DNA from: Eledone cirrhosa
Taxonomy: Eukaryota
DNA: 64,000 bases
NCBI GenBank assembly: GCA_964016885.1
Contig: OZ024744.1
Span: 26,474,001-26,538,000, forward strand
Reading direction: 5' to 3'
Part shown: positions 1 through 64,000 of the stretch, piece by piece
How positions within the stretch are numbered: the first letter of the stretch is position 1
Layout of the letters: every line of letters begins with the position of its first letter
Notes under the pieces: generated by a model
The model's input: the letters and a program-made list of their open reading frames with translations, nothing else
The model's database searches: none
Told to the model about the DNA's origin: nothing
Translations under genes and position numbers: made by a program

Positions 1-1505
1 ATATCGTTATGTATATGATAGTAAAAAAATTTCATTCCTTTTTGTAAACATTTGTAACGAAATATTAACGTTTATAAACTTTAATTACTTAAACTATAGC
101 TAATATTATACTGCCTTATTGGATAATTTAAATATTTTTAATATTAATTTATCAAATAGGGTTTTCTAGTCATTTACAGGGGTTGTTTTCTTAGTTTTTA
201 CTTAACTACTTAACTGCATGTGTGACCTAAATGTATACGTTTGTTTTTGTTTTTTAATTTCCGGTTTATTCTATTTATTTATTTTATTCTATATTTTATA
301 TTTTATATTTTATTTGTAATACTACTGTGCATTATATTTACTGTTTGGCACTTACTCACTCATCCATATACATGTCTGTCTACCAACCTTGTAATTATAA
401 GTAATTATATATTATATTATGTTAATTTATTTTATATAATATATTATATTATATTTTTTATTGTAATATTGATCCTTATTACTTACCGTTAATTATATGT
501 AACATTATGATATGTTAAACTTTATATATCATGTAAGATGTTTGTATTTTTTGTACCATCAAACTTTTTTTGGGGTATTGTGCAATTTATTTTTCCTCAC
601 CTACTCTGTAACCCAGTATGAATTCATTTGTTAACTTGAGTACCATTATATATTGTTTATTATAAATGTTAGTATATTGTATATTATAAATGTTAGTATA
701 TTATTATTATATTATTATTGTGACATCTATATTGTTTGTGTAAATTAACCGGAGATTATCTATTCTATTATATTGTATTATATAGTATATAATTGTGTTG
801 TTTATTATTTATTATATGTGCTACTTATAATTATATCATATTATTACCTCATGTATATTGGGTAGATGTATTAGTATTATTATTATTATTATTTTCATTC
901 CTATCATGCTTATTCTTATATTCAAACTCTTAATAAGGTTTAATTTGTGCAGTTGAAGATGGATGTGTGTATTGTTGTATGTGTATGTGTGTGTACGTGT
1001 GCGCACATATATACATATGCATATTGTACCTTTTGATTTTTATTGTAATTTTAATGTTGGTAACGGTATATTATATTATATTACATTGTATTATATATAA
1101 TTCCTGCTCTATATAACCACCTTTGTTTAGCTCTAGGTTTTTTTGCTTTGGACTATATTTGTAATATGGTTCTTAATGTTATATACATCCTTAGTAATTT
1201 TTATTATATATTTTTATTATTTTTATTATATATTTTTGCAATACTTTAGTGTATGTACACTCCATATTCTTCGGAGCTTCCGGCTTGTATCTGCCGATAT
1301 TACTTCTTGTTGTTTTAATTGCCCTGCTGAGTCCTTAATAGGACGAAACATTGTCGGCTAATAAAGACTTTTGATGTATTGAAGGCTTCTTTGTTTTACT
1401 CTCTTAATTTTTCGGCTCTGTTTAACTACATTGAGCTATACGTTTTACTGTCATTTCTATAATACGAAGAGGGTGTTTAACTCCAACACGCTCCAGTATT
1501 TTAAC

Positions 1506-1509
<4 letters not shown>
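1..1509 (+). mobile_element. 3' UTR/pseudo-LTR end of a Penelope-like element (ORF outside window)
   Basis: Very AT-rich non-coding tract ending in an HHR motif (1321-1359) plus AATAAA, then joining (TA)n at 1509; same layout as the PLE 3' ends elsewhere in the window. Confidence 0.55.
1321..1359 (+). ncRNA. Minimal type-I hammerhead ribozyme (A6->C variant)
   Basis: GCC-CTGCTGA-GTCC(TTAATA)GGAC-GAAA-CATTG-TC-GGC; stems I and II pair, GUC triplet, AATAAA follows. Confidence 0.75.
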
Positions 1510-1547
<38 letters not shown>

Positions 1548-1816
1548 ATGTCCAGTGTGCTATATATATATATATATGTCCAGTGTGCTATATATACATA
1601 TATGCCCAGCGTGCTATATATATATGTCCAGTGTGATATATATATATAATTAGTACATCTACCAACATATGCGTACAGATGTACACTAATGCTAGCAAAT
1701 ATATAAGTTATGTCAAAGTACCTAGGTGGTTCTATGCAGGGGGATTCAGAACTATTATATGAAAGACGTAAAATAAGAAAATTTTAAAAATTAAAAATTA
1801 ACTTACTAAAATGTTC

Positions 1817-1898
1817 ACTCCAACTAATTAGTTTCTGTAATGGGATAAATATAGCTACACAATATTACTATCGAGAATTCATTACGTCATCAGGGAGT
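1817..1898 (-). ncRNA. Type-I hammerhead ribozyme with long stem II
   Basis: Minus strand ACTCC-CTGATGA-C-GTAATG...CATTAC-A-GAAA-CTAATTAG-TT-GGAGT; intact core, palindromic stem III. Confidence 0.75.
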
Positions 1899-2184
1899 CT
1901 ATTCTCAGCTAAGTTCCCAGGCAATGCGCGGACACTAGGAACCCATATAAAAATAATAATTCAGTGGATGGAATAAGCTAGCGAGGACTAAATTCCAGAG
2001 CAATGAAAAAGTTCACTGCTTCTGGTCAGTGGCAGATTCTAAAGAATCAATCACGTGACCAGAAGCAGTGAACTTTTTCAGTGCTCTGGAATGTAATCCT
2101 CGCTAGCTTATTCCATCCACTGAATTATTATTTTATATGGGTTCCTAGTGTCCGCGCATTGCCTGGGAATTTAGCTGAGAATAG

Positions 2185-2266
2185 ACTCCCTGATGACGTA
2201 ATGAATTCTCGATAGTTATATTGTTTAACTATATTTATCCCATTACAGAAGCTAATTAGTTGCAGT
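2185..2266 (+). ncRNA. Degenerate hammerhead (mirror copy of 1817-1898)
   Basis: Same motif but GAAA->GAAG and stem I GGAGT->GCAGT. Confidence 0.55.
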
Positions 2267-2539
2267 GAAAATTTTAGTAAGTAAGTTAATTTTTAATTTT
2301 TTAAATTTTCTTATTTTACGTCTTTCATATATATATATATATATATATGTCCAGTGTGCTAAATATATATATATGATCATGCCTTTATTTTTAAATTTAT
2401 CTCATTCCTTGTATTTTGATCATGCTTTATTTTTATTTTTATCTTTATTTTTTATTTTTTCATTCGCACCGTTTCCTTTCGCTATATGTCTCTCCACCAC
2501 TCCCCTACACACCCTTTGAACTCTGTTCCCACACACTTC

Positions 2540-2605
2540 TCACCTGAGGAAGGGCTTATGCCCGAAACATCGTCCCCCACCAACACCCCACTCTCCAGAG
2601 CGTGA
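2540..2605 (+). ncRNA. Hammerhead-like motif in a short PLE 3'-end fragment (~2375-2665)
   Basis: TCAC-CTGAGGA-A-GGGC(TTAT)GCCC-GAAAC-ATC-GTC; stem-I partner GTGA lies 28 nt downstream, then AATAAA and (TA)n. Confidence 0.6.
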
Positions 2606-2752
2606 AATTAATAAACATTCGTTGTACTGCCTCTCTGTTTTGTCCCTGTTGAAATTTTTCCATTATATATATATATATATGGGTGTGTCCAGTGTGCTAT
2701 ATATAATGCATATGTCCAGTGTACTATATATATATATATATGGCCAGTGTGC

Positions 2753-2785
<33 letters not shown>

Positions 2786-2792
2786 AGTGAGC

Positions 2793-2825
<33 letters not shown>

Positions 2826-2951
2826 CCAGTGTGCTATATATATATATATATGTGTGTGTCCAGCGTGCTATATATATACATATATATGTCCAGTGTGCTA
2901 TATATATATGTATATATCCAGTGTTCTATATATATATATATATATATATAT

Positions 2952-5919
2952 CAAAATAACTGGAAAAAAACATTCGAGCTATCACCCAGCACCACCCTCC
3001 ACTATCACCCCACTGCACAAACTCCCATTGCTGCCATTAACAAACAAACAAATTAACAACACACCAAAACAATTAAAACCATCCACTCTCGCCTCAACAT
3101 TTTTGCTTAACGTCCAAGGCATCAGACCTTCCACCAATACTCAAAAATGGAAGGTCAAATTCCTGGAGGACTGGGTTGATGTCCATCCAAACCACATCCC
3201 TTTCTTCATCCTCACTGAAACCCATCTCAGTAACCTCCACTTGGAAGCCGAGGTGAAAGTGAAAAATTTCAAAGCCATCCGTGCTGATCCATCTGGCTGA
3301 AGAAAGGGTGGGACTGCCATTTATGTCCACAATTCTTTCTCAACAGAGGCTATGAACATATTTTCTAATGGATACTGCGAAGCAATCACTGTATTCAGGC
3401 AAACCAACAACCTAATGGTAGTTGGGCTCTATAGGCCACCCCAAACGCCTCTACCATGCTTCAAGGAATGCCTCAACAGCATAAAGTGTTTCATCCAAGA
3501 GTGTCACCCTGACAATATCTTAATGATGAGAGACTTCAACCTCCCCGGAGTTGACTGGTCCACAAACAGCCTGCCATTAGGTTCTTCTGCCTCAACCTCT
3601 GACAGGGAAGCAGTGGAATCGCTTCTTGACTTCATGGATGATTTCTTCCTGTCCCAACTGGTGCTCGAACCAACGAGGTGCCACAAAAACATCCAGGACT
3701 TAATTTTCAGCATTCACACTGACACTATCCACAATATTGCAGTGGAGAAAACTCTACTCTCTGATCATGACATGGTTCTCTGTGATCTGAGATTCCACCG
3801 TCCAATATACAAACACAATGTCATCTCTCCTGTCCATCCGTTTGACGCTATGGATTTTCACAATGCAAACTGGGAAGCGATCAGTCATTATCTTGCACAT
3901 GTTGACTGTTCCTTCACGCACACTCACACACACACTAACATCAAAAAGTCCTGGCAGACATTTGTGGAGACTGTTACAAACATATGTGCAAAACACACCC
4001 CATTAAGAACTATAAACAAATCTAAGAGCAGAATCCCTAGAAATAGAAAAACGCTCATCAGGAAAATTAAGAGAACTAACAAAAAAATCAACAAGCTGAA
4101 ATACCGTCAGCAGCAACACATCAACTTGACTGCCATTTCATCACTAGAGATTAAAAAACATAACCTCCAAAACAATATGATGTCTATCATCAACAATCAG
4201 AGAAGCGCTGAAGAGGCCTGGGCCATTAAGAAGATCAAACTCAATCCCAAAGTGTTCTTTTCATTTGCAAAAATACACAAAATCACTGGCTCTACTGTTT
4301 GCCCTCTAATTGATGAAAATGGCACTCTTCAAAACAATGCTAAAACCATGCTTGAGATACTGCAGAAACAATACTGCTGTTTTCAGCAATCCTGATATGG
4401 CCGATCTGGGCTGTATCGGCGATGTTACTCCCCATGACACCTTATCGGACATAACGTTTGGCGCCCCTGATGTCTTAGCGGCAATAAAGGAAATCAAGCA
4501 TAATTCAGCAGTAGGTCCCGATAGGTTCCCTGCTTGTGTCTTGAAGGCGTGTCAACACCAACTTGCATCTCCTCTTGCCAATCTGTGGCGGAACTCACGG
4601 GATGCTGGATATGTGCTAGAAAACCTTCTATCCCACTCTGTTGTCCCAGTTTTCAAAAAAGGAAACAAATCCCTTGCCGTGAATTACCGTCCAATCTCAC
4701 TCACCTCTCATATCATTAAGGTATTTGAGAGAGTGGTGAGATGGCGATTGACCCACTTCCTTGAGAGTAACAATATGCTGAACTCCAACCAGCATGGATT
4801 CCGTAATGGAAGGGATTGCCTGACGCAGCTACTGCTTCACTTTGATGACATTATGAGAGCCTTGGGAGAGGGTTCCAACACTGATGTTACCTACCTTGAT
4901 TTCAGCAAGGCCTTTGACAGGGTTGATCACAACATTCTACTGAGAAAGCTGTCCAATATTGGTGTCACTGAAAAGCTGCTGCAGTGGATCAAGAGCCTCC
5001 TGTCAAACAGAACCCAACATGTTGTAGTTGAAGGAGTCAAATCCAGCCCAGCCAAAGTCAGTAGTGGGGTCCCACAAGGCACTGTGTTGGGCCCACTTCT
5101 CTTCATCATCTATGTTAATGACATCACTGACATCATCAAACACAGCAACATTAGAATTTTCGCTGATGATTCCAAGCTCCAAAAGGCCATCAATGGCATG
5201 GATGACCGGATAAGTCTTCAGTTAGACCTACTGGCTGTTACCTCCTGGATCCTCAGAACCTTCCAGTCGAGAGATTCCCACACCATTATCCATCTCTTCT
5301 CTACTTTTACCCGACCACACCTTGAATACTGTTGTCCACTCTGGTCTCCCCACACGAAACAAAGTATCATGAAACTTGAAGCTCCCCAAAGGGCAATCAC
5401 GAAAAAGATAGATGGCATGCGAGACATTGACTACTGTGGTCGACTAGAAAAGCTGAAACTTTACTCACTCCAACGTCGCTGTGAGCGTTATATTATCTGC
5501 ATGATGTGGAAAATGTTTCATCAGCACTGCCCAAATAATGTTGGCATCACCTTCAAAATACACCCAAGACTTAGGCCCCGTGCTATCCGTCCCAAACAAA
5601 AATCTAAATCGCAACTCATAACAACAATACGGCACAATTATTTCACCTCAATTGGCCCTGCTCTCTTCAATATCACATCAGGACACGTCAAAACAGAAAC
5701 TGACCACACAAAATTCAAGAAGTCTTTGGACAAATTCCTCCAAGTAATCCCGGACAAACCACCCACACCCGGATATGTCTCCGCTAACAGTAATTCTCTT
5801 CTCGAATGGGCCATGGTGCCCAAATCCTGAATTGAAAGACTTCGCCAGGTGGTGCTATTAAGTTAGACATGGCCTGGGCCAATACTGGCCAAAACATTTC
5901 AAAGTTATTCAAAGTTATA
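2952..5919 (+). mobile_element. CR1-group LINE copy 1 (APE endonuclease + RT), disrupted
   Basis: APE motifs (NVQG, TETHL, YRPP, DFNLP, SDH) and RT motifs (YRPISL, QHGF, DFSKAFD, GVPQG, FADD). Stop at 3298, frameshift near 4378, 216-bp in-frame deletion near 5242. Tail TTCAAAGTTATTCAAAGTTAT runs into (TA)n. Confidence 0.9.
3352..5830 (+). pseudogene. LINE ORF2 (APE-RT), split over ORFs 3352-4395 and 4310-5830
   Basis: Collinear with the better preserved copy at 15320-18105. Confidence 0.88.
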
Positions 5920-5971
5920 TATACATGTCCAGTGTGCTATATATATGTGTATATGTCCAGTGTACTATATA

Positions 5972-6003
<32 letters not shown>

Positions 6004-6052
6004 AATGCCCAGTGTGCTTTATGTATATATATATATGAATATGTACAGTGTG

Positions 6053-6202
<150 letters not shown>

Positions 6203-6225
6203 GCTTATATATATATATCTATATG

Positions 6226-6314
<89 letters not shown>

Positions 6315-6394
6315 AGTGTGCTATACATATATATATATATATATACATATATATATGTCCAGTGTGCTAAATATATATGTATATGTCCAGTGTG

Positions 6395-6424
<30 letters not shown>

Positions 6425-6429
<5 letters not shown>

Positions 6430-7320
6430 ATACATTAACAGAGAGAAAGCTTTAAGTAATACTCCGACCGACTTCCGTCTCACTCAATAAACATTAGTAT
6501 ATACCTTAGTATAATCCCAATTATACTTTTGGTGTGCTAACTATACGTATTTTGCGGATAACCAGTTGTATTAATTTATATGAGACATAATAAAATACAT
6601 CTCTCTGTCCAAACGATCGTTTCATTATGAGTTTTCTACAAATTTGGAAAATAAAGTCCGAAGGAATATATGTAGGTGGGCACTTATAAATCATCATTGG
6701 ATGCCCGACAAATATCGATAAAAAAACCTTACCGATAATAATGTTCAGCGATGGTACCCCTCCGTGCCAGAATGACCGCCAAATTTGAAATACCAGCAGT
6801 CTCATAATGAGAAATCTCACACTGCCATCAAGCGGAAAGGGGAGGTCATCGCGAAACATAAAAAAATAAATTAATAAGCACGCGGGTCAATTAATTCTTT
6901 CAATAATTTTAACCATGCGTGAAGAACTCAATTGGATATAAAAAAATAAATATATGCATGTATTATTTATACACGCACAAGGTATTTTCTTAAGCTAAAA
7001 ACAGAGATAAGATACCGGAAGGACAATCAATATTTCATACAAAGAATAAATACGGAAAGTCATACCTAAAAAGTACCTGGAAATATTCATTTCTGGCCAA
7101 ATCAAGAGTATAATATTTAATACATTAACAGAGAAAGCGTTAAGCTATACTCCGACCGGCTTCCGTCTCACTCAACAAACATTAGGATATACCTTAGTAT
7201 AATCCCGATTATAAGTTTGGGGTGCTAACTATACGTATTTTGCGGAGAGCCAGTTGTATTATTTTATATGAGACATAATTAAAACGATTGTTTCATTATA
7301 AGTTTTCTACAAATTGGAAC
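6425..7320 (-). mobile_element. Terminally redundant ~690-bp non-coding unit with a degenerate HHR
   Basis: 6425-6650 recurs in diverged form at 7115-7320; flanked by (TA)n; HHR-like motif at 6608-6701. Confidence 0.6.
6608..6701 (-). ncRNA. Degenerate hammerhead (C3->A) with large stem-II insert
   Basis: Minus strand TCCA-ATGATGA-TTTATAAGT...ACTCATAAT-GAAA-CGATCG-TT-TGGA. Confidence 0.5.
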
Positions 7321-7365
7321 AATATTGTCCAGGTTATGTAGAAGCCTACACATAGTCCGTAGGAA

Positions 7366-7484
<119 letters not shown>

Positions 7485-7497
7485 GTGTGTCCAGTGT

Positions 7498-7544
<47 letters not shown>

Positions 7545-7577
7545 AGTGTGCTATATATATATATATATATATATATA

Positions 7578-7858
7578 TCTTATATATAAAGTGAAGTTGG
7601 GCGTTGTTTGATGTACCGAACTTGCATGCTACACCGTTCATCCAATTTTCATGAAACCTAACACATATATAAAACTCAACGCGTAGAGTGGAATAGGCTA
7701 CTTGAAAATTTCGAAAAATCGATAATCGGGACCCCGAAGCCAAATATCGATATTTTCAAAAATCGATGAAACTCAACGCAAGTGTGTATTTTGATCCGGG
7801 GATAAACGTGCGCTACATTAAATTTTCGAAAAATCGATAATTGGATCCCCAGAGGCAT
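7578..7858 (+). mobile_element. Probable 5' fragment of a non-autonomous Helitron-like element
   Basis: Starts A|TC TTATATATAAAG; ...CCAATTTTCATGAAA...ATAGGCTAC style resembles invertebrate Helitron 5' ends; internal ~113-bp repeat; no 3' CTRR seen. Confidence 0.4.
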
Positions 7859-7886
7859 ATATACGCTTATTATATATATATATATA

Positions 7887-8371
7887 ATCAGTTTAGCGGA
7901 CGCTTATTATAACGCTTATTATATATATATATATATATGCATGCTACTGTACGTCTGTATACATATATGTATGTACGTATACACACATACTTACATTTAA
8001 GTAAGTGCCGTACTAAGAGTGAGAAATGAAATTTCGTTTTCATTTTATTTCAACTTATCGTTTTCGGTATGCCTGGCCGACTTGACTCACTCGATATGCA
8101 AATTAGGCTGCTCAGCCGTTGATTTTCATAAGGAGGGTATATACTTTCGAACGTTCAACTATCTGGCAGAAGGGTATACGGTGCTGATGATAGCTAACAA
8201 GCTTGAAACTAGTACATCGTTCCTGTGTCAGTGTAGAACAAAAAGGTGACGTGGTTGCCTTAACACCGTACGGCATACAATTCAGGCTTTTCAGTTTGTT
8301 TACAAACGAACGAAGCGGCGTTATAATAAGCGTCCGCTAAACTGATACGTGCATATATGTATGTGTACCTG

Positions 8372-8457
<86 letters not shown>

Positions 8458-8569
8458 TGCTACTGTACGTCTGTATACATATATGTATGTACGTATACAC
8501 ACATACTTACATTTAAGTAAGTGCCGAACTAAGAGTGAGAAATGAAATTTCGTTTTCATTTTATTTCAA

Positions 8570-8574
<5 letters not shown>
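7887..8574 (+). mobile_element. Retrozyme-like non-coding unit (516-bp period, 120-bp terminal redundancy, short inverted 5' piece)
   Basis: 7939-8058 equals 8455-8574 (1 mismatch seen); 7887-7915 is the reverse complement of 8318-8346; internal HHR; (TA)n on both sides. Confidence 0.7.
8163..8231 (+). ncRNA. Type-I hammerhead ribozyme with extended stem I
   Basis: ACGGTG-CTGATGA-T-AGCT(AACA)AGCT-T-GAAA-CTAG-TA-CATCGT (8178-8220), with outer helix CTGGCA/TGTCAG beyond an internal loop. Confidence 0.88.
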
Positions 8575-8650
<76 letters not shown>

Positions 8651-8667
8651 TAAAATAACAGATTAAA

Positions 8668-8716
8668 GTTTAAGCAAAGAATCGCTGCTTTCACCCTTAA
8701 CGGGATCTTCTGAAAC
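8668..8716 (-). ncRNA. Degenerate hammerhead (U4->A) at the PLE 3' end
   Basis: Minus strand GTTT-CAGAAGA-T-CCC(GTTAA)GGG-T-GAAA-GCA...TGC-TT-AAAC. Confidence 0.55.
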
Positions 8717-9645
8717 TAACAAAGTCAATCTGTAAACGCAGAACTGGATATTTCAAAAAACGTTGCAACCGGAGGAAGACAGGAAGACGATACTTTGGTT
8801 CGTGGAAACGTTCGCTGGCAAAGAACGGGAAAAAACGAATAATACGTCATTAATAGGAGCGGTGAAAAACAATTACGCGCAAAGACAGAACCACGTTTAT
8901 GGTATAAAAGAGGTCGTAGACTAATGTTCTCTTAGGTGGTGCATAGAGACGTTCTCTGGCAATGAACGAAAAAACGAAGATAATAAGTCATATGTGGAGC
9001 GAGGAGAACAATAGCACGCAAAGACAAAACCACGTAAATGGTATAGCAGAAGTTGTAGACTAAAATTCTAACTAGGAGACAAAATGAATCTCCGCTACAG
9101 AGTTAAGAACAAAGTAAATAAATACAATACAGAAGTAATAGAAACAAATAAATACATACACGCAAACAGATACGTACATACACTAGCATACGCAAAACCT
9201 TACCATAGGTATACAAAACCACGCACATATAAATATGTGTGTGTGTGTATGCTTGTGTACAAATAAATAAATAATTATATAAACGTATATAAGTAAATAA
9301 ATACGTATATAACAAGCGCACACACATACCTACAAATAAATACACGAATGTTCGGAGACGTAAGTCAACTAAAACAAGAAGTACACATATACACACACCC
9401 ACCATACGTACGATACTGCATACTCACGCAGACGCCAAACTCCCGTATACACATAGCCAAACCCTAAATACCAGAATATGTAAAAATTATACGCCATAAC
9501 AGTCAAATATACGTACGAGAAGGTATACATACCTTCACAAAACATACGGGTAATATATACTTACCTATGCAAACAAGTAACGGAATAAACAAAACATATA
9601 CTTAGCTCCCACATCAAGACGTAAAATATCCACGTATAGATCGTG

Positions 9646-10296
9646 CTATCCGTTAGGGTATAACGTGGGGCTGTAATACAGGAAAGTTTTGTGCAATTTA
9701 TGTTTAGAAGCCGAAATTGCCTCAGATTTTTTGTTTAAAATGTGGTCTGTGGCATAGAGTATTTCCAGGGCCTCAGCGGCGCAGAGGTCACATGGTCTTT
9801 TATTTCCGTTATACGATCTAGTCCTAGCTAGGATCTCCCAGTGTAACTTATATTGGGTGTGGTTGTCTTTTAGACTCCAGATATGAGCTGAAAGTGACGT
9901 CATATTCCTTCTTGGAGGGTAACGAAAAGAATGGGTATGCATGTAAAGACGCTGCTTGAAACTATTGGCGGTTAACCCTATGTAGCCCCTACGGGACGTG
10001 GGTGTTACAACCTTACATTTGTAGACAATGTTACTAGAGAGGCATTTCCCGGATAGGGGGCAATCAGCCCGATTCCTACAATTACAGTTAGTACTAACTA
10101 CAAGGTTGCACGTGTTCCTACGGCTAGGTAGTTTAGCTAAATTTGAAGCTGTGATGTTATGTGCAAGGTTAGGAGTCGTAGAGTAAGAAATTTTAATAGT
10201 ATTTCTATTAAAAATTTTACTATATTTATGTGTAGGGGGAAAATGCTTCGTAATAAGGGAAAGAAAGATCTTAGCTAATGGTGTGGTCACCTCCAT
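9646..10296 (-). CDS. PLE C-terminal fragment: Cys-rich linker + GIY-YIG endonuclease
   Basis: KIFNRNTIKISYS, CNCRNRADCPLSGKC, VY..YIG, FKQR, CDLC..E. Confidence 0.85.
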   Translation of the reverse strand: MEVTTPLAKIFLSLITKHFPPTHKYSKIFNRNTIKISYSTTPNLAHNITASNLAKLPSRRNTCNLVVSTNCNCRNRADCPLSGKCLSSNIVYKCKVVTPTSRRGYIGLTANSFKQRLYMHTHSFRYPPRRNMTSLSAHIWSLKDNHTQYKLHWEILARTRSYNGNKRPCDLCAAEALEILYATDHILNKKSEAISASKHKLHKTFLYYSPTLYPNG

Positions 10297-10421
10297 ATTA
10301 TATGGTGGGTTAAACCAAAAAATGCGACGGGATCTATTTCTTATTTCTTCTAGGTCTATTTTCGTACTCTGTATATGCTACCTTATCGACAAATCCACTT
10401 CGAGCAAGAGCTTCATTGTAA

Positions 10422-10493
<72 letters not shown>

Positions 10494-10503
10494 TATTCCT
10501 GTG

Positions 10504-10537
<34 letters not shown>

Positions 10538-10783
10538 GTATATGTCCAATGTGCTATATATATATATGTCCAGTGTGCTATAAATATATGTATATGTATA
10601 TGTCCAGTGTGCTACATATATATATATAGAGAGAGAGATTTTGAGTTTATGTTGGTTGTATACCAACACCTCAGTACGCAGGCTGGAACACTAGATGAAG
10701 TGCGCAGGTTAGTTTGGTTACTCCGGAGTAGTGTAAAATAAAGTTAAATGAAAGTCAATGATTAAAATTTAGCTTCGTTTATT

Positions 10784-10838
10784 ACTGCTATATATATTTC
10801 AGTGACAGCCATCTTTGGCTGTGACCTCTTCAGGCAGT
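10784..10838 (-). ncRNA. Type-I hammerhead ribozyme (intact) in the inverted pLTR
   Basis: Minus strand ACTGC-CTGAAGA-GGTCACAGCC(AAAGAT)GGCTGTCACT-GAAA-TATATA-TA-GCAGT, then AATAAA. Confidence 0.85.
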
Positions 10839-11445
10839 TTGAATTAGTATGGTATAGACAAGTACATATGTTTTTAGGTGTATAATATTGTCAATACTCT
10901 GATATGCCCAGTTCCTTGTTGGGTTGTTAATTCACTGAGGAACTGGAGTCATATGAATTCAAACAAACGAATTTCAGTGTCAAAGGTCCTCTTCTCCTCT
11001 CATTGGTCAGTTATTATAACATTCCTCATTCTAAGTGTTGTTATTGTTGGAGTTAGCTTAAAAATTGATAAAATGGTAGAAGGGACAAGGTGTTAAAGGA
11101 ACAAAATAACAAAAAAAAATGTCAAACTTCCCATTGGTCAGTTCTGAGACCATTCCTCAGTCAGAAGTCTATAGAATTCTTTCTGGGGTGAGGCTCCCTG
11201 TAGTGTTTTTGCCTGCTATTGTTCAGTACATTTGACCTCTACCATTATTTTGGTAGTGTTGTTGGTGTTGTGGTCAGCTTATATCTTGCTGCTGCTAACA
11301 ATTTAGAAGTATCCAGTTTGTGGTTTTTTTCATCCCTCCTGCCACCATCGTAGTGGTGGTGGTGGGGGTGGGGGGGTGGGGTTATTCCATGTATATGAAG
11401 AAATATAAGGCAATAAATGAAGAAAACAGAAAATAAATAAATAAT

Positions 11446-11631
11446 TGTTTCTACTTTAGGCACAAGGCCAGCATTTATCCAGTGCATTACTGGTACTTTA
11501 TTTTATCGACCCCGTAAGGATGAAAGGCAAAGTCAACCTCGACGGGATTTGAACTCAGATCGTAAAGGGACGTAACTATGCTGGAAAGCATGGCGTCCGA
11601 CCCTCTACCGATACTGCCAATCCACCGCCCT
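11446..11631 (-). mobile_element. tRNA-derived SINE (octopod-like) with 17-bp TSD
   Basis: A-box-like TGGCAGTATCGG, B-box GAGTTCAAATCC; TSD GAAAATAAATAAATAAT at 11429-11445 and 11632-11648; absent from the sister pLTR near 14300. Confidence 0.85.
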
Positions 11632-11848
11632 GAAAATAAATAAATAATATAATAAAATAAATAAATAATATAATAAAATAAATAAATAATATAATAAAAT
11701 AATTAATATAATTTGTTTAATTTGAAAATAAATAAATAAATAGAGAATACTGCATGAGAAAAGTAGGACGAGCTTTATACAACTGGACATCGCAAGCTAC
11801 TACTCCTCAATCTCACCCATAGCACTTAATAAGCCCTTATTTTTAACG

Positions 11849-13693
11849 ATGTCCAATACGGACCTAACCCGAGAGGAGGTGAGCATCATCCACGCAGCAA
11901 GAAAGACCTTAATCCGCTTCGATGGAGACCTTTGGACCAGGAGTGATTGGCCAAATAACTTTGACATCACGATGGGCTCCAGCGACTCAGCGCAGGTAAC
12001 GGATCTGGTTGGGCTCTACCTGCTGAAGCAGATAAAAGATGAAATCCCCTGCCTGGGCGGCGGATTATATCGTGACGATGCTCTATTCACAGTATATGAC
12101 CACAGCACCAATATGTTGGAGGTTATGAGGAGGCGTATTCTCCATTTCTTTAAGAACCAGAGGCTCAGCATAGAAATAGACCCAAATAGGAAGACAGTTA
12201 ACTTCCTAGACACCACCCTAAACCGGAACACCGAGCAATACTATCCCTACCACAAGCCCAACGAGAAACTCGTATATGTTAACGCCAAATCAAACCACCC
12301 TAGATCCATAACCAAGGCAGTGGTGAAGAGTGTCTCGGACAGGATCTCCAGCCTGTCCGCAAGTAAGGAAATATTCAACAACCACGCGGAATATTATAAC
12401 GCAGCTCTAAAGAAGGCGGCACATGGACAAAATATAACATATAGTCCGAAAAGCCGGGAGGTGGATAGCCCAACAGACACCCACAACCGCGTTGCCCGAG
12501 GGGGGAGGGCGAACCCTAACAATACAGGCAGAGCAGAATCAAATAGGCACCATGTACCCGACACCACCACACTGGCGGTGGGGACTAGTGCGCTTGACCA
12601 CGAGATGGAACACAATATGAGTAGCAGTCTCAGGCGTGACGCTAACCACCCCAGGACGGACGACACCAACCGCAGGACACGTTGGGGGGGATGCGGGCGA
12701 CCACCCCACGATGGATCTCCCGGGGCGGACAACGACCACCCCACAAATTCGGGCCGCGAAGCTAACAAAAAGCATAGAGCCCAATGGGGAAGCAACAGTG
12801 CGGAAACCACCAGCAATCCAACAAATCTCCAACAAATCACGAAGCCCCCGACCCACACATATAGGAGGAGACACCGACAAATCACGTGGTACAACCCACC
12901 CTACTCAGCGACCCTAAAGAAAAGCTTGGCCCGATTATTCTTTGGAGCACTTGACAAATGCTTCCCGAGGGACCACAGATACCACAGGATCTTCAACAGA
13001 CACACTGTGAAGCTTTCGTATTCCACCACGAGAAATTTGGCCCGACACATAGCTAGCATCAACAGAAGTAGGCTTAAAAACCACACACAACCAGAAGATG
13101 GCAATACAAACACTCAGCAGAACCATGTGAAAGGAGGGAAGGGGGGACCCAGAGCCCACCCAAGAAACCCAAACAGACCCGAGGACCCCCCACCGAGCCT
13201 GGGGGAAGACCAACATGTAACACATAACGGGAAGCCTAATCTAGGCACGCAGAGGCCGACCACCCTCTGCAACTGCAGAAACCCCGAATCATGCCCCCTT
13301 GGTAATGAATGCCTCAAGAAGAACCTAGTGTACGGTTGTAGGGTTAAAACCCCCAACTCCGAACACCTCTACATAGGTGCCACATCAACGAGCTTTAAGG
13401 ACTGCTGGTACAACCATCGCCATTCATTCAAGAAGGAGGCCAAAAGGAAAAGCACAGCCCTCTCCGACCTGATCTGGAAGCTTAAGCTGGACAGGACCCC
13501 ATACTTTCTGGCCTGGTACATAATCAGGAAAGTACTACCCGATAAAGGGGGATCTTGCATATGCAAACTATGCCTGAACGAGACCCTCGAGATACTAAGA
13601 GGTGAAAGCGGCCTGATAAACCTCAGAACCGACTTCTTCGGGACATGCAGACACCTTAGAGCCGGGACCTTTCTCAAGATATATGGACAGTAG
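11849..13693 (+). CDS. PLE reverse transcriptase (C-terminal part) + linker + GIY-YIG endonuclease
   Basis: FDITMGSSDSAQ, GLYRDDAL, VNFLD, WYNPPY, CNCRNPESCPLGNEC, LVY..YIG, CKLC..E; FIQLDIASYYSSI lies frameshifted just upstream (~11770). Confidence 0.92.
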   Translation: MSNTDLTREEVSIIHAARKTLIRFDGDLWTRSDWPNNFDITMGSSDSAQVTDLVGLYLLKQIKDEIPCLGGGLYRDDALFTVYDHSTNMLEVMRRRILHFFKNQRLSIEIDPNRKTVNFLDTTLNRNTEQYYPYHKPNEKLVYVNAKSNHPRSITKAVVKSVSDRISSLSASKEIFNNHAEYYNAALKKAAHGQNITYSPKSREVDSPTDTHNRVARGGRANPNNTGRAESNRHHVPDTTTLAVGTSALDHEMEHNMSSSLRRDANHPRTDDTNRRTRWGGCGRPPHDGSPGADNDHPTNSGREANKKHRAQWGSNSAETTSNPTNLQQITKPPTHTYRRRHRQITWYNPPYSATLKKSLARLFFGALDKCFPRDHRYHRIFNRHTVKLSYSTTRNLARHIASINRSRLKNHTQPEDGNTNTQQNHVKGGKGGPRAHPRNPNRPEDPPPSLGEDQHVTHNGKPNLGTQRPTTLCNCRNPESCPLGNECLKKNLVYGCRVKTPNSEHLYIGATSTSFKDCWYNHRHSFKKEAKRKSTALSDLIWKLKLDRTPYFLAWYIIRKVLPDKGGSCICKLCLNETLEILRGESGLINLRTDFFGTCRHLRAGTFLKIYGQ

Positions 13694-14892
13694 CAACACA
13701 AGAATATGTGAAATCCCCTCAAGCTATAGGGACTTCTACAGAACATGAAAACACCTCTCGGCCAGACCTCCCTCAAGCTATATGGGCAATAACAACACCC
13801 TAGGTTGTGAACTCCCCTCAAGCCATAGTGAACAACCCAGGCGGAGCAGACACCATGATAGCCTAGAGATAGAATCGGACACAGGCATAATAATTTGGCC
13901 AACATCTATAACAAACACTTTTAATTTACTAGATTTCTGATTTTCAAGTTCCAATCTTAAATCTTGATTTCTCTTTATTAATTTGTTATTTGTTTTCTGC
14001 CCTCTTCTGCCCTCTTCACCTTATATTTATTTTTAAGTTGAGATTGATTATAACACAAACACATTTAGTTTGAATATATCATCTTAACATCTTGTCTCAT
14101 ACCAATCTATCCAACATATTCTGACCTTGAGATTGGTTGTAACGCACACGCACACTTTATCCTACATTATTTCTCACTTCTCCATATTCATTTTCATTAC
14201 TTTTTCACCAATTTTTTATTTATTCTTTATTCTTTATTCTCTATTTATTTATTTATTTTCAAATTATACAAATTATATTAATTATTTTATTATATTATTT
14301 ATTTATTTTCTGTTTTCTTCATTTATTGCCTTATATTTTTTCATATACATGGAAGAACCCCCATCCCACCCGCACCACTACGATGGTGGCAGGAGGGATG
14401 AAGAAAAAACACAAACTGGATACTTCTAAATTGTTAGCAGCAGCAAGATATAAGCTGACCACAACACCAACAACACTACCAAAATAATGGTAGAGGTCAA
14501 ATGTACTGAACAATAGCAGGCAAAAACACTACAGAGACACTCACCCCAGAAAGAATTCTATAGACTTCTGACTGAGGAATGCTCTCAAACTGACCAATGG
14601 GAAGTTTGACAATTTTTTTGTTATTTTGTTCCTTTAACACCTTGTCCCTTCTACCATTTTATCAATTTTTAAGCTAACTCCAACAATAACAACACTTAGA
14701 ATGAGGAATGTTATAATAACTGACCAATGAGAGGAGAAGGGGACCTTTGACACTGAAATTCGTTTGTTTGAATTCATATGACTCCAGTTCCTCAGTGAAT
14801 TAACAACCCAACAAGGAACTGGGCATATCAGAGTATTGACAATATTATCAACCTAAACAACATATCTACTTGTCTATACCATACTAATTCAA

Positions 14893-14947
14893 ACTGTCTG
14901 AAGAGGTCACAGGCAAAGACGGCTGTCACTGAAATATATATAGAAGT
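14893..14947 (+). ncRNA. Hammerhead in the 3' pLTR (stem I partly eroded)
   Basis: ACTGT-CTGAAGA-GGTCACAGGCAAAGACGGCTGTCACT-GAAA-TATATA-TA-GAAGT. Confidence 0.75.
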
Positions 14948-14991
14948 AATAAACGAAGCTAAATTTTAATCATTTGACTTTTATTTAACTT

Positions 14992-15025
<34 letters not shown>

Positions 15026-15157
15026 AGTGTGCTATATGTATACGTATATATGTCCAGTGTGCTATATATATATATATATATATGTCCAGTGTGCTATATA
15101 TATACATATATATGTCCAGTGTGCTATATATATGTATATATATATATGTCCAGTGTG

Positions 15158-15312
<155 letters not shown>

Positions 15313-15319
15313 GTACAAA

Positions 15320-18192
15320 CAAATTTCAAAGCCATCCGTGCTGATCGCGCTGGCAGAAGAAAGGGTGGGACTGCCATTTATGTCCATAATTCTTTCTCAA
15401 CAGAGGCTATGAACATATTTTCTAATGGATACTGCGAAGCAGTCACTGTATTCAGTCAAACCAACAACCTAATAGTAGTTGGGCTCTATAGGCCACCCCA
15501 AACGCCTCTACCATGCTTCAAGGAATGTCTCAACAGCATAAAGTGTTTCATCCAAGAGTGTCACCCTGACAACATCTTAATGATGGGGGACTTCAACCTC
15601 CCCGGAGTTTACTGGTCCACAAACAGCCTGCCACCAGGTTCTTCTGCCTCAACCTCTGACAGGGAAGCAGTGGAATCGCTTCTTGACTTCATGGATGATT
15701 TCTTCCTGTCCCAACTGGTGCTCCAACCAACGAGGTGCCACAAAAACGTCCTAGACTTAATTTTCAGCAATCACACTGACAATATCCACAATATTGCAGT
15801 GGAGAAAACTCTACTCTCTGATCATGACATGGTTCTCTGTGATCTGAGATTCCACCGTCCAATATACAAACCCAATGTCATCTCTCCTGTCCATCCGTTT
15901 GACGCTATGGATTTCCACAATGCAAACTGGGAAGCGATCAGTCATGATCTTGCACATGTCGACTGGTCCTTCACGCACACTCATACACCCACTAACATAA
16001 AAAAGTCCTGGCAGACATTTGTGGACACTGTTACAAACATATGTGCAAAACACCCCCCATTAAGAACTATAAACAAATCTAAGAGCAGAATCCCTAGAAA
16101 TAGAAAAACGCTCATCAGGAAAATTAAGAGAACGAACAAAATAATCAACAAGCTGAAATACCGTCAGCAGCAACACATCAACTTGACTGCCATTTCATCC
16201 CTAGAGATTAAAAAACATAACCTCCAAAACAACATGATGTCTATCATCAACAATCAGAGAAGAGCTGAAGAGACCTAGGCCACTGAGAATATCAAACTCA
16301 ATCCCAAAGTGTTCTTTTCATTTGCAAAAATACACAAAATCAGTGGCTCTACTGTTGGCCCTCTAATTGATGAAAATGGCACTCTTCAAGACAATGCTAA
16401 AACCATGGGTGAGATACTGCAGAAACAATACTGCTCTGTTTTCAGCAATCCTGATATGGCCGATCTGGACTGTATCGGCGATGTTACTCCCCATTACACC
16501 TTATCAGACATAACGTTTGGCGCCCCTGATGTCTTAGCGGCAATAAAGGAAATCAAGCATAATTCAGCAGTAGGTCCCGATAGGTTCTCTGCTTGTGTCT
16601 TGAAGGCGTGTCAACACCAACTTGCATCTCCTCTTGCCAATCTGTGGCGGAACTCACTGGATGCTGGATATGTGCCAGAAAACCTTCTATCCCAGTCTGT
16701 TGTCCCAGTTTTCAAAAAAGGAAACAAATCCCTTGCCGTGAATTACCGTCCAATCTCACTCACCTCTCATATCATTAAGATATTTGAGAGAGTGGTGAGA
16801 TCGCGAATGACCCACTTCCTTGAGAGTAACAATATGCTGAACTCCAACCAGCATGGATTCCGTAATGGAAGGGATTGCCTGACGCAGCTACTGCATCACT
16901 TTGATGACATTTTGAGAGCCTTGGGAGAGGGTTCCAACACTGATGTTATCTACCTTGATTTCAGCAAGGCCTTTGACAGGGTTGATCACAAATTTCTACT
17001 GAGAAAACTGTCCAATATTGGTGTCACTGGAAAGCTGCTGCAGTGGATCAAGAGCTTCCTGTCAAGCAGAACCCAACATGTTGTAGTTGAAGGAGTCAAA
17101 TCCAGCCCAGCCAAAGTCAGTAGTGGGGTCCCACAAGGCACTGTGTTGGGCCCACTTCTCTTCATCATCTATATTAATGACATCACTGACTTCATCAAAC
17201 ACAGCAACATTAAAATTTTCGCTGATGATTCCAAGCTCCAAAAGGTCATCAATGGCGTGGATGACCGGATAAGCCTTCAGTCAGACCTACTGGCTGTTAC
17301 CCAATGGTCGGAAAAGAACAACATGTTACTGAACGAAGACACATTCGAACTGATCCACTTTGGAAAAGAGGATGCTCTGAAACTCCCGTACTCCCTTCCC
17401 TCCGGTGAAACTTTCGTGGCATCTAATAACATCAGAGACTTGGGAGTAACCGTGGACAGCAACATAAGCTGGGCCACGCATATAAGCAGCAAAGTTGACA
17501 TGGCCCGCAGAATGTGTTCCTGGATCCTCAGAACCTTCCAGTCGAGAGATTCCCACACCATTATCCATCTCTTCTCTACTTTTGCCCGACCACACCTTGA
17601 ATACTGTTGTCCACTGTGGTCTCCCCACACTAAACAAAGTATCATGAAACTTGAAGCTCCTCAAAGAGCAATCACTAAAAAGATAGATGGCATGTCAGAC
17701 CTTGACTACTGTGGTCGACTAGAAAAGCTGAAACTTTACTCACTCCAACGTCGCTGTGAGCGTTATATTATCTGCATGATGTGGAAAATGTTTCATCATC
17801 ACTGCCCAAATGATATTGGCATCACCTTCAAAATACACCCAAGGCTTGGGCCCCGTGCTATCCGTCCCAAACAAAAATCTAAATCGCAACTCATAACAAC
17901 AATACGGCACAATTTTTTCACCTCAATCGGCCTTGCTCTCTTCAACATCACACCAGGACACGTCAAAACAGAAACTGACCACACAAAATTCAAGAAGTCT
18001 TTGGACAAATTCCTCCAAGTAATCCCGGACAAACCACCCACACCCGGATATGTCTCCGCAAACAGTAATTCTCTTCTCGAATGGGCCATGGTGCCCAAAT
18101 CCTGAATTGAAAGACTTCGCCAGGTGGTGCTATTAAGTTAGACATGGCCTGGGCCAATACTGGCCAAAACATTTCAAAGTTATTCAAAGTTA
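15320..18192 (+). mobile_element. CR1-group LINE copy 2 (APE + RT), 5'-truncated
   Basis: Highly similar to 3264-5919; one frame with a single TGG->TAG stop at 16276; same tandem 3' tail. Confidence 0.92.
16309..18105 (+). CDS. LINE ORF2 reverse transcriptase domain and C-terminus
   Basis: YRPISLTS, QHGFR, YLDFSKAFD, SGVPQGTVLGP, FADD, RDLGV, RPHLEY. Confidence 0.9.
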   Translation: MFFSFAKIHKISGSTVGPLIDENGTLQDNAKTMGEILQKQYCSVFSNPDMADLDCIGDVTPHYTLSDITFGAPDVLAAIKEIKHNSAVGPDRFSACVLKACQHQLASPLANLWRNSLDAGYVPENLLSQSVVPVFKKGNKSLAVNYRPISLTSHIIKIFERVVRSRMTHFLESNNMLNSNQHGFRNGRDCLTQLLHHFDDILRALGEGSNTDVIYLDFSKAFDRVDHKFLLRKLSNIGVTGKLLQWIKSFLSSRTQHVVVEGVKSSPAKVSSGVPQGTVLGPLLFIIYINDITDFIKHSNIKIFADDSKLQKVINGVDDRISLQSDLLAVTQWSEKNNMLLNEDTFELIHFGKEDALKLPYSLPSGETFVASNNIRDLGVTVDSNISWATHISSKVDMARRMCSWILRTFQSRDSHTIIHLFSTFARPHLEYCCPLWSPHTKQSIMKLEAPQRAITKKIDGMSDLDYCGRLEKLKLYSLQRRCERYIICMMWKMFHHHCPNDIGITFKIHPRLGPRAIRPKQKSKSQLITTIRHNFFTSIGLALFNITPGHVKTETDHTKFKKSLDKFLQVIPDKPPTPGYVSANSNSLLEWAMVPKS

Positions 18193-18194
18193 TA

Positions 18195-18459
18195 CACTGG
18201 ACATATATCTATATATCTCTCTCTCTATATATATAGCACACTGGACATATATATATACATATATATAGCACACTGGACATATATATGTATATATAAAGCA
18301 CACTGGACATATATACATATACATATAGCACACTGGACATATATGTATATTTATATATAATAAAGTTAAATAAAAGTCAAATGATTGAAATTTAGCTTCG
18401 TTTATTACTGCTATACATATTTCAGTGACAGCCACCTTTGGCTGTGACCTCTTCAGACA

Positions 18460-18460
<1 letters not shown>
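18195..18460 (-). repeat. Inverted copy of the pLTR end (HHR at 18407-18460) plus adjoining GTCCAGTGTGC/(TA)n units
   Basis: Reverse complement of ~14893-15160, including matching spacer variants. Confidence 0.8.
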
Positions 18461-18530
<70 letters not shown>

Positions 18531-18573
18531 CATATATATGTCCAGTGTACTATATATATATATATGTCCATTC

Positions 18574-18629
<56 letters not shown>

Positions 18630-18654
18630 AGTGAGCTATATATATATATATATA

Positions 18655-21245
18655 GGAATTACATAGGAAATACAAAAAAACAAATGAGGCATTGATAAAC
18701 ATCAACAACGAGGTATACAATATAGTCAAACACCTAGGAATAGACGAGAGAACGGAGCCACTTAGGCCATGTACCCCCACATTTAACCTCAAGGACCACA
18801 AGGTAAATTTTGATTATAACCCCACAATTAGACTTATATGCTCGTCCAAATCGGACATCGGGAAAATTAGTAAACATATATTAGACAGAGTGATTGCACA
18901 AATGAAGAATAAACTATTCATTAAACTATGGGGTAACGCTACCGAAACAATTAAGTGGTTTAACAATATAGCTAACAAAGAAGTATCTAAATTTATACAA
19001 TTTGACATTAACGATTATTACTCATCTATATCCCCCAACACCTTGGATAAAGCCTTAGCATTCGCCAAAGCCAATTCTGACATAACAGACGACGAGATAA
19101 AAATCATATTAGCTGCTAGGAAAATAATAATTACATTTTAAAACGCCTATTGGGAACGTCTGGATAGATTAAATAACTTTGACATCACGATGGGGGCTAA
19201 CGACTCGGCTCAAGTCACAGATTTAGTAGTTATTTACATAGGCCATAGTTTACAAAGTGAGTTTAGCGACCTTCACGGTGGAATCTACAGAGACGGCGCC
19301 CTTCTCCTAGTTAAGAACCTAAATAACCAGAGCATAGAAAGACTCCGAAAGAATATTAGAAAGACTCTCGGAAAACTAGGCCTTAGCATAACGTATGAGT
19401 ATAGCACTAAAACAGTTAACTTTCTAGACGTGACGCTTAACCTAAATACGGGACTTATAAGACCTTTTCACAAGATTAATGAAAACTTAGCATACATCAA
19501 CTATAACTCAAACCACACACTATCCATAATTAAATCCATTCCACGCAGCATATCACTTAGGATCTCCCGCCTCTCGTCTAACCGACAAATCTTCGAAGAA
19601 CATGCAGAATACTACAATACCGCATTAGACAAGGCAGGCCACTTAGATAGAGTAGAATATATAGATGAAAGCCTCCGTGAAGCGCACACGAATACACATA
19701 ACACAAACTCCGGTAACACACGCACACACGCACTTACGCATAGAACTGCAAAGTATACGGCAAATAGAAATACAACATCGAAATCAAACAAGTCACGCAG
19801 TAGAAAATATATTTGGTATAACCCCATATTTAACACCTCTATTAGTACTAACCTACCCTCTACCGTCTTTAGAATAATAAATAAGCACTTTCCAGATTCA
19901 CATAGATACAGCAAAATCCTTAACACTAAATCTATTAGACTATCTTACTCCACGGCACCAAATATAGAGGCACACATTAAGATGCTTAACGCTAAAAAGA
20001 TACATAACAACACCAAAAAACAAATTTACAACAATAATAATACAATCAACACCGAACACAACAGATATCTAATACACAACCACCCGCTAATAGGCAAACA
20101 AAACGTAACACACTTGTACAGGCATCGCAGCCCACAAATAATGCCAAAGTTGCCCATGACAAGAACTGTAACTGCCACCTACCTGAAACCTGTCCATTAC
20201 ATAATGAATGTATGCAGTCTAACCTGGTTTACCAATGCACAGTGGAATCAGACAACCAGAAATGGTATTACATCGGAGCGACTGGGAATACATTTAAAGC
20301 CCGTTGGTTTACACACCGTTACGCAATGAAACATTCCCAGCACCGTTATGTAACTACCCTTGCAAACAAGACCTGGCAACTGAGGGAAAGTAACCATCAA
20401 TACACCCTGAAGTGGAAAAAATTATCGAACGCGCCCCCATATCGAAGTGGTATGAGAAGCTGCCGATTATGCGACCTTGAGCTGTTCCACATCTTAAGCT
20501 CGAAGAATAAGTTACTCAACAATAAAATCGAAAGATCAATTTATTGTAACCATAGACTCAAAGAGAAGTTTTCGCACTACAAATCGAACCCTTAACCTCT
20601 TACTACCAACTGACAAACTGCATATACTTAGACTTTATACCCTCTTGTTGTATCTAAACCCTTTTAATTACCCACAAAACCAATACATATATCCCCCTCT
20701 TCTCCCTCATTGCTCTTCTATTTCTTCGTTTTCTTCCTTCCCTCCCCTTCTTGGCTATCTTTTCTTCTTTCTCACCCCCTTCTTTGCTTTTATTTTTGTC
20801 ATTATTATCTTTATCTTTATTTTATATATATATATATATATTTACCTCTTTATATCTCCCCCCTCTGTCCCCTCACCTTCTGATTCCTCTCTCTATATAC
20901 TAGTAAATACAATTCCAAATAAATGTTTTTCTCTATATATTAAGAATTATTTCAAGAGTAACTTACTATTTTGAAAATTTGGACTGTGAACAACAATTGA
21001 GTGGCTGCTATTTGCAGTATAGCAATATAAGGTTGCACTTACCAATGAAACGGTCGTAAATACCTGGATAAAATCCTTCTCGTAATGCTTACCTGTGTTT
21101 TCTCTTTTATACTTTATACTCCAAGATTGAACGAAATTCTTACAAACTTGTGGAGTTACCCCTAACCGTACGTTGAAACCTTCCATGAAACTGGCTTTCT
21201 TAACCAAGAACTGGATCACAATATGCAATATTTTGCTTCTCTAAC
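18655..21245 (+). mobile_element. Penelope-like element, decayed (RT + GIY-YIG)
   Basis: LKDHK..F..NPTIRLI, FIQFDINDYYSSI, FDITMG, IYRDG (DD->DG), WYNP, LVYQC..YYIG; stop at 19139 and a frameshift before the Cys linker; (TA)n at both ends. Confidence 0.9.
18692..20595 (+). pseudogene. PLE ORF in three pieces (18692-19141, 19190-20329, 20212-20595)
   Basis: Collinear RT, linker and endonuclease motifs. Confidence 0.88.
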
Positions 21246-22079
21246 TATATATATATATATGTCCAGTGTGCTATATATATTTAAGTATATATGTCCAGTG
21301 TGCTATATATATATGTATATGTCCAGTGTGCTATATGTATATATATGTCTAGTGTGCTATATATATATATAGCACTCTGGACACACACATCCCTACTGAC
21401 CACACACATTCACACACACATCCCTACTGACCATTATCACAACAATGAACCTCTTTACTACACCCACACACATATTTGTCTTAAAAGACTTATTTTTCAG
21501 TGACTTCTCAATCAGGCGAAAAAGGATACTCTTCGACAAACCTACATTTGGCGCTAAATCAATTTTTAACATTCACGTGACCTCTACCGACCAATCAAAA
21601 TTGTTTTGACCACAATAATTTTTGCAACACGAATTGGCGCGAAACTTATTTTAATACCTCTGGAGCCACTTTTTTCACATAAAACAGGTAGAATTTCCAA
21701 AACTAATCAGTTTAGAGCAAACATCACGGGCGCTCTATCTCAAAAATATTTTTGAAAAGCATTAGAAATGCGCAACCGGTAAAAACTTAAAACTAAAACT
21801 GAATACTAACCAATACTTATTACTAATTTTTACTTATTCCTAATTAAACTATTTTTCTCTGGGAACAATTTGTCAGCATTTTCTTTTCCTTTTACATATA
21901 TATATATATGTTTATTATAAACATACAGAATATTTTCGAATATTCTATGTCTATATTCACATATATATCGCTATTTCAGAGCATTTATTCCAATTTCTAA
22001 TTTCTGCCGGACCGGCAACCGCTCTTTCAAACCAGTTCCTGTACACAGCTAAGTATTCTATAAGTCTCTAGCTGTGTCA

Positions 22080-22166
22080 TTCTCGATAAAAGCACTGGAT
22101 ATGTAGTCCTGATGATTTCTAACGAGAATGAAACGCGTAGATTACTTCCCTTGCTTTTATCGAGAA
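22080..22166 (+). ncRNA. Type-I hammerhead ribozyme, copy 1
   Basis: GTAGTC-CTGATGA-T-TTCT(AACG)AGAA-T-GAAA-CGCG-TA-GATTAC; 15-bp outer helix TTCTCGATAAAAGCA/TGCTTTTATCGAGAA. Confidence 0.92.
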
Positions 22167-22389
22167 TCTAATTGTAATACGTGACGTATTCTATTCTATA
22201 GCGATTAGGTCTTCAAAATGTTTATTATAAACATACAGAATATTTTCGAATATTCTATGTCTATATTCACATATATATCGCTATTTCAGAGCATTTATTC
22301 CAATTTCTAATTTCTGCCGGACCGGCAACCGCTCTTTCAAACCAGTTCCTGTACACAGCTAAGTATTCTATAAGTCTCTAGCTGTGTCA

Positions 22390-22476
22390 TTCTCGATAAA
22401 AGCACTGGATATGTAGTCCTGATGATTTCTAACGAGAATGAAACGCGTAGATTACTTCCCTTGCTTTTATCGAGAA
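22390..22476 (+). ncRNA. Type-I hammerhead ribozyme, copy 2
   Basis: Same as copy 1, +310. Confidence 0.92.
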
Positions 22477-22699
22477 TCTAATTGTAATACGTGACGTATT
22501 CTATTCTATAGCGATTAGGTCTTCAAAATGTTTATTATAAACATACAGAATATTTTCGAATATTCTATGTCTATATTCACATATATATCGCTATTTCAGA
22601 GCATTTATTCCAATTTCTAATTTCTGCCGGACCGGCAACCGCTCTTTCAAACCAGTTCCTGTACACAGCTAAGTATTCTATAAGTCTCTAGCTGTGTCA

Positions 22700-22786
22700 T
22701 TCTCGATAAAAGCACTGGATATGTAGTCCTGATGATTTCTAACGAGAATGAAACGCGTAGATTACTTCCCTTGCTTTTATCGAGAA
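22700..22786 (+). ncRNA. Type-I hammerhead ribozyme, copy 3
   Basis: Same as copy 1, +620. Confidence 0.92.
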
Positions 22787-23053
22787 TCTAATTGTAATAC
22801 GTGACGTATTCTATTCTATAGCGATTAGGTCTTCAAAATGTTTATTATAAACATACAGAATATTTTCGAATATTCTATGTCTATATTCATATATATATAT
22901 ATATACATATATATGTCCCGTGTGATATATATATATATATATGTATGCAGTGTGCCATATATATATATATATATATATATTTTCCTGTCTGATATATATA
23001 TATGTACGTATATGTCCAGTGTGTTATATATACATATGTATATGTCCAGTGTG

Positions 23054-23158
<105 letters not shown>

Positions 23159-23281
23159 GGAGGTGAGTTTTATTGTAGTACAATAAAGCAATGCAGATAT
23201 CGGATAAGAAGCACTCTACAGTTTGTAGGACTGGAGTATACATAATATAAGATCAAAAGATGGTTAAAGGAGTTCCATGTA

Positions 23282-23348
23282 TTTTATTATGCGCATTTCA
23301 AAAACAAACATCATCATGCAATAATATTTGTGTTTTCATCAGATAAAA
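23282..23348 (-). ncRNA. Type-I hammerhead ribozyme (left arm)
   Basis: Reverse complement of 23460-23526. Confidence 0.82.
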
Positions 23349-23459
23349 CAGGAGAACATGATATGAAGGCTAAAAACACTTGTGGATAGTGCAGTTGATA
23401 TGTTGATTTAAAACTGCACTATCCACAAGTGTTTTTAGCCTTCATATCATGTTCTCCTG

Positions 23460-23526
23460 TTTTATCTGATGAAAACACAAATATTATTGCATGATGATGT
23501 TTGTTTTTGAAATGCGCATAATAAAA
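23460..23526 (+). ncRNA. Type-I hammerhead ribozyme (right arm)
   Basis: TTTTAT-CTGATGA-AAACACAAATAT...ATGTTTGTTTTT-GAAA-TGCGCA-TA-ATAAAA. Confidence 0.82.
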
Positions 23527-23579
23527 TATATGGAACTCCTTTAACCATCTTTTGATCATATATTATATATATATATATA

Positions 23580-26500
23580 TATGTCCAGTTTGCTATATAT
23601 ATATATGTCCAGTGTGCTATATATATGTGTATGTGTGCAGTGTGCTATATATATGTATATATGTGTATGTGTACAGTGTGCCATATATATGTATGTGTAT
23701 GTGTACAGTGTGCTATATATATGTGTATATGTGTGCAGTGTGCTATATATATATATGTGTGTATGTGTACATTGTGCTATATATATGTATGTGTCCAGTG
23801 TGCTATATATATGTGTGTATGTGTCCAGTATGCTATATATGTGTGTATGTGTGCAGTGTACTATATATATGTGTGTATGTGTCCAGTATGCTATATATGT
23901 GTGTATGTGTGCAGTGTGCTATATATATGTGTGTATGTGTCCAATGTGCTATATATGTGTGTATGTGTGCAGTGCGCTATATATATGTGTGTATGTGTGC
24001 AGTGTGCTATATATATGTGTGTATGTGTCCAGTGTGCTATATATATGTGTGTGCAGTGTGCTATATATATGTGTGTATGTGTGCAGTATGCTATATATAT
24101 GTGTGTATGTGTCCAGTGTGCTATATATGTGTGTATGTGTCCAGTGTGCTATATATGTGTGTATGTGTGCAGTGTGCTATATATATATGTGTGTATGTAT
24201 GTGTGCAGTGTGCTATATATATGTGTGCAGTGTGCTATATATATGTGTGTATGTGTGCAGTGTGCTATATATATGTGTGTATGTGTGCAGTGTACTATAT
24301 ATGTGTGTATGTGTCCAGTGCGCTATATATGTGTGTATGTGTCCAGTATGCTATATATGTGTGTATGTGTGCAGTGTGCTATATATGTGTGTATGTGTGC
24401 AGTGTGCTATATATATGTGTGTATGTGTCCAGTGTGCTATATATGTGTGTATGTGTCCAGTATGCTATATATGTGTGTATGTGTCCAGTATGCTATATAT
24501 GTGTGTATGTGTGCAGTGTGCTATATATATGTGTGTATGTGTGCAGTGTGCTATATATGTGTGTATGTGTGCAGTGTGCTATATATATGTGTGTATGTGT
24601 CCAGTGTGCTATACATAAGTGTGTATGTGTGCAGTGTGCTATATATGTGTGTATGTGTGCAGTGTGCTATATATATGTGTGTATGTGTGCAGTGTGCTAT
24701 ATATATGTGTGTATGTGTACATTGTGCTATATATAAGTGTGTATGTGTCCAGTGTGCTATATATGTGTGTATGTGTGCAGTGTGCTATATATGTGTGTAT
24801 GTGTCCAGTATGCTATATATGTGTGTATGTGTGCAGTGTGCTATATATATGTGTGTATGTGTCCAGTGTGCTATATATGTGTGTATGTGTGCAGTGTGCT
24901 ATATATATGTGTGTATGTGTCCAGTATGCTATATATGTGTGTATGTGTCCAGTGTGCTATATATGTGTGTATGTGTGCAGTGTGCTATATATATGTGTGT
25001 ATGTATGCAGTGTACTATATATATGTGTGTGTGTGTGCAGTGTGCTATATATGTGTGTATGTGTGTAGTGTGCTATATATATGTGTGTATGTGTGCAGTG
25101 TGCTATATATGTGTGCAGTGTGCTATATATATGTGTGTATGTGTGCAGTGTGCTATATATGTGTGTGTATGTGTGCAGTGTGCTATATATGTGTGTGTAT
25201 GTGTGCAGTGTGCTATATATGTGTGCAGTGTGCTATATATATATGTGTGTATGTGTCCAGTGTGCTATACGTAAGTGTGTATGTGTGCAGTGTGCTATAT
25301 ATATGTGTATGTGTCCAGTATGCTATATATGTGTGTGTATGTGTGCAGTGTGCTATATATGTGTGTATGTGTACATTGTGCTATATATATGTGTGTATGT
25401 GTGCAGTGTGTAATATATATATATATATGTGTATGTGTGAAGTGTGCTATATATATGTGTGTATGTGTGCAGTGTGCTATATATGTGTGTATGTGTGCAG
25501 TGTGCTATATATATGTGTGTAAGTGTGCAGTGTGCTATATATGTGTGTATGTGTCCAGTATGCTATATATGTGTGTATGTGTGCAGTGTGCTATATATAT
25601 GTGTGTATGTGTGCAGTGTGCTATATATATGTGTGTATGTGTGCATTGTGCTATATATATGTGTGTACGTGTGCAGTGTGCTATATATATGTGTGTATGT
25701 GTCCAGTATGCTATATATGTGTGTATGTGTGCAGTGTGCTATATATGTGTGTATGTGTGCAGTGTGGTATATATATGTGTGTATGTGTCCAGTGTGCTAT
25801 ATATGTGTGTATGTGTCCAGTGCGCTATATATATGTGTGTATGTGTGCAGTGTGCTATATATATGTGTGTATGTGTCCAGTGTGCTATATATATGTGTGT
25901 ATGTATGCAGTGTGCTATATATATGTGTGTATGTGTCCAGTATGCTATATATGTGTGTATGTGTCCAGTATGCTATATATGTGTGTATGTGTCCAGTATG
26001 CTATATATGTGTGTATGTGTCCAGTGCGCTATATATATGTGTGTATGTGTGCAGTGTGCTATATATGTGTGTGTATGTGTCCAGTATGCTATATATGTGC
26101 GTATGTGTCCAGTATGCTATATATGTGTGTATGTGTGCAGTGTGCTATATATATGTGTATGTGTCCAGTGTACTATATATATGTGTGTATGTGTCCAGTG
26201 TGCTATATATGTGTGTGTATGTGTCCAGTGCGCTATATATATGTGTGTATGTGTCCAGTATGCTATATATGTGTGTATGTGTGCAGTGTGCTATATATGT
26301 GTGTATGTGTGCAGTGTACTATATATATGTGTGTATGTGTCCAGTGTGCTATATATATGTGTGTATGTGTCCAGTATGCTATATATGTGCGTATGTGTCC
26401 AGTATGCTATATATGTGTGTATGTGTGCAGTGTGCTATATATATGTGTATGTGTCCAGTGTACTATATATATGTGTGTATGTGTCCAGTGTGCTATATAT

Positions 26501-29500
26501 ATGTGTGTATGTGTCCAGTGCGCTATATATATGTGTGTATGTGTCCAGTATGCTATATATGTGTGTATGTGTGCAGTGTGCTATATATGTGTGTATGTGT
26601 GCAGTGTACTATATATATGTGTGTATGTGTCCAGTGTGCTATATATATGTGTGTATGTGTCCAGTGTGCTATATATATGTGTGTATGTGTCCAGTATGCT
26701 ATATATGTGTGTATGTGTGCAGTGTGCTATATATATGTGTGTATGTGTGCAGTATGCTATATATGTGTGTATGTGTGCAGTGTGCTATATATATGTGTGT
26801 ATGTGTGCAGTGTGCTATATATATGTGTGTATGTGTCCAGTATGCTATATATGTGTGTATGTGTCCAGTATGCTATATATGTGTGTATGTGTGCAGTGTG
26901 CTATATATATGTGTGTATGTGTGCAGTGTGCTATATATATGTGTGTATGTGTCCAGTATGCTATATATGTGTGTATGTGTCCAGTATGCTATATATGTGT
27001 GTATGTGTGCAGTGTGCTATATATATGTGTATGTGTCCAGTGTACTATATATATGTGTGTATGTGTCCAGTGTGCTATATATATGTGTGTATGTGTCCAG
27101 TGCGCTATATATATGTGTGTATGTGTCCAGTATGCTATATATGTGTGTATGTGTGCAGTGTGCTATATATGTGTGTATGTGTGCAGTGTACTATATATAT
27201 GTGTGTATGTGTCCAGTGTGCTATATATATGTGTGTATGTGTCCAGTGTGCTATATATATGTGTGTATGTGTCCAGTATGCTATATATGTGTGTATGTGT
27301 GCAGTGTGCTATATATATGTGTGTATGTGTGCAGTATGCTATATATGTGTGTATGTGTGCAGTGTGCTATATATATGTGTGTATGTGTGCAGTGTGCTAT
27401 ATATATGTGTGTATGTGTCCAGTATGCTATATATGTGTGTATGTGTCCAGTATGCTATATATGTGTGTATGTGTGCAGTGTGCTATATATATGTGTGTAT
27501 GTGTCCAGTGTGCTATATGTGTGTATGTGTCCAGTGTGCTATATATATATATGTGTGTGTATGTGTGCAGTGAGCTATATATATATATATGTGTGTATGT
27601 GTGCAGTGTGCTATATATATGTGTGTATGTGTGCGGTGTGCTATAATTGTGTATGTGTCCAGTGTGCTATATGTGTGTATGTGTCCAGTGTGCTATATGT
27701 GTGTATGTGTGCAGTGTGCTATATATATGTGTGTATGTGTGCAGTGTGCTATATATGTGTGTATGTGTACAGTGTGCTATATATATGTGTGTGTATGTGT
27801 GCAGTGTGCTATATATATGTGTGTATGTGTGCAGTGTGCTATATATATGTGTGTATGTGTCCAGTATGCTATATATGTGTGTATGTGTGCAGTGTGCTAT
27901 ATATATGTGTGTATGTGTGCAGTGTGCTATATATATGTGTGTATGTGTCCAGTATGCTATATATGTGTGTATGTGTGCAGTGTGCTATATATATGTGTGT
28001 ATGTGTGCAGTGTGCTATATATATGTGTGTATGTGTCCAGTATGCTATATATGTGTGTATGTGTGCAGTGTGCTATATATGTGTGTATGTGTGCAGTGTG
28101 CTATATATATGTGTGTATGTGTGCAGTGTGCTATATATATGTGTGTATGTGTCCAGTATGCTATATATGTGTGTGTATGTGTGCAGTGTGCTATATATGT
28201 GTGTATGTGTCCAGTATGCTATATATGTGTGTATGTGTGCAGTGTGCTATATATATGTGTGTATGTGTGCAGTGTGCTATATATATGTGTGTATGTGTCC
28301 AGTGTGCTATATATATGTGTGTATGTGTGCAGTGTGCTATATATATGTGTGTATGTGTCCAGTGTGCTATATATATGTGTGTATGTGTGCAGTGTGCTAT
28401 ATATGTGTGTATGTTTCCAGTATGCTATATATGTGTGTATGTGTGCAGTGTGCTATATATATGTGTATGTGTGCAGTGTGCTATATATATGTGTGTATGT
28501 GTCCAGTGTGCTATATATATGTGTGTATGTGTGCAGTGTGCTATATATGTGTGTATGTGTGCAGTGTGCTATATATATGTGTGTATGTGTCCAGTGTGCT
28601 ATATATATGTGTGTATGTGTGCAGTGTGCTATATATAAGTGTGTATGTGTCCAGTATGCTATATATGTGTGTATGTGTGCAGTGTGCTATATATATGTGT
28701 GTATGTGTGCAGTGTGCTATATATATGTGTGTATGTGTGCAGTGTGCTATATATGTGTGTATGTGTGCAGTGTACTATATATATGTGTGTATGTGTGCAG
28801 TGTGCTATATATATGTGTGTATGTGTGCAGTGTGCTATATATATGTGTGTATGTGTCCAGTGTGCTATATGTGTGTATGTGTCCAGTGTGCTATATATAT
28901 ATGTGTGTGTATGTGTGCAGTGAGCTATATATATATATATGTGTGTATGTGTGCAGTGTGCTATATATATGTGTGTATGTGTGCAGTGTGCTATTATTGT
29001 GTATGTGTCCAGTGTGCTATATGTGTGTATGTGTCCAGTGTGCTATATGTGTGTATGAGTCCAGTGTGCTATATATATGTGTGTATGTGTCCAGTGCGCT
29101 ATATATGTGTGTATGTGTCCAGTATGCTATATATGTGTGTATGTGTGCAGTGTGCTATATATGTGTGTATGTGTGCAGTGTGCTATATATATGTGTGTAT
29201 GTGTGCAGTGTGCTATTATTGTGTATGTGTCCAGTGTGCTATATGTGTGTATGTGTCCAGTGTGCTATATGTGTGTATGTGTGCAGTGTGCTATATATAT
29301 GTGTGTATGTGTGCAGTGTGCTATATATGTGTGTATGTGTACAGTGTGCTATATATATGTGTGTGTATGTGTGCAGTGTGCTATATATATGTGTGTATGT
29401 GTGCAGTGTGCTATATATATGTGTGTATGTGTCCAGTATGCTATATATGTGTGTATGTGTGCAGTGTGCTATATATATGTGTGTATGTGTGCAGTGTGCT

Positions 29501-31015
29501 ATATATATGTGTGTATGTGTCCAGTATGCTATATATGTGTGTATGTGTGCAGTGTGCTATATATATGTGTGTATGTGTGCAGTGTGCTATATATATGTGT
29601 GTATGTGTCCAGTATGCTATATATGTGTGTATGTGTGCAGTGTGCTATATATGTGTGTATGTGTGCAGTGTGCTATATATATGTGTGTATGTGTGCAGTG
29701 TGCTATATATATGTGTGTATGTGTCCAGTATGCTATATATGTGTGTGTATGTGTGCAGTGTGCTATATATGTGTGTATGTGTCCAGTATGCTATATATGT
29801 GTGTATGTGTGCAGTGTGCTATATATATGTGTGTATGTGTGCAGTGTGCTATATATATGTGTGTATGTGTCCAGTGTGCTATATATATGTGTGTATGTGT
29901 GCAGTGTGCTATATATATGTGTGTATGTGTCCAGTGTGCTATATATATGTGTGTATGTGTGCAGTGTGCTATATATGTGTGTATGTTTCCAGTATGCTAT
30001 ATATGTGTGTATGTGTGCAGTGTGCTATATATATGTGTATGTGTGCAGTGTGCTATATATATGTGTGTATGTGTCCAGTGTGCTATATATATGTGTGTAT
30101 GTGTGCAGTGTGCTATATATGTGTGTATGTGTGCAGTGTGCTATATATATGTGTGTATGTGTCCAGTGTGCTATATATATGTGTGTATGTGTGCAGTGTG
30201 CTATATATAAGTGTGTATGTGTCCAGTATGCTATATATGTGTGTATGTGTGCAGTGTGCTATATATATGTGTGTATGTGTGCAGTGTGCTATATATATGT
30301 GTGTATGTGTGCAGTGTGCTATATATGTGTGTATGTGTGCAGTGTACTATATATATGTGTGTATGTGTGCAGTGTGCTATATATATGTGTGTATGTGTGC
30401 AGTGTGCTATATATATGTGTGTATGTGTCCAGTGTGCTATATGTGTGTATGTGTCCAGTGTGCTATATATATATGTGTGTGTATGTGTGCAGTGAGCTAT
30501 ATATATATATATGTGTGTATGTGTGCAGTGTGCTATATATATGTGTGTATGTGTGCAGTGTGCTATTATTGTGTATGTGTCCAGTGTGCTATATGTGTGT
30601 ATGTGTCCAGTGTGCTATATGTGTGTATGAGTCCAGTGTGCTATATATATGTGTGTATGTGTCCAGTGCGCTATATATGTGTGTATGTGTCCAGTATGCT
30701 ATATATGTGTGTATGTGTGCAGTGTGCTATATATGTGTGTATGTGTGCAGTGTGCTATATATATGTGTGTATGTGTGCAGTGTGCTATTATTGTGTATGT
30801 GTCCAGTGTGCTATATGTGTGTATGTGTCCAGTGTGCTATATGTGTGTATGTGTCCAGTGTGCTATATGTGTGTATGTGTGTATGTGTGCTGTGAGCTAT
30901 ATATATATATATATATGTGTATGTGTACAGTGTGCCATATATATGTATGTGTCTATGTGTGCAGTGTGCTATATATATGTGTGTGTATGTGTGCAGTGTG
31001 CTATATGTGTGTATG
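23580..31015 (+). repeat. ~28-30-bp satellite GTGTGTATGTGT(G/C)CAGT(G/A)TGC(TA)3-4T with higher-order repeats
   Basis: ~7.4-kb uninterrupted array; rare variants recur at 290, 582 and 1572 bp spacing. Confidence 0.97.
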
Positions 31016-31254
31016 TTGTGTGTTCATTCATAGCATCCAATTAACAGCAATCATCTAAAAACTGTTTCCCGTTATGTTCTTCAACTTACCATGCACCATT
31101 GAGCAACACATTAATCTGTCTTCATTATTCTCTTATCTATCATCGACAATTCACCAGTTTTTACTATCATATCTCTTCCTCCCCCACTCCCCGCTCTTCC
31201 TGCTCCTCCCCCTCCCTTTGACACTACCTCTCTACCACCCCTCCATCCCCTTCT

Positions 31255-31757
<503 letters not shown>

Positions 31758-31829
31758 CATTACTTTCCCATTTCCCTCTATTTCCACATGACGTCTGCTC
31801 TTTTTTTTATGTTGCCAGGCAGGGTAATC

Positions 31830-34800
31830 GGTTTGGTGGTTGGTTGGTTGGGTGGTTGGTTGGTTGGGTGGTTGGTTGGTTGGTTGGTTGGTTGGTTGGT
31901 TGGTTGGTTGGTTGGTTGGTTGGTTGGTTGGTTGGTTGGTTGGTTGGTTGGTTGGTTGGTTGGTTGGTTGGTTGGATGATTGGTTGGATGGTTGGTTGGT
32001 TGGTTGGTTGGTTGGTTGGTTGGTTGGTTGGTTGGTTGGTTGGTTGGTTGGTTGGTTGGTTGGTTGGATGATTGGTTGGATGGTTGGTTGGTTGATTGGG
32101 TGGCTGGTTGGTCGGCTGGTTGTTTGGATGGTTCGTAGAGTGGATGGTGGGTCTGTTGGTTGGGTGGGTGGGTGTTTGTGTGTTTTGGTGGTTGGTTGGG
32201 TGGTAGTTTGGTTGGTTTGTTGGATGGTTGGTTGGGTGGATGATTGGTTGGATGTTTGGTTGGGTGGTTGGTTGTTTGGTTGGTTGGGTGGTTGTGTGGT
32301 TGATGTGTTTTGTTGGTTGGATGTTTGTTTGGGGGGTTGGGAGGTTAGTTGGATGGCTGGTTGGGTGGTTGGTTGGTTGGGTGATTGGTTGGCTGGCTGG
32401 GTGGTTGGTTGGTTGGTTGTTTAAGTGGTCGGGTGGTTGGTCGTTTTGTTGTTTGGGTTTTTGGTTGGGTGATTGGTTGGTTGGTTGGATGGTTGGTTGG
32501 TTAGTTAGTTGGGTGGGTGTTTGTGTGGGTGGTTGTTTGGTTGGTCAGGTTGGTTCGTTTGGTGGGGGGTTGGATAGGTAGTTCGTTGGTTGGGTGGTTG
32601 TTGGAAGGTTAGTTGGTTGGTTGCTTGGGTAGTTGGGGGGTTGGGTGGTTGGTTGCTTGGGTGGTTGGTTGGTTGGTTGGGTGGTGGGTTGGTTAGGCGG
32701 TTGGTTTGTTGGCTGGTTGGGTGGTTTGATTGTTGGTTGGTTGATTGATTGGTTGGTCGGCTGGTTGGATGTTTGGTTGGGTGGGTGGTTGGGTGGTTGG
32801 ATGGTTGGTTGGTAGATGGTTGGGTTGTTGGTTGGTTTGTTGGTTGGTTGGTTGGTTTGGTGGTTGGGTGGTTGGTTGTTTGGGTGTGTCGTTGGGTGGT
32901 TTGATTGTTGGTTGGTCGGCTGGTTGGATGGTTGGTTGGGTGGGTGGTTGGTGGGTTCGGTTGTTGGTTGGGTGGTTGGGTAGTTGGGTAGTTGGGTGGT
33001 TGGGTGGTTGGGTGGGTTTTTGTTTGGGTGGTTCGGTGGTTCGGTGGTTGGTTTGTTGGTTGGGTGAATGGTTGTTTGTTTGTTTGGATGGTTCGTTGGG
33101 TGGTTGGTTGGTTGGTTGGGTGGTTGGCTGGATGGGTGGTTGGGTGGTTGGTTGGATGGTTGGTAGGTTGGTTGGTTGGATGCTTGTTTGGTTGGTTGGT
33201 TGGTTGGGTGGTTGTTTGGGTGGTTGTGTTGGTTGGTTAGGTTGCTGGTTGTGTGGTTGGTTTGTTAGTTAGGTGGTTCGGTCGGTGGTAAGGTGGGTGG
33301 TTGCTTGGATGGTTCGTTGGGTGGTTGGTTGGGTTGGTTCGTTTGGTGGGTGGTTGGATGGGTGGTTGGTTGGATGGTTAGTTGGTTGGGTGGTTGTGTG
33401 TGGGTGGTTGGTTGGTTGGGTGGTTGGTTGGTTGGTTGGGTGGTTGGTTGGGTGGTTGGATGGTTGGGTAGTTGGGTGGTTGGTTGGTTGATTAGGTGGT
33501 TGGGTGGGTGATACGGTGGGTGGTTGGTTGGATGGTTCGTTGGGTGGTTGTTTGTTTCGGTTGGTTGGTTTGGTGGGTGATTGGATGGGTGGTTGGTTGG
33601 GTGGGTGTTTGGGTGAATGTTTGCTTGGGTGGTTGGTTGGATAGTTAGTTGGTTGGTTGGTTGTGTGGTTGGGTGATTCTTTGTTTGGGTGGTTGATTGG
33701 CTGGTTGGGTGGTTGCTTGCTTGGGTGGTTAGTTCGTTGGTTGGTTGTTTGGTTGATTGTTTCTTTGGATGGTTCGTTGTGTGGTTGGTTGGTTAATTGG
33801 TTGGGTGAGTGGGTGATTGGGTGTTTGGGTGGTTGTTTAGTATTTGGGTGGTTGGTTGGTTGGGTGGTTGTTTGGGTGGGTGTTTGGGGCGTTGTTTTTC
33901 TGGTTGGTTGGTTGGGAGGGTGGATGAGCGGTTTGTTGGTAGGGTGGTTGGTTGGTTGGGTGATTGGTTGATTGGGTGGTTGGTGGGTGGTTGGTTGGGT
34001 GGTGTGTTCCTTGGGTGGTAGGTTGGTTGGGTTGTTAGTAGGTTTTGTTGTCGGATAGTTGTTTGGGTTGTTGTTTGGGTGGTTGGTTGGGAGGTTGGTT
34101 GGTTGGGTGGGTGGTTGGGTGGTTTCTTGGTTGGGTGGTTGGATTGTTCAGTGGTTGGGTGGTTCTGTGGTTGGTTGGGTGTTTGGATGGTTGGTTGGTT
34201 GGTTATTTGTTTGTGTGGTTGGTTGGATGGTTCGTTGGGTGGGTGGTTGGGTTGTTGGTTTGGTTGGTTGGGTGGTTGTATGGGTGCTTGGTTAGTTGGG
34301 TGATTGGTTGTTGGTTGGTTGGGTGGTTGGTTGAATGGTTGGTTTGTTGGGTGGTTGGGTGGTTGGTTCTGTGGTTGGTTGGGTGTTTGGTTGGGTTGTT
34401 GGTTTGTTGGTTTTTGGTTGGGTGGTTGCGTACTTTGTTGGTTAGGTGGTTGGTTGGGTGATTGGTGATTGGTTGGGTGGGTGGATGGGTGGTTGTATGG
34501 TTGGTTGGTTGGATGGTTGGTTTGGTGGTTGGTTGGTTTGGTGGTTGGTTGGTTTGGTGGTTGGAATTGTTTGTTGGTTGATGGTTTGGTTGTTGGTTGG
34601 TTGGGTGGCTGGTTGGTTGGGTTGTTGGGTGGTTGGTTTGGTTGGATGGTTGGTCTGTTGGTGGTTGGTTTGAGTGGATGGTTGGTCTGTTGGTTGGGTG
34701 GGTGGGTGATTGGCTGTATGTGTGGTTGGTTGGGTGGTTGGGTGGTTGGATGGTTCTTTGGTCGGTTTGTTGGTTATGTGCTTGTTTTGTTGGTTTGTTG

Positions 34801-37800
34801 GTTGGATGGTTGGTTGGGTGGTTGGTTGTGTGGTTTGTTATTTGGGTGGTTGGTTGGTTGGTTGGTTGGATGGTTGTTTGTGTGGTTGGTTGGTTGGTTG
34901 GTTGGTTGGTTGGTTGGTTGGATGGTTCATTGGGTGGTTGGTTGGTTGGATGGATGGTTGGTTGTGTGGTTGGTTGGGTGGTTTGTTGGTTGGATGGTTG
35001 GTTGGGTGGTTGGTTGGTTGCTTGGTGGCTGGTTGTGTGGTTGAGTGTTTGGTTGGTTGGATGGTTGGTTGGTTGGGTGTTTGGTTGGTTGGATGGTTGC
35101 TTGGGTGGCTGCTTGGCTGATTGGTTGGGTGATTGGTTGGGTGGTTGAGTGGTTGGGTGGTTGGTTGGGTGGTTGGGTGGTTGGGTGGTTGTGTCGATGG
35201 TTGTTTTAGGTGGTTGGCTGGTTGGTTGGGTGGTTGGTTGTTTGAATGATTGGTTGGTTGGTTGGATGGATGGTTGGATGGCTGGTTGGTAGGTAGGTTG
35301 GATGATTGGTTGGTTGGTTGTTTGGCTGGTTGGTTGGATGGTTGGTTGGTTGGTTGGTTGTTTGGGTTGATGTTTGGTTGGGTAGTTGTTTGGTTGGTTG
35401 GTATGATGGTTGGTTGGTTGTTTGGTTGCTTAGAGGCTGGTTGTGTGGTTGAGTGTTTGGTTGGTTGGATGGGTGGTTGGTTGGGTGTTTGGTTGGTTGG
35501 TTGGTTGGATGGTTGCTTGGGTGGTGGCTTGGCTGATTGGTTGGGTGATTGGTTTGGTGGTTGATTGGTTGGTTGGGTGGTTGTGTCGGTGGTTGTTTTC
35601 GGTGGTTGGCTGGTTGTTTGGGTTGTTGGTTCTTGGAATGATTGGTTGGTTGGATGGATGGTTGGATGGTTGGTTGGTTGGTTGGTTGTTTGGCTGGTTG
35701 GTTTGTTGGATGGTTGGTTGGTTGGTTGGGTGGGTTGGTGTTTGGTTGGGTAGTTTTTTGTTCGGTTGGTTGGTTGGGTGTTTGTTTGTTTGAGTGGTTG
35801 GGTTGTTGGTTGGGTTGTTGGTTGTGTGGCTGGTTTGTTGTTTAGGTGGTTTGGTGAGTGGTAATGTGGGTGGTTGGATGGGTGGTTGGTTGGGTGGCTG
35901 GTTGGTTTCTTGAGTGGTTGGCTGGATGGTTAGTTGGTTGGTTGCTTGGGTAGTTGGGTGGTTGGTTGGTTGATTGGGTAGTTGGGTGGTTGGTTCGTTG
36001 GTTGGCTGGTTGTTTGGGCGGTTGTTTTGTTTGTTGTTTGGTTGCTTGGTTGGTGGGGTGGTTGGTCGGGTGAGTGGTTGGTTGGGTGGTTGGGTGATTG
36101 GTTGTGTTGGGTGGTTGGGTGGTAAGTTGTGTGGTTGGTTGGTTGTTTGGGTGGTTGATTGGGTGGGTGGTTGGGTGATTAGGTGCTTGGGTGCTTGGTT
36201 GGTCGTGTGGTAGGTTGGTTGTTTTGTTTGGTGATTGCTTGGTTGGTTGGTTTATTCAGTGGTTGGTTGTTTAGGTGGTTGGTGGTTGGTTTTGTGGTTG
36301 TTTGGTTTGTTGGTTGGGTGGGTGATTGTTTGGGTGGTTGGGTGGTTGGTTGCTTGGGTGGTTGGTTGGATAGTTAGTTGGTTGGTTGCTTGGGTGGTTG
36401 GTTGATTGGTTGTTTGGGTGGTTGGTTGGGTGGTTGGTTGCTTGGGTGGTTGCTTGCTTGGGTCGTTGGTTCGTTGGGTGGTTGGTTGTTTGGTTTGTTT
36501 GTTGGGTGGGTGATTGTGTGTTTAGGTGGTGAGTTGGGTGGCTGGTTGGGGGCTTGGTTGGGTGGGTGGTTGGCTGGTTGGGAGATTGGTTGGGTAGTTG
36601 GTTGGTTCGTTGGGTGGATGGTTGGTTGGGTGTTTGGTTGTGTCTTTTGTTGCTTGGGTGGTTGGTTGATTGGGTGGATGGGTGTTCGGTTTGGTGGTAC
36701 GTTGGTTGGCTGGTTGATTGGGTTGGTTGGTTGGGTGTGTGTTTGGTTGGGTGGTTCTTTGGTTGGGTGGTTGGTTGTTTGGTTGGGTGGATGTTTGGAT
36801 CGTTCTTTGGGGGGGGGTTGATTTGTTGGTTGGTTGGGTGGCTGGTTGGATGGTTGTTTGGTCGGGTGGCTGGTTGGTTCTGGGGTTGGTTTTGTGGTTG
36901 GTTGGGTGGTTGGTTTTTTGTTTGGGTGGGAGGGTGGGTTATAGGGTGGTTGGTTGTATTGTTTGTTTGGGTGCTTGGTTTGTTGGTTGGGTGGTTGGGT
37001 GGGTGGATGGGTGGTTGGTTGTTGGGGTGGCTCGGTGGTTCCGTGTTTGTTTGGTTGGGTCTTTGGATGGATGGTTGAATGGTTGGTTGGATTGTTCGCT
37101 GTGTGGGTTGTTGGTTGTATGTTTGGTTGTGTGATTGGTTGGTTTGGTGGTTGGGTGGTTGGTTGGATGGTTGGGTGGTTCGGTGGTTGGTTGGTTGTTT
37201 GGGTGGTGTGTTTTTGGGTTGGGTGGTTGTTTGCTTGTTTCGTTGGCTGGTTGATGGTTGGGTGGTTGGTTGATTGGGTTGGTGGTTGGGTGGTTGGTTG
37301 GTGGGTTGGATGGTGCCTTGTTTGGTTGATTGATGGTTGGGTGGCTGGCTGGTTGGTTGGTTGGGTGTTTGGTTGGGTGTTTGGATGTGTGTTTGGTTGT
37401 TGGTTTGGGTGGTTGGTTGTTTGTTTGGTTGGTTTGGTTGATGGTTGGATGGTTGGTTTTGTTGAATGATTGGTTGGATGGATGGATGGTTGGATGGTTG
37501 GTTGGTAGGTAGATTGGATGATTGGTTGGTTGGTTGTTTGGTTTGTGGGTTGGTTGGTTGGATGGCTGGGTGGTTGGTTGGCTGTTTGGATGGGTCATTG
37601 GTTTGCTGGCAGGTTGGATGGTTGGTTGGCTGGTTGGATGGGTGCGTGCCTAGTTCATTGGTTGGTTTGGTGGTTGGGTGTTTGGGTGGTTGGTTGGTGG
37701 GATGGTTGGTTTGTAGGGTGTTTGGGTGGTTGGATGGTTGGATGGTTGGTTGGTTGTTTGGGTGGTTAGGTGTTTGGATGTTTGATAGGTTGGCTGGATG

Positions 37801-37865
37801 CTTGGTTGGTGGCTTGGATGGTTGATTGGATGGTCGGTTAGTTGGTTGTTTGGGAGGTTGGTCGG

Positions 37866-37897
<32 letters not shown>

Positions 37898-40800
37898 TTG
37901 GTTGGTTGGGTGGTTGTTTGGGTGGTTGGGGGTTGGTAAGTTGGGAGGTTGGTTGGGTGGGTGGTTGGTTGGTTGGTTTGTTGGTTTGTTGGTTGGGTGG
38001 TTGGTAGGGTGGAAGATTGGTTGTGTGTGTCGGTCGGTTGTGTGATTGGGTGGTTGGATGGTTGGTTGGGTAATTGGTTGAGTAGTTGGATGGTTGTTTT
38101 GTTGATTGTTGGGTTGGTGCTTGGTTGGGTCGTTGGTTGGTTGTGTGGTTGGGTGGTTGGTTGATTGGGTGGTTGGGTGGTTGGTTGATTGGGTGGGTGC
38201 CTGTGTGGGGGTTGGATGGATGGGTGGTTGGTTGGTTGTTGGGTTGGGGGTTTGGTGGTTTGTTTGGTTGGTTGGTTGACGGTTGGGTGCTTGGATGGTT
38301 GAGTGCTTGGGTGCTTGGATGGTGGGTCGGGTGCTTGGTTGGCTGGGTGGTTGGTTGGGTTGGTGGGGGGATGGGTGGTTGGTTGGTTGTTTGGCTGGGT
38401 GGTTGTTTGGGTGTTTGTTTGGATGGTAGGTTGTCTGGGTGGTTGGTTGGTTCGTTCGTTGGGTGGTTGTTTGTTTTGGTGGTTGTTTTGTTGGTTGGGT
38501 GGTTGTTTGGTTGGGTGATTGTTTTGTTGGGTGGTTGGGTGCTTGCTTGGGTATTTGGTTGGATGTTTGGGTGGTTGGGGCGGTTGGCTGCTGGTTGGGG
38601 GTTGGTAGATTGGGTGGGTGTTTGGTTTGTTGTGTTGTTGTTTGGGTGGTAGGGTTTGTTCGGTTTTTGGGTGGTTGGGTGGTTTGTTGGTTGGGAGGTT
38701 GGTTGTTTTGTAGTGAGGTTGAATGGTTCGTTGATTCGTTGGTTGGTTGGGTGGTTGTTTGGGTGGTTGCTTGGTTGGGTGGGTGGTTGGTTGAGTGGTT
38801 GATTGGTTGTGTGTGTCGGTCGGTTGTGTGATTGGTTGGTTGGATGGTTGGTTGGGTAATTGGTTGGGTAGTTGTTGGGTCGCTGGATGGGTGTGTGGGT
38901 GGCTGGATGGGTGTGTGGGTGGTTGGTTGTTCGTTGGATGGGTGGTGAGTGTTTGGTTGGATGGTTGGTTGAATGATTGTTTGGTTGGTTGGGTGGTTGG
39001 TTGGGTGGTTGTTTGGATGGTAGATGATCTGGGTGGTTGGTTGGTTCGTTCGTTGGCTGGGTGGTTGGCTGTTTGGGTGGTTTTGTGCTTGGTTGGGTGC
39101 TTGTTTGCTTGGTTGGGTGGTTGGGGGGTTGGGGGGTTGGGAGGTTGTTTGGTTGGTTGGTTGTGAGGTTGTATGGTTCGTTGGTTCGTTGGTTGGTTGA
39201 TTGGGTGGTTGGTTGGTTTGTTGGTTTGTTGGTTGGGTGGTTGGTAGGGTGGAAGATTGTTTGGGTGGGTGTTTGGGTGGTTGAGTGGTTGAGTGGTTGA
39301 TTGGTTGTGTGTGTCGGTCGGTTGTGTGATTGGGTAGTTGGATGGTTGTTTTGTTGATGTTTGGGTTGTTGGTTGGTTGGGTCGTTGGTTGGTTGGGTGG
39401 TTGGATGGTTGGTTAGTTGGTTGGGTCGTTGGGTTGGTGCCTGGGTGCGTGGTTGGATGGATAGGTGGTTGGTTGGCTGGTTGGGTTGTGGGATGGGTGG
39501 TTGAGTGTTTGGTTGGATGGTTGGTTGAGAGGTTGGGTGGTTGGATGGTTGGTTGATTGGTTGGGTGGTTGGTTGGTGGGGCGGATGGTTGGTTGGGAGG
39601 GTGGTTCATTGGTTTTTTTTGTGTAGGTGGTTGGATGTATGGGTGGGTGGTTGGATGGTTGGCTGGTTGTGTGGTTGGGTGGTTGGTTGATTGATGTGGT
39701 GGTTGTTTGGATCGATGGTTGGATGGTTGGATGCTTGGATGGTTGGTGGTTTGTTGGGTGGTTGAGTGGTTGGTTGTGTAGTTCGTTGGGTGGGTGGTTG
39801 GTTGGGTGGTCGTTTGTGTGGTTGGGTGTGTTGGTTGGGTTGTAGCTTGTCTGGTTGGGTGGTTAGGTGGTTGGGTTGGTGGTAAGGTGGGTGGTTGATT
39901 GGATGGTTCGTTGGGTGGTTGGTTGGGTTGGTTCGTTTGATGGGTGGTTGGTTGGTTGGTTGGATGGGTGGTTGATTGGGTGGGTGGTTGTTTGGGTGGT
40001 TGGTTGTTCGAGTGGTTGGTTGGTTGGGTGGTTGGTTGGTGGGTTGGGTGGTTGGTTGCTTGGGTGTTTGCTTGGGTTGTTGCGTCGTTGGTTGGGTAGT
40101 TCGTTGTGTAGGTGGTACGTTGTGTGGTTGTTTGGTTGGGTGCTTGGTTTGGTTTGGTTGGTTGGTTGGGTGTTTGTTTAATTGGGTGGTTGTGTGTTTG
40201 GTTGTTTGGTTTGGTGGTTGGGTGGTTATCTGGTTGGGGTCTTGGTTGGTTGGGAGGTTGGTTTGGTAGTTGCGTGGTTCGGTTTTTGTGTGGATGGGTG
40301 GTTGGTTGGTCGCGAGGTTGGTTCGTTGGTTGGTTAGTTGGTTGGGTGGGTGGTTGTTAGGGTGGAGGATTGGTTGAGTGGATGGGTGGTTGTTTGTCGG
40401 TCGGTTCGGTGGGTGGTTGGCTGGTTGGATGATTGGGTGGTTGGACGGTTGGTTGGGTGATTGGTTGGGTAGTTGGATGGTTGTTTTGTTGATGGTTGGG
40501 TTGTTGGTTGGTTGGGTGGTTGGTTGGTTGGTTGGGTGGTTGGGTGGTTGGGTGGTTGGGTGGTTGGGTGGTTGTTTGGATGGTTGTTTGGATGGTTCGT
40601 TGGTTGGTTGGGTTGTTGTTTGGGTGGTTGGTTGTTGGGTTGGGTGGTTGTTTGCTTATTTGTTTGGTTGGTTAATCGTTGGGTCGTTGGTTGGTGGGTG
40701 GGTGGTTGGGTGGTTGGTTGGTGGGTGGATGGTTGGGTGGTTGGGTGGTTGGTTGGTTGGTTGATTGGGTGGTTGGTTGGTTTGTTGGTTTGTTGGTTGG

Positions 40801-43800
40801 GTGGTTGGTAGGGTGGAAGATTGTTTGGGTGGGTGTTTGGGTGGTTGAGTGGTTGAGTGGTTGATTGGTTGTGTGTGTCGGTCGGTTGTGTGATTGGGTA
40901 GTTGGATGGTTGTTTTGTTGATGTTTGGGTTGTTGGTTGGTTGGGTCGTTGGTTGGTTGGGTGGTTGGATGGTTGGTTAGTTGGTTGGGTCGTTGGGTTG
41001 GTGCCTGGGTGCGTGGTTGGATGGATAGGTGGTTGGTTGGCTGGTTGGGTTGTGGGATGGGTGGTTGAGTGTTTGGTTGGATGGTTGGTTGAGAGGTTGG
41101 GTGGTTGGATGGTTGGTTGATTGGTTGGGTGGTTGGTTGGTGGGGCGGATGGTTGGTTGGGAGGGTGGTTCATTGGTTTTTTTTTTGTGTAGGTGGTTGG
41201 ATGTATGGGTGGGTGGTTGGATGGTTGGCTGGTTGTGTGGTTGGGTGGTTGGTTGATTGATGTGGTGGTTGTTTGGATCGATGGTTGGATGGTTGGATGC
41301 TTGGATGGTTGGTGGTTTGTTGGGTGGTTGAGTGGTTGGTTGTGTAGTTCGTTGGGTGGGTGGTTGGTTGGGTGGTCGTTTGTGTGGTTGGGTGTGTTGG
41401 TTGGGTTGTAGCTTGTCTGGTTGGGTGGTTAGGTGGTTGGGTTGGTGGTAAGGTGGGTGGTTGATTGGATGGTTCGTTGGGTGGTTGGTTGGGTTGGTTC
41501 GTTTGATGGGTGGTTGGTTGGTTGGTTGGATGGGTGGTTGATTGGGTGGGTGGTTGTTTGGGTGGTTGGTTGTTCGAGTGGTTGGTTGGTTGGGTGGTTG
41601 GTTGGTGGGTTGGGTGGTTGGTTGCTTGGGTGTTTGCTTGGGTTGTTGCGTCGTTGGTTGGGTAGTTCGTTGTGTAGGTGGTACGTTGTGTGGTTGTTTG
41701 GTTGGGTGCTTGGTTTGGTTTGGTTGGTTGGTTGGGTGTTTGTTTAATTGGGTGGTTGTGTGTTTGGTTGTTTGGTTTGGTGGTTGGGTGGTTATCTGGT
41801 TGGGGTCTTGGTTGGTTGGGAGGTTGGTTTGGTAGTTGCGTGGTTCGGTTTTTGTGTGGATGGGTGGTTGGTTGGTCGCGAGGTTGGTTCGTTGGTTGGT
41901 TAGTTGGTTGGGTGGGTGGTTGTTAGGGTGGAGGATTGGTTGAGTGGATGGGTGGTTGTTTGTCGGTCGGTTCGGTGGGTGGTTGGCTGGTTGGATGATT
42001 GGGTGGTTGGACGGTTGGTTGGGTGATTGGTTGGGTAGTTGGATGGTTGTTTTGTTGATGGTTGGGTTGTTGGTTGGTTGGGTGGTTGGTTGGTTGGTTG
42101 GGTGGTTGGGTGGTTGGGTGGTTGGGTGGTTGGGTGGTTGGTTGGATGGTTGTTTGGATGGTTCGTTGGTTGGTTGGGTTGTTGTTTGGGTGGTTGGTTG
42201 TTGGGTTGGGTGGTTGTTTGCTTATTTGTTTGGTTGGTTAATCGTTGGGTCGTTGGTTGGTGGGTGGGTGGTTGGGTGGTTGGTTGGTGGGTGGATGGTT
42301 GGGTGGTTGGGTGGTTGGTTGGTTGGGTAGTTGGGTGTTTGGTTGTTGGGTTGGCTTGTTGGTTGATGGTTTGGTAGGTTGGTTGATAGTTGGGCGGGTG
42401 GATGGTTGGATGATTTGGTGCATGGGTGCGTGGTTGGTGGGTTAGGTGGTTGGTTGCCTGGGTGGTTGGTTGTTTGGGTGGATGTGTGGTTGGTTGGGTG
42501 GTTGATTCGTTGGTTGGGTGGTTGTTTTGTTGGGTGGTTGGATGCTTGGTTGTGTGCTTGTTTGTTTGGTTGGGTGGTTGGGTGGCTGGCTGGTTGGGTG
42601 GCTGGTTGGATAGCTGGGTGGCTGGTTTGATGGTTGGTTGTGTAGGTAGTTGGTTGATTGTTTTGATGTTTGGGTGGTTGGTTATTTCGGTGGTTGGTTG
42701 GGTTGTTGTTTGGTTGGTTAGTTGGGTGGTTGGTTGTTTGAATGGTTGGTTGGTTGATTGGTTTCATGGATCGTTGGTTGGTTGGGTGGTAGTTTGGACG
42801 GTTGGTTGGTTGTTTGTGTGATTAGTTGGATGGTAGGCTGGATATGTGGGTTGTTGGTTGGTTGGATGGTTGGGTGGTTGGTTGGTTGGCTTGTTTGATT
42901 CTTTATTGTATGGGTCGTTGGATGGTTGGTTGTTTGGTTGGGTGGTTGGTTGTGTGGTTGGTTGGGTGGTTGGGTGGTTGTTTGGGTGGTTGGTTGGTTG
43001 TGTGGTTGATTGGTTGTGTGTCGGTCGGTTGTGTGATTGGGTGGTTGAATGGTTGGTTGGGTAATTGGTTGGGTAGTTGTATGGTTCTTTTGTTGATGGT
43101 TGGGTTGTTGGTTGGTTGGTTGGGTGGTTGGTTTGTTGGGTGGGTAGTTGATTGGCTGGTTGAATGTTTCGGGTGGTTGGTTAGTTCGGTGGTTGGTTGG
43201 GTGGTTGGTTGGATGGATGGTTGGATGTTTGGTTGGTTGGTAGGTAGGTTGTATGGTTGGTTGTTTGGCTGGTTGGTTGTTTGGTTGGCTGGTTGGTTGT
43301 TTGGTTGGCTGTTTGGCTGGTTGGTTGTTTGGTAGGTTGGTACGTTGGTTCGATGGCTGGGAGTTAGGTTGGCTGTTTGGCTGGTTTGTTGGTTGGTAGG
43401 GCGTTTTGGATGGGTCATTGTTTGGTTGGATGGTAGGTTGGATGTTTGGTTGGTTGTTTGGGTGCGTGGCTAGTTGTTTGGTTGGTTGGGTGGTTGGGTG
43501 TTTGGGTGGTTGGTGGGATGGTTGGTTTGTTGGGTGGTTAGGTGTTTCGATGTTTAGTAGGTTGTTTGGATGCTTGGTTGGTGGGTTGGATGTTTGATTG
43601 TTTGGTTGGATGCTTGGATGCTTGGTTGGGTGGTTGGTTTGTTGGCTGGATGGTCGGTTAGTTGCTTATTTTGGAGGTTGGTCGGTTGGTTGGGTGGATC
43701 GTTGGTTGGTTGGGTGGTTGTCTGGGTGAATGGTTGGTTGGTTGGATAGTTGGTTGGTTGGATGGTCGGTTTGTGTGGTTGGTTAGGAGGTTGGTCGGTT

Positions 43801-46800
43801 GGTTGGGTGGGTGGTTGGTTGTATGGGTGGGTGGCTGGATGAGTGTGTAGGTGGTTGGTTGGGTCGTTCGATGGGTGGTGAGTGTTTGGTTGGATGGTTG
43901 ATTGAATGGTTGTTTGGTTGGTTGGGTGGTTGGTTGGTTGGGTGGCTGTTTGGATGGTAGATGGTCTGGGTGGTTGGTTGGCTGGTTCGTTGGCTGGGTG
44001 GTTGGCTGTTTGGGTGGTTTTGTGCTTGGTTGGGTGCTTGTTTGGTTTGTTGGGTGGTTGGGGGGTTGGTTGGGAGGTTGTTTGGTTGGGTGAGTGGTTG
44101 GTTGGTTGTGAGGTTGTATGGTTCGTTGGTTTGTTGGTTGGTTGATTGGGTGGTTGGTTGGTTTTTTGGTTTGTTGGTTGGGTGGTTGGTAGGGTGGAAG
44201 ATTGTTTGGGTAGGTGTTTGGGTGGTTGGTTGGTTGAGTGGTTGATTGGTTTTGTGTGTCGGTCGGTTGTGTGATTGGGTAGTTGGATGGTTGGTTGGGT
44301 AATTGGTTGGGTAGTTAGATGGTTGTTTTGTTGATGGTTGGGTTGTTGGTTGGTTGGGTCGTTGGTTGGTTGGGTGGTTGGATGGTTGGTTGGTTGGGAG
44401 ATTGGGTTGGTGCCTGGGTGCGTGGTTGGATGGATGGGTGGTTGGTTGGCTGGTTTGGTTGTGGGATGGGTGGTCGAGTGTTTGGTTGGATGGTTGGTTG
44501 AGAGGTTGGGTGGTTGGTCGGATGGTTGGTTGATTGGTTGGGTGGTTGGTTGGAGGAATGGTTGTTTTGTTCGTTGGTTGGGAGGTTGGTTGGGCGGATG
44601 GTTGGGAGGGTGGTTCATTGGTTGTTTTTTTGTGTAGGTGGTTGGATGTATGGGTGGGTGGTTGGATGGTTGGCTGGTTGTGTGGTTGGGTGGTTGGTTG
44701 ATTGATGTGGTGGTTGTTTGGATCGATGGTTGGATGGTTGGTTGGATGCTTGTATGGTTGGTTGGTTTGTTGGTTGGTTGAGTGGTTGGTTGTGTAGTTC
44801 GTTGGGTGGGTGGGTGGGTGGTCGTCTGTGTGGTTGGGTGTGTTGGTTGGGTTGTAGCTTGTCTGGTTGGGTGGTTAGGTGGTTGGGTTGGTGGTAAGGT
44901 GGGTGGTTGATTGGATGGTTCGTTGGGTGGTTGGTTGGGTTGGTTCATTTGGTGGGTGGTTGGTTGGTTGGTTGGATGGGTGGTTGATTGGGTGGGTGGT
45001 TGTTTGGGTGGTTGGTTGTTCGCGTGGTTGGTTCGTTGGGTGGTTGGTTGCTTGGGTGGTTGCTTGGGTTGTTGCGTCGTTGGTTGGGTAGTTCGTTGTG
45101 TGGGTGGTACGTTGTCTGGTTGTTTGGTTTTGTGCTTGGTTGGTTGGGTGGTGGGTTGTTTGGGTGGTTGGTTGAGTGGTTGGTTGGTTGGGTGTTTTTT
45201 TAGTTGGGTGGTTGTGTGTTTGGTTGGTTGGTTTGGTGGTTGGGTGGTTATCTGGTTGGGGTCTTGGTTGGTTGGGAGGTTGGTTGGGTAGTTGCGTGGT
45301 TCGGTTTTTGTGTGGATGGGTGGTTGGTTGGTCGCGAAGTTGGTTCGTTGGTTGGTTGGTTGGTTGGTTGGGTGGGTGGTTGTTAGGGTGGAGGATTGAT
45401 TGAGTGGGTGTTTGGGTGGTTGAGTGGATGGGTGGTTGTTTGTCGGTCGGTTCGGTGGGTGGTTGGCTGGTTGGATGGTTGGGTGTTTGGTTGGGTAGTT
45501 GGATGGTTGTTTTGTTGATGGTTGGGTTGTTGGTTGGTTGGGTGGTTGGTTGGTTGGTTGGTTGGTTGGGTGTTTGGGTGGTTGGTTGGTGGGTTGGATG
45601 GTTGGTTGGTTGGTTGGTTGGGTCGTTGGGTGGTTGGTTGGTGGGTTGGATGGTTGGGTGGTTGGTTGGTTGGTTGGGTGGTTGGGTGGTTGGGTGGTTG
45701 GTTGGTTGGGTAGTTGGGTGTTTGGTTGTTGGGTTGGCTTGTTGGTTGTTTGTTTGGTAGGTTGGTTGATGGTTAGGCGGGTGGATGGTTGGATGATTTG
45801 GTGCATGGGTGCGTGATTGGTGGGTTAGGTGGTTGGTTGCCTGGGTGGTTGGTTGTTTGGGTGGATGTGTGGTTGGTTGGGTGGTTGATTCGTTGGTTGG
45901 GTGGTTGTTTTGTTGGTTGGTGGATGCTTGGTTGTGTGCTTGTTTGTTTGGTTGGGTGGTTGGGTGGCTGGCTGGTTGGATAGCTGGGTTGCTGGTTTGA
46001 TGGTTGTTTGTGTAGGTAGTTGGTTGATTGTTTTGATGTTTGGGTGGTTGTTTATTTCGGTGGTTGGTTAGGTTGTTGTTTGGTTGGTTAGTTGGGTGGT
46101 TGGTTGTTTGAATGGTTGGTTGGTTGATTGGTTTCATGGATCGTTGGTTGGTTGGGTGGTAGTTTGGACGATTGGTTGGTTGTTTGTGTGATTAGTTGGA
46201 TGGTAGGCTGGATATGTGGGTTGTTGGTTGGTTGGATGGTTGGTTGTTTTTTTGTTTGGTTGGGTGGTTGGTTGGTTGGCTTGTTTGATTGTTTATTGTA
46301 TGGGTCGTTGGATGGTTGGTTGTTTGGTTGGATGGTTGGTTGTGTGGTTGGTTGGGTGGTTGGTTTTGGTGGTTGTTTGGCTGGTTGGTTAGGTGGTTGT
46401 TTGGATGGTAGCTTGTCTGGGTGGGTGGTTCGTTCGTTCGTTGGGTGGTTGTTTGTTTTGGTGGTTGTTTTGTTGGTTGGGTGGATGGTTGGTTGGGTGG
46501 TTGTTTTGTTGGTTGGGTTGTTAGGGGGTTGGTTGGGAGGTTGGTTCGTTGTTTGGTTGGGTGGGTGGTTGTTTGGGTGGTTGGTTGGTTGGGTGGTTGG
46601 TAGGGTGGAAGATTGGTTGGGTTGGTGTTTGGGTGGTTGGTTGAGTGGTTGATTGGTTGCGTGCGTCGGTTGTTTGGGTGATTGGGTGGTTGGATAGTAG
46701 GTTGGGTAATTGTTTGGGTAGTTGGATGGTTGTTTTGTTGATGGTTGGGTTGTTGGTTGGCTGGGTGGTTGGTTGGTTGGGTGGTTGGGAGGTTGTTTGG

Positions 46801-49800
46801 TTGTGTGGGTGCTTCCATGGTTGGTTGTTTGTGTAGGTGGTTGGATGGATGAGAGGGTGGTTGGTTGGGTGGCTGGTTGGGAGGTTGGTTGGTTGTGTAG
46901 GTGGTTCCATGGTTGGTTGTTTGTGTAGGTGGTTGGATGGATGGGAGGGTGGTTGGTTGGGTGGCTGGTTGGGAGGTTGGTTGGTTGGTTGTTTGTGTAG
47001 GTGGTTGGATGGATGGGAGGGTGGTTGGTTGGGTGGCTGGTTGGGTGGTTGGTTGTTTGGTTGGTTGGGTGGTTGGTTGGTTGGATGGGTGGTTCCATGG
47101 TTGTTTGTTTGTGTAGGTGGTTGGATGGATGGGAGGGTGGTTGGTTGGGTGGCTGGTTGTGTGGTTGGTTGGTTGGTTTGTGGGATGGTTGTTTGGATGG
47201 TTGGATGGTTGGATTGTACGGTGGTTGGGTGCTGGGTTGGATGGTTGGCTGGTTTTGTGATTTGGTGGTTGGTTGATTGATGTCGTGGTTGGTTGGATCT
47301 ATGGTTGGATGGTTGCTTGGATGATTGGATGGTTGGTTGGATGTTTGGATGTTGGGTGGGTGGTTGGTTGGTTGGTTGGTTGTGTGGTCGGGTGGTTGAT
47401 TGTTTGGTTGGATGATTGGTTGGCTGGTTGGATTGTTTGTTTTATGGTTGGTTGGATGGTGGGTTAGTTGGTTGTTTTGATGTTTAGGTGGTTGGTTGGT
47501 TGGTTGGTTGTTTGAATGGTCGGTTGTATGGTTGAGTGGTTGGTTGGTTGGCTGTTTGGTTGGTCGGGTGGGCGGTTGGTTGTTTTTTTGTTTGGTGGTT
47601 GGTTGTGTGGTTGGGTAGGTGTTTGGGTGGTTGGTTGGTGTGTTGTGTGGTTGGTTGGTTTTGTGGTTGGTTGGATGGTTTGTTGGTTGTGTGGTTGGTT
47701 TGTTGGTTGTGTGGTTGGGTAGTTGTTTGGGTGGTTGGTTGGTGGGTTGGGTGGATGTTTGGCTGGGTGGTTGCTTGTTTGGGTAGTTGGTTGGTTGATG
47801 GTTCGGTTGTTGGATGGTTGGTTGGGTGGTTGGTTGGGTGGTTGGTTGGTTGGTTAATTTATTGGATGGTTGTTTGTATGGTTTGCTGGTTGGAAGTTTC
47901 TTTGGGTGGTTGGTTGGTGGGATGGTTGGTTGGGTGGTGGATGGTTGGTTGTGTGGTTGGCTGGTTGGGTGGTTGGTTGGTCGGATGGTTGGTTGGATGT
48001 TTGTTTGGATGGTTCGTTGGGTGTTTGGGTGTGTTGTTTGGGTGGTTGGTTGTTGGGTAGGGTGGTGGTCTGCTTGTTTATTAGGTTGTTGGTTTGGTTG
48101 GATGGTTGGATAGTTCGATGGTTGGTTGGTTGGGTGGTTTGGTGGATGGTTGGTTGGGTGGTTGGATGGTTGGGTTGTTTTTTGGCTGGTTGTGTGTGTG
48201 GTTGGATGGTCGCTTGTTTGGTTAGTTGGTTGGTTGATTGATGGTTCGGTGGTGGGTTGGGTGGTTGGTGGGTTGGGTGGTCGGTTGCGTGGTTGGGCGG
48301 TTGGGTGGTTGGTTGTTGGGTTGGGTGTTTGGTTGGTTGTTTGGTTGATTGGTTGGTTTGGTGGGTGGTTGGTTGGATGGGTGGTTGGTTGGTTGTGTGG
48401 TTGGTTGGTTCGGTGGTTCAGTGGTTGGTTGGTTGAGTGGTTAGATAGTTGGTTGGGTGGTTGGTTGGATGGTTGGATGGTTGGTTGGTTGATTTTAGAT
48501 TGTTGATTGGTTCGTTGGGTGGTTCTTTGGTTGCTTATGTTGGCGGGTTTGGTGGTTGGTTGGTTGTTTGTTTGGGGGGTTGGGTGTTTGGTTGGGTGGT
48601 TGGTTGGATGGTTGGGTGGTTAGTTACTGGGTTGGGTGGGTGGGTGGGTGGTCGGATTGTTGGTTGGGTGGTTGGGTGGTTGGTTATGTGCTTGGTTTGG
48701 TGGTTGGCTGGTTAAGATAGTTGGGTGGATGGTTGGTGGGTTGGGTGGTTGGTGGGTTGTTTTATTGGATGGTTGTTTGCATGGTTTGATGGTTGGATGG
48801 TTGGTTGGGGGGTCGTTTGGTTGAATCTTTGGTTGGGTGGTTGGTGAGTTGCTTGGGTGTTTGAGTGGTTGGTTGTTTGTGTGTTTGGTTGTTTGGATGG
48901 TTGGGTGGGTGGTTGGATGGTTGGTTGGTTGGGTGACTGGGTGGTAGGGTTGGTGGGTGGTTGGGTTGATGGTTGGTTCGTTGTATGGTTGATTGGTTGG
49001 TTCCATTGTTGGTTGTATGGTTGGTTGGATGGTCGGTTGGTTGCCTGTTTGTTTGGTTGAGTGGCTGGCTGGTTGGTTGGATGGTTGGGTGGTTGGTTGT
49101 TTGGATTGTTGAATGGTTGTTTGGATGGTTGGATGGTTGGATAATTTGAGGGTTGGGTGGATGGCTGGATGGTTGGCTGGTTGTGTGGTTGGGTGGTTGG
49201 CTGGTTAATGTGGTGGTTGATTGGATCTATGCTAGTATGGTTGGTTGGATGGTTGAATGGTTGGTTGGGTGGTTGGTTGGGTGTGTGGATGTTTGGTTTG
49301 TTAGTTCGGTTGTTGGTTTGTTTGATGGTTTGGTTGGATGGTTGGATAGTTGGATTGTTTTTTTGGCTGGTTGTGAGTGTTTTTGGTTGGTTGCTTGTTT
49401 GGGTAGTTGGTTGGTTGATTGATGGTTCGGTTGTTGGTTGGTTGGGTGGTTGGGAGGTTGGTTGGTGCGTTTGGTTGGTTGGTTGCGTGGTTGGGTGTTT
49501 GGCTGGTTGGTTGTTGGGTTGGGTCTTTGGTTGTTTGGTTGCGTAGTTGGATGGTTGGATGGGTGGTTCTGTGGTTGGATGGATGATTCTGTGGTTGGTT
49601 GGTTGGGTGGTTGGGTGGTTGGGTGGTTGTTTGTTTGGGTGGTTGAGTGGTTGGTTGGGTAGTTGGGTGATTGGTTGGTGGGTTGGGTGGTTGGTTGGTT
49701 GTGTGGTTGGTTGGGTGGTTGGTTGGTTAAGTGTTTGGGTGGTTGGTTGTTGGGTTGTTTGGGTGGTTGGGTGTTTGGTTGGTTTATTGGATGTTTGTTT

Positions 49801-52800
49801 GCATGGTTTGATGGTTGGATGGTTGGGTGGTGTTTGGGTTGTTGGATGGTTGGGTGGTTGGTTGGTTGGTTGGTTGTGTGGTCGGGTGGTTGATTGTTTG
49901 GTTGGATGATTGGTTGGCTGGTTGGATTGTTTGTTTTATGGTTCGTTGGATGGTGGGTTAGTTGGTTGTTTTGATTTTTGGGTGGTTGGTTGGTTGTTTG
50001 AATGGTCGGTTGGATGGTTGAGTGGTTGGTTGGCTGTTTGGTTGGTCGGTTGTTTTTTTGTTTGGTGGTTGGTTGTGTGGTTGGGTAGGTGTTTGGGTGT
50101 TTGGTTGGTGTGTTGTGTGGTTGGTTGGTTGTGTGGTTGGTTTGTTGGTTGTGTGGTTGGGTAGTTGTTTGGGTGGTTGGTTGGTGGGTTGGGTGGTTGT
50201 TTGGTTGGGTGGTTGCTTGGGTGGTTGGTTGGTTGGGTGGTTGGGTGGTTGCCTGGTTGGTGTGTTGGTTGGTTGCTTGGGTGGTTGGGTTGTTGATTGG
50301 TTGGTTGGGAAGGTGGGTATTTGTTTGGTTTATTGGATGGTTGTTTGTATGGTTGGTTGGGTGGTTGCTTGGGTGGTTGGTTCGTTGGGTGGTTGGGTTG
50401 TTGATTGGTTGGTTGGGAAGGTGGGTGGTTGTTTGGTTTATTGGATGATTTTTTGTATGGTTGGTTGGGTCGTTGGTTGGATGTTTGGATGTTTGGTCTT
50501 TAAGTTAGGTTGTTGGTTGTGTTTGATGGTTTGGTTGGATCGTTGGATAGTTGGTTGGTTGGGTGGTTTGGTGGATGGTTGGTTGGTTGGTTGGTTGAAT
50601 GGTTGGGTGTTTGGATTTTTTTTGGCTGGTTGGGTGTGTGGTTGGTTGGTTGCTTGTTTGGGTAGTTGGTTGGTTGATTGATTGTTCGGTTGTTGGTTGG
50701 TTGTGTGTTTTGGAGGCTGGTTGGTGGGTTGGGTGGTTGGTTGCGTGGTTGGGTGTTTGGCTGGTTGGTTGTTGGGTTGGGTCTTTGGTTGGTTGTTTGG
50801 TTGCGTAGTTGGATGGTTGGATGGGTGGTTCTATGGTTGGATGGGTGGTTCTGTGGTTGGTTGGGTGGTTCGGTGGTTGATTGATTAGGTGGTTAGATAG
50901 TTGGTTGGGTGGTTGGATGGTTGGATGGTTGGTTTGTTGATGTTTGGGTTGTTGGTTTGTTTGTTGGGTCGTTGTTTGGTTGGTTGGTTGGTTGAGTGGT
51001 TGGGTGAATTGTTGGTTGGGTGGTTGGTTGGTTAAGTGTTTGGGTGGTTGGTCGTTGGGTTGTTTGGGTGGTTGGGTCTTTGGTTGGTGGGTTGGGTGGT
51101 CGGTTTGTTTATTGGATGTTTGTTTGCATGGTTTGATGGTTGGATGGTTGGATGGTTGTTTGCGTTGTTGGATGGTTTGGTGGTTGGTTGGTTGGATGGT
51201 TGGGTGGTTGATTGGTTGGTTGGATGATTGGTTGGCTGGTTGGATTGTTTGTGTTATGGTTCGTTGGATGGTGGGTTAGTCGGTTGGATGGTTGGTTAAG
51301 TGGTTGGTTGGTTGGGTGATGGGTGGTTTGTTGGTTGGGTGTATGCTTGGTTGGTTTGTTGGGTGGTTGTATGTTTGTTTGGTTGGGGGGTTGGTTGGTG
51401 TGTTGGTTGGGTGGTTGGTTGCTTGGGTGGGTGGTTGGTTAGTTGGGTGGTTGGATGGATTGTTGGTTGGGTGGTTAGTTGGTTGGGTGGTTGGGTGGTT
51501 GGGTGGCTTGTTGTTGGGTTGAGTATTTGGTTGGTTGTTTGGTTAATTGGGTGGTTGGTTGGGTGGTTGGATGGTTTGTTGTGTGGCTGTTTGGATGGTT
51601 GGATGGTTTGTTGGTTGATGTTTGGGTTGTTGGTTGGTTCGTTGGGTGTTTGTTTGTTTGGGTGGTTGGTTGGGTGTTTTGGTTGGTTGGGTGGATGGTT
51701 GGTGGGTTGTGTGGTTGGTTGGTTGATTTATTGGATGGTTTTGTCGATGGTTGGATGGTTGGATGGTTGAGTGTTTGGTTGGGTGGTTGGATGGTTGGGT
51801 GGTTGGTTGGGTGGTTGGGTGGTTGGGTGGTTGATTGGTTGGTTGGATGGTTGGCTGGTTGGTTGGATGTTTGGGAGACGGGTTGGTTGGGTGGTTGATT
51901 GGTTGGTTGGATGTTTCACTGGTTGTTTGGATGTTTGGGAGGCGGTTTGGTTGGTTGGTTGATTGGTTGGGTGGTTGGTTGGCTGGGTGGTTGGTTGGGT
52001 GGTTGGGTGTTTGGTTGGGTGGTTGGGTGGTTGGTTTGTTGCTTGGTTGGTTGGATCATTGATTGGATGGTGTGTTGGATGGTTGGTTGGTTGCTTGGAT
52101 GGTTGATTGGTTGGTTGGTTGGTTGGTTTGGAGGTTGGTTGGTTGGGTGGGTCGTTGGTCGGTTGGTTGGCTGGTTGTTTTGTTGGGTGGTTGGTTGATT
52201 GGGTGGGTGTTTGGTTGGGTTGGTGGTTCGTTGGTTGGTTAGGTGGTTGGATGGGTGGGCTGTTGGATGGTTTGTTGTGTTGTAGTTTGCGTGGGTGGTT
52301 GGATGGTACGTTGGGTGGTTGCTTGTGTTGTTGGTTGGTGTGATGAATGGGTGGTTGGTTGGATGGTTGGTTTCTTGGTTTATTGGGTGGTTGGATGGAT
52401 GGTTGGCTGGATGTTTGTGTGGGTGGTTGGTTGTGTGGGTGTTTGGTCGGTTGTGTGGTTGGTTGATTGGGTGGTTATATGGTTGGTTGGGTGCTTGGTT
52501 GGTTGGATGTTTGGGTGGTTGGTTGTGTCGTTGGTTGGTTGAGTGGGTGGTTTGTTGCTTGGTTGGGTGGTTGGTTTGTTGCTTGGTTGGTTGGATGGTT
52601 GGTTGGATGGTGTGTTGGATGGTTGTTTGGTTGGTTGCTTGCATGGTTGTTTGGTTGGTTGGGACGTTGTTTGGTCGGTTAGTTGGCTGGTTGTTTGGTT
52701 GGGTGGTTGGATTGTTGGGTGGGTGTTTGGTTGGGTGTGTGGTTCGTTGGGTGGTTAGGTGGTTGGTTGGGTGGTTGGTTTGTTGGATGGCTGGTTGGTT

Positions 52801-53025
52801 GGGTGGGTGGGTGGGTGGTTGGATGGTTGGTTGTTTGATGGTTGGGTTGTTGGTTGGTTGGTTGGGTGGTTGTTTGTATGGTTGGTTGGGTGGTTGGTTG
52901 TATGGTTGGTTGGATTGTTGGTTGTATGGTTGGTTGGATGGTTGGTTGGGTGGTTGGAGGATTGGGTGTTTGGTTGGTTGGGAGGTTCTGTGGCAGTTTG
53001 GTTGGGTGGTTATTTGGTTGGTTCT
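31830..53025 (+). repeat. ~21-kb degenerate (GGTT)n/(GGGT)n/(GGAT)n tetranucleotide expanse
   Basis: Nearly pure (GGTT)n at 31870-32070, then degenerate; extreme G+T strand skew; internal kb-scale duplications. Confidence 0.97.
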
Positions 53026-53435
53026 TATAACCCGTTTCCATGCAAAGCTTGTGGTTATCATTATATTTTTTATTCATACTTATTAGTTATTTTATATGTA
53101 GGTGATTGAAGCGAACTATTATTGCAGGATCTCGGGTGGCAGGATAGATGTGTGTGTAGATAGAAGCATGTGTGACGGGTTGGGTGTTGGTTGGAACGGG
53201 ATGGAAGGAGGGTGCTGGCTGGAATAGGGTGAATGACAGAGAGAGTGAAGCGTCGAACAGGATATTTTACAGCTATTCGTACTTCTACCTATATAACTGA
53301 CTGATTAATGATGGAGCAGCCTCTACAAGGGCAGTTGAGCTACTAGAAATAGTAAACAACTCTACATATATATAGTTCATGGAAATTAAATAGTATTCTT
53401 CCATATTGAATACAAATAAAATTAAGAATAATACA

Positions 53436-53940
53436 AACACCACCACCACCACCACCATCGCCACAAGTGCGACCACCACCACCTCCACCACCACCACCAT
53501 CACCTCCACCACCACCATCACCATTACCACTATCACTACCGCTACAATGATACATACTTGGACAATGTGGGAGAACGCTCTCCAGTAATAAAGAGACCAG
53601 CATAACCGTCTCCTAGACAAACAACTCACTGCACCCCTCCCCCCCACACACACACTACAAACACTCATCCCCCATTTACTACACACGCACACTAACCCCC
53701 CCTCGAACACACTGATCCCCTCCCACTACACACGCACACTACCCCCCCCCCACACACACGCACACTAATCACACACACTCATCCCCCCAACACACACACA
53801 CTACCCCCTACACACACACACGCACGTACACTACTCACATACACTCCCCCCACACACACACTACACACGCACACTACCCCCGCCCCCACACACACACACT
53901 ACACGCACTCATCCCCCATATACACATACACACACATTTA
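53436..53940 (+). repeat. (CAC)n and C/CA-rich low-complexity tract
   Basis: Direct reading. Confidence 0.85.
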
Positions 53941-54200
53941 CGATGCAACATGTAATCATAAAGGCTGTTAAAATGATGGATGGCCACGATTGGAACATCT
54001 TCCTATGTCTACTCGATCAATGTTCACCTGCATCTAACCCATAACAACAGCAACAACAGGAATAACAGCTAATTAACTAATTAACTAATTAAATTACCAA
54101 CTGATAAATAAACTAATCACATAACAAATTCATATATCTGACCAATATTGTGAGTTCAAATAGTAGCGGGAATCAAATACATTTTTCATTTTTCATTTTT

Positions 54201-54460
54201 TGGGTGCCGGGGTATGAGGTGTGCCGAGGTATGAGGGGTGCCGGGGGATGAGGGGTGCCGGGGTATGACGGGTGCCGGGGTATGAGGTGTGCCGAGGTAT
54301 GAGGGGTGCCGGGGGATGAGGGGTGCCGGGGTATGACGGGTGCCGGGGTATGAGGTGTGCCGAGGTATGAGGGGTGCCGGGGGATGAGGGGTGCCGAGGT
54401 ATGAGGGGTGCCGAGGTATGAGGGGTTCCGGGGGATGAGGGGTGCCGGGAGATGAGGGGG
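54201..54460 (+). repeat. 17-bp GC-rich minisatellite (GGGGTGCCGRGGKATGA), ~15 copies
   Basis: Direct reading. Confidence 0.92.
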
Positions 54461-55335
54461 CCCCAAAACTAGTCGATAGAGCACAAAAGCCAATTGGGTA
54501 TGTTTTTAAAAATTTATTATATTTATTTCACTTATTATGGAACCAATCGTGGAATATCATATAGAGAATGGATATGAATTTTTGGTTGGGTGAGTGGATG
54601 GTAGGGGAGTGATGCCTGGGAGACAGTTACGCGCCGATCCGGATGCTGTTACTGTACAGTTTGTAATTAAATCTAACTTCCATATCTCTCAAATATAATA
54701 TTACAACTCTACTGCTCTACATTGTTTTTTTTATTTATTCATTCATTTATTTATGTTTATATTTTTTATTGTTGTTATTGTCGGTGTAGTTGTTTTTTGT
54801 TATATTCTTTGTTCATGTCCGCCCCCCCCCCCCGCCGTCTTTTTTATATGTTGATGTTTTTATTGTGTTTTTTGTGTTTTTGTGTTTTTTTTGTTGGTTT
54901 TTGTTTTTAATTTTCAAGCCCACTCTTTCCCTTTACTGCCCCCCCCCCCCCTCATATCCACGCCTACAAAGACCGACGTGAAATATATAACAGAAATGAA
55001 ATGTGAGGTTAGCAGAGCATGGTGTGGAGATTTTATAAAGTCCAGCTAACAGTGAAAACAATGTTTGTGCGTCGTCAGTTCTAGATAGGGTGTTGGAAGG
55101 AGGTCTTCATATGAAGAGATATCGATTTATACTTCAATACCTTACAAATCCAGATATATGGTCAACTCTCGTACAAATTTTACTGCACTCCGATTTTCGC
55201 CTCAAATACATTATTCTATACATCACTACAAACCCATATACTCTTCAGATGGAGCTATACCCTGCTCTCCTTCAAATAAATTATGCATTCTGCATTGCCT
55301 CAGAATTTCAGTACAAAACATCCAACTAACACTCA

Positions 55336-55630
55336 CGCGAAGGTGGGTGGCTTAGTGGTTAGCGTGTTTGGCTCATGATCGTAAATGTGTGAGTTCCAAT
55401 GAGCAAAACACTCTATTTCATGTTTCTCTGTTCACTCAGCCGGCAAAAATAAGTTACATTAGCAATTCAATGGACCGGCTTTGTTACATTTCATGTCACG
55501 TTGAATCTCCATGAGAATTACGTCAAAGGTACACATGTTTGTGGAGTGCTCAGCCACTTACATGTTGATTACAGGAGTAGACAGTTCCATTGTTAGAACA
55601 ACTGGAAGTCTCATTGTCAAAAGGGATGGG
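55336..55630 (+). mobile_element. Diverged tRNA-derived SINE (octopod-like)
   Basis: A-box TGGCTTAGTGG, eroded B-box GAGTTCCAAT, body GAGCAAAACACT...CACTCAGC...GTGGAGTGCTCAGCCACT recalled as typical of Octopus SINEs. Confidence 0.7.
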
Positions 55631-56137
55631 GATGAAAGACACGAATCAAGAAACTCCACTTCTGTAAAAAGGGGGTCAAGTGAATAAGTGAGAAAAATAT
55701 AAGATAGTAAGCCATACAGAGCTCAAGTAGACCTATAATATAATACTGCCCTCATGTCAGCAACAGTGCTACTTTTACATACACAGATACCATAGAACAG
55801 CAAGGAAGAACAATGGCGCGAAAGGGAAAGGTATAGAGGGAGATTCATCTTAATTTCATGAGTAATAATTGAGTTGGTTGAACAACTATATTCTCATCCT
55901 TGAGGCCAACGGAGTGATGCTCAGGGCCTTGATGAAGATCAACCGGGCAGCCTCGTCAGGAGACATTCAGCTCGGGTGTTACTGACAACTTTCAATAATG
56001 CAAACAAACTAATCGAATTATATGCCAGTAGTGAAGGGGACAGTGTGTTCAATGCATATTAGATGCCATATATGCGAACAATATGAGTAAGCCTGAGAAA
56101 GAATGTCAAGCAAAAAATTGTATAAGCAGTGCTTTAA

Positions 56138-59100
56138 TATAGAAAATTAAATGTTAGAGAAAACAATACCAAATACTTGTCCAAATATATTTAATGGCTG
56201 ACAATTGTTTAGGATATCATATCAGTATTTTGCACATATATATTATACTTATTAATTACAAAATCGATAATAGAAAGTAATAATAAAAAGTTTGATATGA
56301 TCTCCGAAAAGAAAAAATAAATATAAAATTTCAAAAATAAATGTCACTGAAAATAGGGATTACAATAAATGTAAAACTTGAAGAATATCTGTCTACATAT
56401 TAGGGATAATAATACATTATAAATTCTAAGAATTTAAACCGTTAAAAAAAATGGGGATAATATGAAACCGGAAGTAGATATAACAAGGGGCATATCTATG
56501 AAGAAAGGGAGATAAATAAGTAGAACAATAAGATAGATAATTAAAGATGTTTTTAAATATTTGAAAGGAGGAAAAGGGGGTGATAATAATAAGAACATTG
56601 TAGATAAAATAAAAATTAATGATTTAAAAGTTAATGGTATATAAAGAATATAGTCAAACAGAGTATAAAAGCAGGAGAAAGCCAAAGTAGTGATAGTTAA
56701 CACTAGAAATAAAATAGGGGGATACTATAGCAAGTGTATTATATAAAATTATAAAAATGAATGAGTTAAATGGGGTATAAATAGGTGCAATGTTTTGTGC
56801 TATGGACGAAAGGGATAGGGTAACTGGGATACTAATTATACCAGTAAAGATATATAGAGGAAAATAAAACAATATAGAAAGAGATTAAAATTAAAAGTAT
56901 TAAAAAGGATGGGTTTATAAAGAACATGGTGAAAGAGTATAAAATTAGTCAGAAAAGCGGGAGTAGAGCTTGGATAAGGGTGGTTAAAGCTAAAATAGAG
57001 GGAAATAACAGGAACCGTATTACTATTAAATAATTAAACATAAGAGTGGGTTATATTAAAAGTGAAAAGAAAGGATAGTTAAACCCCATGGTTATTCGTG
57101 ACCGAAGGGGGTTTTACCTTTACACTTTAGTAAGGGTAATTATTAGGATCTCTACAATTACAGTTAGTTAGAGGCGGTAGAAATTGTAGGTAAAGGGGCA
57201 GAATTAGTAGACGTATTATTTGAAGGTGAGGTGATAGGAGAGTTAAAATAATAACCATTAATATTTGAATTATTCGTATATAAAGGGTTATGTGGTACCG
57301 GTAAATTAACAGAAAGGGAGACACTATGTTATTTTACTTTCCTATGGTTACTAAATCAATATAATTGGCCAAGTGAGGGGTAGTAGAGAAAGAAATCTCA
57401 ACAATATTTGTGTTAAATAATTTATAGTACTAATGACTAAGAGGGAAATTGTTGAGGAAGAGGGAGAAGAAACTTTTAGGCAGGTTAGACGCTACATTGT
57501 GGGAGAGCGGGGGATTAAACCAGCGTAGATGGAGAAGAACCTATTAGTGAGGTTAGACGCTATATTATGAAAGAACGGAGGATTAAACCAGGACAGATTA
57601 CGAATCTATTTCGGCGCGGAGTACTAACAGCTTTAGGAGGGTTTATAGGTATGTTTAGAGTATTTTTTAAGTTCTTATACATAGTAGTGTATGGATTCTG
57701 AGTAATACAGAAGGCGTTTGGTTAAGGTTTCAATTAGAACTAATCCTGAACTCATTGCTAGGAGTAGGAAGCAAACCATTATAATAAGACCGGTTCTTTC
57801 TATTACTGGTTTTAAATCCATTATTACTAGAGAGACAACTCTGTGCAATTGCATTATTATTACTTAATTCATGGGTGGATAGAGCATCAAGTAGGTAATG
57901 AATTGTATCCTTATAGCTTGATTTAGAAAAAAGCCTCATTATTGTACACTATTTCGTTAAATATGTTCTCATTTGCAGAGAGCTTAGAGATTCTATGTGA
58001 AATAGACATTTCAATAGATTTAAGAATAGAGGGTGGGATTGGAAAGACTATTAATATAAGTTAAGATCTCACCGAGATAGGGACGTTAGAGTCCTGTATC
58101 AAGGTCTAAAGTAACATCAAGGAAATTGACTACCACATGGTTAGGCTCAATTGTGATAGAAAGACCAAAGCCTTCAAAAAATGCATGCAAATGCTTCTTC
58201 AGAATCTCGATTCCACGTGCGTTAAAGTTATCTACAGTAAATAGAGCATCGTCTCTGTATAAGCCTCCTTGCAGATAGGGTAAATCCTCATTTAGCTTTA
58301 GCTTGTGTAGGAAGTAAATATTCACAAGGTCAGTAATTTGTGCAGAATCACGTGACCCCATAATGATATCAAAGTTATTTGGTCTATTATCCATAGTACA
58401 ATAACAACCATTAAACTCAATTATAGTGCATATAGCAGTCAGTATAATGTCTATTTCTTTTCTAGATTAATCAGAATTAGTACCAGCAAAGATTAGGGTT
58501 TTATTAAGTAAAATAGCGGATATAGAGGCACGGTAACTATAGATGTCAAATTGTATAAATTTAAGACGATTATTATCCTTAATGCTAATGAACCAGTCAA
58601 TTGCCTGGTCAGTATTAAGCCAAAGTTTAAAGCAAATTCTATCCTTCAATTTAGGTAAGATACGGTCAAGGATACACTTGCTAATTCGACTTATATCAGA
58701 TGTAGAAGGGCATATAAGTCTAACAGAGGGGTTATCTAAAAGTTGCATTTATGGTCTTTCAGAGAAAATCTAGGGGGCATAGGTTTAAAGGGATCATTGT
58801 ATTTATCAATATCTAAATCCTTCACAAAGGCCTTAGCTTTATTATTGATTTAATTGAGGGTGGATACGCTAGTTTTTTTGTAATTCTTGTTAAGTTCTTT
58901 AAGGATAAAAGAGTTGTGTCAATATTCAGAATGTATAAGTTTTTAGTTTTATCTGACATTATATGTAAATGTTTATTGTCTCTAATATTCTTGATGGTGG
59001 TGTTTAAAGAGTTCAGAAGGTTGTAGTCATAAGCAGACTTTTTTAAAACCGTATATTCCTTATCATTTTAAATAGATCCTTTTCAAATGGGTCCAATAGT

Positions 59101-59525
59101 ACGTTGTGTGGTGGGTTTCTCTACGGCTTAAATCCGTATGTATTCTTGGTAGTGTTGGAATCTCTGGTGTTCACCTTGTCGAAATGATAGGTTTTCTATC
59201 TTGCTCTTCTTATGAAAGAATTAGTACTGTGGATCAGTTTTTTCAGGTAGGTCCTTTTATCTGGAATAGAGATAGACTTCAGTGACATGACAACAGGTTG
59301 TTTCTCTAACATGTTGGCAAATAATATAAATAGCTCTACGAATATATATATATCAAAAGTATGCATACAGACTAATCGAGAGGAGAGATAAGTGATTAGT
59401 TGTGTGAATTATATGCCAGTGGTGAGGGGACAGTGTACTCAATTCATATTAGGCGCAAGGCAATTGTCAGCCATTAAATATATTTGGTCAAGAATTTGGC
59501 ATTGTTTTCTCTAACATTTAATGTT

Positions 59526-59530
<5 letters not shown>
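56138..59530 (-). mobile_element. Old, near full-length Penelope-like element with short inverted 5' piece
   Basis: YGFK near 59130, NPSVRLICP, FIQFDI, FDIIMGSRDSAQ, GLYRDDAL, VNFLDVTL, duplicated WFNPP (57480-57600), CNCRDP; many stops and frameshifts; 59461-59530 is inverted 56139-56207. Confidence 0.85.
58086..58748 (-). pseudogene. PLE reverse transcriptase fragments
   Basis: ORFs 58467-58748 and 58086-58394 carry PLE RT motifs. Confidence 0.85.
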
Positions 59531-59570
<40 letters not shown>

Positions 59571-59572
<2 letters not shown>

Positions 59573-59645
59573 AATAAGAGAGTCGGTTTTATTAGTACAT
59601 CTTTATTATAAAGATGTACGGATAAAACCATCTCTCTTATTTATT
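59571..59645. repeat. Imperfect ~75-bp palindrome abutting (TA)n
   Basis: TAAATAAGAGAG..GGTTTTAT..GTACATCTTTA|TTA|TAAAGATGTAC..ATAAAACC..CTCTCTTATTTA. Confidence 0.8.
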
Positions 59646-59800
59646 ATACTAACACTCCAGATGCACAAAAACTGTGGAGTGCTTCACATCTGTTTAAGAA
59701 TAAGCCGGCAGATTGTTCGTTAACCAACATTCTTCAATTCAATAATTGAATAATATAATTTTTTTTGCTGTGACCTGTTCTTTCTTTCTCTCCCTTTCTC

Positions 59801-59839
<39 letters not shown>

Positions 59840-60008
59840 TCTCTGTATCCCTCTCACTTTTACTCTCTTTCTCTCTGCTCCCCTACTACTTCCATTTTCT
59901 CTCGTCTCTGCCTCTTTTCGCCTACTCTCGCCGAGGTTAGACGTATTTTCTTCGCTCCCCCTATCTCACTGTCTACAATTGCCTCGGACTTATGTTCTGT
60001 AGCTGCTT

Positions 60009-60082
<74 letters not shown>

Positions 60083-60409
60083 TCTGTCCTTCTCTCTCCC
60101 CCTCTCACCCCTCTCTCACTCACGGTTGCTTACATGCATACATGTGCTTCTCGTGCGTCCCCTTTTCTGGTATGTTCTCTGCGTTTTTTTCCCTTTTTTC
60201 CTTTCTGTTTAATTTTTTCTCTCTCTCCTTCTTTCCCCCAATAACTTCCAATAGTTATTGATGCACTGGAGTTAGACATATTGTCTTTAATGCGTTGAAA
60301 TGTCCGTGATCTCCAGCAGACAACTGATGATGGGAATGTTCCCCGTTTGTGCTTTCCTTTTATTTTTAAATACACTTTATCAAGTAAACACACAGCTCCC
60401 TGTTTCTTC

Positions 60410-60506
<97 letters not shown>

Positions 60507-60724
60507 ATGTGAGTGAAGAAATGCCCGAAGCTGTGTCTATTTTATTCGATAGGCTTCGTATCTTAATTATTTGAACTCCTAGGAGACTAACTTGCATTTA
60601 AAGTTGAACTTTCTTACTCTGTTTATTTTAGTTGAATTTATTCATTGTTTGCTCTCTTTGTTTTCTATATGAAAGCACTCTAGTATAGTGCTGTTGGGTT
60701 GGACATATTTATTAATTTGAATCC

Positions 60725-61019
60725 ACAGATTTTACGGAAAAACCAAGTAGAAGATCCAGGGGTATACCCCGAGCCAGATGGTTGGATAACATTCATGAGC
60801 TTGGATGGCAGGCTTGGGGATACAGCCGGATCAGTTGGAGACGGTTGCTTCTGACAGGACCTGCTGGAAGGAGTGTTTGAGGACTCTGGCCCATGACACT
60901 CTCAGGAAGAAGAAGAAGAAGAAGAAGAAGAAGAAGAAGAAGAAGAAGAAGAAGAAGAAGAAGAAGAAGAAGAAGAAGAAGAAGAAGAAGAAGAAGAAGA
61001 AGAAGAAGAAGAAGAAGAA
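60725..61019 (+). mobile_element. 3' end of an RTE-type LINE with (GAA)n tail
   Basis: Translates to RRSRGIPRARWLDNI...DRTCWK, like RTE C-termini (RPRGRP..RW.D...DR..W), followed by long (GAA)n at 60906-61019. Confidence 0.65.
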
Positions 61020-61665
61020 ATCACTGTAACAAACATCACAAAGCCTTTTCCCGACGCTCTAACGATTTTACCCACAATAAACAGATTGATAATGATTTTA
61101 TTACGTGCCAGTCTTGTACTTGGATTATCAAGGATATATTTCAACAATCTTAAAATTCTAGCAATAATATATTGCTTTTACATTCCCTAAAATAGTGTCT
61201 TCCAGTAAATGGTGAGGTCTGGCTTATCTTCTCTTTAATGTGACATCACGTGTCTCTAGAAGTTGAAAACTACTACAATCACTTGCGACCAGCAATGGGA
61301 TATACTAGCACGCCATATGAAGCTTTCCATCACAAAGAGGCGAACCCCCGCTGATGACATGGTGTCCGACAAATTACATAATGTATAATAGTATTACTTA
61401 ATTTTCTGCAAATGGTTGTTCCACTCGGTCGTTGCCAGCAGATCGCAATTGTAGAAACTGATGCATCGGTCTGGGTATCTCAATTTTCCTACACACACAA
61501 TATCATCTTTCTCACTAATTTACGTATGTCTACACTCTAATCTGTTGGGTTTTAATTTTGGTGACACGGACTTAATTAGTTTATTAAGTGAGGAAACGAC
61601 GAAGCTATGTCCATTCTATTTGATAAGTTTCGTTCCATAATTATATATATATATTTGTATGTCTA

Positions 61666-61820
<155 letters not shown>

Positions 61821-61980
61821 CTGTGCGTATTCTTGAAATACATATATCTAAATGTTGAAAATCTCGAACACAGGAGGTAGCTGGGAACACTTCTTCTTTC
61901 AATAGACATATCTTCCAGTGTTCAATATTTTCTATATATTCTAAACATTTGAACTCATTCGACTCTCCATTGTTTATTTA

Positions 61981-62049
<69 letters not shown>

Positions 62050-62074
62050 TGCATATATGTATATATATGTATAT

Positions 62075-62192
<118 letters not shown>

Positions 62193-62239
62193 ATAACAAC
62201 AACAACAAAAACAACAATAATAATAATAATAATAATAAT

Positions 62240-63760
62240 TTGGGAAGAGTGAGAAGGAGTTGGATGTGCTTGTTGACACTGTCCGTATTTTCAGCAATGA
62301 TATATGTATGCAATTTGGTATTAGTAAGTGTGGAGTCCTTGTGATGAAGAGGGGTAAATTGAGCTGAAGCAACGGAATTCAGGTACCAACAGGTGAGATG
62401 ATAAAAGAAATTGACACTGAAGAAGGATACACATATTTAGGTGTTCTGGAGGCAGATGACATCAAGAACAAAGAAATGAAGGAATTGATAAAATCTGAAT
62501 ACATTCGGAGAGTAAGGAGCGTATTAAAGTCACATCTGAACAGTAGGAATGCCATAAGGGCAATAAATTCCCGAGCTGTGTCTATTATCAGGTACAGTGC
62601 GGGATTTCTGAGATGGAATGTTGCTGAACAAAAAGAAATGGATAGGAAGACTAGGAAGCTATTGACTATCTACAACATGTTCCACAAGAGGAGTGATGTC
62701 GATAGACTCTACTTAAGGAGATCTGAAGGTGGAAGAGGTCTTATCAGCATAGAGGACTGTGTTCAGATGGAGAAAAACAACCTACACAAATACGTGACTG
62801 ACAGTAGGGAGCCAATGTTCAGAATTGTACTGAAGGAGAGGACAATAGACCAGGGGATGTCCAAGGAGGAAATAACATCAAGGATAAAGAGCAAACTTCA
62901 TGAAAAATCCCTTCATAGTACCTTCTTTGAGAAAACTGAATTCAGAGATCCACAGACATGGATCTGGTTGAAAAGAGGAGACCTTCAAAAGGCTACAGAA
63001 GAAATGCTAATGGCTGCGCAAGAGCAGGCCCTCAAACAAAAGTGGCTGAAACACCATATTTACAAGGGGGAGGCTAGCCCACTGTGTAGGATCTGTGGAG
63101 AGAGAGAGGAGACTGTGGCTCACATTGTATCAGAGTGTAAACACATAGCCCAGACTCATTATAAAGGCTGGAGACATGATGTGATGGGCAGGGTGATCCA
63201 CTGGCACCTATGCAATGTAAACAATTTACCACATTCTGAGAAATGGTATGAGCATAGGCCAGAGGCGGTGATTGAGAACAGTCAGGTGAAGGTGCTGTGG
63301 GATTTTAGGATACAGACGGACAAAAAACTGGAACACAATAGACCTGACCTGGTGGTTGTGGACAAAGAAAAAAGATCGTGCCTGATTGTGGATGTGGCCT
63401 GCCCGTTCGACACGAGAGTGCAAGAGAAGGAGAGGGAGAAAATTAACCGATACCAGGACCTAAAGTGGGAGGTGAAAAGGATTTGGAACTGCCATGAAGT
63501 CAAAGTGATCCCGATTGTCATAGGCGCACTGGGGACTATCTCCAAAGGTTTCCAGGGATGGTTAAAGAAAATCGGCCCCTCCACGCTTTTTGGAACGCTT
63601 CAAAAGGCATGCTTGCTTGGAACGGCAAGAACCCTCCGATACGTCCTGAATATCTGAGGCTGCAGGTAGTGGCTTGATATTCAATCCAACGGACTTTCCA
63701 GTTAACCAACATCAATGACTGAGATTCAAGGAATAACAATAACAATAATAATAATAATAA
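62240..63760 (+). mobile_element. 5'-truncated R4/Dong-type non-LTR retrotransposon in (TAA)n
   Basis: RT C-terminus ([14 protein letters not shown]), CCHC knuckle [21 protein letters not shown] motif [14 protein letters not shown]; (TAA)n on both sides; in-frame TGA at 62365. Confidence 0.9.
62398..63657 (+). CDS. R4/Dong-type ORF C-terminal half (RT thumb, zinc knuckle, restriction-like endonuclease)
   Basis: 419-aa open frame with the motifs above. Confidence 0.88.
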
Positions 63761-64000
63761 TATTAATTAGGTTTTCTTTATTAACCACAAGGGTTTACAT
63801 AAAGTAGACATTAAGGACAGTACAGGACAATACAGGACGGTACAAATGGGCATTTCTGCATGTAAAAGACAAAAAAGAGGATATAACAAAAAAATAACAA
63901 TGAAAAATTCCCCAATAGGGGGGAGACTTCGAAGGGACATTTGTGGAGAAAGCCCAGTAAAAGGCCACAGTGACCCTGACCACCAGGTCAATTGTCCTCT

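What the first reader, a model, noticed from the sequence alone, without database searches (positions are those of the whole stretch)
21908..22890. Perfect 310-nt tandem hammerhead array: candidate young retrozyme/circular RNA
Seen: three apparently identical 310-bp units plus a ~52-bp overhang, no ORF, (TA)n at both ends. Each unit has a canonical type-I HHR (CTGATGA/GAAA/GUA), a 15-bp outer stem I beyond an internal loop, a palindromic CGCG stem III, and further hairpins (ATGTTTA/TAAACAT, AGAATATT-TTCG-AATATTCT, TGCCGG/CCGGCA, ACACAGCTA/TAGCTGTGT, AATACGT/ACGTATT). Known: metazoan non-LTR retrozymes are tandem HHR repeats of a few hundred nt processed to circRNA and thought to use PLE proteins. 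Inference: cleavage after 22139, 22449 and 22759 yields a 310-nt monomer that circularises, and the array is a rolling-circle cDNA integrated by the neighbouring PLE machinery. It may be an undescribed cephalopod family.
Basis: partly seen in the sequence, partly recalled or inferred. Interest (0 to 1): 0.85.

Follow-up and report, generated by a model that had tools for sequence, protein, structure and literature searches.

The report
Penelope-footprinted hammerhead retrozyme family
This is one copy of a young 310-base non-coding repeat with a hammerhead ribozyme motif, present about 18,000 times in this animal genome, whose insertions are mostly two back-to-back tandem arms ending at two fixed sites about 35 bases apart, which likely records a Penelope-type transposon enzyme copying a small, probably circular, RNA round and round from both sides of a DNA break.

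Summary
The array is real: 982 bp, 3.17 identical 310-bp units, each with a type I hammerhead (non-canonical U.U at 10.1-11.1; stem III likely needs a dimer). It is one of roughly 1,300-1,800 insertions (17,957 ribozyme cores). Most sister insertions lie in (TA)n and have two inverted arms: one ends at unit position ~130, the other at ~165. Of 85 loci picked on the 130 end alone, 77 had an opposite arm ending near 165, 6 were one-armed like this one, 2 ran off, none had two 130 ends. This is the published Penelope-like element (PLE) footprint: inverted copy plus 30-40-bp tail. Inner ends are scattered, arms cross the cleavage site without scars, and 17 private variants fill every unit of both arms, favouring rolling-circle copying of one monomer. 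Older relatives show compensatory stems and a U3-A8 core. Not shown: cleavage, any RNA, the partner PLE, the host taxon. The neighbouring PLEs are not linked to it. Verdict: non-LTR retrozyme with genomic evidence for a mechanism that the papers read only propose. Earlier notes of this scan reached the same reading on other copies in this genome.

The parts
21908..22889 (+). One-armed insertion of the 310-nt retrozyme: 3.17 identical units, 5' end at unit position 79, 3' end at site A (position 130; position 1 = first base after the predicted cut)
22080..22166 (+). Hammerhead 1 with extended stem I (15-bp outer stem, 3-bp stem, internal loop, 6-bp inner stem 22103-22108/22140-22145); core CTGATGA 22109-22115; stem II 22116-22129 with U.U at 10.1-11.1; GAAAC-GC-GTA 22130-22139; predicted cut after 22139
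   Evidence: cleavage inferred
22390..22476 (+). Hammerhead 2, predicted cut after 22449
22700..22786 (+). Hammerhead 3, predicted cut after 22759
22140..22449 (+). Predicted 310-nt monomer/circle (second one 22450-22759); 34.5% GC
   Evidence: RNA form inferred
22270..22304 (+). 35-nt 'tail' between 3' end site A (position 130) and site B (position 165), one internal copy; others at 21960-21994 and 22580-22614. Holds the 17-nt motif at 22277-22293 that is shared with relatives only 70-80% identical
21897..21907 (.). Left (TA)n target, at the end of another high-copy repeat; no inverted arm at this locus
22890..23155 (.). Right (TA)n-rich target; a target-site duplication cannot be read in the microsatellite

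Best explanation
The array is one insertion of a young, non-coding hammerhead tandem family (a non-LTR retrozyme) whose insertions carry the footprint of Penelope-like elements, and it was likely made by a Penelope-type reverse transcriptase/endonuclease acting in trans on a probably circular 310-nt RNA. Steps: (1) inferred: a tandem array is transcribed; neighbouring units pair their ACGCGU stems into a dimeric hammerhead and cut after GUA; a host ligase closes the 310-nt monomer, in which the ribozyme is largely off. (2) Shown: insertions sit in (TA)n. Inferred: a GIY-YIG endonuclease, probably of the Hydra clade, cuts both strands there. (3) Shown: the two outer ends fall one at site A (~130) and one at site B (~165), never both at the same site in my samples. 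Inferred: each DNA end primes cDNA at its own internal start site on the same RNA. (4) Shown: arms are multi-unit, cross the cut site seamlessly, stop at scattered positions and share one haplotype. Inferred: the enzyme rolls round the circle from both primers and the two cDNA ends are then joined head to head by microhomology repair. (5) The window's copy is the minority outcome in which only the site-A arm was kept. (6) Shown for some very long arrays: repeated partial variants; inferred: later local amplification.
For: 17,957 cores, control 0; 4,033 exact copies of the window's haplotype. Validation set chosen on the A end only (85 regions): 77 with an opposite arm ending near B, 6 one-armed, 2 running off the stretch, 0 A/A; B ends 154-172, 44 of 77 at 165. 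Discovery set: 48 two-armed of 61, 45 A/B by the scripted rule, 2 more by exact ends, 1 unclear, none A/A or B/B. Inverted 5'-truncated copy, 30-40-bp tail and (TA)n bias are PLE traits (PMC8557442 passages); the tail lies between two internal RT start sites and both target strands are cut and extended in vitro (PMC11167929 main text). 5' ends within 5 nt of the cut site: 1 of 109 (3.5 expected) and 4 of 158 (5.1 expected), so no linear cut monomer. 91% of 152 arms exceed one unit. 1,422 crossings of the cut site (507 + 915) show only the reference, three lineage variants and 5 stray substitutions. In 146 insertions (454,543 nt): 17 variants private to one locus yet present in all copies (4-22) of both arms; two loci share a haplotype with probability 0.15. 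0 of 48 locus-fixed variants hit the 12 core or 17 tail-motif positions against 15 of 194 singletons (P=0.009 post hoc). In 20 family members, 22 of 32 pairs show two-sided changes, covariation 0.453 against 0.267 shuffled (0/500); a U3-A8 core subfamily has 734 copies, a swap reported for PLE hammerheads (PMC4209133 passage). Intact Hydra-type ORFs (894, 893 aa) with the same two-armed, two-end layout exist in the genome.
Against: No RNA and no cleavage was observed. The partner PLE was not found, and the Hydra family measured has a ~100-nt tail. The ribozyme looks weak (U.U at 10.1-11.1, stem II probability 0.15); in a 2026 preprint only 1 of 9 frog dimers cleaved, and the anole PLE used uncut RNA in vitro (PMC11167929), so uncut multimers are a live template. 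L073 (9 of 13) and L075 (12 of 13) are mosaic for A276G. Arrays of 12-30 units carry repeated partial variants, so their length is not all from reverse transcription. Core invariance in the 20-sequence alignment is partly built in, because members were picked with a core pattern, and the structure was drawn from the window's own sequence. All sampled young loci but the window's come from one contig (C1).
Confidence: 0.7

Rival explanations
1. Same PLE twin-priming, but the usual template is a long uncut linear multimer transcribed from a source array; circles are rare or absent.
Against: 17 private variants fill all 4-22 copies in both arms of 16 loci, which needs a single-unit bottleneck. The 194 singletons recur between loci 32 times in pairs, against at least 20 expected by chance from 930 possible substitutions (my arithmetic), so source mosaics are not visibly handed on. 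Fixed variants avoid the catalytic core.
Confidence: 0.17
2. A short PLE-type insertion (about one unit per arm) later grew into arrays by unequal crossover or slippage, as satellites do.
For: Long arrays show repeated partial variants and a 7-unit period (L133, L232, L267, L048). Older relatives mostly have short arms. The 2026 preprint proposes local amplification of a PLE end.
Against: Both arms are multi-unit (81% of 152 arms exceed 2 units), arm lengths are uncorrelated, most loci have no partial variants at all, and private variants are shared by opposite arms.
Confidence: 0.08
3. The unit is simply the pseudo-LTR of a coding PLE, and the arrays are truncated ends of it.
For: Same footprint; earlier scan notes on other genomes ended that way; a low-copy parent could escape a sample of 146.
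Against: Every arm longer than a unit wraps into the unit again; no recurring foreign or coding sequence adjoins any of 146 insertions or 30 relative loci (the two tblastn hits are separated or oppositely truncated neighbours); a tail profile run over 1.17 Mb of fetched DNA hit family members and only short weak AT-rich matches.
Confidence: 0.04

Closest known systems
Metazoan non-LTR retrozymes (coral, mussel, axolotl; Cervera and de la Pena 2020, PMC7229834; Li, Clavereau and Pollet 2026, bioRxiv 10.64898/2026.07.22.740005)
   Same: Tandem 150-450-bp units, one type I hammerhead each, GC under 50%, no ORF, thousands of copies, weak palindromic stem III; PLE mobilisation and circle-templated tandem cDNA proposed.
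   Different: In the text I read, PLE involvement rests on shared hammerheads, co-occurrence and pLTR similarity; no inverted two-armed insertions, fixed 3' ends, tail or locus-wide haplotypes are described ('inverted', 'opposite', 'orientation', 'microsatellite' occur 0 times in PMC7229834). RNA circles were shown there and are not shown here. Supplements not seen.
Endonuclease-bearing Penelope-like element insertions (Craig et al. 2021, PMC8557442; Arkhipova et al. 2013, PMC3846280; Frangieh et al. 2024, PMC11167929)
   Same: Head-to-head inverted 5'-truncated copy, 30-40-bp tail at one end, (TA)n targets for Hydra and Naiad clades, internal start sites about 85-165 nt past the hammerhead cut.
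   Different: No ORF; many whole units in both arms; the tail is at exactly one of the two ends in nearly every two-armed locus, where the papers call it optional.
Non-autonomous Chlamys elements such as MRC1 (PMC8557442 passage)
   Same: Non-coding PLE passengers with multicopy head-to-tail insertions.
   Different: Green algae; they resemble their autonomous partners at the 3' end and that clade mostly lacks hammerheads; no partner similarity was found here.

Membership tests
Non-LTR retrozyme | Tandem units of 150-450 bp, low GC, non-coding | tested here: met
   310 bp, 34.5% GC, longest ATG frame 30 aa
Non-LTR retrozyme | Type I hammerhead in every unit | tested here: met
   Core and three stems in all 3 units; covariation; U.U at 10.1-11.1; Rfam models miss it
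Non-LTR retrozyme | Dispersed multi-locus family, dimers to long multimers | tested here: met
   17,957 cores; arms 0.2-30 units
Non-LTR retrozyme | No LTR-internal region layout | tested here: met
   Insertions consist of unit sequence only
Non-LTR retrozyme | No PBS or PPT | not tested
   No scan run
Non-LTR retrozyme | Self-cleavage in vitro | not testable with these tools
   Needs transcription assay; folding predicts dimer dependence
Non-LTR retrozyme | Expressed as linear and circular monomer RNA | not testable with these tools
   No RNA holder listed
Non-LTR retrozyme | Target-site duplication longer than 4 bp when present | tested here: inconclusive
   Both flanks are (TA)n-rich in 42 of 48 two-armed loci; a duplication cannot be read
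PLE-type integration footprint | Inverted 5'-truncated copy, head to head | tested here: met
   77 of 85; absent at the window's own locus
PLE-type integration footprint | 30-40-bp tail at one end | tested here: met
   Ends at ~130 and ~165
PLE-type integration footprint | Microsatellite target | tested here: met
Autonomous PLE or its pLTR | RT plus GIY-YIG ORF joined to the repeat | tested here: not met
   None in 146 insertions or 30 relative loci; not a whole-genome test
Passenger of the window's Hydra family (11744-13693) | Shared 3'-end sequence or tail length | tested here: not met
   No similarity by blastn word 7; ends 52-61 and 150-163 nt past its hammerhead
Viroid-like RNA replicon | Ribozyme in both polarities or RNA-to-RNA replication | tested here: inconclusive
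   No CTGANGA core on the minus strand of the unit; other ribozyme types and replication not testable

The most novel reading that the evidence does not exclude
Thousands of these insertions are a genomic record of the Penelope transposition reaction itself: one enzyme complex holds a single RNA circle, primes the two ends of a double-strand cut at two dedicated start sites (one per DNA end, never the same one twice) and rolls round the circle in both directions. That would explain the PLE tail, inversion and tandem structure at once, show that animal retrozymes are circular-RNA passengers of PLEs, and name a 17-nt motif with its hairpins as the cis signal that loads any small circle onto a PLE enzyme.
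Probability: 0.5. Interest if true: 0.8.

Novelty: new variant of a known kind. Interest (0 to 1): 0.62.

Why it matters
How animal retrozymes get into new loci, and why PLE insertions have inverted copies, tandems and a tail, are open questions in the papers read (PMC7761336 passage: retrozyme repeats show no motif pointing to their mobilising element; PMC8557442 passage: the PLE cycle is undefined). A family of about 1,500 young insertions of a 310-nt unit gives a counted footprint: strict pairing of two start sites, seamless multi-unit arms and locus-wide private variants. It turns the circle-template model into direct tests: a short defined RNA, a candidate cis motif, a known target sequence and intact Hydra-type ORFs in the same genome. 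At about 5.6 Mb (17,957 x 310 bp, 0.19% of the assembly) the family is also an ongoing source of long inverted repeats.

Tried and rejected
Rfam: no hammerhead match; taken as a limit of the models. DNA search of the own genome returned nothing, not even the window; uninformative, replaced by patterns. Expression: no RNA holder listed. Four coded runs laid as contigs: X1 and X2 each hold one 340-nt contig identical to the unit, which a collapsed DNA array gives as well as a circle; run type unknown; not used as evidence. Whether those runs also hold the neighbouring PLE was left open. Partner search: Hydra family of 11744-13693, second Hydra family of 18656-20595 (ends not mapped), relatives' flanks, tail profile over 1,169,272 fetched bases: no partner. 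Pfam names none of the 5 PLE frames; clade call rests on motifs against PMC8557442 section 11 and Atlas neighbours with RVT_1/GIY-YIG. A-to-I editing of the template: fixed A>G 11 against T>C 7, singletons 11 against 24 (Fisher P=0.046), but private fixed 5 against 5; inconclusive. Arm length A against B: no difference (P=0.17); the paired test was mis-paired and is discarded. Rows dropped before counts: a truncated duplicate of L133, one of the duplicated pairs in L079 and L290; the two halves of L310 merged across an N gap; L232, L267 and L310 left out of the 5'-end count. Host taxon not tested. Paper searches for a cephalopod report and for twin priming or circular templates with PLEs listed nothing describing this; subscription journals and supplements are outside them.

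Full report
Observation. The array runs from 21908 to 22889 with exact period 310: three units plus 52 bp, no mismatch. Each unit has a type I hammerhead: inner stem I GTAGTC/GATTAC, CTGATGA, stem II, GAAAC-GC-GTA, and a 15-bp outer stem past an internal loop. There is no ORF beyond 30 aa from ATG, and the circle folds 4 standard deviations below 100 shuffles. Two features are not canonical: U.U at 10.1-11.1 and a stem III that does not form in a monomer (probability 0) but gives a -9.5 kcal/mol duplex between two units. Rfam misses it. I number the unit from the first base after the predicted cut.

Family. A 43-base pattern has 4,033 exact matches and a degenerate core pattern 17,957, controls 0, in a 3.0-Gb assembly. 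Forward-strand counts of unit-to-(AT)6 junctions are 659 at position ~130 (site A) and 757 at ~165 (site B); reverse counts there are inflated by multiple counting. Doubling gives 1,300-1,500 clean-ended insertions; about 10 units per sampled insertion gives about 1,800.

Architecture. In 61 insertions, 48 had a minus arm followed by a plus arm with 5' ends meeting; 45 scored one A and one B end by script, two more by their exact ends, one was unclear, none was A/A or B/B; 13 were one-armed, 10 of them ending at A. Twenty of these loci were picked because A and B lay close, so I drew a second set on the A end alone: 85 regions. There 77 had an opposite arm ending near B, 6 were one-armed, 2 ran off the fetched stretch, none was A/A. 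The window's copy is one-armed with an A end. Inner junctions have 0-5 shared bases in 29 of 47, 16 in one, 1-23 inserted bases in 16 and 272 in one. An inverted 5'-truncated copy, a 30-40-bp tail and (TA)n targets are PLE traits (PMC8557442, passages and section 11; PMC3846280, passages). In vitro, an anole PLE protein cuts and extends both target strands and starts at two internal RNA sites that bound the tail (PMC11167929, parts 1-2 of 4). The footprint therefore points to a PLE enzyme in trans (inference).

Template. A cut linear monomer would stop cDNA at position 1; only 1 of 109 and 4 of 158 5' ends lie within 5 nt of it (3.5 and 5.1 expected), and 91% of 152 arms exceed one unit. Of 1,422 crossings of the cut site, 1,349 are the reference, 68 belong to three lineage variants and 5 are stray substitutions. 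In 146 insertions (454,543 nt) there are 194 singleton variants and 48 distinct variants fixed across a locus; 28 are private, and 17 of these fill 4-22 copies in both arms. That needs one unit to template the whole locus, which a monomer circle does directly. An uncut multimer remains possible for some events, since the ribozyme looks weak, only 1 of 9 frog dimers cleaved in the 2026 preprint (parts 1-3 of 5 read) and the anole protein used uncut RNA.

Selection on the RNA. None of the 48 fixed variants touches the 12 core or 17 tail-motif positions, against 7 and 8 of 194 singletons (P=0.009, post hoc). Older relatives, 70-80% identical, keep the layout and both end sites. The 17-nt tail motif has 24,477 exact copies. 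Over 20 members, 22 of 32 pairs show two-sided changes and covariation is 0.453 against 0.267 shuffled and 0.115-0.136 slid; relatedness and a structure drawn from the window inflate this, and the members were picked with a core pattern. A subfamily with U3-A8 and G10.1-C11.1 has 734 copies; U3-A8 is reported for PLE hammerheads (PMC4209133, passage). An editing signal was tested and is inconclusive.

Partner. The window holds broken PLE frames; an 894-aa relative has RWK, DKT, CxCx5C, CxxC and CxH, the marks of the (TA)n-targeting Hydra clade (PMC8557442 section 11). That family also has two arms and two ends, but about 100 nt apart (4 of 8 fetched loci show both), and shares no DNA with the unit. 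A second retrozyme family (hammerhead at 8184; 10,384 copies) ends at 257-261 and 318-320 of a 476-nt unit. So tail length is family-specific and the partner is unidentified. Proximity in the window is explained by shared targets. No unit was found joined to coding sequence.

Comparison. It works like, and on the tested features is, a non-LTR retrozyme (PMC7229834: abstract, results part 1 of 3, Discussion, term searches; PMC7761336: passages). Cleavage and circles, the defining experimental features, could not be tested; no RNA run was listed. The papers read propose PLE mobilisation and circle-templated cDNA but do not describe two-armed insertions, fixed ends or locus-wide haplotypes; searches listed no such report, with subscription journals and supplements unseen. 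The host taxon was not tested. I stated this reading; one search then showed three earlier scan notes on other copies of this 310-nt family with the same reading, and others on sister families. They are unchecked AI notes and add no evidence.

Verdict. Observation confirmed; interpretation partly supported and extended. New variant of a known kind; confidence 0.7 in the full mechanism, higher for PLE-type twin priming than for a monomer circle; interest 0.62.

Noticed in passing
window 7940-8575 (+), hammerhead core at 8184: A copy of a second retrozyme family: 10,384 exact cores, units of about 466-540 bp in tandem and inverted arms, ends at 257-261 and 318-320 of a 476-nt unit; same U.U 10.1-11.1 and palindromic stem III.
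   Followed up: partly
window 10640-14997: Hydra-type PLE: plus-strand frame 11744-13693 with hammerhead at 14898 and an inverted end with hammerhead at 10833; the two ends lie 52 and 153 nt past the ribozyme, a ~100-nt tail, longer than the 30-40 bp in the papers read. A further inverted stub at 18361-18460.
   Followed up: partly
window 9646-10377 (-), 18656-20595 (+), 58086-58466 (-): Further broken Hydra-like RT/GIY-YIG frames; first-look candidates 26,456 and 30,531 for two RT queries; relatives with open frames up to 918 aa.
   Followed up: partly
L153-L164, L195-L228: Older relatives of the 310-nt unit with stronger-looking ribozymes (3-5-bp stem III, G10.1-C11.1, U3-A8) but mostly short arms, whereas the young family has the weakest-looking ribozyme and the longest arrays.
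   Followed up: partly
L073:476-4486: A276G (a UAG site in stem I) fills all 7 passes of the A arm but only the last 2 of 6 passes of the B arm; could record a template switch or an editing event during copying.
   Followed up: partly
window 23250-23570: Near-perfect inverted repeat with a CTGATGA...GAAA motif on both strands (23342 minus, 23466 plus), probably the head-to-head end of another PLE-type element.
   Followed up: no
window 23602-31022 and 31833-53023: A 30-bp satellite of 254 copies and a 21-kb degenerate (TTGG)n array.
   Followed up: no
window 3301-5830, 15300-18105, 62368-63657 (+): LINE-type frames: RVT_1 at 16279-18105 (E 1.8e-29) and zf-RVT below cut-off at 62368-63657.
   Followed up: no
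fetched loci: At least ten other hammerhead core types turn up in 1.17 Mb of fetched DNA, among them a second U3-A8 type seen 16 times (overlapping loci not removed).
   Followed up: no
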